DNA of 64,000 bases from Cetorhinus maximus (lineage: Eukaryota). How positions within the stretch are numbered: position 1 is the stretch's first letter; every line of letters begins with the position of its first letter. Position numbers and translations under genes: made by a program. The notes beneath the pieces are model-generated. The model did not search any database. It saw only the letters and a program-made list of their open reading frames with translations, and had not been told where the DNA came from. The stretch spans positions 105,214,001 to 105,278,000 of the forward strand of contig NC_135892.1 of NCBI RefSeq assembly GCF_964194155.1, given 5' to 3'. Positions 1-64,000 of this stretch are shown piece by piece.

Positions 1-3000
1 CGTTCAGGATGGGGATGTTTATGGTGTTGATAGTATGTTAATTATATTGTTGAGGTACACAGGTGAAAGGCATTGTTTAATTAAGTATTTTGGGCACATA
101 TATATAGGGCACAACTGACACACACGGGTAGGAAGAAGCGGAGAGGGAGTCTATGAGACTCAAAGTCAATAAATTCTCTCAATAAAGAAAAACTCTGTCT
201 TGGTTTTGACTTCACCAACTGGCTTGGATTCTATTAGCACATGGAGCTTCCCCCTCCTATTAGTTGTTTAATTGTCCAACACCATTCATGACTTGATGTG
301 CCAGGACTGCAGGGTTTTGACCTGATCATTGGTTGTGGATTGTCAGTTGCATTAAAATTATAATTACAATTCTTCCATTAAAGAATATTCCTGGTCGTAC
401 GGCATTTAGTTTGGGAAAAAAAAACAAGATACCACAGGAGCAAATCACCTGACCATCAAATGCAACATCCCACACTCAAACATTTCTTTTAAACTCAAAA
501 TATAAGTACTATTGCATATATCATCTGTGTATATAGGATACATGTTAGGGAATGCGGCTCTACAGAGCGTAAAGTGCACTGAATGGCATTGGTAATACCA
601 TATGCAGTTTACGTGCCACAGAATGCCAGTTCTTGATATATATTCCCATTTTATTTTATACAACCTCATTAGCTGGATTTGCACTAGGATGATAGAGTTG
701 AGCAATTTTGGAATTGATGATTTGTGGGGCTTTCAGTAATAGATCTGCTCAGACAAGAACGAAATTGGGCAATGTTATGGAAGTGGAATAGGCGGTCTTG
801 GCAATGGCATGTGTGTGGTCAGAAGTTCATCTCAGAGTCAAATATAACACCAAGGTTGTCAATGATCTGGTTCAACTGCACAGTTGCCAAGGAGAGGAAT
901 GGAGTTGATGGCTTGGAAACGGAGTTTGTGGCAGGGTCCAAAGGCAACCGTTTCAGTCTTCCTGATATTTATCTGCTGTGATGCATCAGGTTAATATAGG
1001 ATAAGTATAGGTTCAAGGGTAATAATGTCAGGCTTATGTCTTGTGGTGAACTGTAAAACCACAATCTTACACAGAATTATGGCAGGCCTAGTGATTATCT
1101 TCACTACTTGTCTCAGAAATAATTAGTGACAGCTAGGCCACCCATTTCAAGCGACTAAGTAGAAGGTTCATAAGCTGTTGTAGCTTAAGTCAGTGCATAT
1201 GGGTTCATTCAATGGAATTGTTAGCGTTACATTGTCCCAAAGATATCTTCAATGTGTACACTTCTCAAATTTATACTTGGTAATACTGACACTTTATTAG
1301 CAATATATCAAAAATATTTTGTCACCTACATAAATCATCCAAACCTAAAGAGGCTATGCCTACGAACCCAGAAATCCTACCTGTTTACTACCACCTCTGT
1401 AATGTCACTTGACTCTGTTTTATCCATGGTACCACATTTCCTCAGACCTTACACCCAAAGTTTCCTAACAGGTTTCATAGTCATAGAGGTCTACAGCACA
1501 GAAAAAGGCCCTTCGGCCCATCAAGTATGCACCAGTCAAACACGTACCTAACTATTCTAATCCCATTTTCCAACACTAGAAACCTTGAAACCTTATGGAA
1601 TTTTTCCCAAAAATTTACATTAACTAAATCTACTGTACTTTATTTATCCAATGTGTCATTTCTACATTTTTAAAAAAAATTATTAAACATGATTTGCCTT
1701 TAATCCATCTGTGTTGGCTGTCATTGATTAGTCCACGCATTTTTACATGCTGGCTAAAAGTCACCCCAGTAAATTAACAGTCACCTGGTTTATCTTTTTC
1801 TCTGTTCTTGAACAAACTTGTATAGCCTATTTTCCAATCTAACAACATAATTTGCATATGTAAAGAGAATTTTAAAATTGTGACCAGAATCTGTGATATT
1901 TCATCTCTGACTGTATTTAACAATCTAGGGTATACACCATCACGATCCAATGATATATCGGTTTGGAATTACCCTCAATTTTGCAAAAACAATTCCTCCT
2001 CTACAATTACCTCCCCAAATATTCTACTTCCAGCGTTTGTTAAAACTGATGGAAAATATTCCAGGTCTCAGTTGTACTTTAGCTCGCCACAATTAAGACT
2101 CCATCCTTCAAACTGCTAATGCAACCATTTTCAGAATCACCCATTTAACAAAAAAAATTAAAAGAATACCTGGTTAGGCGCAAGATTTAGGTTAAAAATG
2201 TATACAGATTAGGGTGACTGAATATGCCATGAAATGATTTATGAGCAATTATGACCACGGAAGGCATCAAGTAAAAATTGTATGATTCATTTTTGCCCAA
2301 TTTAACATTTCTGAGGAGAAAAGTTTGGGGTGGAGAAAGAGTGAGAAACTCTGAGGAACATGTCCTCAGAAGGTTGAATGTGTTGGATACAACAAGTCAT
2401 CTGTGCAAGGAATGCACATGATTGTCTTTTCTGACTTAAAACTTTCCAACAGCAGAACCTAATTCCACCATACATAGCACACTTCACACTTAAAATGCCC
2501 AATGCGTTGAAAAAAAATTAACGAAACACTTGCAATATACGAATTAGAACTTGCAAGAGATATGCAGTTCAGTTCTCTTCCTTCAAACTAAAGCCATGTA
2601 ACAATCAGCCTCTTGTACGGTTTACAAAGATTCTTGTAGTTTGCACTGCTTGTGATTTTTGTTGTCCAAACACAAAATGACTGAATTACTAATATACTAT
2701 TATGTAAACAGAAGGCACATCAGGAACTGTAGGTTTCTACAAATAAACTATGCGTCATTACAGAAACAACTCAGTGAGCAGGATTCAGGTCCTTATTTTC
2801 TGCAAATTGGTTCTGAATTCCTTATAGAAATGACTCAAATCCTCAATAAGATGACCGTTTCACAAACAATTTTTGGGATCCATTATTCTCTATATTGACG
2901 TTTCCTGTTAATTGTGAAACCATTTTGCTCATCAATGCCATCAGAATAATTGCTCACAATCTTTAATCAATGTCACTGCAACACTATTTGTCGTTATTTT

Positions 3001-6000
3001 TAGAACTAGAATAAGCCATTGCCGCTGCAACCTTGCCATCAATTTCATCTTTCTCCTTGGCTGCTATCCATATTAAGCAAACTATTGTCAACTTTGACAT
3101 TGTATTTCGCCCTGGGCTGAGCTGAACCCATATCGTTCTCATCATTTAAGACCATTTACTTCCACCTCCATAATATTATCCACTTCTGCCCACTGGGAAT
3201 GGGCAATAAATGCTGGCCCAGCCAGTGAAGCCCACGTCCTGGGAATGACTAAAAAACCCTCAGCCCATCTGCTGCTGAAATAATCATCCATGTCTTTTAT
3301 AACTTCTAGACTCAACTATTGCCATGTTCTCATGGTCAGCCTCACACCCTCCACATTCTAATCTTCAGCTAATTCAAAACTGCTGCCAATGTCATACTTT
3401 CATCTGACCTACCTTTATTGGTTTCCGATGTCTCCAATTTAAAATTCTCCTCTTTATGCTCGAATTCCTTCATGTTATTCCTCCCTTATGTTGTAACCTT
3501 CATCCCCCAAACCATTCATCCCCATGTCCCCTCCAAGAACTCTGTTACTCTGGCTTTGGCCTCATGTCTATCCCTCCCCCTACATCCACTGATGTTGTCT
3601 GTCCCGTCAGCCACCTAGGTCCATAATTGCTCTGCCTCTCCACCTTAAGACCTACCTATATATTAAATTTAAGTCCCCTATCATCATGTTTGAACTCGCA
3701 CCCATGTTTGTGATTAGGCTTCAGCATAGCGCCGTGGGATGTCTCTCTACACTGAAGTGGCTATATGAATGCAAATTGTTATTACATAAACAGTTTTAAT
3801 TTATTCAGATTATTTTATAGAAGTGCTACATGGTAGAAAGCGAGATTGAAGCTGTAATTTAATCACAGGATTCAAATTACAGTCCTAGGCAATTTAATCC
3901 TTGGATCATCCGAATGCCTGTAGCATACTTTGGTACATAAGCATCTACTTTTTTACAAAGCTGCCTTCTTTTGGAAAAAAAATACTGTGCGCTTAGAATT
4001 CAAGATTCAGTAATAGTTCTAATAAAGCACATTAGTTTCCAGAAGCACACTAAGAGAGATGGGAACAATTGGCACTGAAAACAGAAGTAGCCTAAGGAGG
4101 CATGAGACAATTTTTGAATTGCAATGTGCTCAATTTCAAATAAGCTGGAATATTTGGTATTTTTAAGGTAAGAAGGTAAATCTAAAGCAGATTGCTTTAG
4201 ATAGAAACCCCAGTCCAAAATGATGGGAACCACCATCCATTACTACCCACAAGCTTTTCAAAGTGATCCTGTCCATTAATGATGGACTCCAGGTTCAGTA
4301 TAGGAAACAGCACTTGGATAGATCTAGCACAGGGCTACACATACATATGGTTTCTATGACAGCAGACTGTAGTGACGTGCAAGGTTCGTAATTTCTCATA
4401 CAGCCCAGGTTTTCCTGTTCACAAATAGTCACCGTGTTGATTAATTTTGTAACGGACTCTATTTCCTGTCTGATCTCTATCCAGCAGCATTTCTCAATAT
4501 TGCTCAATTTGATTATAATAACCACATGTACTTTCATTCGTCCTTCTCTGACATGAAACATAAATTCCAACAATTGCCTTTATCATTAGGATTCTCATTG
4601 TTCCAGTCAAATAATAGGATCTTATACTAATTACTAAATCTGAAAACACATCATATTGAAAAGGAAAAAGGATAGTTAAAAAAGTTTATGCATGCATTTG
4701 CTTGGGTCTCATGAACACACAGAATTCTATTAGTAGATAAAATTTCAACCAGCACAACATGTTGACTCACACAGAGTGAACAGCGGAGCCTCCACAGACA
4801 GACATGCGTGTTTCAACAAAACGGCAAATTTTAAATCCCAGTTAACAGGTTCAACTGAAATGAAAAGAGTCCAGATTATCATGGGGAAGGGGAGAAAAAG
4901 GAAGAAGCATCAGTTTAACATCAAGCATTATACTGTGGTATATTCCACCTTACTAGCTGAAGAGAGCTGCATGATAGGAAACAGCTCTTCTGGGGAAAAT
5001 AATTGAAGAGGAAAATAAGGGGAAGGACAAAGGTGGCAACTCAATTTCTACCTTTTCTACAACTTCAAATCCTGTAAAATAAGGAAAGCCAAGCTATCAT
5101 TTTTCTAAATCAGGTTTTCATTAACTAGAACTTTATTGGACTTAAGAGAGGAGGTAGGGGCTCAGAGGTAGAAGAACATCGCCAGTTGAAAGTAGAATTA
5201 TTGAGTAATAGGGTCCTTCCTAATAGCACTGTGGGTGTCCCAACACCATATGGACTGAAAACGGTTCAAGAAAAGGTTCACCATCACCTTCGCAAGTGCA
5301 ATAGGGATGGGCAATAAATGCTGGTCTTGCCAGCGACACTCACATCCCATGAAAAAAAAAGGAGCATTCAGTCCAAGTCCATAGCAACTCTCTGTAGAGC
5401 AATCCAATCACTTTCATTCCCTTGAAAATGTATTTCCTTTTGAAATCATTCATTGTCTCTGCTTCCACCACCCTCGTAGTCAGCGAGTTCCATTAGGTGT
5501 GTAAACAAGTTCTTCCTCACAACCCCCTGCAACTCTTGCTCAAAGCCTTAAATCTGTGTCCCCTTGTCCTCGTACCACTTGTAAGCATTATTCACAATGA
5601 TCACGAGGCAGAATTGTTAAATATAGAATGATAAAGGACAGAAGGAGGCTGTTCAGCCCATCCTACCTGCCCTGGCACTTTGAAAGAGCTGATAAAATAA
5701 ACAGTCGCAATGCCTTGCCCTTTTCCAATAAGCTTGCAAATTGTTCCCCTTCTTTGAAGCTTTGTCACTGAATCTGCTTTCAGGCAGTGTTTTCCAGCCA
5801 TAAACAACCTCCATGTAAAAGAAAAATTCTCATTTCACCCCTGGTTCTTTTGCCAACTACTTTCAGTCTATGACTTTGATTATTGACCTTTCTGCCACTG
5901 GAGACAGTTTTCCTTAAAGACTCTATCAAAACCCTTCATGATATTGAATAACCCTACTGAATCACTCCTTAATCTTCTGTGCTCCACAGATGCTGCCAGG

Positions 6001-9000
6001 CCTGCTGAGTATTTACTCCCCGATGTTAGGAAGCAGCCTAAGCCCTCGACCTACATTATCTAATTGTTGATCTGCACAGCCTTTCTCCCGCAACAAACGT
6101 GGCTTTTGAGCTACTACGCATATAAGAGCTCGGTGCATTTGCTCATAACCATGAACAATTTGTGGGACTGGAGTCACATATCGTACAAATAAGTTATTAC
6201 AGTACTGCTTTAGAGCCAACATTACTGTCTTGAAAATTCCCCTCACACCACTACCAGTAAACACTCAGCTAAGTCCAACATACTCAAAAACACATGGTTA
6301 GAGATTTGAAGAATCATGTAGACATGAGGTAGCACAGTACTACAGAGCTGCCCAAAGTTTCCATTCTGTTCTATTACACCTCCTGCACTTATAAACCCTC
6401 CTAATTTAGCATCCAAGAATAATCTATGTAGAATATAACCATAGCAAAGCTCTGGCGGCACATCATCATCTTTCCACTCCTCAGGTTTGTTCATAGGCAG
6501 TTCCAACTAGATATTTCTTTCCTCACTGATATTTTGGTAATTATCAATGGTCTGTGCGCGTGCTAGCAAGTCAGGTTTACAGTTCAAGGGTACTGAAGGG
6601 AGTGATGAACCAGCAGGAGGAACAAACCAAATTTATGACATTCTTTCCAAAAGAAAATTGTAACAAAGATCTAGAAGGAACAGAATGCCGGATAACTAAT
6701 CAGTTAGCCTCACATCAATAATGGGCAAATTGCTCATGGTCATAATAACGATTAGCATAAATGAACATTCAAAAAAGATTTAGTCATAGGGTCTTTGTGA
6801 ATTTAGAAAGATGTCATACTTAACCAATTTTATAAAACTTCTTTGGGCAATTTATTGAACATCTTGACAACAGGAATGCACTGAAAGGTTTTTATTTGGA
6901 TCTTCAAAAAGCATTTGATAAGAAATTATGAACATTAAGGGCTACTGTACTGAAAAAGGTCACATCACTGCATGGATAGAGGGATGACTGAAGAGCAGGA
7001 AGGAGGGAGTAAATCACTGTTACGTCATTTGGGAAGACCACTAAATTTGACCAACTCACTTGAAGAGAAACATAATTAGGCAAGATAGCATAAGAGACAA
7101 ACTACGCTACAACAGAATCACTCAGTTTAATCACCATTAGATTCAGTATCAACCAACTTTATTTTCAAAACATAACCAAAGCTAAATCAGAGCCAATCTC
7201 CCATGGTGTGAATAATAGAGAATGACTTATTACACCATACTGTCAATCTTGGGACAGAAGATTTTTGTCAGCCTTACAAGATCATTAAAATACAAGTATC
7301 TATATTAATACTTTTCTGAAAACCTTCAGTGCATCTCTGCTCGGTGCAATTTCTTCAGCTTGTCTATCCCAAATATCCTCTTGCTTCATTGGTCCAACAC
7401 CTTATATTTATATTTAGCACCTTTAAAGTAATTAAACTGTCCCAAGGCACCTCACAGGAGCACTATAAAACAAAGTATGACACTGAGTCACATAAGGAGA
7501 CATTAGGTCAAATGACAAAAAGCTTTGTCAAAGAGGTAGGTTTTAAAGAGTGTCTTAAAAGAGAAAAGTGAGGGAGAGGTACAGGGAGGGAATTTCAGAG
7601 CTTGGAGCCGAGGCAACTGAAGGCACGGTCACCAATGGCGAAGCGGCTAAAATCAGGGATGCTCAACAGGTCAGAATTAGATGAGCACAGATATCTCAGA
7701 GGGTTTGGGGCTGGAGGAGATGACAGAGATAGGGAGGCAACATATTTCACTCACAGAGGCATCAGCTTGTGAAGTGGGAGATTGGTCGTAACCCTGACCA
7801 ATGAGATATAGGTATGGGTAATTGATACCAATCGGGACTCAATACATTTAAAAAAAACACTAAGATAAAAGCAAAAAACCGCGGATGCTGGAAATCCAAA
7901 ACAAAAACAAAAATAAAAATACCTGGAAAAACTCAGCAAGTCTGACAGCATCTGTGGAGAGGAATACAGTTAACGTTTCGAGTCCGTAAGACTCTTCTTC
8001 AAAAAAACACTGGCCCTGAGCTACTTGGAACTCCCAACACACTGGCTACAAAAACATCCCATGCCTCTAGCTGAACAAAATGATGGAGCCACCAGAAATG
8101 TGCATATAACACAAAGAATTAAGTCTAGGGCCACCTAGATAAGATTGCATTTTGTTCATCAATACCTCTATGTTATTGCTCTCCTTAGGAACTCCAATGT
8201 ACTCAAGAATCGGGAATAGGAGCTGGTAACACTTGGCGAAACCTCCAGTAATGTTAATAAGCAGATAACAATGTTCAAAATTAAATTCTTAATTTGGGTT
8301 TTAATTACCAGATTTTTACGTAAATAGTGTGTGCAGAGTATACAGCTTTCTTTATGTAACTTATGTGCAGCTCATATACCTTTTGCTTTCCATATTGTCT
8401 AATAGTGTTCCAAAACAAATCTTTATCAAGAGCAATGCCATAACAGCTCCATTCATTACTGTAAATGTGCGCAATGAACAATGTGTCACAAAGAAATAAC
8501 AAATCACTCTATTCATTTGGATTATTCACTGACACTTTTCAAGCAGAAATTATTCAGCCAGTCTCACTTATAGAGATATTCATCCCATGAGTGTACATTC
8601 CTAGACATAAACTATACCTATAGGGAATGAGCCCTGACAGTTCCTTATAGTTTGAACTGTCATGGCACCTACTGGATGTATCTGTATACATGAGAATCCC
8701 ACCATTTCAAAGCTATTATATGCTGAAAGTGGGGAATTTGATTGTAACTCTGATAGTTCTTCTATGTAGAAGTGGTGCAGCCACACAGGGAGTGGGGAAG
8801 CAGAGCTGAGCCAGAAGGAATCAGCCAATGCCAAAAATCCCAAAGTAAAGAGAGGGGGACCGGACAAGGATTTGGTGAACGCATCCCACCCGCACACAAT
8901 GACTCAGGTAAAGGTGATCTTCTTTCTTTTAGTCCCCAGTGTTCGAAAGTTATGACTCTTATATGCAAGTACATACAGGCAGTCTTTGGCAGCTTCATCA

Positions 9001-9314
9001 ATCACCTTCCCTGCATCACACAGTCAAAAGTAGGGATGTTTGCTGATGATTGCACAGTCTTCAGTTCCATTCACAATTCCAGATGTGAAGCAGTCTGTGC
9101 CCACCGGCCGAGGCACTGTCGACAACACCTTCAGTCACTTTGCTGATGATTGAAAGAAGACTGATGGGGTGGTAATTGGCTGGAGTGGATCTGTTCTGCT
9201 TTCCATGGACAGGGCATACCTGGGTAATTATTACAATTTGGTAGTGCCCTGGTTGCCACTACTAATGCCAGTATTTTATTCCAGATTTATTGAATTATTG
9301 AAGTATAGTAATAC

Positions 9315-10915
9315 AAGATGCACTCCACGTGATATCAAGAAATAGCTGAAGGCACTGGATAGTGCAAAAGGTATGGGTCCTGACAATATTCCGGCAATAG
9401 TACTGAAGCCACGTCCCTAGCCAAGCTGTTCCAGTACAACTACAACACTTGCATCTACCCAGCTATGTGGAAAATTGCCCAGGTATGTCCTGTACACAAA
9501 AAGCAGGACAAATCCAACCCAGCCAATTACACCCCCCCCCACCAAATCAGTATACTCTCGATCATTAATAAAGTAATGTAAGGAGTCATCAACAGTGCTA
9601 TCAAGTGGCACTTGCTTAGCAATAACCTGCTCACTGATGCCCAGTTTGGGTTCCACCAGGGCCACTCAGCTTCTGACCTCATTACAGCCTTGGTTCAAAC
9701 ATGGACAAAAAGAGGTGAACTCCTGAGGTGAGGTGAGAGTGACTGCCCTTGACATCAAGGCCGTATTTGACCAAGTGTGGCATCAAGGAGCCCTAGCAAA
9801 ACTGGAGTCAATGGGAATCAGGGGGAAAACTCTCCACTGGTTGGAGTCATACCTAGCACAAAGGAAGATGGTTATGGTTGTTGGATGCCAGTCATCTCAG
9901 CTCCAAGACGTCACTGTAGGAGTTCCTCAGGGTAGTGTCTTAGGCCCAACCATCATCAGCTACTTCATCAATGGCCTTCCTTCCATCATAAGGTCAGAAG
10001 TGGGGATGTCCGCTGATGATGGTACAATGTTCAGCACCATTCGCGATGATCCTCAGGTAATGAAGCAGTCCATGTCCAAACGAAGCAAGACCTGGACAAT
10101 ATCCAGCCATTTGGTGACAAGTGGCAAGTAACATTCACACCACACAAGTGTCAGTCAATGACCATCTCCAACAAGAGAGAATCCAACCATTGCCCCTTGA
10201 TGTTCAATAGCATTACCATCACTGAATCCCCACTATCAACATCCTGTGGGGCGGGGGGGGGGTTACCATTGACCAGAAACTGAACTGGACTAGCCATATA
10301 AATACTGTGGCTACAAGAGCAGGTCAGAGGCTAGGAATCGTGTGATGAATAACTAACCTCCTGACTCCCCAAAGCCTGTCCACCATCTACAAGGCACAAG
10401 TCAGGAGTGTGATGGAATACTCCCCACTTGCCTGGACGAGTGCAGCTCCCACAACACTGAAGAAGCTGGACACCGTCCAGGACAAAGCAGCCCACTCGAT
10501 TGGCACCACATTCACTCCCTCCACCACCAACGCACAGTAGCAGCATTGTGTACCATCTATAAGATGCCCTGCAGGAATTCACCAAGGCTCCTCAGACATC
10601 ACCTTCCAAACTCACGACCACTACCACCTAGGAGGACAAGGGCAGCAGACACATAGGAACACCAAAGGAACACACCAGGAAGTTCCCCTCCAAGTCACTC
10701 ACCATCCTGACTTGGAAATTTATCGCTGTTCCTTCACTGTCGCTGGGTCAAAATCCTGGAACTCCCGTCGTAGCAGCACTGTAGGTGTACCTACACCACA
10801 TGGACTGCTGCGGTTCAAGGCGGCAGCTCACCACCATCTTCTCAAGGGCAAATAGGAATGGGCAATAAATGCTGGCCCAGCCAGCGAAGCCCACACCCCA
10901 TGTATGAATAAAAGA
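9315..10915 (+). mobile_element. CR1-type (HER1-like) LINE 3' half
   Basis: ALDIKAVFDQVWH, GVPQGSVLGP and SADD RT motifs. The tail gggcaataaatgctggcccagccagcg is shared with many SINE copies. Confidence 0.85.
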
Positions 10916-12296
10916 AGAATTTACGTTCCCCAGCTGCCGTGGTGGGATTTGAACTCATGTCTCTGGGTTATTAGTCCAGGACTCTGCATTTCTAGTCCAG
11001 TAACATAACCGCTATGCCACTTTTCCCATTATTAAAAAGAGAATTAAACAAGTAGTTGAGAGAGACGAATATACAGAGAAAGGACGGTGAAATGAGATCA
11101 GCTTAAGTAACCCAAGTTGATGAGCTAGAACCAGCACAGTTCAGGCAGAAGCAATGGTCATCTATGTTGTAACTTTTGATTCCATAAAAGACTTTTTAAA
11201 CACACTGCAATTTTATGGAATTTTTCTCCACAGGAACACATATCTGCACGGACTATGTATTCTGATGCCAGTATGCCGTACAGCAGATAACTGGAGATAT
11301 AATTGGAAACATTGAGAAAGACAAAACAAGGGGGTTGTCTCATTTATACTATGGTTAGAAAACACATCTTGAACACTACGGGCAATGCGTCTGAAATGTT
11401 GATGTGCAGCATATACATCTAGATTGTTCTCAGACTGGCCAAGCATTACTGATTTGCTTCCAGATATTTGAATTATAATGCAAGGAACAGCCAACATGGC
11501 TGCTAGATTGTCTATGACACAATTTATTACTCAATGCCAAAATGTAGCAAATAATCTGTTCAAGTGCTAGGAAATGCTCAACTTTCTCTCCAATTCTTTC
11601 TCCTTATTTCTTTGCCCCTTGGAAAAACATGGACTGTTGCCACAGTGTATAAACCCTGGCAGCTCTCTGCGCCCTCACCCAAATAGCCATTCATCTTGAC
11701 TGAGCACCAAGAACTACTGAATAATTTGGAGGCTATTAAATCTCAACTGAGCCCTTATCTCACGACTTCCACAGATATCCATTTACCAGATGTTTCCAAA
11801 TGGGGACGCAGAGCAGAAGCCCTGGCTTGATTACTTAACTCTACTGGTGTTATAGTGGTATTCTCGTCCCATACCATGAGGTAAATCAACTCAGCACAGC
11901 CTTGGGAGTCAAGCCAGCAACCTTCTTGCCCACTGCCTAGTGGATAAGTGGTGCACCATGTGGCTATCACCAAGCTAAAAAAAGAGTAAAATTATGAGAA
12001 ATGGTCTGAGTTACAAAAATCACCTCTGACGTAGAAGGTGCAGGATCCAAATCCAATCACAATATTCTCACTATACTTTCGACAGAGTTTCACTCAAGTA
12101 ACTTATAACATGTTTACATTGCAGAATTACTGCAACATGATGTGACTGCCTGTGTTCTGAATTCAGTCAAATTAAAAAAACTACAGGACATATTCGGGGA
12201 CTGGTGACATCAGTGGAACAAAAGTTCAACAGCACCTGAATGCATGTTACCTTAAAGTGAAGAATATGGGAATTATGCAGCTAATTTTGAGTTTTT

Positions 12297-12680
12297 GACG
12301 GGATATTGGCGTGGCTGGCAAGGTCAGCATTTGCTGTCCTCCCAAACTACCCTCAAACGGAGTGGTTTGCTGGGCCATTTCAGAAGGCAGTTAAGGGTCA
12401 ACCTCATTGCTGTGGATCTAGAGTCACATGTAGGTCAAGCCAGCTCAGGATGGCAGATTTCCTTCCTTAAAGGACATTAATGAACCAGGTGGGTTTTTAA
12501 TGACAATTGATGGTGGTTCATGGTCACCTTTACGGAGGCTAGTTTTCAATTCCATATTTATTAATTGAATTTAAATTCCACCAGTTGTCACGGTGGGATT
12601 TGAACCTGTTACACAGGGAATTAGCTCGGGCTCTGGATTACTAGTCCAGGTGACATTACCACTGGCTATCATCTCCCCAT
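12297..12680 (-). mobile_element. tRNA-derived HE1/V-SINE-like element
   Basis: B box GGTTCAAATCCCACC on the minus strand. Related copies at ~10920-11028, 15550-15802, 28318-28670 and 37628-37975. Confidence 0.65.
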
Positions 12681-12978
12681 TGCACAGTATTTCACCCATG
12701 ACAATTAAAGATGGGTCATTCTTGTATTCAAAAAAAAAAATCACAACAAGCTTTCTGCCAATTTTTAGCGGAACAAATGAGTGACTCAAGCACTAAAATA
12801 AACTTTAAAATTTTAAGGTGAACTAACTCTAGAAACTGCGTAGCCATTACTCATCCAGAATAAAACGGTAATTTTGATTTGCAAAAGTATGTACAGCAAA
12901 ATATGTCCCACTCAATTTTGCAAAAATGGTTTCAGTTACAATGTGCCTATTATTTTACTGCACAAACTGTTTAATGTA

Positions 12979-13289
12979 CAGTACAGTGTCTCCAAACTGG
13001 CAACCTTGGGACTGAGGCTGTGCCGGATTTCGGATCTTGCCAGGTTTCAGGTTGGGCAGCTTGGGCTAAGCTGGGTTGGGTGGGATCAAGGGTCGCTCAG
13101 AGCGTGGGAATAGACCGGTGCATGAAGCGGATAACTAGTCAGGCGCCACACCACGCCAATGTGAGCGGCACCTAGCCAAACTGTCCAGGTAAATTAGGTT
13201 TTTTTTAATTTTACTCAATTAAAATTGATGCATGGCATATTCTAAAAAATGCCCAGTTTTCAGACAACTGGATTTGAGACACTGTACTG
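12979..13289. mobile_element. TA-flanked MITE (Tc1/mariner-pogo/Tigger-like)
   Basis: Perfect terminal inverted repeats CAGTACAGTGTCTC / GAGACACTGTACTG, with TA on both sides. 311 bp, non-coding. Confidence 0.7.
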
Positions 13290-13825
13290 TACAAAACAAA
13301 ACTGTACTCCAAATATTTACCATTCAATATTGTCCCTATACTTGGAAGGCATTGACATTTGTAACCTAGATTGGCTGCTTGAAATCACACAGGTGCCCAA
13401 GTACAGGTAATTCTGAAACCGGCAGTAACACATGATAAACATTTGCTTAAAAGTCAAGAGCTTAACTTTAACCAAATGACACGTGCATGTTCTTTCACAT
13501 GGAGGTTTCCCCTAAATCACAATCCAACTTCACCATCATATCCTTGGACAGGATAGGCTGTAGGCCCTGCACAGCAACCCATTAAGAACTGTCCTTACTG
13601 AGCCTGCACATGATCAACAACAAACACTGCCAGATTTGTGTTTATGCCCAGGAATATTTTGCTTGGAGGTGAAGAACAAATCACCTTGTGAGGGGGCAAG
13701 AACACACCCTTATTTATTTTGCATTCTTGCTGCAGAGTCATCTCGGTAATAAAAGCAACATATTAGCTGCACCCTTGCTGGTCTAAGTTTCAAGATATTC
13801 AACTGATATGGCAACTGAATTCCTT

Positions 13826-15005
13826 GTGTCAGCAGTGGCTCAGTTGGTAGCACTCTCACTTGAATCACAAGGTTCCTGGTTCAAGTCCCACTCCAGACTT
13901 CGAATACAAAAATCAAGGCTGACACTCCTGTGCAGTGCTGCACTGTTGGAGGTGCCGTCCTTCGGCTGAGGTGTTAAACTGAGGCCCCATCTGCCTGCAC
14001 GGGTAAATGTAAAAGATCCCTTGGCACTACTTCGAAGAACAGGAGGAGTTATCCCTGGTGTCATAGAGGTCTACAGCACAGAAAAAGGCCCTTCGGCCCA
14101 TCGAGTCTGCACCGGTCAAACAAGTACCTAACTATTCTAATCCCATTTTCCAGCCCTAGGCCCATAGCCTTGTATGCCATGGCAATTGCACATCCAGATA
14201 CTTCTTAAATGTTATAAGGGTTTCTGCCCCTACCACCCTTTCAGGCAGCGAGTTCCAGATTCCCACCACCCTCTAGGTGAAAAAATTCTTCCTCACATCC
14301 CCTCGAAACCTCCTGCCCTTTACCTTAAATCTATGCCCCCTGGTTATTGATCCCTCCACCAAGGGGAAAAGTTCCTTCCTGTCTACCCTATCTATGCCCC
14401 TCATAATTTTATACACCTGAATTATGTCCCCCCTCAATCTCCTCTACTCCAGGGAAAATAACCCCACTCTATCCAATCTCTCCTCATAACTAAAACTCTC
14501 CAGCCCAGGCAACATCCTGGTAAATCTCCTCTGCACTCTCTCTAGTGCAATCACATCCTTCCTAGAATGTGGATTTCAGAATTGCACGCAATACTCTAGC
14601 AGTGGCCTAACCAGCGTTTTATACAGTTCCAGCATAACCTCCCTGCTCTTATATTCTATGCCTTGGCTAATAAAGGCAAGTATCCCATATGCCTTCTTAA
14701 GCACTTTATCTACCTGTCCTGCTACCTTAAGGGACCAGTGGACATGCACACCAAGGTCCCACTGACCCTTGGTACTTCCCAGGTGTCCTGGTCAATATTT
14801 ATCCCTCACAACATCACAAAGCATATTGTATGCGTCATTATGACACTGCTCTTTGTCGGAGTTTGCTATATGTAAATTGGCCGCCACTTTTCCTGCATTA
14901 GAAGCGTGACTATACTTCAAACAAAAAGTACTCGATTGGCTGTAAAGTGCTTTGAGATGTTCAGTGATTGTGAAAAGTGCGACATAAATTCAAGATTTTC
15001 TTTCT
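13826..15005 (+). mobile_element. tRNA-derived Deu-domain SINE (SacSINE1/AmnSINE-like), split by a CR1
   Basis: A box TGGCTCAGTTGG and B box GTTCAAGTCC, then the Deu-like core ggaggtgccgtc...gtaaaagatccc...ggtgtcctggtcaatattt and an L2-like tail. Confidence 0.75.
14063..14781 (-). mobile_element. Young 5'-truncated CR1 LINE nested in a SINE
   Basis: CR1 ORF2 C-terminus plus tail, with GGTGTC duplicated at 14057-14062 and 14782-14787. The tail is nearly identical to 1482-1575. Confidence 0.8.
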
Positions 15006-16719
15006 TTCTGGGCACTAGAAGAGAAAATAAACTATAGTGGGGTAGCACTGGAAGTAAAGCCATTCCATCGTAGCTCAAAACATTACAAGTTCCAATCCCT
15101 AACCAGGTCAGAATGGAAACTTGGTATGAACACAATGTTCTTCTCCTTTGATGCTGCACTCATCCAGCAGTCCACATGGGAATTGTTAGAAGAAAATTTA
15201 GATGTTTAAACACTTCTAAGCCATGTCTCTGACCCCTTCCCTTTGGTTTTGAACAATCCCACTAAACATACAAGGGTAAAACACACTTTGATGAATACTG
15301 ACTTTTTAAAAGTCATGTTAGTCTTTGTGGTAGATTAGTTCCTCTGCTCACTGTGTAGTGAAAGTGCAATCATGTGTTTTTTCTAATTCATTTACAACGT
15401 TGCTAAATGTTGGCAGAGCAATTCTTTCCCCAATACTTACTTGGCAAAACTTTGGGAGAAGGGAAGTGCGAACAAGATTTCCAGTTAAACCCATGTCACA
15501 TCGCAACAATAAACCGATCCCATTGACTCAATCTTTGCAAAATAGGTGAGGTCATCCCATTAGAGGGGGTAGGTGAATCTTTGCTGTGGGTCTGGACAGA
15601 CCAGATTTCCTTCCCTAAAGGACATTAGCGAACCAGATGGGTGTTTACGACAATCAATGATACGTTTCATGGTCACTATTACTGAGACTAGCTTTCAATT
15701 CCAGATTTTTCAAATTCCTGCAGCTGCCATGGTGGGATTTGAACCCATGTCGCCATTAGCCTCTGGATTACTAGTCCAGCGACATTACCAATATGCTACC
15801 ATCTGCCAGATCAGTAGTTGACAATGCTGAGTAGCTCTACATACATTTGTAATCCCACAGGGGTTAGAAAAAAAATGGATTATTTGAGTCACACTCAATA
15901 AAATTCACTAAGGGTGAGCTTTAAACTTTGTAAAAAGCATCAGATTCAAGTTATTCAACAGGAACTAAAATTTATCTCGACTCAAAGTGGCAATGACTGA
16001 ATCTCACTGTTGAACAAGTGGATGCACTGTCAGTAATAATTTAAAAGAAACATTTTAATTTGCAACAAAAAGTGCCATTCAGCTCCAGGCGAGGCTCTTT
16101 AAGCTTCGAAAGTTTCCACTTCAGCTTAAATTTCCACCATGGTTTTATCACGCAAACCATTTCACGATTGTACCACATTGCAACAGACAAACATACTGAC
16201 AGTTTGAAAAGGTGAAGTTTATGGCTTTTATTCGAACAAATCATAACCCAGTCAACAATAAGACAATAAATTGCAGCGTTTTTTCTCCCCCACCCCCCGC
16301 CCCCCCCGCTGGTTCAAGAGAAAAGGAGGAATTCAACTTCCAAAACCCACAGATTTGTTTTTCTTTTTAAAAAAAAATCCAGATGAGACAAAAACTGACT
16401 TTTATTTTGCTTCAGGCAAATTAGATCCTTTTGGGTCGAATGATGTCTGTGCACATTTCATTTATATATATATATAACTATAGGTTTGAACCGGATTTGG
16501 GAGAGGAGCTCTGAGATCTGCTGCACTTTTTTTTTGGTCCCAAATTTCTTGAGTTTCCTTTGGCAGCAAAGGGACAAATTTCCTGAGGCGGAGCTGAAGG
16601 GAAGGTAATTAATGGTTATTTGAACATAGACACCCAGACACACACACACACAGACACAATGTTAGTCGCTGAGTTAAGTTCCCGAGTGTAATAGAGAGAG
16701 GGGGGGGGGGGTCACTCAC

Positions 16720-16758
16720 CATGTCGTACACATTGAGGATCACCAGCTCGTTGGCCAT
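16720..16758 (-). CDS. DESI2: DESI2 (PPPDE1 deubiquitinase/desumoylating isopeptidase 2), coding exon 1
   Basis: Minus strand reads ATG...GACATG|GTGAGT = MANELVILNVYDM, matching the human DESI2 N-terminus (MGANQLVVLNVYDM) with a phase-0 donor at the same point. It lies in a CpG island. Exon 2 (YW.NEYTSS.GIG) was not found by eye in 1-16719, so it is presumed outside the window. Confidence 0.92.
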
Positions 16759-16759
16759 T

Positions 16760-17620
16760 CTCTCCCGGTCAGTCGGTCAGTCGCTCGAGCGGGCGGCGCG
16801 GGCTGGGCTTTCTCCCTCTCTCTCCTCCCTCACCCCAACCCGCGGCTTCCAGGGGCTATCCTCTCCCCCCCGCTATTCCTCCTCCTCCTCCTCCTCCAAC
16901 CCCCTGCCCTGCCCGGCCCTGTTCCCCCCCACCCTCCTCCGTCTCACCGGGCGAGCCGCCGCCGCCGCCGCTCCTCCACCAACGGCGCGCGAGCCCTCCT
17001 CGATCACCGCATCCCCGTCCCCATCGTCGGCGGACAAAAGGCGAAGCCGGTTCTTTACCCCTCCCCGCGGCCTGGCGGCGCTACAGCGGGAAGAGGAGGA
17101 GGAGGAGGAGGTGGCGGCGGTGGTGATGATGACGACGATGGACATCCGGACCGCGCCACAGGCCAGGGGCGTTACAGCAGGAGGTGGTGTTGAGGAGGGA
17201 AAGCCAGACCTCCTCACCACCCGGGGGCGCTACAGCAGGTGGTGGAATTCCAGTCCTCCCCACCACCCGGGGGCGCTACAGAAGAAGGACGTCGCAGTGA
17301 CGATGGAAATCCATCCAAACCGGAGGCGCCAGAGCAGGATGAGGTGGCGGTGACGATGGAAACTCTGCGCTCCCCACCGCCCGGGGGCGCCAGAGCAGGA
17401 TGCGGTGGCGGTGACGATGGAAATTCTGCCCTCCCCACCGCCCGGGGGCGCTACGCAGGAGGAAGTTGGTGGTGATGGAAATCCAGTCTCCACCTCCCCC
17501 TCCCGGAGCAGGAGAAGGAAGTGTTGATGGAGACCCCGCCCCCAGGAGGAGGGAGCGACTGCGACTCGCAGCGACCGCCCCACAGAAGCGCAGGGCTGAG
17601 GAAATCGAATGCATTCGCAG
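16760..17620. promoter_or_regulatory. DESI2 CpG island (5'UTR/promoter)
   Basis: Very GC- and CpG-rich, with (GCC)n and (CCT)n tracts, directly upstream of the DESI2 ATG. Confidence 0.8.
17068..17510 (+). repeat. GC-rich minisatellite (~46-61 bp unit, ~7 copies), most units carrying a CTCF-like motif
   Basis: Recurring CC(A/G)CCCGGGGGCGC(T/C)A...CAGGA...GGTGGCGGTGACGATGGAAA. Motifs at 17217, 17263, 17316, 17377 and 17438, with degenerate copies near 17068 and 17160. Confidence 0.8.
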
Positions 17621-18444
17621 TCAGGGAGAGAACACAGAAGGTTACAGTGTAGACATCTAAATTAGGATTACAGTTGTCATTAATTTTCACAATAGTCTAT
17701 ATGCGCAAATAGAACAAGTTCCAATGCCACCAAATGCATATGTAAAGCTGAAGATGAATCTTGTATATATAATTGAAGGTGTTTTTCTCCAAATGTAACA
17801 GTCCAGCCATTCACTCCAGATGTACCAAAGGGTTTCAGCGAACCGCAATCAGTTAGGTGCTGCCACTGGACTACACCTAACACTTAGTTCCGCCAGAGCA
17901 AATGGAGTTTTCTGATAAGCAAAACATTAAATGCTGGAAGTGGCACAGCAAGTTAGGAAAGCCCGGAAAGAAAAACATGACATTCTGGAAAAACTCAGCA
18001 GATCTGGCAGCATCTGCGGAGAAACAGTTAACGTTTCGAGTCCGTATGACTTACTTCTTCAGATGCTGCCAGACCTGAGCTTATCCAGAATGTCACGTTT
18101 TTTTATTTCAGATTTCCAGCATCCGCAGCATTTTTGCTTTCATTTCAGTACCTGGAAAATACCTTTTCAGGTGTGCAACAGCTTTGACACAGCAGCCTTC
18201 TCTGAAATGATGAGAACCTCTCTTCCTCTTTCAAATGCTGCCTAATCTCACTGTGGACCATAATATCATCCTGATATTATCTCTATTGGTTCAGGTTTCC
18301 AGAATCTGCATTTTTAAACCCTATTTCCATTTCCTACCACGTATCCTTTTATCTTCACTTAGCTCGACGTGGCTGTGAATTCTGCTCCAATAAAAGAATG
18401 AAGATACTGGCAATCATGTAGGTTGTTGCATAAATAATTGGGGA

Positions 18445-18450
18445 TTTATT
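18445..18450 (-). terminator. Candidate polyadenylation signal of the SYNJ2BP-like gene
   Basis: AATAAA immediately after the TGA (minus strand TGA-AATAAA). Confidence 0.4.
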
Positions 18451-18594
18451 TCATTTCTTTACTGCTGTGAGTTTCAGTGTCCCCATCGCGATGACTACGG
18501 TCACTACAGAAGTTGCTAGAAGGATCCATGGCAATCTACCTTTGCTGAAAGTCCTTGAATTGTGATGCCATTTTTGAGTTTCCTTTCCAGAGTG
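18451..18594 (-). CDS. SYNJ2BP: SYNJ2BP-like, terminal exon (tail-anchor TM)
   Basis: ttttattcttggcag|HSGKETQKWHHNSRTFSKGRLPWILLATSVVTVVIAMGTLKLTAVKK-TGA. A hydrophobic ~20-aa segment flanked by basic residues sits at the extreme C-terminus, as in OMP25. AATAAA follows the stop directly. Confidence 0.75.
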   Translation of the reverse strand, partial: HSGKETQKWHHNSRTFSKGRLPWILLATSVVTVVIAMGTLKLTAVKK

Positions 18595-19469
18595 CTGCCA
18601 AGAATAAAACCAGAAAGTTAGGGGATCAGGGTACAAGACAGTGCTTTATTGTTATTACCTGCATAAACTAGAAGTAAACAGTAATCAAGAAATTAGAAGG
18701 GTGATTTGTTGCAAAAAATGATTTGTTATAGTTTCATAGCCTTTGGGATTTAATTGTGCAATCTGTGAGGCAGTAAATTGTACAACAGGTGGATGGATAA
18801 AGGCAGAAATTTGCAGGTTATCATATCAGTTCAGTTACCCTAACATTCAACTGTATCAGGGAATGGAGGACTGGCAGGTTGGTCAGACAAAAGTTGTCAC
18901 CATTCATTCAGTCTCATATCCTCATTGTTGCTATTTAGTCCTAGTTCTTGGTTCTGTTCAGTCACTACCTTTTTTCATGGATCTGTGAAGCTTTGTAAAC
19001 AATTAGCTGCTCAGGCATCAGGAAGAAACTTTTTTACTTGTCACTATTTACTTGTGACTGCTGACACCCTATCTTGGGGACCTGAAGAGGACTTTGGCCA
19101 CTAGTTTAATATAGAATCATAGAATGGTTACACAGCACAGGAGGCCATTCTGCCCATTGTGTCTATGCCAGCCCTCTGCAACAGCAACACTCAGCTAGTC
19201 CCATTCACCGCCTTTTCCCTGAAGTCCTACAATTCTCTTATGTTCAGATAATTATTTCCTTTTTGAAAGCAATGATTGCTTCACCTCCACCACATTCTCA
19301 GGCACAAAAGTATTTCTTCATGTTGCTTTTGGTTCTTTCGCCATTCACCCTCAGAATGATAGTGCAGTTCCACATACTGAGTCAATGAGGAGTTAACCCA
19401 TAGGGAACAAGATGGTTCCAGGTCTCTGCGATGTTAGCCAAACGCAGCAAGGAAAGTAATGGGCTTGAA

Positions 19470-21645
19470 ATAAAAACAGAAGCTGTTTCTGCATGTCTGA
19501 CAGAGTTAAATGTTTCAGGTCAAGGACCTTCAGAACTAAAGGGAGATGGAAATTTTGACCAAGTGAAGGGGGGTGGGGGCGGGTGCGACATGGTGGGGGA
19601 GGGGGGAGAACAAAAGGGAAGGTCTGTGATAGGGTGGAGGACGGGAGAGATTAACTGACAAAAGATTTCATGGTACAAAAGGCAAAGGCAATGGTAATGG
19701 ATGTAGTAGAGAAGCAAAAGATTTACCCAGAGTGAGTGTGAATGGCAGAATAACAAACAGCTGTGTCTAAAAGCAAAAACATGAAAATCAAGATGGGGGG
19801 GACAGAGTTCATGGTCTGAAACTGTTGAACTCAATGTTGAGTACAGATGGATGTAAAGTGCCTAATCCAAAGATGCAATGTTGTTCCTCAAGCTAACATT
19901 GAGCTACACTAGAACAGTGCAGCAGGCTGAGGATGGAGATGTCCGTGTAAGAGCAAGGTGGAAAATTAAAATAGAAATCCACCAGAAGCTCAAGGACATA
20001 CTTGCGGACTGTGTGGGGGTGTCCCGCAGAGCAGTTACCCAATCAGTGCTTGGTCTCCCCAACATAGAGGAGACTGCATTGTGAGCAGCAAATACAGTAT
20101 ACTAAATTGAAAGAAGCAAACAACCATAGCTGCTTCACCTGGAAGGAGTGTTGAGACTTTGGGTGGTGAGGAGAGAGAAGGTAAAAGGGCAGGTGTTACA
20201 TCTCCTGTGTTTGAATGGGAAGGTTGAGTTGTTGGGAGTGATTGGGGAATGGACCAGGGTGTAACGAAGGAAACAGTCCCTTCGGAACACTGACCGGGAA
20301 GGGGAAGGGAAGATGTGTTTGGTGGTGGCATTACGCCGAAGGTGGCAGGAATGGCAGAGGATGATCCATTGAATGCGGAAGCTGGTGGGGTGGAAGGTAA
20401 GGACAAGGGAAACCTTTTTGCTGTTTTGGATGGAGGGGACCTGGTGAGAACAAAAATGCGGACAATGTGTTGGACACTGTTGAGGACCCTGTCAACCAGG
20501 GTAGGAGTAGTTCTTGGTTGAGGAACAAGGAAGACATATCAGAATTGCTGTTGTGGAAACTTACATCGTCAGAACAGATGCGACAGAGACAGAGAAACTG
20601 AGAGAATGGAATGGAGTCCTTACAGGAAGCAGGGTGTGAGGAACTGTAGTTGAGATACCCGAGTCAGTGGCTTATTATGAATATTAGTTGATAATAGTTG
20701 GTAGTTTATTAGCCAATATTCAATATTCCCTGTCACTATTCCGAAAGGACCATTCCCTCTACAACATCTTGGTCCACTTCTCAATTGCCCAATTCCTCAT
20801 CTCTCTCCCACAGCACCTTCCCATGCAAACACAGGTGTAACACCTGCCCTTTGACCTCTCATGGTGCAAGGTCCCAAACACTCCTTCCAGGTGAAGCAGT
20901 GGTTTACGTGCACTTCTTTCAATTTAGTATACTGTATTCACTGCTTACAATGCAGTCTCCACTACACTGGGGAGACCAAATGCAGATCAGGGTGACTGCT
21001 TTGCAGAACACCTCCTCTCAGTTTGCAAGAATGACCCTGAGCTTCCAGTGGCTTGCATTTTAATTCTCCACCTGTCTCCCATGCAGGCATCTCTGTCCAA
21101 GGCCTGCTGCATTGTTCCAGTGAAGCTCAAAGCAAACTCAAGGAATACACCTCATGTCAATTAGGCACATTTTGGACACAACATTGAATTCAACAATTTT
21201 AGACTGTAATCTCTGTCTCCACCACCCACACATCCGTGCCCCCTCCCCCCAACACCCCTGCATCTTATTTTTCATGTTTTTGCTTTCGGACACAGCTGTT
21301 CATTATTCTGCCATTCACACCCACTCTGGGCAAATCTTATGTTTCTTTACTACAACCATTAACATTACCTTTGCCGTTTGTACCACTAAATTTTTGATAG
21401 TTGATTTCTCCCGCCCTCCACCTTATCACAGACCTCTTTTGTTCTTCCTTCCCCCTCCCCGTCCCACCCTTTCACTAGCTTAAAACCAATATATTTCTAT
21501 CTCCCTTCAGTTCTGAAGAAAAGTCTTTGACCTGAAACGTTAACTCTTTTTCTCCTTCCGCAGACGCTACCAGACCTGCTCAGTACTTCCAGCATTTTCT
21601 GTTTTTATATCAGGTTTCCAGCATCCACAGTATTTTGCTTTTGTT
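19470..21645. mobile_element. Two inverted Penelope-like element fragments (GIY-YIG region plus terminal repeat)
   Basis: The left copy (-) and right copy (+) both encode decayed C/YIGET..R...H GIY-YIG sequence and end in the cagatgctg..agacctgctgag..tccagca terminus. Confidence 0.75.
21509..21545 (+). ncRNA. Minimal type-I hammerhead ribozyme motif in a Penelope terminal repeat
   Basis: AGTT-CTGAAGA-A-AAGTC(TTT)GACCT-GAAA-C-GT-T-AACT. Stem I is AGTT/AACT, the CUGANGA and GAAA cores are intact, and stem III is a palindromic ACGU. Degenerate copies occur in other Penelope ends. Confidence 0.6.
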
Positions 21646-23292
21646 ATGTACTGGGTTTGACTGTGATGCCCTCTACAGTAGGTTGTTCTAGAGAGTCAGT
21701 GTCTAGGTTTAGACGTGAAAGGGGCGAGATTTACCTTGCACAGTAATACAAAGCTCTTTTTTATATTCCATCCAATTTTCTTTGTCATTAACCTCAATGG
21801 TGGAGTGTTAAACAGCCTGCTGATACACGACCACTGGTTTTGTGCTAATGTTTCCCCTTGCCCAACTCTTGGAGATTTAGTGAGGCAATCAGCACCAATA
21901 GAACCTTGTATAAGCAGAAATGAGTCTATCTGTTAAAGAACAGTTCTGAAGAACAGTTACATTCGACTCGACACATTAACTCTGTTCCTCTCTCCACAGA
22001 TGCTGCCAGACCTGCTGAGCTTTTCCAGCACTTTCTGTGATGATAATGTGTTGCTGCTTCTGGATTATCCTTTCTTCATGATATTCCATGGATTTCTCAC
22101 CTCATTTGAGAGTTTTAGACAAGTGCATGTTTGTAGAACAACTAGGGACAGTTTTCTCTGAAAACCTAATGTAGGAACGGGGGTAGACCATTCAATTCTC
22201 GAGCCAGTCCCAGCATTAAATTATATCGTGGCTGATCTGTACCTCAACCCCATAACCCTTGATACTTTTACCTAACAAGAATCTATCAGTCAGTCTTGAA
22301 AACTCGAGTTGTCCCAGCATTCACAGCCTTTTAGAAACTAGGAGCAGGAGTAGGCCATTCATTACGATCATGGCTGATCATCCAACTCAATAGCCTTCTC
22401 CCGCTTTCTCCCTTTTTGGGTGTGAGAATTCGAGATTTCTACTGCGTTTTGTATCTCCTCCTGGATTCACCCAGCAGATGAAATAGTTTCTATTTATCTA
22501 CCTTATCAAATCCTTTTAATGTCTTGAAGACATCAATCAGATTGCACCCCTCAATATACTATACTTAAAGGAATGCAAGCCAAGTTTATGCAAGCTGAGC
22601 TCATAATTTAATCTTCTAAATCCAGCTATCATTCTGGTCTGGATGCACATGTACCATTTTAAATATCAAAATGTCTCCAGTGTTATTGTTCAAGGTAAGC
22701 CAGAGGATATGCTGCTTTGTAAGGATGGAGGGGTTTATACCAAGCCAAACATTAAGTACTATTTTGGGTGGGAGGATCTGTGTCTCTTTAAAGCAATAAA
22801 ATCCACTTGTTAAGTAAATATGATGTAAAATCACTCAGTTTAATTGCAGTTTGGCCAGGATACTTTAAAAAATATGGTGGTCAGTTCTGGTGCCAGATCA
22901 GAAGTACCTATCATTATGTAACTACCTCTTTTTTCTCATGCTTTTTAAGTTTGTTTGCATCTGCAATAAAGTTTCATTTCTGCATGTTCTGTTTTTAATA
23001 TATGTTGTAGATAGATGTGAACCTCTGGAATTCCCACTACATCTCTCTGCCTCACCTTTCTCCTTTAAGACACTTCTTAAAACCTACCTCTTTGACCAAC
23101 CTGCCCTAATATCTCCTTTTGTGACTCGGTGTCATATTTTGTTTTATAATGTCCCTGTGAAGCGCCTTGGGATGTTTTTGCATATTAAAGCACTATATAA
23201 ATGGAAATTTCTGTTGCTGAGCCCAAGAGAAAGCTGTACAATAAAATCTCTATCACATTGTTTTAACACACAGAGGAAGATATTCAAATTAC

Positions 23293-23358
23293 CTGCCAGA
23301 GTTGTGGTGGCTTCCATTCAGCTGTTGAACACACCTCATCGCCAAACTCATATCTGAC
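23293..23358 (-). CDS. SYNJ2BP-like, putative exon 4 (linker, possibly a cassette exon)
   Basis: gtttttcag|VRYEFGDEVCSTAEWKPPQLWQ|gtaatt. 66 nt, phase 0/0, open in frame with good splice sites. No homology recognised. Confidence 0.5.
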
Positions 23359-23916
23359 CTGAAAAACGACACATGAACAGTTTATTAAATGTATGCTTTG
23401 TGTGACATGTAAAAGTGGCTGAGAAATTTGAGCATGCCTGCATGGTGAGAGTTGAGGCATCTCTGATATTGGGCCTATCATGTCTCAACCATGGAGCGGC
23501 TGAGAGCAACAGGCTAGTGCAACAGAAGATCAGGCCACTGCTGGCACCGTAGTGACCTTCAGCCAATGAGAAAAGCCGGGTGGGGGGGTGGTCAGGAAGC
23601 AGAGGGAGCAGTGACCCAGTGGGGCTGGCAGGGAAATTGATTTTGCAGGGAGGGTTAAAATTTTGGGGGAGGGAGGGGTGTTCCCCCAATGCGCACACAG
23701 GGCACTCCTTAAAGGTCGTACCCCTTCCTCCCCGCCTTTTAAACATTTGCCCACTCCTGCCTGCCTGCCTATGCCAACTGTATTACAGCGTGAGCAATGT
23801 ATTGTCCAGGTCAACTGGCTTGTTAATAAGCTCAATTGACCCTTAATTATTTATTTAAATATGGCAGGCTGATTTTAGCAGCTGCCTACCTACTGTGTTA
23901 TGGGGAACAGCTTGGT

Positions 23917-23967
23917 GGGGGGTGGGGGACATCGGGGGGTGGGGGACATCGGGGGGTGGGGGACATC
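23917..23967 (+). repeat. 17-bp G-rich tandem repeat x3
   Basis: Three exact copies of GGGGGGTGGGGGACATC. Confidence 0.9.
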
Positions 23968-24763
23968 CCTTGTATTTTACGTGCTGTCCTCCTGGTGAAA
24001 ACATGCCTGGTGGGGGATGGTATAATCCAGCTCCTTGTTTCTAATTTCTGTGCAAAGAATGCATCAGCTGTTCACTCTCCACTGAGGATATGTGGTGTGA
24101 ACACCTAGGACCAAAAAAAAAATTATAGAAAAGAAAAGGGAGTTGTTCATCAACAAGAGGAAAAAAAATTCCTTATCTCTTTGTAATGTCCAATACTTTT
24201 GCTTCTAGAATATTCTGGCAACATTATATTCTATCCTGTTGCTTTGTGGGTAATGTGCATGCTTTGCTTAAATACAAAACCATGGAGTATAGGTTGAAAC
24301 CAGTGGCTCAGTTAAGGAAGAAACTAAGAATTCCAAAATCTGGTTCTAAGCAGTTTCTTTATGAAAGTATCTCTATGAAAGACATGCTGCACATTACTGT
24401 ATTACTGCATTATTACTGTATTACTGAAAACACAAAAATAAAGAGTTCCATTATACATTTTTAAAATCTATGCAGAATTTGAAATTAGTTTACATGTTGG
24501 CAAAAGTGCTACACGTTTTGCTTACATGATAATTGAATGACCATATATTTATTCAATTGATCTATTAGCATACAGGAACAGAGCGTTCAGGGCTAACCTA
24601 CCTTGATCTGACATGGAATTGGTTTGTGTTACTCTGCTTTCCCTGGTTGGGATGTGATGGAGCTTATTTGCTTTCTATTGAGGTGTGCCATGGGTCCATA
24701 CTGATGTTACCAACCATCAGTTACTTTATTCACAAAAATCTATCACAAAGAATTGTTCCTTAC

Positions 24764-24862
24764 CTGCCTCTCGATTCGTAATACTAACTCATCATTGGTC
24801 ATGTTCCTAAATACCTCTGCTGCTTCCTCATGCAGTATATTAACAAGTGAAATTCCATCAGC
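24764..24862 (-). CDS. SYNJ2BP: SYNJ2BP-like, exon 3 (PDZ C-terminal half)
   Basis: tttag|ADGISLVNILHEEAAEVFRNMTNDELVLRIERQ|gtaagg. 99 nt, phase 0/0. Matches VNGQDLKNLLHQDAVDLFRNAG..VSLRVQHR. Confidence 0.88.
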
Positions 24863-25583
24863 CTAAAGACAGGAGATCAAAACAGATACAATGAAGTAGC
24901 AGTGTAGTTGGAAGTGATCTATTTATAATGAAAGTATTGGATGGGGACTAGATTGTGCAATGGGTTAGCATGCTGTCCTTTTACATTTAGATTGTGGATT
25001 CATAAGTAGCCCAGGCAGAAGACAAAAGTTTCTTCTCTCTGTCTATATGCTTTGCCTCTTCCCCCACTGAACATGTTTAAATTAAGCTTTGTTGCACAGT
25101 CTCTGACCAATAACTCAATCTTTAAAACTGTGAGAATCCTTACCTTCTAGTTTCTCCTACAATTTTCAACATTTAAACTTTGCTTAGCATCAAAACGATA
25201 TGTTATTTAATTTGTCTTTTAATCTCTTCGATCTTGGTTGTGTCATACCTTGATGGTTGAGCTGAAAATGGCTATCAAATGCCTTCCAAGCACCTTGCCA
25301 ATAATGAAAGTGGGAAATGATTGCCTTGTAGGCATAGCTTCAGGTAACGTTTGGGGGAAGCCTGGAGGCATCATCCTTGTGGATAAGTTTATAGATGACG
25401 ATGGTTTTTAAGAAAGCCCCATAATTTTGCCACTGACAAAGTTAATTTTCACCAGCACAAGTGGCATAGCTAAGCACTTGTTAGATATTCACTCCCTCCA
25501 CCACTGGGGCACCATGGCTACAGTGTGTTTTATCTACAAGATACAGTTCAGCAACTTGCCAAGGCTCCTATGACTGCACCTTC

Positions 25584-25641
25584 TGTTATGGACAGAATTT
25601 GTGTGGTCCCTTCCAGGCCATGATCAGGATGTTTGTGTGTA

Positions 25642-25675
<34 letters not shown>

Positions 25676-26571
25676 TTCCTTACTTTCGGATATGTTTTCT
25701 TATTTTTAAAATAAATTCCAGCAGCAGGCTTTTTGGTGATTTAAAAAAATAAAGAAGATTATTTATTATTACACACTTGCCCCAGATATTTGAAATGCAA
25801 CATCTCAATCGCTCATCTCGCTCACACCATCACACGCAAGATTAGATACAGGTGAAGTTAAAGCTCTTGTTATAAATATTCAATTTTTATAATTAAGTAT
25901 CTATGTCGATGCAGCCTCATATCTTCTTAGTTGATACTTAGTTGGAGTGAAGGTCCTTTAGAAACAAAGGATTCTCATGAAGCTGAGAAGCCTCGTGTAG
26001 AAAAATAGCAAGCAGATTGGTTCTCGGGCAGACTTGGAAACTGGAACAAGTTCAGTACTTTGGGCTGCATCAGAAGACTTTCAGCTGTGATGGTTCAGAT
26101 GTTCAGACATTTCTCCCTGCCAGATTTGCTTTGTTCATGGTGTATTTTACTGCAGTCTCTGAAAGTTAGTTTCATTCACATGACTGCAGGGTTAACATTT
26201 CTAGGGTCCAGACTGCCAAGATACAATAGCAGTTAACAATGGCCATCCACTCTTATCTGTCCCAACTCAAATAGTCTCTTTTGTTCAATATGACACTTGG
26301 AAATCAACAGTCTAGAGATCCCATAATCCCCAAATGCTGGTTCATCCTCAAACAATGAAATATGTAAACTTCATAGGTGACTGCAAAGCACCTTATTCAG
26401 ATCCATGTTTAACTAAATATTGGCCACAGAATTGAATACTGTCCACAGTTTAAATGCCCATTGTCACATGTTAAGTTGCAGCCACCTTAACAGAGTTTGT
26501 GGTCACTTTGGTAAAGTATGATCTTACAGTTCGTAATATCCAATATCCTCATGCTTGTACTGAGCATGACA
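25584..26571. mobile_element. Solo LTR-like element (988 bp)
   Basis: TGTTATG...CATGACA termini and a 4-bp TSD CTTC. It splits the CR1 motif gcaccttc|caaaccc. Confidence 0.75.
25644..25673. repeat. (GT)n microsatellite
   Basis: About 15 GT units inside the solo LTR. Confidence 0.9.
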
Positions 26572-26816
26572 CTTCCAAACCCACCACCTCTATTACCTAT
26601 CATAACCAGGCGATTAGGCACATGGGAACATCACGACCTGCAAGTTCCCCTCAAAATAACACACCATCCTGACTTGGAAATATGTCACTACTCCTTCACT
26701 GCTACTGGGTCAAAATCCTGGAACTTCCTCTTTAACAACATTGTGTGTGTACCTATATTACATGGACTGCAGCTGTTCATGACCACCTGCTCAAGGGTAA
26801 TTAGGAATAGGACCAG

Positions 26817-27728
26817 TGTCATGAAAGGATAATAATTCCCATATTATTATTGTGATTTATTGTAAAAGTAGGTTGATAGTGGGGTTTGGATAGTTTGTGT
26901 GTGTGTCTGTGCGCGTGTGTGCACACGCGTGGGACTTAATTGAATTGGAGACAGCTGGTCTGGAGGCTTTGATTCATTAAAAGAATCTAGGTTTGAAACG
27001 CTAAATATGTAAACATGGCTGATGTCTTAGAATGTAGGGTGAGGAGAATTTGCATTTTTAGATAAATCAGGGCAGTTTAAATTTCAAAGAGATGATAGGA
27101 TGTTTACACCTAGCCAGAGAAGCTAAGCCAAGCAGTGTGTTTATTTTTCCCAAAGGTTACTGACAATATTAGCACCATGAAAAGATTTATATTATGAGAA
27201 AAGTAAAGTTCCAAAGACATATGGGAACAGTGAAATTTACATTAAAAGGAAGAAACATGTATAATGGAGAATGAGGTTGTGTCAGGAAGGCATTATAAGA
27301 TCCAACAAAAGTGTGAGAAGCCTCCAGTATTTGTGCATTAAGCCTGCTGTCTACAGAAACCGAAGCTGGGAAAAGCCACTTTGAATTCTACTGTCCATGG
27401 TATTGTGTTGACTTGCCTGGATCTGTTTAAATCTATTTTTTTTCCACTGTTGCCTTAATGGGCTAGTAACTGGAAGCCAAATTAATTAGGGGTTTTAGGA
27501 GATATTATAGTGGTAATTTGTAGACCTATGTATGTGCTTGCAATCTTTTCTTTTGTTAATAAATGTTTAATGTAGTATTTTTTAAAAATCTCTGAAGTCC
27601 TGGTGGACTCTGAATTCAGGGCACGGATCTTGAAATAAATACAAATTGCAAAACCATTGTGATAGTGTGATCAAGCTTCTCTTGTGGATTTGATCCACCT
27701 GGCACACATCATCTGCCACGTCATTACA
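26817..27728 (+). mobile_element. Solo LTR (912 bp)
   Basis: TGTCATG...ATTACA termini, 5-bp TSD ACCAG (26812-26816 and 27729-27733), AATAAA near 27558. Confidence 0.78.
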
Positions 27729-28006
27729 ACCAGCCATGCCATGACGCTCAAATCACATGAACAAACTAAAACTTGTTTGCTGACCATTTAACTGCCTCTC
27801 TTGATTAGTTCTCTAAAGAAGCTCACTGACCTTTGAGTTCTGACAAAAAATACAAAATATTAACCTGTCATTTCAGATGCTGGGAGACCTACTATGTTTT
27901 ACCTGATTTTCTATTTTGATTTTGCAGTTTGTTTTTCTTCATTGTCCAAAATCCATAATTCCAAAAAATAATTCATGCTTTGATCGGAACAATTGCAAGA
28001 ACATAC

Positions 28007-28143
28007 CTCCAAGATCTTGTCACCCTCTTTAAGTCTTCCATCAAGAGCTGCTGATTCATTTTCTCTTATTTTAGCAACGTAGATTCCACAATTTCCAGGA
28101 TAACAGGGTTTATCCGCTCCTCCCAAGATGTTAAACCCAAATC
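28007..28143 (-). CDS. SYNJ2BP: SYNJ2BP-like, exon 2 (PDZ core)
   Basis: ttacag|..[45 protein letters not shown]|gtatgt. 137 nt, phase 1/0. Closely matches SYNJ2BP GLGFNIVGG...[26 protein letters not shown]. Confidence 0.9.
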
Positions 28144-28824
28144 CTGTAAGTGAGTACCAAGCATGAATGTAAAACAAAATGATATGGAATTGTAATATTA
28201 GGTACAATAGAACTCAATAATAATCTTGCCCTCACTGGAGATAGCAATTATCATCTATTTATACTATATTGAATCATTAAGGCAAGTGAATTGAAACATC
28301 AAAAAATTCATGGGGTAGATATTGGGTATTGTGGTGTTTGTTACTGGGCTAATAATCCAGAGGCTTGAACTAATAATCCAAGAAGTGTTAGTGCAAATCC
28401 CACTGTGACAGTTTGAGAATTTGAATTCAGATGAAATCCGGTCAGTAAAAGTGACCATGAAATTGTCTGCTTGTTGTAAAAACTTAGCTTTTTCACCAAT
28501 GTTCTTTTGGAAAGGAAATCTGCAGTCCTTAATCAAGTGACTCCAGTCCCACGCCAATGCGGTCAACTCTTAACAACCTTCTGAAAAGGCCTAATAAACA
28601 AGCCCCTAAGTCAGGTCAACGAGCGATGGGCAATAACTTCCAGCAGTTCCCACTTCCTAAAGATGATTAAAAAACATTACTGGGAAAATTTGAAATTGCT
28701 GTCTGATCTTGGGCAATTGGTGAAAACACAGGGCATTAGGAGGTGAAATGGAACTTCAGAAACAAGAGCAGGCTATTCAGCCTGTTCCACCAATCAATCA
28801 GATCATAACTGATCAGTACAGTGC

Positions 28825-29340
28825 AAATAGAAACATAGAAACTAGGAGGAGTAGGCCATTCGGCCCTTTGAGCCTGCTCCTCCATTCATTATGATCATGG
28901 CTGATCATCCAACTCAATAGTCTGCTCCTGTTTTCTCCCCATACCCTCTGATCCCTTTCGCCCCAAGAGCTATATCTAACTCCTTGAAAACATACAATGT
29001 TTTGGTCTCAACTACTTTCTGTGGTAACGAATTCTACAGGCTCACCACTGTCTGGGTGAAGAAATTTCTCCTCATCTCAGTCCTAAATGGTCTACCCCAT
29101 ATCCTCAGACTGTGACCCCTGGTTCTGGACACCTCCACCATCTGGAACATCCTTCCTACATCTACCCTGTCTAGTCTTGTTGGAATTTTATAGGTTTCTA
29201 TGAGATCCCCCCTCATTCTTCTGAGCTCCAGCGAACATAATCTTAATCGACTCAATCTCTCCTCAAATGTCAGTCCCGCCATCCCAGGAATCAGTTGGGT
29301 AAACCTTTGCTGCACTCGCTCTACAGCAAGTACATCCTAG
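28825..29340 (-). mobile_element. CR1 LINE 3' fragment
   Basis: QQRFTQLIPGMAGL..EERL...RRMRGDLIETYKI motif plus tail. Confidence 0.85.
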
Positions 29341-29959
29341 TGTAGTGATACTTATGGACAGTTGGACTGGAAACTATATTTTTGATCAGCTGCATGCAGA
29401 TCATTTCTCCCATCTCTGTACTTCAATTTTAAACACCGCTGAGATTTGAAGTGCTGCTGTTCAGTTCCTCTTCACCCATTTAACACTGAAGAAAGTTTCT
29501 AGCTGGCTATTTTAACAGCCGCTTTTACATTCAGCAAGCATTCAGTTCACTGGTGCTGCCTAAAATTTGCCTAAATTAAAATGCTGACTTCCATTCAACA
29601 ACTAGTTCACGGCAAATGCTTTAACATGCATGAGTTTTGAAAATAGTTTTCTCATGTAACAAACCTGCATCAACCCATTTTGTCCTGCACCTTCTGTTCA
29701 TTATTAGAAAGAGCTTGCATTTATTTAGCACCTTAACACCACCTCAGGATGTTCCAAAGTGTCTTCCAACAAAGGAATTACTTTAGAAGTGTAGTACTGT
29801 TAGATTCACAGCCAAGAGGTCATGATTTAAAATTCCACATGGCAGACTGAATTCAATAAATCTGGTCATTTGTGACGTAACGCCAGAAAATAACCATGAA
29901 AAGAGAGGAGAGGACAAGAGAGTAAGGTAGCATTAAGGGAAATGATAGAGTGTGGCAGG

Positions 29960-32690
29960 AAGGGACAGAGCATACAAACTTAAGAGTGTGCTTGCAGATA
30001 AGGCTAGAGGTTGTGAAAATAATAAAAAATAATTAAAGGCTCTCTATCCGAATGCATGCAACGCTCACAATAAGGATGAATTGATAGCACAAATAGAAGC
30101 AAACAGATATGATCTAATTGCCATTACAGACACATGACTGCAGGGTGACCAAGGCTGGAAACTGAATATTCAAGGGTATTCGACATTTAGGAAGTGTAGG
30201 CAAAACGGAAAAGGGGGTGGGGTAGCCCTGTTAATAAAGGATGAGATCAGTATGTTAGTGAAAGAGGTTATTAGTGAGAAGATCAAGATGCAGAATCAGT
30301 TTGGGTAGAGCTATGAAACAGCAAGGGACAGCAAACGCTGGTAGGATCTGTTTATAGACCACCAAACAGTAGTGGTGATGTAGGGCATGGTATAAATCAG
30401 GAAATTAGAGATGCATGTAACTAGGGTAATACAGCAATCATGCAGACTTCAACCTATGTATAGATGGGTAAACCTAATTAGCACTAATGCTGTGGATGAT
30501 GAATTCCTGGAATGTGCATGAAATGGTTTTCTAGAACAGTATATTGAGGAACCAACTAGAGAATGGGCTGTTTTAGATCTAGTAATGTGCAATGAAAGGG
30601 CTAATTAATAATCTTGTTGTAAAGGAACCTTTAGGAAATAGTGACCATAATATGATGGAATTTTATATTAAGTCTGAAAGTGAAACTCATGTCTTTAATC
30701 TAAACAAAGGAAACTATGAAGGTATGAGGGGTAAGTTTGCTGTAGCAGATTGGGAAACAACATTAAAAGGTAAGATAGTAGACAAGCAATGGCTAACATT
30801 TAAAGAATTAATACATGGTTTACAACAAATGTACATTCCTTTGAGGCACAAAAACCCAGCAGGAAAAGTGATCCAACCATGAGAAGTTAAGGATTTTATT
30901 AGATCGAATGAAAAGGCTTATATAGTTGCCAGAAAAATAGTAGTAAGCCTGAGGATTGGGAAAATTTCAGAATTCAGCAAAGGAGAACCAAGAAACCTAT
31001 GGAGAAAGAAAAAATAGAATACAAAAGTAAAATAGCACGAAACATAAAAATGGAATGTAAAAGCTTCTATAGATATGTAAAAAGGAAAAGTTTGGAAAGA
31101 CAAATGTAGGCCCATTACAGGCAGAGACAGGAGAATTTATAATGAGGAATAGGAAATGGCAGAGAAACTAAGTAATTACTTTGTGTCTGTCTGCATGGAG
31201 GAGAATACAAAAAAACCTCTTTAAAATACTAGAGAATCAAAGGATTAGTGAGATTGAGGACCTGAAAGAAATTAGTATTAGTGGAAAAGCATACCAGAGA
31301 AATTAATGGGACTGAATGTTAATAAATCCTCTCCCTGGACCTGATGATCTACATCCCAAGGTATTGAGAAAGGTGGCTGCACTGGTGATCATCTTCCAAA
31401 ATTCTATTGATACTGGAATGGTTCCTATAGACTGGAAGGTAGCAAACATGACCCCAGTATTTCAGAAAGGAGGGAAAGAGGAAACAGGGAACTACAGTCC
31501 TGTTAGCCTGACATCAGTCAGTAGTCGGAAAAATGCTAGAGCCTATTATAAAGGATATGATAACTGGACACTTAGAGAATAATGGTAGCGTTGGACAGAG
31601 TCATCATGGATTTATGAAAGGGAAATCATGTTTGACAAACATGTTGAGTTTTTTAAGGAGGTAACAAGTAGATAAGGGAGAACCAGTTAACGTGGTGTAT
31701 TTGGATTTTCAGAAGGCTTTCGATAAGATTCCAAACAAAAGGTTAGTTAGCAAAATTAGAGTACATGGGATTGGGGGTAATATACTGACATGGATTGAGG
31801 ATGGTTAACTGACAGAAAACAAACAGTAGGAATAAATGGGTCATTCTCAGGCTGTGACTAGTGGAGTACTGCAAGGATCAGTGCTTGGGCCCCAGCTATT
31901 TGCGATCTATATCAATGATTTGGAGACCAAATGTAATATTTCCAAGTTTACTGATGATACAAAACTAGGTGGGAGTTTGAGTCTTGAGGAGGATGCTAAG
32001 AGGCTTCAAGGGGATTTAGACAGACTAAGTGACTGGGCAAGGACGTGGCAGATGGAATTTAATGTGGAAAAATGTGAAGTTATCCACTTTGGTAGGAAAA
32101 ACAGAAATGCAGAATATTTCTTAAATGGTGAGAGATTGAAAAGGTCCAAAGGGACCTGGTTGGTGAGACTGCACCTAGAGTATTGTGTACAGCTTTGGTC
32201 GCCTTACCTAAGCAAGAATATACTTGCCATAGAGGGAGTGCAACAAAGGTGCACCTCACTGATTCTTGGGATGGCAGGATTGTCCTATGAGGAGACTTGG
32301 CCTATATTCTCTAGAATCTAGAAGACTGAGGGATGATCTCATCGAGACATCCAAAATTCTTACAGGTCTCGACAAGGTTGATGTAGACAGTATGTAGAAC
32401 CAGGGGACACAGTCTCAGAACAAGGCTATTTAGGACCAAGGTGATGAATTTCTTCACTCAGAGGGTGATGAATCTTTGGAGTTCTCTAACCCAGAGGTCT
32501 GTGGAGGCTCAGTCATTGAACATGTTCAAATCAGAGATGGATAGATTTCTACTTATTAAAGATATCAAGGGAAATCAGGAGAGTGCAGGAAAATGACATT
32601 GAGACAGAAGATCAGCTATGATTTAGTTGAATGGTGGAGCAGGCTCAAGGGGCCAAACACCCTACACCCTGCTCCTATTTCCTATATAAG
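29960..32690 (+). mobile_element. CR1 LINE ORF2 (APE + RT), decayed
   Basis: EPLGNSDHNM (APE), PGPDDLHPKVL, GVLQGSVLGPQLFAIYINDL..SKFTDDTKL (RT), followed by the CR1 3' tail. Confidence 0.9.
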
Positions 32691-32719
32691 CTGCTATGTT
32701 GTAAAAAAAAAATACTGGT

Positions 32720-33090
32720 GTGGCTGTGGCTAAGGATGGTGCATCCTGCAAGGCATCAAATCAGTCGCTGACTAAAGTCATCAAGAAGCTGCCCAAGAAA
32801 TGGAGAAAATCTCACAAGCTGAACTATTCCACTTGTGTATACAGGGTGCTGACCCAGGTTCACCCTTCCACCAGGATCTTGTCCAAGGCAATGAGTGTCA
32901 CAAACTCCTTCGTTGTTGATATTTTCAAGCGCATTGTCTCCAAGACCTCCACCTCATCTGTTACAAGTGCCACACCATCTAGGCCAGGGAGATCCAGGGC
33001 TCCATCCAACTCATGCTACCAGGGGAACTGACCAAACAAGACATTTCTGAAGGTACGAAAGCAGTCACCAAACACACCAACTCCGTTTAG
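32720..33090 (+). pseudogene. H2B: Histone H2B pseudogene, antisense within SYNJ2BP-like intron 1
   Basis: YSTCVYRVLTQVHPSTRILSKAMSVTNSFVVDIFKRI, then a 1-nt frameshift near 32950 and an in-frame TAG at 32980, then [35 protein letters not shown]. No ATG (GTG instead) and no 3' stem-loop seen. Confidence 0.9.
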
Positions 33091-33689
33091 GTCCACCATT
33101 CTAATGATTAACATCCTTTAGGGAAGGGAGCATGTCATTCGTACATGATGTGACTTATATGCGTCTCCACTCTCACACTACATTGTTGTCTCTTAATCCC
33201 CTTTAATTAGGGTTGAGCAATAAATACCGCCTTTCCAGTACTGCTGATATGCCAAGAACAATGTGTGCCTAAAGGCTGACTCCCACTAAAGTATGAGGTA
33301 TGAGGCTGCTGCAGGTCAGAACCTTTCCTCCAAAACAATTATCTCCCTTTGAAGGGCTGAACGGTGTACTCCTGCTCCTAAGTCCTTTCTTCCTTTTGCC
33401 TCAAATTCATCTTACTTTTGTCCAAATTTCACAAATTGCTATTTGAAATCGATTTACAATACAGCATGCAGTAAAATTATACCTAATTCCTGAATTTCAA
33501 GTCTTCTGGGTGAAACAAGCAGTAAAATTAAACCTAATCACTTCATTTCAAGTCATCTGGTGGGGGGAAGAAACATAATTATCTGAAATAAATTTGTGCT
33601 TGATGAACTGCTTCTGTTTGGAGTGTACAGAATGTGAAAGTTTGGAACATGTTTCAAGGATATCATAAATCTGAGTTCCAATATCAACA

Positions 33690-33910
33690 CCTCGTTGTCC
33701 TTTTGTCTATCTTTTGGCAATCTCCACCTATCACTGGCCCTCTATCCAGCTCTACCTGTCCCACGCCCCCTTAAACCAGCTTATATTTCACCTCTTTTCT
33801 ATTTTTCTTTAGTTCTGGTGAAGAGTCATACGAACTCGAAACGTTAACTGTATTCCTCTCCGTAGATGCTGTCAGACCTGCTGAGTTTTTCCAGGTATTT
33901 TTGTTTTTGT
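33690..33910 (+). mobile_element. Penelope terminal fragment
   Basis: Same terminus as 40137-40584 and 7862-8000. Hammerhead-like motif at 33811-33849. Confidence 0.65.
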
Positions 33911-35296
33911 TCCAATAAGATTGATGGACCACTCAGTTAATGCAGATGTCATCTGAACCATTCAATATTTTACTGCTCTTAGAACCTCCGTTCTATTATT
34001 AGAAAAATGAGCTTGCGTTTATTAGCCACATCCTCATTACTAACAAGTAGTAAAATATATTGTGATATAATTTATCCCATTCTCTTCGTCTGAAGACATT
34101 AGAGATGAAATTCAACTTCAGTAGGGATGCAGAGAGGGACAGTTATAGGAAAGGAAATACGGTGGGGTGTATAATGGGCAGCCAATCCACTACCACTTTT
34201 TTGTGGCCTGAAGCTGGGTTTCACCCCTATCAAATCAGTTGTTGTATGATTCTAAGGGCACAAATCACTTTCAGGTACCTCAACAAACCTACCATTGCTC
34301 CTTTGAAAATCTGAACAGTGAGTGTTAGCAAGCTATTTTGCTGTAGACGTATCATAGCCAAATTCAATTTTGTTTTCACCCAACTTCTAAAGGCTTTTTG
34401 GCAGTGATCACTGGATAGTTAATAGGAGTGGGATCCCCAACTGGACTTCCTCTCCTAAACCTGGGGTGATGAATGCAACTATCATTTAAGCCTGGTATCA
34501 ATCAACTTTGCACAGCCATGGAATTAAATGGGGAACTTTCAGATGTGTAAGGCTCATTTACACTATGCCTTTAACAACTGAGCCACAGGCTGTAGCTACC
34601 CATCTCTTGCTGTCTGTTTGGTACCCTTGCTTCCAGGAAACCACAAAATTGATAATTAATTGTGAACAAAAATAAATAACATTTTTAATATATTACAGAT
34701 CACAGCCTGGAGATACAGGAGTATAAATTTGTTTTAGGCAATTGGGGGATAACAATCAGCAACCTATTTTGCAATCTACCTTTTCTTTTCATTTCAATTT
34801 GTAATCTAGCATCTTAAAATTAAAGCTTAAATTAAATCCAAGAGAAGACATTTCACACAAAGGATTGTGACAATGTGGAGTGTATAGGTCTAGACAACCA
34901 TAGTTGCAAAATCAATTGAGATGTTTAAAAGGGACACAGGTGCTTCCTGGGGAATGTAGACGAATGAAGGGCAGTGAAATGAGATTAACAAATGATGAAA
35001 CAGACTTGTAGGGCTGAAAAGCTTACTTCTGTTTCAAGGCAGTTCGACCTCATTGTTCAGATGATGTTGACAAAATGTTTTTTTTAGAGTTACAAAGTAT
35101 TATACCAGAGGCAGGACATTCTGCCCATCAAGCTTGTACCTGGTGTTATTCTAATCTATTCATTAACTTGTATTTTTATAATGCCTGTAATGAAGCAAAA
35201 CATGCCAAGGCACTTCACGGAAGAGTTAGCAAACAAAATGAGACACCCAGCCATATAGGGAGATATTGGGGGCAGATAACCATAAGCTTGGTTGAA

Positions 35297-35439
35297 ACTC
35301 TTTCGAGTTATCAACAGTCACAGATTGCAACTCGTTCAAGTACAATCATAGTTCTTGGTTTCCGGGAGTGGGACATGAACCCACAACCCTCTTGATTCAA
35401 AGGCGAGGGTGCTATGAACTGAGCCACAGCTGACACCTC
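35297..35439 (-). mobile_element. Short tRNA-headed insertion with a 14-bp TSD inside an L2 fragment
   Basis: TAAGCTTGGTTGAA is duplicated at 35283-35296 and 35440-35453. The head is the same A/B-box type as the SINE at 13826. Confidence 0.65.
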
Positions 35440-36802
35440 TAAGCTTGGTTGAAGAGGCACTGTCTTAAGAGAGGAAAGGGAACTAGAGAGGTGGAGAACT
35501 TTAGGGAGGAAATTCCACAACTTCAGGCCATGGCAACTGAAGGCATAGCTATCAAGGGTGGAACTCAAGTGGCTAGAATTGGAGGAGCACAGTTATTTCA
35601 AACAGTTGTAGCACTGAAGGAGATTGGTAGGGGTGAAGCCAGGGGAGGGATTTGAAAATAAGGAAAGAAATTTAAAAGATGAGTTGCTTAACCAGGCACC
35701 AATTGGGGTCAGTGACCACATTGGTGATGGGTGAACTTGATGAGTTAGCACATGAACAGAGTTTTAGATGACCTCAAGATCATGGAGCGTAAACTTCCCA
35801 TATTGTTTAAATATTCCTCCTATTCCAGCAACTAATTGCTTTTCAAAAGGCTTTATAGACACTGCTTCAACAATTGTGTGGCAACAACTTTCAAATTCAA
35901 ACCACACAACATAAAGTTTTTTAACTCCCACCTCTTTTATATGATGTAACCATTAACATACTTTGCACCTTTGTTCCATGGTATAAAATTCCTTTGATTA
36001 TGGAAGAGTGTATTATCCAACTGTGTTGCTATATAAAAATCCCTTATACAAGTAATTAAAACTTAGCTCAGATCTGTAGGGTTTCAGAACTAAAATGGCC
36101 AGCAGAACTCAAAAGTGGTTGCACATCAAACCTCAAAAGTTTCAGCAGTACAAAATTAATGAAGATTGGCTTGTTACTGCAGAAATTCTCAGTATATCAT
36201 ATGCTGTGGTTATAATTTAGGATCAAAAGAGATTTGGGATATTTTGGGAACTGTTCTCCTTATTGCAGTAAAGCAGATAAATGTGCTTATTTTTCACAGA
36301 ATTTTATATAGATTACTCCAGAGACTTGATCATGCAATCCAGTCTAGCATTCAGTGCAGTATTGAAGGAATGCTGCAATGTTGGAGATGACGTTTCAGAT
36401 GCGAAATCAAACCAAGGCGTCCGTCCTGGTCAATATTTATCTATCAACCAACATCAATCATTAGTGGTCATTATTTCGTTGCAATTTGCAGGAACTTTCT
36501 TCCTACATTACAACAATGGCTACACTTTAAAAGTACATTATTAACAGTAAAACGCTTTAGGAAATGTTATTAAAATGCAAGCTCTAATCTTTAGACTAAT
36601 TTTCCTTCCCTCACGGTCTTTGTAAGGACAGAATACTGGTGTGAGAATTCAAATATTGTAAAAATGTAATTTTTTCAAATGTTGGATGCACCTTAGCAGT
36701 CCAGAGCTGCTGTTCCAGGATACAGACCGGCTAGGTCACGCGTAACAATTTATATCCATTCCGAACTGAGCACGCAGGATGCCAAAGAGTTTCTCTGCTG
36801 AC

Positions 36803-36881
36803 CTGCATTTCCTCTTTTCAACATTATGATGTGAGATTCCGTTCTCAGGCGGAGCAAGTCTCTCCTGCCCCTGGTCACCAT
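36803..36881 (-). CDS. SYNJ2BP: SYNJ2BP/OMP25-like PDZ protein, coding exon 1
   Basis: AACATGG Kozak context with an in-frame TAA upstream. Encodes MVTRGRRDLLRLRTESHIIMLKRGNA+G with a phase-1 donor AG|GTCAG. Aligns with SYNJ2BP EEINLTRGPS-G and joins exon 2 to give the GFGF loop. Confidence 0.8.
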
Positions 36882-39800
36882 GTTGTAACTCCCAACCAGC
36901 TTCAGCGCTGTTGTCAGACATTAGTCAGTCATACAAAGACACTTTATTGCGTCTCTTTGACACACTCGTCGTCATAGCAGCTTCTGCACGACGATTCAAA
37001 ATGACAGCGAGAGAAAATACAAAAAAAAATCACCTCTCTGTGGGTCTAATTGGTGTTTTTTCCACTTAGTCGGTACATAATCGCAACTGAGAAATTGATC
37101 CGAATTTAACTTATTGTAATTGAGCGAATTAGCCTTAAAAGAGGGATAACCTGCATGTCATATCTCAAAATAGTAGAGTTCAAACAGCTGCGAGATCGGC
37201 TATTCGGTAAAATCGTATACTGCCTCATCAAATAAAAATACGAGGTTCATAAACGCTGCAAATTTACTCCCCAGGAATCTCTTTTTAACTTGGAAGTAAG
37301 GTCTATCATTGCAGAACAAAAACAAAAATACTTGGAAAAACTCAGCAGGTCCGACAGCATCTGCGGAGAGGAACACAACCAACGCCTCAAGTCCGCACCA
37401 CTCCGATGCTGTCCGACCTGCTGAGTTTTTGCAGTTTCTTAATGCATCGGTTAAGTGATTTACAATCAATTAAGTACTCCTAGATATGCAGTCACTGTTG
37501 TAATGCCGAAAGGGTGCAGCCAATTTGCACAAAGCTGTTAGGGCACTGGGAGAACTCCCTTGCTGTTGGTCAGATCTGCAGTGGAATCTTCTGACATGGC
37601 AGACAAGGGCCTCATTTTGTTAATTATTCTTTCATGGATATGGCCATTGCTAGCTAGGCCAGCATGTATTGCCCATCCTAATTGCCCTTATTTATAGGGC
37701 ATTTAAAAGTCAACCACAGTGCTGTGGGTCTAGAGTCACATGTAGGCCAGGTAAGGACAGTAGATTTCCTTCCCTAATGGACATTAGTGAACCAGAGGGG
37801 TTTTTACTACAATCAGCAATGGTTTCGTGGTCATCATCAGACTTTTAATTCCAGATTTGTTTTTAATGAATTCAAATTCCACCATCTGCCATGGTGGGAT
37901 TCAAACCCAGATCCCCAGAGCATTACTCTGGGTCTCTGGATTACCAGTCCAGTGACAATACCACTATGCCACCACCTATTTTAACATGTCATATAAAGGA
38001 CAGTACAGCACTGTTTCATTTCACTGGAGTGTCAGTCTGGTTTATATGCACAACTCTAAAATGGGACTCGAGTCCATAATCCTTTGACTCAATAGCATAA
38101 CTTTATGTGAACTTCCTTTAAATTAATGTACTCTTACTGTTGCTTACGGTGTGGTGTCCTCTATACTGGGACACCAAAGGCAGATTAGATGCCCACCTGC
38201 AAAGCACTCCTGTTGGCAAGGCAGCCTGATGTGCAGGTGAAGACGACAGTCCATGTGCTTTACCACAGGGAGGGTTATCCTGATTCATTTTACATTTATG
38301 CTGGAAGTGTAGAATTTCTGCTTTGCTTCAATGTTAAACCTGCTATGTTAACCAGTACTCAGGGCCAAATCTGATCCTGGAGCGAAGCAGAAAAGAGACT
38401 CACTGAGGAGTTAAATTTGGATGCACGCACAGGGGTTTGACACCACAGAGTACAAATTCAGTCAAACCAGTTTCCCAAAGTATTTGTTGGACCACCAGCA
38501 CTTTATTTAACTCTACCTGACATTAATTTAGAATGGAAAAGGATTCTTCCCCTCTTTGGTTAAAATATTAATGTTTAATCAATGGGGAAAGAGCACCTGC
38601 AGGACAAATAGAGTTACATCACATAGCTCCTGCCTGGTTGTAAGTATGTTTCAACCAGGCTATACCTTAACAGCAGTAAGTGTAATGCAAATTCCAATGC
38701 AGAGATTTAAACATCTCATCCAGTCAACAATTCAGCGGAGTAATCAGGGAGTGCGGCATTAACCGAGGTGCTGTCCTTCATATGAGATATTAAACTGAGG
38801 CTCCGTCTGAAATATCTCTATTTGCACACAACAATGGCAGAAATCCAATCTGTTCTCGATTGGGTGTACATTGATGGCTCACAAAAGAACATCCAAAGAG
38901 AAGAAAACTCCCTTACCCTAAAGAAATTATCTTAGGAATTTAGGAACAAGAGGTCATTTAACCTAACAAAACTTTCACCTTCATTTAAATTTATGGTTAA
39001 ATTCCACAAAGAGTAGTTTTCATTACCCTTGCGTGGCATGAATGTTACTTGCATGTGCCAGGCAATGACCATCTACAAAAAGAGAGAATCTAAACATCTC
39101 CCCTTGACATTCAATGGCATTACCATCAACATCCTGGGGGGGTTACCATCCATTCATAGTTCACGTAAGGTCTACCCTCAAGTGCCTGAAATCTCCTGGG
39201 TCAACCGATGACACTGACAGCATTGTGCACAGGAGTACACACCTGTGGCAGAGTGAGACCTTGGCACTTTAGAAGTTTCCTGTCAGCCATGCTTGATGCA
39301 GATTGGTGCCCCTCAAGCTATAACCATTTGTCTCTTCAATGGAAATAGGAGTTACCACTGACTAGAGAATTAACTGGACCAGCCACAGAAGTACTGTGGC
39401 TACAGGAACAGGACAGAGGCTGGGGATTCTGTGGTAACACATCTCCTGACTCCAAAAGATGATGGCTTGTGACATGGTGGTCAACTTTGTTAAGCATCGC
39501 CTGGTGTGCCTCAGGCACCCAACTCTGGCATGGGAGTGTCTGCCGCATTTGCTGCGAGAAAGGCAGTGGGCAGAAAAGGTGCAGATTCACTGACCTGGGC
39601 CCTTTTTTTGGCCAAGTGAGCTTTTCGTTTCTGCTTGCCTCTTCCAATGCCCTTCCAAACAGACAGTCAGCCTCAGAGGTCATGGTCATCAGCGACAGTC
39701 TCCCAGTTGTCAGCATCAATGTCCGTTATCTTGCTTGCAGGTGTCCTTGTAGCGGAGGTATGGACGCCCAAGAGGTCATGACCCAGTGGCCAATTCACCA

Positions 39801-40136
39801 TACAGAAGGTCTTGGGGGTAAACGGCCGTCATCCATCCAATGGATGTGGCCGAAACAGTACAGATGTCACTGGCTTAGCAATGAGTGTATGCTGATGAAA
39901 TTAGCACACTCCTGGATCTCTGAGTCGGTGACATTGTCCTGCCAAGAGATGCCAAGGATATGTCTCACACAGCGAAGGTGGAAAGTGTTCAGCCTTTTTT
40001 TCTGCCTAGTACATTGTCCAGGTCTCACCATTGTTGAGGAGTGCACTGAGGATGCAGGTTTGGTAGACGCATATTTCTTCATTTACATTTCTCTTGCAGC
40101 TGCTGAACTGAGTAGATCATGTCAATTGTAGATCTT

Positions 40137-40584
40137 CAAGATAAAAGCAAAATACTGCGGATGCTGGAAATCTGAAACAAAAACAAAAATAGCTGGAAAA
40201 ACTCAGCAGGTCTGACAGCATCTGCAGAGAGGAATACAGTTAACGTTTCGAGTCCATATGAATTCATCAGAACTAAGGGAAAATAGGAATGAGATGAAAT
40301 ATAAGCTGGTTGAGGGGGGTGGGACAGGTAGAGCTGGATAGAGGGCCAGTAATAGGTGGAGGCAAAGAAGAGATTGCCAAAGATGTCATAGACAAAAGGA
40401 CAAAGGGGTGTTGATGGTGGTGATATTAGCTATGGAATGTGCCAATGGTGTGACATTAAGGGTGGAAAGCAGGATGAGCAAGTGACAGATAGCCTTAGTG
40501 GGGGTGGGGTATACAAAACGTTAACTATTCCTCTCTGCAGATGCTGACAGACCTGCCGAGTTTTTCCAGCTATTTTTGTTTTTG
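40137..40584 (-). mobile_element. Short Penelope-derived insertion with an inverted terminal segment and TSD
   Basis: About 70-bp near-identical inverted arms. TTGTAGATCTT is duplicated at 40126-40136 and 40585-40595. The insertion interrupts the RTE LINE. Confidence 0.75.
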
Positions 40585-40755
40585 TTGTAGATCTTTCAAG
40601 TATGAAACCACACTGGGATTTGAGATAGATCCACTCATTCAAGATCTGCAGTCTGACAAGGGCAATATGGGCAAATACTTTTCCCATGATACTCAGCAGG
40701 GAGATGCCTCAATAATTGTTGCATTTGCTGTGGTTGCCCTTGTTCTTGTACAGGG

Positions 40756-41644
40756 TGGCACAAGGCTATGCCACTTTATTTTTGAAAACATGACTTTTCA
40801 ACTTTCAACTGACTGGAAATGTTGCAATTTGAAATGAGACAGAACAAACTACTTAAAAATGCAAGGCCACCTTCCGAGGTGAAGGTGACAAAGCAAACAA
40901 GACAAAACAAGGAATGTGAAGAGAGGGATATTGCCTATAATTCAGAGAAACCCATCATATCTAAGGAAGAGACACTAAAATGCAAAATGCTAGATATTGA
41001 AACAATGGCTGCCACAGACAGAGCCACCCAAAATCTCTTGGAAGTACACTTGGGTGAAGTACAACAGGCCAGACTACAGCCACTGCAGAGAGATTGCAAG
41101 TGACACAGATAGTGGTAAGAATGTTTTCAGCAGAGGAAATAGGCTGAAAAGCTGTGCTGTTTCCCTCTTCCTTTTGGAAAAAGTGGTGTCACCCACTTTG
41201 AGAAGTCAACTACCAGAAACCTACCAGCGAACCGAGATCTTGTAATAATTACAATGTTTTCTACATCTGACTGTACTGAAGAAAACAGCTAACCTAAATC
41301 AGCCACAACGTTTAAAATCTATGCCTCATTGAAAATCAAAGGACACTTCCTCATATATTCTTTTAACTTTTTATTGGACTTTAATTTCCCTTATTTCTGA
41401 TACCTGTGTGTGTGACCTCACGTTATTATTTTTCTCAGGTTAAGTGATTAATAAATTTGCTCTTTCTTTATCTCAAGAAAACCTTGTTTGATTGACTCCT
41501 TATTTCTCACTGCATAAATAGGTAAATACATTCTGATTTGAAAAGGACATATCCTTGTGAAAAAGAAACTTAAACCTTTGTTGTGACCAACTGAGGAGGT
41601 TCAATACAGGAAGCCTGTTCACTCCTCCTCACCTGGTCATAACA
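40756..41644 (+). mobile_element. Solo LTR (889 bp) nested in the RTE LINE
   Basis: TG...CA termini, 4-bp TSD AGGG (40752-40755 and 41645-41648), internal AATAAA. Removing it restores the RTE sequence. Confidence 0.75.
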
Positions 41645-43979
41645 AGGGTCACAATTTTTGCATCATGTATTTCCTGAGGCACTGCCCCCTCTCTCCAGCA
41701 TAGATAGAGGAGTTGGTGCAGATGCTGCAGAAGTGCTGATTTCCTGTGCTGGAGGAGTTCACGTGGTAAAGCATCAGCACCTATGGCAAGCAAGTCAAGC
41801 TTTGTAGGTTCGATATCTAGCTCTGCCATGACAGGCAGTTTTTCTATGGTGTCTAGAGCTTCTTTGGTGACAGTATTCTCTCTAGAGTACAACTCAAGGC
41901 AGTGTTCCACCTATTTCTCCAACTGTCTATTTCAGTCAGCAATTACCTTCCGTCTTTGTTTTCAATGGAGCCAATGGACCTGTTGCCTTCTTGATCCTTT
42001 CGTACATGCCCCTGACATTCCCTGTCAAAAGGCATCTGGATATTTTGGCAGAGTTGTAACCAGTAGTCATTGGCACACCGCAAACTAGCAGTTTGTTGGA
42101 CTTTACTTTGAACGCACGAAGAACCATTCAGAGTTTTCTCACTCAAATCTCTCTTGTAATTAATAAGTAGACCACTTGGCTTCAATTACAATCACAGTAA
42201 TGTTAGCCTTACACCAGTCAGCACTTTTCTGCTCATTGCCCATATCTTGAGCGTGTAGTATTGTAGATGGTTTCTCAAAGTATGTTCTATTTCACTTCTG
42301 CACCGTGTGGGAATGCTGGAGAGCACCTGTTCAATCGAGTTGCAAAACTTTTGGTTTTTATCTGAATAGTCAGTATGGCTGATGTTGATACAAGAATGGC
42401 ATTTCTGCTTTGAATGAAAAAATCTTGAAGAATTGCATCCTAACCCAGATGCACACTAGGTAGTGATCTGTATCTGCTTGTGTTGAGAATGATAATCAGA
42501 TCCAGCTGGTGGCAATGCCCTTATCTTGGATGTCTCCTGGACAGCTTGTGGCATGGTTTGTTCTGAACACTCATGGCAGCAGCAAAGCTCAAGTAGTCTC
42601 TGTCCATTTTCATTTATCTTTCATAGGCCATGGTGTTCAAGGCACGAGGGCCAGGCCTCATGATCTGCGCTCACAATGCGTTGAAATGCCCCAGTAGGAA
42701 AGATGTTCTGACTTAGGGATTCTGCTGATGCCAGCATAAAGCACCTCATAGAACTGGTCTTTTGCCTCTGTAGTGGAGCACGTTGAGAGGCGGAGAGGAT
42801 GCCTTCTGAACCATTTGTGGAAGTTTTATCACCTACAGTAATGAGTTCTTTACAGAAAAACCTACAACTTGCTTATGCGTTTCCTCTGAACTCTTCCCCT
42901 GCTAGAACACATTTTTCTTTGATCCATTCTTTGATCCACCGAGAGTGATCTGCTCTCATTGAGCCTGGTCTGTTGTAGCCTACAAAGTTCCATGCTAATC
43001 ATGGCTGTCTTGTGCTCATTATTGACCAGCTGCAAGTCATTGGTCAGTCCCATGCACATGGTCCTGATGTTCCAGCTAGCCAATTTATCAAGCTAACAGT
43101 TATCATCTTTCTTTTCATTTGCTTAGTGCGGTGGATTCTGTCCATTTGTAGAGCAGAGACTCAGGACTCCAATGCACCATTGAAGCAGAGGGACCATGTT
43201 GGGTCAGCACCTTACTAGACAGGGGCTGCTGTCTTGAGATGGGCAGTGGCTGACTAGTGGGACATGATGGTCCCTCCCAATGTCCAGGACAGCCCATAGC
43301 ACCTGTTCTCTAAACTAATCGAGTTGGGAGTGTCACTTGTAACTGCTGTCCCCCATGTCGTGTTAATGTGCTGCAGAGAAACTAGGGTGCCCTCTCCAGG
43401 GAGACACTGGGTTGCCCAAACATTAGAGTCCTCCTCTCAACCTCCCCAGTTGAGTCCAAAGGAATGCAAAGCACTATGTTTGGCACCGGCTTGGTTGGAG
43501 TTGCCAAAAAGATGACATATTTAGACGTTAGTCTGCCTTTGGGCTCTACTCCAGATTTTTTGTCAGGATTTACTCCTTTAGTCTTCCTGAGCTATCCACA
43601 AGGCATTGGAGCTATTTGGCCATAGCTGTGGGTTTAATTCTTGAGTGCCAGGGCATTTCCACATGCCAGTGGACCTGCATACTGCCTATCTTCGTGGGCC
43701 AAGCCTCCTCAGAGTTCCTCTGAAGCTTTAGCCTGGGGCTGCAAGTGTCCCAGTTTCTGTGTGTTGCTATGGGGAGGTACAGCTGATGACTTGCCAACGG
43801 AGAGGCTCTGAACTAAAGGAAGAGACTTACACGTTTAGTTCTCTTTTTCGCACTGCTGCTAGCCACCAGTGTGGGCTGAAAATGAGAATAAAACTATCAC
43901 ATAAAAATGGAAAACATGCTAACTCTCTCCACCCATCATATCGATCTGTTGGACACACTGACTCCCACAAAGCCTTTAA

Positions 43980-45388
43980 CATAAGAATGTAAGGAATAGG
44001 AGCCAGAATAGACCATATGGCCTGGTCGAGCATGCATTGCCTTCAATGTGATCAATTATGGCTGATTTCCGAATTCAACTCCACCTTCCTGCCTGCTCCT
44101 ATATTACTTGATTCCCTGAGAGGACAAAAATCTATCTTAGCCTTAAATATATTCAACAATGGAGCATCCACAAACCCCTGGGATAGACAATTCCAAAGGT
44201 GAACATATAAACATATGAAATCAGAGAAGTAGGCCATTCGGCCCCTCGAGCGTGCTCCACCATTCAATAAAATCATGGCTGTTCCGGTTGGGTTTTGAAT
44301 TCCACATTTCCATCTATCTCTGATAACCTTTGATTCCCTTGCCTAACAAGAATCTATCTACCTCCGCCTTAAAAATATACAATGACCCCGCTTCACTGCC
44401 TTCTGAGGCAGAGAGTTCCAAAGTCGAACAACCCTGAGAGAAAAAATGTCTCCTCATCTGTCCTAAAAGGGAGTCCCATAACTTTAAAACAGTGCCCAGT
44501 GAAGAAATTTCTCATCTCAGTCGTAAATGATTTGCCCCTTATCCTGAGACTGTACCCCCATTTTCTAGATTCTTCAGCAAGATGAAACAGCTTTTCAGTG
44601 TCTACCCTGTCAAGACCCTTCAGAATCTTGTGTGTTTCAACGAGATCACCTCTCATTCTTCTAAATTCCAGACAGCATCAGCACAATTTACTCAGCCTTG
44701 CATCATAGAACAACCCTCTCATCTCAGGGATCAACCTAGTGAACCTTCACTGCACTGCCTCCAATGCAAGTGTATCCTTCGTTAAATATGGAGACCAAAA
44801 CTGCATACAGCATTCCAGATCCCTATATAATTGCAGCAAGACTCCTTTATTATTGTATATCAATCCCCTTGCAATAAAGGCCAAAATGTCATTTGCCTCC
44901 CTAATTCTTGCTATACCTGCGTGCCAACTTTGTATTCCTTGTACGACTACATCCAAGTCCCTTTGAACATCACTATTTATAAGTTTTCACACCTTTTAAA
45001 AAATATTGTTTTAGTCTTACGAAGTGAATAACTTCAGACTTACCACATCTATCACCTGGTTGCCCACTCAACCTGTCTATGTCTCTTTGCAACCTTTTTT
45101 TGTCTGCCTCACAGCTTGCATTCCCACCTAGCTTTATATAGTCAGCAAACTTAACATTACTGTCTCTACTCTAGGTCGTTAATATAGATTGTAAATAGCT
45201 GAAGCCCCAGCAACGATCCTTGCAGCATTCCTCCACTAGTCACAGCCTACCAACTTAAAAATGCCTTGTTTATCCCTACTCTTTGCTTCAAGTCTGTTAA
45301 CCAATCCTCTATCAATCCTGATCTATTACCCTAAATCCAGGAGTCCTTATTTTGCATATTAATCTTTGTGTCCTACCTTATTGAATGC
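43980..45388 (-). mobile_element. CR1 LINE fragments (one CR1 tail nested in another)
   Basis: MRGDLVETHKILKGLDRVD and QFWSPYL motifs. A second tail occupies ~44205-44497. Confidence 0.75.
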
Positions 45389-46735
45389 CACTTACAAAGC
45401 ACGAGTCATGAGTGATTACTTTCCCACATGCTTGGATGAGTGCAGTTCCAACAACACAAGATCATCAACACTATTCAGCACAAAACAGCTTGCTTGATCA
45501 GCACCCCATCCACCATCTTAAATATTCACTTCCTCCAACACCAGTGCACTGTGGCTGCAGTGTGTACCATCCACAAGATGCACTGCAGCAACCCATCAGC
45601 TTCTTCAACAGCACCTTCCAAACCCACAAATGCTACCATCTGGAACAAGGACAGCAGGCACATGGGAACACCAAAACCTACAAATTGCCTTCCAAGTCAC
45701 ACACCATCCTGACTTGGAAAAAAATCGCATTCCTTCACCGTTGCTTGATTAAATCCTGGAATTCCCTCCTTACACCACAAGGACAGCATCAGTTGAAGCA
45801 GGTGCTTATCTCCACCTTTTCAAGGGTAATTAAGGATTGTCAATAAATGCGGGCCTTGCCAGCGATGCCTGCATCCAATGCACAAATTAAGTTATTTCAG
45901 AAGAAATCAGTGTGATATGATATCACACATATTTCAATTATTGTTAACTAAGGTAAAGATTTCTGAAGAAAACAATAAAGGTTCACCAGCAGCAGTGGTC
46001 AATGTTATTTCAGTGCCATAGCAGATTAAACCTCTTTATTGGAATCATTCAGAAACTTAACCAATTGAGCTTGCAACAAACCTGTGGGTTGCAGTGCAGA
46101 CCTTACTGACATAAAGTTTGCTCTTTTTAAAAGTTTTCCTTTTTGGTAAATACAACTGGCAAAATAATAATGATTTTTTTTGAGGGGGTGAATTTGAATA
46201 ATTATTGCATTATCATGTAATAATTCCTATGTACAAAAATCAAGAGAATATTCAAGATTCACAATCTTATTTATTAGTTAGAAATAAACAATGGATAGCC
46301 AAACCTATGCTACTACAGCTGTCAATGAGTGGGAAATCTGGGCAGATTTCCTGTTATTTTGTACAAAAAGCCATGTTACTCCTCAGAATCTGAATTCTAT
46401 CTTCATGCAATATAAGACAGTAATTCTGCCCATTATGTCCACGATATGCAAAAGTCACTGAATATGACTTTGACCATAAATTGCAGTCAAGTGATTGTTA
46501 GATGGAGATTTTGAAGTTTATGTTTGATTGCCTTTATGATCAGAAAGACATTTCACAATCTTGCTTTTTTTCCATATTTTACCTGTCGCTGTTAAAATCG
46601 TTCAGGAGATTTGTGCGGAAAGTGTGTATCAGTGTTGTATCTGACAAAACTTTTACAGTTTTCAATGTCAGATGGCTGATGAGCCAGTTGTTTATGTATC
46701 CCATACTTGTGCTCTTAGATATTTCCAACATATGT

Positions 46736-46842
46736 TTATGTGCTCAATTTGAGCTGTTGAAAGATGCAGGCTGTAAACTGCTCCACCATCCATCCAACGA
46801 AAATGACAGATAATGCAAACCTCCTGCTGCTATTCAGCACTA
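46736..46842 (-). CDS. ARV1: ARV1 coding exon 5 (stop)
   Basis: cttacag|(V)VLNSSRRFALSVIFVGWMVEQFTACIFQQLKLST-TAA, matching human VTLNINRKLSFLAVLSG. Total CDS is 702 nt = 233 aa. Candidate AATAAA signals at 46270-46275 and 46035-46040 (-). Confidence 0.9.
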
Positions 46843-47689
46843 CTGTAAGAGGAAACAAACCATTAGAAGGCATTAAAATAAACACAGGACAGGTTCAGGA
46901 ACATAACTATGTAACAAGTAAGTATATTTTAACATTGGGCCTTGAACTAAAATTACCAGTTAGGATTTTGAATTATTTTTGAAGGTCCCATGCCATTACT
47001 AATTGGCAGTCTGGTGCCTAGAGATTGGAGGCTCAACACAGTAACAGTGCAGAAAGAAAAAGAAAATTAAAAGATGGTGCACTGTTATTGTGGGAATGGG
47101 TGAAGATAAAAATAAGCTGTTGACAAGAGACACATAAAAGCAAAGAACTTGCACATATATTGCACCTTTCACAACCTAACAATGTCCCACGGTCAGAGGC
47201 TACCTCTGAGCCCAGGCTGACATACAAGGATAAGAATAAGGAAAAAAAATGCAAAGTAACTGCATAAATTCAGCTTAATAGATAGGAATAAATGAAAATG
47301 AAAAGTAAAAGTTGGTATTTCATGAGTTTCATGGAGGTAAAGAGAAGAATTTCTAACAGACCAGCAATTGATCTGTGCTGAATATTTAAACATTAACACT
47401 ATCTGGTTAGGGTGACAGATCAGAGTTTAGCCATGTTTAATATCTTAAGAATACCTGCACAGTATATATTTTTTGTGGAGAGGGGCTGTGGAGGTTGCAG
47501 GTTGTGCCAGTATATGACCCCTGTAAATTGATTTCTGCTCGTTGGCAGAAGTGATCTCAAAGTCATATGGTACATATAACGTCTGGATACAGACTGCAGC
47601 ATCAATGGCATTGATATATTAAGAGATGGGAGAAAATTGGCAAAGAAAAATTGGTAAGGAAAAGGGTGTATTTTACATGCTGTATTTTT

Positions 47690-48185
47690 TTTTTAATTCA
47701 TTCATGGGATGTGAACTTCTCTGGTTGGGCCAGCATTTATTGTCCATCCCTAGTTGCCCTTGAGAAGGTGTGGTGAGCTGCCTTCTTGAACCGCTGCAGT
47801 CCATGTGGTGTAGGTACACCCACAGTGCTGTCAGGCAGGGAGTTCCAGGATTTTGACCTAGCGACAGCAAAGGAACGGCAATATATTTCCAAGTTAGGAT
47901 GGTGAGTGACTTGTCGGGGAACTTCTAGATGATATTGGTCGTGGGTTTGGAAGGTGCTGTCGAAGGAACCTTGGTGAATTCCTGCAGTGCATCTTGTAGA
48001 TGGTACACGTTACTGTACCTTGGTGGAGGGAGTAAATGTTTGTAGATGTGGTGCCAATCAAGCAGGCTGCTTTGTCATGGACAGTGTCAAGCTCCTTGAG
48101 TGTTGTGGAAGCTGCACTCATTCAGGCAAGTGGGGAGCATTCCATCACAATCCTGACTTGTGCCTTGTAGAGATGGTGGACAGGC
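47690..48185 (-). mobile_element. CR1-type (HER1-like) LINE 3' fragment in ARV1 intron 4
   Basis: Homologous to 10380-10915. Confidence 0.78.
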
Positions 48186-49176
48186 TTTTATCTCAACAAC
48201 TGTGAAATGAATGGTGAACTACTATCCAAGTTTTTCACAAGTACCAGTAGAAAAAAAAACATTCAGCAAATTACTTTTTCTGATTCCATAAAGTGTGGCA
48301 AGTCATATCACTGCAAATACAGAAAAGAAGTAAAAGAATGAGGGCTCAGAATCAAGGAAACTTGAAGGACTTCCACTCAGGGGAACCAGGGTGGTCCTGC
48401 ACTGAGAATGCTGGGATATATCTTACCACCTTGTTCCAGCCACTGGTGTGGCTATGCCTCTTCCCTAGGGCTTGCCACTGGACAGCTGATGGGCTTGCCT
48501 ATTTTAGGTGGTAGACACTTGTAATACACAAATCGGAGTTATATGACGTACAGAGGGCCCCATTTGCTAATTTAGGACTCAGACTATATTATTTCACTCC
48601 TGCTTCCAAGTCCATTCCTTCCATAGATCAAGAGTGAAAAATTTAGCATTCGTCTACAATGTCAGTTGATACTTGAAGACCCTAGACACAAAATCTTTTT
48701 TAAAAAAACTCATCCAAGTTCTTTGTCTTTTGAGCGTGGGCAGATGCAGAAGACATTTCCTCACCATTAAAATTGAAGCTTGGAAAAGGGTACGAACAAT
48801 CTAACCTAAGGCAACAGACTCAGACAAATCTGAACTCTGCACAAAGGGAGCGGCTTCAACCATGAATATTCATACATTTAAAAAAAATAAATCTACATCC
48901 ACTTAGCTTTTAATGATAAAAGTTATCAGATGGCTGTTCTTCAAAGCCAATTAGCCTAATTTACAGTAAATACAAATTGCTGTTACAATTTTGAATTAGC
49001 TGTAAAACTGATTGTCAGCACATTCAAAATCTTTTTAAAGAGTTGATACGGGAGGTGGATAAGTCAAGTGGGTGCTGTTACAAGCAACAGTGAAATACAG
49101 TTAACACAGAAGACTATGCCATTAACATTTCTTCAAAATATGTTAATTAATTAATTTGATATCATGAGCAGATTAC

Positions 49177-49401
49177 CTCTGACAGCTTGTGCATTTGATG
49201 CAAGAACAAAGAATTTGATGAGGTTAATGTATAGTGGTGAGTAGTCATGTTCCCAGATCACAGCTGGAATCACAAGGAGTTTCCCATAACCAGACAATAA
49301 TAAAGCTATTAGTAACGTGTTGCGATTTGATTTTTTCTGGATGAAATCATCTTTTGTTAACCACAAGAAAAAAAACGCCCCACTCAGGAATGCTGCCAGC
49401 T
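49177..49401 (-). CDS. ARV1: ARV1 coding exon 4
   Basis: tag|(E)LAAFLSGAFFFLWLTK...ALLLSGYGKLLVIPAVIWEHDYSPLYINLIKFFVLASNAQAVR+G|gtaat, 225 nt. Confidence 0.95.
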
Positions 49402-49479
49402 CTAAAAATAAAAAAATAACATTACAGCATATTTGTCTTCTTTTTTTGCAGAACTGTTATAAGCGGTACTTTTTTCAAA

Positions 49480-50540
49480 AATACTTTAATTTATATACTG
49501 CTTCTAACATTGTAAAATGTACCAGGCTGCTTCACAGGAGCATAAGCAAATAACATTCAACACAGAGCCACATAAGGAGATATTAGGTCAGGGGACCAAA
49601 AGATTGGTCAAAAAGAGGTAGTTTTTAAGAAGTGCCTTAACGGAGAGAGAGGTAGAGAGGCCTAGAGTTTGAGGGAGGGAATTCTACAGCTGAGGGTCAA
49701 GGCAACTGAAGGCACAATTGCCAATGTTGGAGCGATTAAAATCTGGGATGTGCATGCGGCCAGAGTCAGAGTAATGCAGAGATTGCAGAAGGTTGTGGAA
49801 CTGGAGGAGGTTACAGAGATAGGAAGGAACAAGCCGATGAAGGGATTTGAGAATAGAGATGAGAATTTGAAAATCAAGTTGTTGCTGGACTGGGGCCAAT
49901 ATAGGCCAGTGAGCACAGGGGTACTCGTGAAAGGGACTTGGTGTATTAAGATACAGGCAGACATATTTTGGGATGATCTCGAGTTTATGGAGAGTGGAAG
50001 GTAAGAGGTTGACCAGGAGGACATTTGAATTTTCAAGTCTAGAGGTAATAGAGGCATGGATGAAGGTTTCAACAGATGAGCTGAGGCAAGGGCAGAGATG
50101 GCCAATGTTATGGAGGTGGAAGTAGGTAGCATTAACGATGGAGTGGATTTGTGGTTGGAAGCTTGTCTTAGTATCAAAAAGGACTCCAAGATTTTGAACA
50201 ATCTGTTTGTGGGATAGAATCAATAACTAAAGAATGAAGTTTATGGCGGTGACTGAAGACAATGAATTTAACCTTCCCAATATTTTGCTGGGAGGAAATT
50301 TCTACACATCCAGTATTGGATATCAGAAAAGCTGAGAGACAAATCAGGCAGTGGAGGAGTCAAGAGAGGTAGTGGTGAGGTAGAGCTGAGTGTCATCAGT
50401 GTACAATGTTTTTGGATGATGTTGCCAAGGTGCAGCATGTAGATGTGAGTTTGGAGGGGACCAAGACCACGCTAATCCTTGCATGGGCTCCAGAGGTAAC
50501 AGTGAGGAAGCAGGAAGAGAAACCAATGCAGCTGATTCTT
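49480..50540 (-). mobile_element. L2-clade LINE 3' fragment in ARV1 intron 3
   Basis: YTDDTQLYL, QNLGVLFD, ETFIHASITSRL and HWP motifs typical of L2. Related pieces at ~7400-7740 and 35160-35790. Confidence 0.8.
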
Positions 50541-51261
50541 TGGTTATGAATAGTTAGGTAATAATGGAACAGATGAGGTATAACTTGTACAAAGTATAAC
50601 TGATGATTCAATTCACTTTTTGAAAGTTGTCTATTCCTCATTTCAATTAAATTCAATTATCTGGTAATCTGAATTTGTGAGAGAACATTCCCACTTTAAA
50701 TTGTTATTTACATAACCTTAATTCAAATTAGTGGATAATTTTATGTTTTTACTGCAAAAAGCAACATTGTTGTAGTTTTTTCTTTCTAGTTCACCTGCTT
50801 TGTCCAGGTCACCTTAACTGTGATAAGATGGGTACGTGATCTGCATTTCACATTTGTAACAATGTTGCTTAAAGTCCATTGTCAGAAGGGCTATTGTGGT
50901 CTCCATTGACTTCCTGTCACCAATTGAGGCACAGAATTTCTTCCAGCAGCATGGGAAAGACTTAGAATTCAAAAGCATGCAGGATCAAATGTACATCTTC
51001 TATTGGGGGTGGGTGGGAGAATGTAAATTATGAAATGCAGAGGAAGAGAAATGGGAGCTGAATATGTCTCAATCTGTTACAATCAAACTGGACTTTATTT
51101 TATTAAAGCAAGAACAAGGTCCACATATATACATTATATCTGCTCAACAGGGTTGAGACACGAACAGGTCCCTTCCAATCCAAATGTTAGATATTCTTTC
51201 ACTCATGAAGGATGAGCATTTAAGATGATTTTTCTTATAAAGTAAAACAAAGTGATCTTAC

Positions 51262-51415
51262 CCAAACTAGCTAATCCAAACATTTGGTAGAAGTCCCACT
51301 CTTTGGCATAACGAATTATATCTGTAGGATCAACAGTTTGCTGTGAATCCTGCAGCTGTGACCACCTAAGATATGCTTCACACAACAAGCAGAATATGCA
51401 TAGCTTCCAATGAAT
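51262..51415 (-). CDS. ARV1: ARV1 coding exon 3
   Basis: cag|[51 protein letters not shown]+G|gtaaga, 154 nt. Confidence 0.96.
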
Positions 51416-51767
51416 CTGAAGGAAAAGGTTACCAAAGAAATCATTGAATTAACCATGTTCATATTTTAAAAGGCTAAACAAAAAGATTTATGCATGAATA
51501 ATGGAAACTGAAGGAGTGTGTTTCTTGGTGCCTTTTAACAGAACACTCAATACAGAGTTAATGCCTTCAGGAAGAAATGGTAGAAAATTGTGAAGGGAAA
51601 TAAGACAGCATATTGATTACTGTGACAAGAAGGGTGTTATCATCAATAGTTAAATTTACTAGAAAATAATCAGTCATATGATGCACAACAAGGATACTTG
51701 TATTGTATTTTCTTGTAATTACCGAGGAACTCACTGTGAAGTAGTACTAAAATTTAAAAGTACTTAC

Positions 51768-51887
51768 ATTAATCTTGGTATTGAGGATTATATGCCTATA
51801 AGCTTGAACTTTACATAAAATTGCATCAATGAGAATGATCACTGGGTCATATTCAATATACTTGTCAACCGGTTTCTGGCATGACTT
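51768..51887 (-). CDS. ARV1: ARV1 coding exon 2
   Basis: cag|[40 protein letters not shown]|gtaagt, 120 nt. Confidence 0.96.
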
Positions 51888-54019
51888 CTGAAAGTAAAAA
51901 TTTTAATTATTTTTTTCAGTCCCACTGATCTATTATTTGCTCTATTAGGTTAACATTTACTGGATGACATTTGTGGATCTGTAGACAAATTATATGACAT
52001 AAGCACTACAGTGACCCTAGAGCTATAATGTCATTGTATATTAATGAAAAAAAGCACTTTGATTAAATGAAATAAGAGCTAGGAATGTAAGAAATAAGAG
52101 TAGATAATTACTAAAGTTAAAAAAATGTAACAGTGTGTGAAGTAAATTAATTGCACAAAAAAGAAAATGGATGTGGACTTTTATGTAGCACAGGCCAAAA
52201 TTTAAATTACGTGCCACTCTCCCACTTGGGAGTTCGGAGTCTGTCTTTTTAAAAAATTCATTCCTGGCGCAAAAGAGTGCTGCATTATCAGAGATGCCAT
52301 TTTTTAGATAAGACCTGAAACCAAAGCTCCACGTGCCTTGTCCATCACAAAGAGCATGGTGTTTGCCCAGCAGCTGGGTCAAGATTTACCCTTCCACCAA
52401 CATCATCAAAACAGATTAACTGACTATTTGTTCTATTGCTGTTTGTAAGACCTTAGAGTGCACAAATTGACTGCCAGGTCTCCTTACCTTACCAATGCTC
52501 AAAGAAAAGGAACAATCTGGCTGCGAAGCACATTGGGATATTTTGAGGTTGCGAAAGTTGCTACATAAGTGCAATTTCTTTCTTTCTTTCATAAAGATCT
52601 GGGGGGGTTACTTAATTGGGCCAGCCTATCAATAATGTAGCTACGATAGCAAGGGAGAATCTGTGACAAACTGATTTCCTGCTGATGCCTCAATGCTTCT
52701 CCACTATCTAAAGACTCAAGAAAGGAGTTTGATGGAATACTCACCACTCACCTGGAATTGGTGCACGTACAAAAACACTCGGAGCTTAACCATTCTGGGC
52801 AAAGTAGTCTGCATAATCAATGTCCCAATTGTTGAACTGAATATGCCCCCAACCACCCCCACATTTGAGTCACATACCACCATTGACTTGGACCCAGATA
52901 AAGACACAAGCTGCTTTTATACAATGCCTTTCATGACCTCAGGACCTCCACAATACTTTTCTGTCAACAAGGCACTTTTTGGAAATGCAGTTACTGATGT
53001 AATAGCATCATAGGAACAGGAGTCGCCATTTAGCCCCTCGCGCCTCTTCTGTCGCCAGTCAGAGATTATGGCTGATCTGCGACTTAGCTCCATGTACACA
53101 TCTTTGCCCAATATCCCTTAATAAATTTGACAAAAATGTATCAATCCCAATTTTAAAATTAAGTGATCTAGCATCAATTACCATTTGCATAAGAGAACTC
53201 CAAACTAAATGTAGAAAACATGGCAACCAATTTTCACAAAGCTAAGTTCAGCAAAATAAATGACCACATATTGTATTTTAATTATGTTATTTGACGTTAA
53301 CTTCCATCTGGACGCTGGTGAGAATTCTCCTCCCTTTTAATAGTGCCATGGATCCTTTACATCAAGACATCTTATCCAGAAAAGGAACCTCCAATAGTGC
53401 AGTGCTCCCTCAGTACTCCACTGGAGTATTAGCCTAGATTACGTGCTCAAGACTCTGGCTTTGCACCCACAACTCAAGAGGTAGGAGTGCTTATGCACTA
53501 AACCACAGCTGACACCGTTGCTGGGTCTATCCTGGAAATCTGGACCAAACACTCTGTGAGGGCACCATGATCACAAGGACTGCAACAATTTAAAGAGAAG
53601 GCCCACCACCAGCTTCTCAGGACAAAGATGAGCGATAAACGAAGTCTTGGCTCAAGATCCCAAAATCAAATGGAGAAAAGAAATGAACACATGACTTTAG
53701 ACTCCAAAATAAAAGTGGGGAGAATGGATAGTCTATGTTTTGTATTCACGCCATTAGATAATGGTGGCCTAGCTGGCGACACCCACTTCCTGTGAAAGAA
53801 TTTTTTTAAAATCTGAAATTATAGAAATTTACAGCATGGAAGGAGGCCATTCAGCCCATCATGTCCACACAGGCCAACCATTAGTCAGCCTCAGCCCACT
53901 TTCCAGTTCATGGTCCATAGTCTTGTGCGTTTACAGCACTTCAAACACTTACCCAAGAATTTTTCAATGTTATGAGGGTTTCTGCCTCCACCAACCTTTT
54001 AGGCAGTGAGTCAGTTCCA

Positions 54020-55320
54020 GATAGGCAAGATATGGGCTCATGGAGTTTGGGGTAATATACTAGCATGGATAGAGAATTGGTTAACAGGCAGGAAACAGGG
54101 TATTAACAGGGCATTTTCAAGTTGATGGGCTGTGACTAGTGAAGTGCTGCAAGGATCAGTGCTGGAGTCTTAGCTATTTACAATCTACATTAATGACTTA
54201 GATTAAGAGACAGAGAACAATGGATCTAAGTTTGCTGTTGATATAAAGCTAGGCAGAAAGGTAAGCTGTGAGGAAGACACAGAGGCTGAAAAGAGATATA
54301 GACGGGTTCAGTAAGTGGGCAACAAGATAACAGATGAGGTACATAATGTGGGGAAGTATAAAGTTGTTGACTTTAGTCATAAGCAAAGTATTTTTTTTAA
54401 AGTGTAAAACTTAAATGTTGACAATCAGAAGAACTTGCATGTCAAGTCCCAAGTGATAAGGGACACAGAAAGTTGGCATACAGGTACAGGAAGCAATTAG
54501 GAAGGCAAGTAACATGTTAGCCTTTACTGCAAGGGGATTGGGGTACAAGAACAAAGGAGTCTTGTTACGATTGTACAGGGTTTTGGTGAGACCACATCTG
54601 GAATACTGTGTCGTTTTGATCTTCAGACTTAAGGAAAGGTACACTTGCATTGGAGGTGGTACAGCAAAGGTTCACTAGATTGGTCCCTGGGATGATGGGG
54701 TTGGCCTATGATGAGAAGCTGATTAAATTCAGCCTATATTTTCTGTAGTTTAGAAGAACGAGAGGTGATATCATTGAAACATATGAGATTCTGAAGGGAC
54801 TTAACACAGTAGATGCTGAGAGATTATTTCCGCTAGTCAGGGAATCGAAAACACAGGGGTAATGTCTCAGGATAAGGAAGAACTTCAGTTACTTGGCTAG
54901 ATTGGAGAAGTTGGGATTGTTTTCCTTGGAAAACAGAAGGTTGAGAGGAGAATTGATAAAGGTATTCAAAATCATGAGGGGCATAGAAAGAGTAGATAGC
55001 AAGAAACTAGTCCCACGATGGAAGGATCGAAAACCAGAGAGCACAGATTTAATGTAATTGGTGAAAGAAGCAATGGAGACATGAGAAAAAGGTGTTCATT
55101 CAGCAAATGGGTAGGATTTGGAATGGACTGCCTGAGAGTGTGGTGGAGGCAGAGTCAATTGAGGCATTCAAAAGGGAATTGGATTGTTATCTGAAAAGGA
55201 AGAATGTTTAGGCTACAGGGAGAAGGCCGAGGGAATAGCACTAGGTGAACTGCTCCTTCAGTGGGCCAACACAGCGACAGCTAGCCGAACTGCCTCCTTC
55301 TATGCTGTAACCATACTATG
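54020..55320 (+). mobile_element. Two tandem CR1 fragments in ARV1 intron 1
   Basis: QGSVL..LFTIYINDL RT remnant and LVRPHLEYC. A second CR1 3' end starts at ~54885. Confidence 0.75.
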
Positions 55321-55369
55321 TGATTCTACAGATGGCACTTTGGGGGGGGGGGGGGGATTCTGAACTTAC

Positions 55370-55465
55370 ACATATGGTTATCTTGATGATGCCATGGCTG
55401 TAGTCCCTGTGCAGTTCCGACGCCTCCTCATTGCATTCAACGCACCGGTACGGCGGCGCCGACAT
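55370..55465 (-). CDS. ARV1: ARV1 coding exon 1
   Basis: MSAPPYRCVECNEEASELHRDYSHGIIKITIC|gtaagt. Contains the ARV1 homology domain zinc-binding CxxC. Confidence 0.95.
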
Positions 55466-55751
55466 TCCGACGAACGGCTGTTCACTTTCAAGAGCGCGAG
55501 GCCCAGACCAACCGTCCGTCCCCCACCCCAGCACCTCGCAGTTGCCTGGTTACCAGCTCGCGGCGCTGGGAGCGGTGGAGAGGTCGTTGGAGAGGGCGCC
55601 GCGCAATACCCGACGGGAGATGTAGTCTCCCTCCGATGATGTAAACTCGCTTTCGACTCGGGAGAACTACATGACCCAGAGGGCACTGCGGCAGTGCCGC
55701 CACTTCCCCTCCCCCCTATGTTTCGAAGAAGTAGCAGGGCAAAAAAAAAAG
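55466..55751. promoter_or_regulatory. ARV1/TTC13 bidirectional CpG-island promoter with paired ZNF143/THAP11-type motifs
   Basis: 286 bp between divergent ATGs, CpG-rich. ACTACATGACCCAGAGGGCACTGCG at 55666-55690 (+) and ACTACATCTCCCGTCGGGTATTGCG at 55602-55626 (-). A YY1-like AAGATGGC overlaps the TTC13 ATG. Confidence 0.8.
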
Positions 55752-55938
55752 ATGGCAGCTGCCAGTCAGCGAGTCGCGGCGGCGGTTGTTGCTCAATTTT
55801 TATTGTTTTCTCTGTGTCGTTCGGCATGGGCCGAATACTTCTCTTCCCTCTTGTCCTTTAGTAGCAATAGCCAGATGCAGAAGCAAGGCTGCGTCACTCA
55901 GTCTGAATTTGGGAACTCGGAAGACTTCGTGGAGTGCG
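55752..55938 (+). CDS. TTC13: TTC13 coding exon 1 (signal-peptide-like N-terminus)
   Basis: MAAASQRVAAAVVAQFLLFSLCRSAWAEYFSSLL...GCVTQSEFGNSEDFVEC+G|gtgaga, phase 1. Resembles human ...EHYSPLSLL...GCSPQSGDWGDQYSAEC. Head-to-head with ARV1, as in human. Confidence 0.88.
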
Positions 55939-57509
55939 GTGAGAGCCTGGACTTTTATTTTTTGCCACGTCCTTTTTTTTGCCCATTGCGAATTCTTTCT
56001 GATTTCCGCATCCGCAGTCAGGACAGGTACCTGCTAAAGTCACTGTGGCGATTGGGTCCAGGCAGGGTGGCATTTATGGATTTATTTTCTTAAACATGCA
56101 TTCCATATACTCTGAAGTTTCTGGGGAAAAAGTGACATTTATAAAAGCAGTTTGGGCTGTTCTTGTGCACAACAAATCAATGGTTCAGTTTTAATGACTG
56201 TTCAAAAAGTATCTGATCTTATTAGTGCATTCTTCATTTCCTCATCCCTTTTACAAGCGCAACAGCAAATTGAGCCTTTAATGTAGTGAACATGTCAAGG
56301 TCCTTCACGTGGTCACCAATTATATAGGAAAAATACGGGCGGTGATCAAAAGCAGAGGCAAGAAGGTTTTTGAAGGTAAGAGAAATGGGAAACTACAGGG
56401 ATTGACGGAGGGAGTTATAGTGAGGTCAGCGATGGGTGTTTTTTAAAATCAAATGTGACTATCGGAAAAGTCAGTTATGACTTCAAGGTTCAATTGGAAT
56501 TCTCAATAGTAAATAGAAACATTCATTTGGTAAAGCAGTATATCTGCTGTCACGGTAATGCAGAGCATGGACAACAGGTGTGTTGATCCTGGACGCTTTG
56601 AGCTGAAATGTGTACACTTTGAATACTAGGAAAGATATTTATATTTTGTCCTAAATGGTAAATTTGTCTCCAGTGTCTTATTAGAAGATAAGTGACACTG
56701 TTATTAGTATACTGAAAACATAACTGTAAAGAATGTCAGTCATGTGGAGAGGACAGCTGCTGTTAGCCAATTTTGTTTACTGCCTCCATTGTGAAGGATT
56801 GGTATTTACTGCCGATTCAGTCACCTGTTTGTTGGTGTCTATTTTAAAAAGGCACCAGGTTTATGGAAAATTGTTAGCAAACTATTTGTCATTTGTTTAT
56901 GTACAATGATGAGATACTAATGATGTTGAAATAGAAACAGAAACTAGGAGCAGGAGTAGGCCCTTCGAGCCAGCTCCGCCATTCATTATGATCATGGCTG
57001 ATCATCCAACTCAATAGCCTGCTCCCGCTTTCTCCCCATACCCTTTGATCCCTTTCACTTTCAATTGACTGCATTGTTCTAAAAGTGATACAACTTGTAT
57101 TTATATATCTTTATGAGTTCGTCTACCATTGCAAAATAAAAGGGATTGTAAGCTCTTGCTTATTGCCATGGAATATTTTTTTGGCTACTTTCTCAGGAGT
57201 GCAGTTTCACTCTGTTTCGCTATTTGTGTGTGTGAGCTTTGACTATGAATGTTGAGAGGTTAGTTGTGCAAGATCACAGGACAACCATGAGGGGTGGGAA
57301 TTCAGGCTGTTTTCCCTTCTCTAATCCAAAGAGCTGAGGGAAATTAGGAGTTGCCCTCTTGCTGCTCTGATTGGGGGGTGAATCTTTTGGGTGGTGTATT
57401 CCACATCAACACAAAGTAAGACCTGCATTTATATTGTGCTTATCACAACCGCAAGAAATCCCAAAACGCTTTAACTTTTGAAGTGTAGTCATTGTTTTAA
57501 TACTGGAAC

Positions 57510-58375
57510 TTTTCATTCATGGGATGTGGGCTTGGCTGGCTAGGCCAGCATTTATTGCCCATCCCTAATTGCCCTTGAGAAGGTGGTGGTGAGCTGCCTT
57601 CTTGAACCACTGCAGTCCATGTGGTGTATGTAGGTACACCCACAGTGCTGTTAGGAAGGGAGTTCCAGGATTTTGACCCAGCGACAGTGAAGGAACGTGA
57701 TATATTTCCAAGTCAGGATGGTGAGTGACTTGGAGGGGAACTTCTAGGTGGTGGTGTTCCCATCTCTCTGCTACCCTTATCCTTCTAGGTGGTAGTAGTC
57801 ATTGATTTGGAAGGTGCTGTCGAAGGAGCCTTGGTGAATTCCTGCAGTGCATCTTGTACACTGCTGTTACTGCGTATCGGTAGTGGAGGGAGTGAATGTT
57901 TGTGAATGTGGTGCCAATCAAGTGGACTGCTTTGTCCTGGATGATGTCAAGCTTATTTTGTGTTGTGGGAGCTTCACTCATCCAGGCAAGTGGGGAGTAT
58001 TCCATCACACTCCTGACTTGTGCCTTGTGGACAGGCTTTGGGGAGTCAGGAGGTGAGTTATTCATCACACAATTCCTAGTCTCTGACCTGATCTTGTAAC
58101 CACAGTATTTATATGGCTAGTCCAGTTCAGTTTCTGGTCAATGGTTGATAGTGGGGGATTCAGTGATGGTAATGCCATTGAACATCAAGGGGCGATGGTT
58201 GGATTCTCTCTTGCTGGAGATGGTCATTGCCTGACACTTGTGTGGCACGAACGTTACTTGCCACTTGTTAGCTCAAGGCTGGATATTGTCCAGGTCTTGC
58301 TGTATTTGGACATGGACTGCTTCATTATCTGAGGAGTCGCGAATGGTGCTGGACATTGTGCAATCATCAGCGAAC
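57510..58375 (-). mobile_element. CR1-type (HER1-like) LINE 3' fragment
   Basis: KAQVRSVMEYSPLAWM motif. Homologous to 10100-10915. Confidence 0.8.
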
Positions 58376-59918
58376 TGCAGTGACTGATTTCTACATCACA
58401 AGGTACACAAACAGCAATGTGATAATGACCAGATAATCTGTTTTAGTGATGTTGATTAAGGGACAAATATTGGCCAGGACGTGATGAAGAAGCAAAGTAT
58501 GCTTTGCTTCAAATTATGCCATGGGATCTTTTATGTCTACCTACGAGGGCAGATGGGAAGACTGTTTAATGTCTCATCTAAAACACAACCCAGTAACAGA
58601 CTAGTTAGGCTTACTGGAGAAAGACATGGGAAGCTTTTGAAAAGCTTATTTTCTCCTTTCTACATTTTTGCTTTTACTTCCTGAATCTAGCTGAAAGGAG
58701 ATGCACAAGAATAATAAGGAATTATTCATCTAACTCACCAATGAAGAGCACTTGTCCTCTCATCAACACTCCCCACAGCAACCTCAAATTTATACCATAA
58801 TGATTTGGCAATATAGCACTGTTTGCATTTGTAGCCCATTCCTAATTGCTTGGACATAGTAAATGTTGATCCTCCTGCTATCAGTCTTGGATCCCTTTCT
58901 CACAGCATTTAGTTCAGCACCATTTATCAATTATATTGATTGGAAATAGATGCATCATGGCCCCTTTGGAGTTGATATGGCTCTCATCTGACTTGCCCAC
59001 TGATGGAAGATTGTAACAAAGCTAATCCTGAGCTAAACTAAGTTAAAACTGTAGATTCAGTCATGTACTAGCTGAGCTGGGCAGTACTGCAGTTATCTAG
59101 ATAGCAGTTAATTGACCTGTCATTATTGGCACATCAGTGGAACCTGGAGGACTAGGTGGCTCCTTGCCTATGCCCAGGTAACCCTGTCATCCAGTAATCC
59201 AGTTATGATCTTGGCTGGATAAGTAGCAGGAAGCTTAACCAAATGCTCCATGATAGTAAGCTGCCTGGTTTTAGTTGTCTAATCTTCAGCACCACAACTG
59301 CACGCGTTTGAGGATCTGAGCTTTGGCTCTCGTTAACTGTATCTAAGATCTCCAGACTTGGATAAGAGTATGCACCGTTACGGTCTCGGTAGAGACCAAT
59401 AACTTTCTTTTTAAAAAAAATCCAAAATCCCAGTTATTTACTAAAAGAATTAAGCCACAAGATTCCACAATTTAAAACAGAAGACTTTTTAACAATACAA
59501 GAGTCAAACAAAGCAAACACTAAATAATGTCTTAGAAAACAACCTATACTCAAACCCAGCATCAACATATGTCAGACATGAATTCGCAAGCAAATTGTGG
59601 TCGATTATAAACTATAAATTACACATTAAATTGCAGATACAACTAAGACAGATGTTAAGAATTTTCTCAACAGTCTACTAGCATATAGATATATGAACAT
59701 ACGAACAAGGAGCGGGATTGGTCATTCAACCCCTTGAGCCTGCTTTGCCATTTAATAAGATCATGGCTGATCTGATAGTAAACTGAAATCTGCATCCTAC
59801 CTACCCTGATAACCTATCACCCTCTTGCTTACCAAGATCTATCCGCCTCTGCCTTAAAAACATTCAAAGACTCTGCTTCCACCACCCTTCCAGAAAGAGA
59901 GTCCCAAAGACTCACGAC

Positions 59919-61210
59919 CAAAGCACTTTCCAAAATGGCGCTTCTGACATGTCTTCCTTTTTCCTTAACTGAGGTTTCCCACCCACTGTGGTTGACAGGG
60001 CCTTCAACCATCGTGCCTCTGCCCTCCCTCCCAGAACCATGATAGGGGCCCCCCTTGTCTTCAGTTTCACCCCACCAGCCTCTGCATTCAAAGGATCAAA
60101 CTCTGCCATTTTCGCCAACTCCGGCATGATGTCACAGCCAAACACATTCCCCCCCCCCCCTCCTCCAAATCAGCATTCCATAGGGACCGTTCCCTCCCGG
60201 ATACCCTGGTCCACTCCTCCATCACTCCCAATGCCTCATCCCCTTCCCACGGCACCTTCCCATGCAATCACAGAAGGTGCAACACCTGCCCCTTTACCTC
60301 CTCATCGTCCAAGGTCTAACCACTCCTTTCAGGTGAAGTTGTGCTTCTCTTGCACTTCCTGCAATTTTGTCTACTGCATTCACTACTCCCAATGTGTTCT
60401 CCTCTGCATTGGGGAGACCAAACGCAGACTGGGTGACTGCTTTGCGAAACACCTTCAGTCTGTCCGCAAGCATGACCCAGACATTTGCCATTTCAACACA
60501 CCATCCTGCTCTCATGCCCACATGTCCGTCCTTGGCCTGCCGCAATGTTCCAGTAAAGCCCAACGCAAATTGGAGGAACAGCACCTCATCTTCCAATTAG
60601 GCACTTTACAGCCTTCTGCACTCAACATTGAGTTCAACAACTTCAGACCATGAACTCTCTCCTCTATCTTCACCCCCTTTTTTAATCCCCTTTTTTAAAA
60701 TGTATTTTTATTTTTTATCCATCAATTTTCATTTTTATTCATTTATTCATTGTTTTATACCCTTTTTTAGTCCCCTTTTATCCATCTTTCCTCAACCACC
60801 GCCCTCTCCCCCACCCACTCCCTAAAGGGCCATCTGTTACTTGTTCCATGTTCTTTCATAGAGTGCCTACCCTTGTTCTGCTATTAACACATTCTGCTTC
60901 CCTATCTTTATGCCACTATCAGCACCTCCTTTAGCCCTTACCACTACCATTAACACTCCCTTTGTCTTTTTGTCCATGACATTTTTGTCAATGTCTCCTT
61001 AGCCCCCACCTATGGCTGACCTTCTTTCCAGCTTCACCTGCTCCACCCTCTTTAAAAAGTATAAATTTCATCACATTTCTACCTCTCTTTAGCTCTGAAA
61101 AGGGTCTCACAGACTTGAAACGTTAACTCTGTTTCTGTCTCCACAGATGCTGTCAGACCTGCTGAGTTTTCCAGCATTTTCTGTTTTTTACTTCAGATTT
61201 CCAACAACCG
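59919..61210 (+). mobile_element. Penelope-like retroelement 3' part (GIY-YIG endonuclease)
   Basis: ORF 59988-60653 includes NFVYCIHYSQCVLLCIGETKRRLGDCFAKH...RKLEEQHLIFQLGTLQPSALNIEF. The terminal repeat has a degenerate hammerhead at ~61091-61128. Confidence 0.85.
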
Positions 61211-61494
61211 CTTAATTGGCTATTAAAAGTTCTGTTATAGTCTCTCTTTTTCAACCTCAGATCAGCATTTTACCCCACACAGCACCACAGGACAACTGGT
61301 GGTACTAAAAGTTTCATTTTCTCTCCACTTTCATTTACAATAGAGCATACAGTTTGTTCTTTTAAACCTGCTTCAGTTTAATACTCAGTAGAGAATTTTA
61401 TTTGTAGATTAACCATTTGAAATGTACATAAAGTAGTTTCACTCTTGCTCCACTCAAAAGTTCTACTGATCCCAATTGCTAATCTATTTCAAGC

Positions 61495-62125
61495 AGTTAA
61501 TAAGGTATATGGAATCCTTCATAAATAGAGATAAAAGCAAGGAAATTATGGTGAATCTTTATACAACACTGGTTCAGCCTCAAATGGAGAATTGTGTCCA
61601 ATTCTGGGCACTACACTGTAGGATGGAAGAGAAGACATTGGAGAGGGTGCAAGAAAAGACTTATGAGAGTGGTTCCAGGTATGAGAAACTTTAGTTAACG
61701 TGGATAGATTGGAAAAGCTAGGCTGTTCTCCTTGGAGAACCAAAGGTTGAGAGGATATTTGATCAAGGTGTTCAAAATCATGAGGAGAATGGACAAAGTA
61801 AACAGAGAGAAAACTATTCCCATCGGAAGCGTTGAGAACCAAAGGGCACAGATTTAAGGTGATTGGCAAAAGCACCAGAAGCGACATGAGGAAAAACTTT
61901 TTCACACCGCATGTGTTTAGGATCGCGAATGCACTGCCTGTGTGTGGTGAAGGCAGATTTAATCACGGCTTTCAAAGGGAATTAGTTAATTATCTAAAGA
62001 GAGAAATTATACAAGGCTACGGTAAATGGGCAGAGTGTGGGACTGGCCGGACAGCTCTTACAGAAAGCTGGCATTGATACGTTAAGCTGAATGACCACGA
62101 TCTGTGCTGTTACCGTTCTATGATT
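61495..62125 (+). mobile_element. CR1 LINE 3' fragment in TTC13 intron 1
   Basis: LYTTLVQPQMENCVQFW and RTKGHRFKVIG..RKNFFT motifs plus tail. Confidence 0.8.
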
Positions 62126-63035
62126 ATAGGTAACTGATTACAGTTTGATAGTTCATTTGATGCAAAGTCTTTTCATGCATGTGATGTTACAGTGTAATAA
62201 CGCATGTATAAATGCACATTTTAAAAATAGAAACAAATATATTTAAATATTATAGTCTATTCTGTGGAAATTTTTGTTTAGCGTGTGTTCATTGCTTTGA
62301 ATATGTAAAATAGCAGTATAATGGTATGCACTTAGCCCATTGCTATACTTTTTTTTTAAAAAGTCCTTACATCACTACCATCTTATTGCAATAAAACAGC
62401 ATGAATTATGTCACACAATTAAATACTTTGCAGTGCCAGGTTTTATGCAGAACAACATGGCATCCATTATGTACCAACAGCACCCCATAAGTAACATTGC
62501 GGTACTGGCAGATTTCTCCAGTCTTCAGTTAGTACCATAGGATCCTCCATGCCCACGTGAACAATCAGGGCAAAGAGACCTCTGCCTAATGCCTGATAAT
62601 GAAGCTAGCTAGCAGTTAGTACTATACAGCAGTGCTGGTCTGACCCTTGACCTCTGGTTTTGTTATTCAACAGATTCTATGTAAATTCTATGTTATATGT
62701 ATGTGAAAACTTTAACATTTTTTTCAGTTTTATATAGCCACAATGCTATTTTATCTTCCCAGTGGTCCTGTGAAGCTTTGCTTTTCTAAGTAACTCACGA
62801 AGCAAATATTTAAAATAAAGTGGGATTTAGTTTTTACAAAACAAGTTTGAAATAAAAACAAATAATGTCCATATTATGCAGCAGATCAGTCAGCACTCAT
62901 AAAATTAAGACAGATTATGATTCAGTTGTGTACCCTTCACCAGACTGAAGGTTGAGATTGAATGTAAAAATAAAGAGAAAAGGGGTTAAAGTGTGAAGTG
63001 ACTTAGTGAAAGGTTTGTTTTGCTTAATGTTTTAG

Positions 63036-63130
63036 AGTCTTCATTTCTGAATCCTGAAGACACTGACTGTATGCCTAGTGGGGCTCCACCATGTGAACCA
63101 GTGCTGTCCCTTGACACAGAGAAAATCCTG
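63036..63130 (+). CDS. TTC13: TTC13 coding exon 2
   Basis: tttag|(E)SSFLNPEDTDCMPSGAPPCEPVLSLDTEKIL|gtatgt, 95 nt. Matches human ESSFLNFHDSDCEPKGSSPCDSLLSLNTEKIL. Confidence 0.93.
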
Positions 63131-64000
63131 GTATGTTATTCTGTTTCTTTTAAAAAGAAATGGCATGGGTGGAGTAAATCCATTGTCTGAATCTGAATGT
63201 GCTTTTGTTTCATTGTTTTGAAATAGATGATTAATTCAGTCTTGGATTAAATAATTTGTACCTGCAATTTACTATTGCAGTTTAATGAGCCATAAAAATT
63301 TCAAATGAAAAGGATTAAGCCAGCTGGATCAGCTCCAGTCATAAAATCTGTTAATTTTATAACTAAATTTGTTTTATTTTTTTAAAGATATGTGTAGCAT
63401 TGGGTATAGTAAGTACCAGCATTATTCAGAAATTTTATAGATTTATTTTGTCTTTGCTCCTAGACATTAGATTTTTCAGGCGCCAAACATAATTAATTTG
63501 GAATGGCCTAAATTAAGTTTGGTTTCTGGGGTATAATATAAAGAAGTAGAGTGCTATTGTTCATAGTAAATATCATAGAATCACAGAATGGTTACAACAC
63601 ATAAGGAGGCCATTCAGCATGTCGTATCTCTGCTGGCACTCTGCAAGAGCAGTTTACCTAGTGCCACTCCCTGCCTTTTCCCCATAGCCCTGCAAATTCT
63701 TCCTCTTCAAATAATTATCCAGTTCTCTTTTGAAAGCAGTAACTGAATCTGTCTCATTCTCACGCAGTGCATTCAAGATCCTAACCACAAGCTGTGTTTT
63801 TTTAAAAAAAAGTTTTTCCTCATGTTACCTTTGGTTCTGTTGCCAATCATTTAACTCGATGTCTTCTGGTTCTCGATCCTTCCACCAATGGGAATAGTTT
63901 CTTCCTTTCTACTCAGTCCAGACCCCTCATGATATTGAATACTTCTGTAAAATCTCCTCTCAAACTTCCTGTTCTCATCCCTATCTTTTGCAACCTATCC

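Follow-up and report, generated by a model that had tools for sequence, protein, structure and literature searches.

A SYNJ2BP-like gene between ARV1 and DESI2

The window analysed here is a 64,000-nt stretch of basking shark (Cetorhinus maximus) DNA on chromosome C14. It contains a five-exon SYNJ2BP paralogue on the minus strand (Table 1). All four introns are GT-AG with phases 1/0/0/0, and the coding sequence of 525 nt encodes 174 amino acids with no internal stops. The first-pass annotation had proposed five exons with canonical splice sites, compatible phases and about 174 residues, and this structure was borne out: the product is identical at every residue to the NCBI model XP_078413542.1, 'synaptojanin-2-binding protein-like [Cetorhinus maximus]'. 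The description 'uncharacterised' holds for the function but not for the gene, which is already in NCBI models under SYNJ2BP-like, DLG-like or ARV1-isoform names. Our analysis corrects the last two, under which the paralogue was hidden.

The 66-nt exon 4 was the least certain from sequence alone. It is present in gene models of nine species and skipped in isoforms of four, and a donor 4 nt upstream would yield a frameshifted form without the anchor. The anchor-less tails of the skate X2 and sevengill X2 models are repeat-derived and were rejected as conserved exons. An AATAAA overlaps the stop codon of the paralogue. In four putative-RNA contig sets searched at 82% likeness, one contig of run X1 ends exactly at the exon 5 acceptor; there were no exon-exon junctions among the matches listed, which were swamped by intronic repeats, and no RNA record was listed for the last exon.

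ARV1 is the upstream neighbour, in the same orientation, confirming the proposed adjacency. The donor of its third exon matches exon 2 of the PDZ gene in phase, and models P0009, P0010 and P0126-P0128 read through from ARV1 into the PDZ gene. NCBI models that fuse ARV1 exons with the paralogue in whale and zebra shark resemble the SYNJ2BP-COX16 read-through, but in them the PDZ gene comes second. Teleost NCBI models fuse SYNJ2BP with COX16 or a DESI2-like gene. The TPR gene head to head with ARV1 is presumably TTC13, judging from its TTC13-type motifs; further TTC13-like exons and a weak TPR match lie past the window end. On the other side, the first coding exon of DESI2, a neighbour missed by the first-pass annotation, begins 1.7 kb past the paralogue stop.

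Table 1. Coordinates of the SYNJ2BP paralogue and its neighbours in the window
Feature	Position	Length (nt)	Strand	Remarks
SYNJ2BP paralogue exon 1	36881..36803	79	-	ATG at 36881; PDZ strand A and carboxylate-loop Arg; phase-1 donor
SYNJ2BP paralogue exon 2	28143..28007	137	-	GFGF loop and strands B-D
SYNJ2BP paralogue exon 3	24862..24764	99	-	Ala-Asp-Gly strand; helix B with His83, Glu84, Ala87, Phe90
SYNJ2BP paralogue exon 4	23358..23293	66	-	linker cassette exon, not in canonical SYNJ2BP
SYNJ2BP paralogue exon 5	18594..18451	144	-	basic linker, transmembrane helix, basic tail, stop
ARV1 coding exons	55465..46740 (approximate ends)		-	upstream of the paralogue, same strand
Likely TTC13 exon 1	55752..55938 (approximate start)		+	TPR gene, head to head with ARV1
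DESI2 coding exon 1	16758..16720		-	downstream partner, conserved in the duplicated block

PDZ domain, groove and membrane anchor

The protein has a single PDZ domain (Pfam PF00595, residues 20-102, E 4e-14) and a C-terminal hydrophobic stretch at 151-167 (GRAVY 2.32); the 10 residues before it include three basic ones, and the 7 after it carry +3, as the claim of one PDZ domain and a basic-flanked C-terminal transmembrane segment had predicted. In the AlphaFold model the PDZ blocks score 87-98, and a helix spans 152-172 at low confidence (pLDDT 53-63). The six best Foldseek matches are all SYNJ2BP structures, the best at ~1 Å rmsd; the best single-domain PDB matches are SYNJ2BP, the three best Atlas clusters carry that name, and the model superposes on SYNJ2BP-peptide complexes. 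Of the class I groove, Arg23, the Gly-Phe-Gly-Phe loop, His83 and Phe90 are present, and Gly27, Gly29, Phe30, Asn31 and Ile32 are also retained. Leu and Val are altered to Phe28 and Ala87. Judged by its PDZ relatives, tail anchor, introns and class I groove residues, the predicted protein is a member of the SYNJ2BP/OMP25 family.

Like SYNJ2BP/OMP25/ARIP2 of human and of shark chromosome C19, it combines one class I-type PDZ domain with a C-terminal anchor and basic tail, shares three intron positions and phases, and is followed by a DESI2-type gene. It differs by an extra 66-nt cassette exon, a basic stretch before the helix and its location on another chromosome, and only 40/87 PDZ residues are identical to the shark canonical protein. 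Where canonical SYNJ2BP has GLGF, Val and Ile/Val-Asn-Gly, the paralogue has GFGF, Ala87 and Ala-Asp/Gly-Gly, together with an acidic residue 84; in the basking shark gene it is Ala-Asp-Gly that replaces Ile/Val-Asn-Gly on the exon 3 strand. Phe28, Ala73, Asp/Gly74 and Ala87 are fixed in 9/9 paralogues and occur in 0/31 other family members. DLG1-4 PDZ1/2 have the same fold, and exon 2 is 53% identical to DLG-type exons of the basking shark genome. However, DLG/MAGUK proteins combine three PDZ domains with SH3 and guanylate kinase domains, whereas the paralogue has one PDZ in 174 amino acids, neither of the other domains, a membrane anchor and an intron pattern of the SYNJ2BP kind. To call it 'disks large-like' is a misnomer.

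The anchor and basic tail are retained in 9/9 full-length orthologues. Tail charge is +3 in eight of the nine and +4 in the other, at GRAVY 2.3-2.7, and canonical shark SYNJ2BP tails have +3/+4 and 2.4-2.6. The basic residues are scattered in the paralogue (KLTAVKK-type) and clustered beside the helix in canonical SYNJ2BP (KYRRRL). We compared these properties with PMC5450235 and PMC9482650. Published mean tail charges are +1.1 for mitochondria, +2.5 for shared, +0.2 for ER and +6.0 for peroxisome (PMC5450235), obtained by a different method than our counts. Taken at the level of sequence, a scaffold role at the mitochondrial outer membrane is likely. It is rather unlikely that this is an old duplicate with a changed job, residing in another membrane (ER, peroxisome or plasma membrane) or binding class I ligands poorly. 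The very long stem branch (see below), the four fixed changes, the added exon and the divergence of the tail from the canonical form would fit such a change, as would the finding that human OMP25, when expressed, reaches both peroxisomes and mitochondria (PMC5450235). Yet the retained groove residues, the overlay on the SYNJ2BP-peptide complexes and a tail charge and hydropathy matching those of the canonical shark protein argue against it.

Canonical SYNJ2BP and chromosome context

Canonical SYNJ2BP is a separate four-exon gene on C19 at 89.14-89.17 Mb, so the window gene is a paralogue, as had been claimed, and not a translocated orthologue. Three introns lie at the same positions and phases (1/0/0) in both copies, with exons of 79/137/99 nt in the paralogue and 61/137/96 nt in the canonical gene. 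The canonical gene had been expected beside COX16, but the two are 0.87 Mb apart, and we rejected COX16 as a direct neighbour. The order on C19 is RGS (86.44 Mb), SIPA1L (87.26), PCNX (88.08), SYNJ2BP, DESI2-like (89.21-89.43), SLC8A (90.00) and COX16 (90.03-90.07). Paralogues of RGS (94.46 Mb) and ADSS (103.2 Mb) are found on C14. Those of PCNX, SIPA1L and SLC8A sit on C5, and the PCNX and SIPA1L paralogues invoked in favour of the locus therefore fall away. We take the identity of the RGS, ADSS, PCNX, SIPA1L and SLC8A copies from their position and from human gene maps. Proximity to SYNJ2, hinted at by skate gene numbers, was rejected; the C14 synaptojanin is 64 Mb off.

Paralogon 3 unites human 1q42-44 and 14q (PMC8040251), and the two copies lie on chromosomes of one paralogon. 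Little skate tables assign Desi2-2 and Adss-1 to chromosome 8 and Pcnx1 to chromosome 9; in linkage group A1 they give 1-alpha as LER9 and 2-alpha as 'LER5 or LER8' (PMC10115646). By these tables the chromosomes of the two loci fall on opposite sides of the first vertebrate genome duplication (1R).

At both loci a DESI2-type gene follows SYNJ2BP in the same orientation, with gaps of 43 kb on C19 and 1.7 kb on C14. Four teleost models fuse canonical SYNJ2BP with the DESI2-like gene.

Distribution in vertebrates

Orthologues of the paralogue were found in 11 chondrichthyan species: basking, white, whale, zebra, bamboo, horn and sevengill sharks, two catsharks, little skate and, as the chimaera, elephant shark. 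Paralogue and canonical gene are on contigs of different length in 7/7 species with both types listed. Conservation was gauged by protein identity. PDZ identity between basking shark and skate is 75/88 for the paralogue and 73/87 for the canonical protein; among paralogues of sharks, skate and chimaera it is 72-89%, with an open frame.

Word-seeded searches of protein collections returned no bony-vertebrate member of the paralogue clade among the best 120 of 211 matches, within which a score gap from 205 to 115 bits isolates 12 chondrichthyan clusters. Paralogue-type motifs occur in 25 of 188 short stored proteins, all 25 chondrichthyan. A profile search of 1.84 billion representatives was uninformative on distant orthologues, because the best 150 of its 6661 matches were crowded by multi-PDZ proteins; the five single-PDZ rows among these were all known chondrichthyan proteins. 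The basking shark genome was the only genome searched. We infer that the paralogue is absent from human and other bony vertebrates, and it was likely lost there. Survival of a diverged or unannotated ohnologue in some of them (bichir, gar, coelacanth, lungfish or caecilians) is unlikely. It would be compatible with the coverage of protein collections, the best 120 of 211 matches seen and the crowded profile search, but no bony-vertebrate protein falls within the 205-to-115-bit gap in those best 120.

Age of the duplication

The PDZ trees, one of them with 47 rows, were built on 94 columns, with lamprey, hagfish, named amphioxus and human rows left out. The paralogue clade has support of 100/100 with the chimaera basal, in line with the claim that this is no recent lineage-specific duplicate; it predates the shark-chimaera split. 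Its stem is very long (1.3-2.3). It falls within the vertebrate SYNJ2BP clade with support of 95/99 in one tree and 87/99 and 68/99 in two others, and one free tree puts it beside an eel. AU tests, run on a 24-row set, rejected neither a clade of paralogue plus shark canonical proteins (p 0.094 and 0.282) nor an all-canonical clade (p 0.448 and 0.157). The PDZ tree that the first-pass annotation called for supports an origin after the invertebrates but does not by itself place the joining point or date the split (AU p 0.09-0.45). At two of 51 conserved PDZ columns the invertebrate residue persists in the paralogue where all canonical vertebrate genes share another, and private residues common to the paralogue and shark canonical proteins number zero.

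Support for a duplication before sharks and bony fish separated comes through the DESI neighbour. In the 152 alignment columns at which four teleost DESI2-like rows agree, 22 match only the C19 gene and five only the C14 gene, and the two shark genes agree against the teleosts at three; the count compares three groups, without bony-vertebrate DESI2 proper, and could be inflated by a fast C14 gene. Together with the duplicated pair, the 22 versus 3 sites suggest that one block holding SYNJ2BP and DESI2 was likely duplicated before sharks and bony fish diverged. The proposal of a genome-duplication copy retained in cartilaginous fish is likely, and the duplicated pair supports it better than the paralogues on which it had leaned.

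A segmental duplication in the cartilaginous-fish stem could also have moved a copy of SYNJ2BP, with or without DESI2, to the other chromosome, with no loss in bony fish. The exclusively chondrichthyan motif carriers and the AU tests, which do not reject a clade of paralogue and shark canonical proteins, agree with it. We consider it very doubtful, since the linked DESI genes diverged before the shark/teleost split by 22 sites to 3, C14 and C19 share RGS and ADSS paralogues and are opposite 1R copies in the skate table, and the paralogue keeps two invertebrate residues and no private residue with the shark canonical gene. That the gene is a lone orthologue that moved, a retrocopy or a pseudogene in decay is practically excluded: a broken, processed copy of canonical SYNJ2BP on C12 shows that such copies arise, but the canonical gene is in place on C19 and the paralogue has all three ancestral introns, an open frame and 72-89% PDZ identity.

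A probable shark ohnologue and its possible function

We therefore favour, as the probable explanation, an intact ohnologue of SYNJ2BP, likely formed with DESI2 at 1R, that sharks, skates and chimaeras have retained. Bony vertebrates have likely lost it, and its product is likely a tail-anchored mitochondrial PDZ scaffold. The C-terminal helix would insert post-translationally in the outer mitochondrial membrane, perhaps in peroxisomes too, leaving the PDZ domain facing the cytosol. The groove (Arg23, the GFGF loop, His83, Phe90) would bind class I C-termini (Ser/Thr-x-Val/Leu) and hold such partners at the organelle, analogous to human SYNJ2BP with TMIGD1. Phe28 and Ala87 in the terminal pocket and the acidic residue 84 may shift the ligand set towards a basic residue at -4. 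Exon-4 skipping could adjust the linker, and the shifted exon-4 donor could produce a soluble form.

SYNJ2BP has been treated as a single-copy vertebrate gene, and on this explanation two mitochondrial PDZ anchors were likely present in the ancestor of jawed vertebrates. With its reshaped groove, the paralogue offers a natural variant in which to compare ligand choice. What is new is the duplicated SYNJ2BP-DESI2 pair, the three shared intron positions and the teleost DESI2-like protein siding with C19. As a rare two-gene block surviving at both duplicated loci, the pair is useful for mapping linkage group A. It also points to reciprocal loss in the lineage leading to humans, which would have kept SYNJ2BP at 14q24 and DESI2 at 1q44. 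Ohnologues restricted to sharks are an already described class, likewise duplicates on paralogous chromosomes that cartilaginous fish keep and for which bony fish matches are absent. Nineteen chondrichthyan-retained ohnologues are reported in the little skate, where the differentially retained genes mentioned by name include wnt6b and cspg5; the passages and supplement searched do not mention SYNJ2BP, which may or may not be one of the 19 (PMC10115646).

The C-termini of both shark DESI2-type proteins and of the teleost DESI2-like proteins are Thr-Lys/Arg-Leu/Val (HTKL, RHTRV), a class I PDZ-binding end; the C19/teleost type also has a basic residue at -4. It is tempting, if quite speculative, to suppose that SYNJ2BP and DESI2 have been adjacent as partners since before the vertebrate genome duplications, the SYNJ2BP-family anchors recruiting the DESI2-type deubiquitinase to mitochondria. 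DESI2, PPPDE1 and HTKL gave 0 matches in the six supplement files of PMC9482650. Sharks keep both pairs; if the partnership were true, the groove of the C14 copy would be re-tuned, each pair would have been reduced to one gene in humans, and a human SYNJ2BP-DESI2 interaction, so far unreported, would be expected.

Structure and product of the second SYNJ2BP gene

Six-frame scanning placed a PDZ core at about 28144 in the window. By all sequence tests the gene around it, hereafter the paralogue, belongs to the SYNJ2BP family. The five exon lengths proposed by the first-pass annotation were borne out, and all introns (8659, 3144, 1405 and 4698 nt) are GT-AG. The 174-aa product is fully identical to the NCBI model XP_078413542.1, 'synaptojanin-2-binding protein-like [Cetorhinus maximus]', and has one PDZ domain (Pfam) and a sole hydrophobic stretch at residues 151-167. 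A 194-nt contig of set X1, presumably RNA, matches 18466-18594 with zero differences and ends exactly at the exon-5 acceptor; its 65 letters 5' of the acceptor had no placement among the rows shown. We take this end as a faint hint of splicing and not as a junction.

Coding exons of the paralogue (window positions) and gene order around canonical SYNJ2BP on contig C19 (Mb, by family searches)
Feature	Position	Strand	Length
Paralogue coding exon 1	36881-36803	-	79 nt
Paralogue exon 2	28143-28007	-	137 nt
Paralogue exon 3	24862-24764	-	99 nt
Paralogue exon 4	23358-23293	-	66 nt
Paralogue exon 5	18594-18451	-	144 nt
C19 RGS-DHEX	86.44
C19 SPAR_C	87.26
C19 Pecanex	88.08
C19 SYNJ2BP	89.14-89.17
C19 SLC8A	90.00
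C19 COX16 (spliced)	90.03-90.07

Distribution, phylogeny and conservation

A protein search with exon 2 gave 13 matches from 37 candidates (12 chondrichthyan and one canonical eel protein), and cluster look-ups added the white shark, so that the paralogue is known from 11 species. A paralogue-only profile matched 211 of 7157 candidates; among the best 120 of these, 12 chondrichthyan clusters scored 205-318 bits and were followed, at 115 bits or less, by invertebrate and bony-fish canonical SYNJ2BP. Paralogue-type motifs were found in 25 of 188 proteins under 340 aa, all 25 chondrichthyan. This distribution suggests that the paralogue was lost in bony vertebrates.

The paralogues formed one clade (100/100, 94 PDZ columns). 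Since the chimaera is basal within it, the paralogue is older than the chimaera-elasmobranch split. The clade fell inside vertebrate SYNJ2BP in three trees (95/99, 87/99 and 68/99), and its stem was very long. For the 24-row trees, fused, frameshifted and near-duplicate rows were omitted from the 47 rows. In AU tests, uniting the paralogue with shark canonical SYNJ2BP gave p = 0.094 (LG+G4) and 0.282 (mixture), and uniting all canonical proteins gave 0.448 and 0.157, respectively. Neither grouping is rejected, and these trees speak neither for nor against an ohnologue origin.

PDZ identity to the basking shark paralogue was 75/88 in skate, 77/88 in horn shark, 78/88 in bamboo shark and 63/88 in chimaera; for the canonical protein it was 73/87, 79/87 and 81/87 in the first three. 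The helix plus tail of the paralogue is 69-79% identical and the exon-5 linker 39-56%. The pattern points to a burst of change on the paralogue stem, followed by constraint about equal to that on the canonical gene. The paralogue is a real gene, intact and conserved.

Canonical SYNJ2BP and the origin of the paralogue

An exon 2 search of the basking shark genome gave four matches from 21 candidates: the exon itself, a SYNJ2BP-type exon on contig C19 (56%) and two DLG-type exons. The C19 gene has exons of 61, 137 and 96 nt plus a last exon, and matches P0049, an NCBI model named plain SYNJ2BP; it is a separate, canonical copy. With the canonical protein, 22 of 88 candidates matched, and SYNJ2BP-like by identity were only the two genes and a broken copy at C12:11.312 Mb, which is processed: it runs exons 2-4 together, contains two stops and is 68% identical. 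All three C19 introns agree in position and phase with three of the four paralogue introns, which rules out a retrocopy.

The C19 gene set is presumably that of human 14q24.2. Human MAP3K9 and SIPA1L1 lie at 14:70.7 and 14:71.3 Mb (PMC8040251 table). The expected neighbourhood of SYNJ2BP and COX16 held for the contig but not for adjacency, COX16 being 0.87 Mb away. COX16 and SLC8A (C19:89.99-90.07 Mb) are inverted relative to the human order, and a teleost model (P0188) joins SYNJ2BP with COX16; their adjacency may therefore be a bony-vertebrate state. An intronless COX16 copy at C10:137.748 Mb, whose spliced parent is the C19 gene, has an open frame across the whole Pfam model.

The first-pass annotation had argued for an ohnologue from PCNX and SIPA1L paralogues near ARV1. 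This genome speaks against the argument: family searches placed the Pecanex, SPAR_C and SLC8A paralogues on C5 (68.6, 69.3 and 145.1 Mb), C32 or C33; C14, the contig of the window (105.214-105.278 Mb), carried none. Shared between C14 and C19 are RGS (94.46 and 86.44 Mb) and ADSS (103.2 and 42.1 Mb) paralogues. In little skate, the PMC10115646 supplement assigns Desi2-2 (26.7 Mb) and Adss-1 (28.6 Mb) to chromosome 8 and Pcnx1 to chromosome 9, and its Table 3 lists, for group A1, 1-alpha as LER9 and 2-alpha as 'LER5 or LER8'. From these gene locations we infer that C14 corresponds to skate chromosome LER8 and C19 to LER9, which would place the SYNJ2BP copies on opposite sides of the first vertebrate genome duplication (1R). 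Human 1q42-44 (SIPA1L2, ACTN2, CHRM3, AKT3) and 14q genes lie in two quarters of one paralogon (PMC8040251). We are fairly confident that the paralogue is an ohnologue from 1R that cartilaginous fish have retained. Besides the adenylosuccinate synthase genes on C14 and C19 there is a third, close to the C32 Pecanex gene (C32:3.07-3.09 Mb, and C2160), which is possibly another shark-kept ohnologue.

Ohnologues of this kind are known, and the paralogue would be a further member: the skate paper reports 19 that chondrichthyans have retained and bony fish have lost (PMC10115646). SYNJ2BP had no match in the searched part of its supplement, which excludes the list of the 19, or in 12 of 24 whale-shark supplement files. 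Titles and abstract starts in the literature searchable for SYNJ2BP, DESI2 and mitochondrial scaffolds yielded no paper on the paralogue, which within that literature is so far undescribed.

The SYNJ2BP-DESI2 block

Upstream of the paralogue, in the same orientation, is ARV1, whose last coding exon is at about 46842. Head to head with ARV1 is a gene that we take, by its motifs, to be TTC13; it has a weak TPR match and extends past the window edge. Downstream, a DESI2 gene on the same strand starts 1.7 kb from the paralogue stop codon, with its remaining exons at C14:105.196-105.179 Mb. Since four teleost models (P0078, P0109, P0175 and P0183) combine PDZ with PF05903, we searched the genome for DESI genes and obtained three matches from eight candidates, on C19 (89.40 Mb), C14 (beside the window) and C2944. 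The C19 gene starts 43 kb past canonical SYNJ2BP, in the same orientation, and its exon sizes equal those of the C14 gene, so the order SYNJ2BP-then-DESI2 occurs twice.

The two shark proteins share 146/194 residues. Teleost DESI2-like proteins are identical to C19 at 144-151 of about 181 positions and to C14 at 128-132. In 152 columns where the four teleost rows agree, 22 match C19 and 5 match C14, and in 3 the two shark genes stand together, the comparison comprising two shark genes and four teleost DESI2-like rows. The simplest reading of these alignments would be that the two blocks separated before sharks diverged from bony fish.

The C19 gene (C19:89.213-89.426 Mb, full, 197 aa) is a second DESI2 paralogue common to shark and teleosts and not known from human; the C14-type gene is presumably human DESI2. 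Exon 4 of C14 DESI2 (142 nt; C14:105,193,5xx) has a GC donor, whereas its C19 counterpart has GT. The C14 protein ends in HTKL, and the C19 protein and all four teleost rows in RHTRV. These class I-like ends may explain the old SYNJ2BP-DESI2 linkage, or may be chance.

Predicted ligand groove and membrane anchor

The predicted model shows a full PDZ fold (blocks at pLDDT 87-98), a disordered linker and a low-confidence terminal helix, and the six structures that match it best are all of human SYNJ2BP, several in complex with a peptide. Human SYNJ2BP brings TMIGD1 to mitochondria via its PDZ domain (PMC7164261). Its preferred ligands end in E-T-x-V and carry basic residues at -4/-5, and the ligand -4 Arg touches a Gln of helix 2 (PMC9482650). 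In the paralogue, Arg23, the glycines of the loop, Asn31, His83 and Phe90 are retained; Phe28, Ala73, Asp/Gly74 and Ala87 occur in 9/9 paralogue rows and 0/31 other family rows. Residue 84 is acidic instead of the Gln of shark canonical SYNJ2BP, as it also is in 5/17 invertebrate rows. Such a groove would retain class I binding, with a reshaped terminal pocket and a preference for a basic residue at -4.

Tail charge (+3) and hydropathy match canonical shark SYNJ2BP and fall within the mitochondrial or shared mitochondrial-peroxisomal range, outside the ER range, of PMC5450235, which also notes that hydropathy sorts mammalian tails poorly. Judged by its tail, the protein is probably mitochondrial.

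Isoforms, read-through and alternative first exons

Exon 4 is skipped in NCBI isoform models of four species. Anchor-less NCBI models of horn shark, bamboo shark and catshark fit an exon-4 donor 4 nt upstream; applied to the window gene, this shift gives a 151-aa form whose end resembles the horn shark model. In whale shark (four isoforms) and zebra shark, NCBI models (P0009, P0010, P0126-P0128) join the first three ARV1 exons in frame with the PDZ gene, concealing it under the ARV1 name. The window has compatible phases for the same fusion (ARV1 exon 3, 51262-51415, to 28143). These models likely represent read-through.

The chimaera paralogue (elephant shark P0012 and P0129) is named plain SYNJ2BP by NCBI, and one model translates its counterpart of exon 5 with the frame shifted; the matches listed included no canonical SYNJ2BP from the chimaera. 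The first coding exon of the white shark model matches window 42035-41952 (-) at 27/28 aa, and a sevengill N-terminus matches 37145-37080 (-); both are possible alternative first exons.
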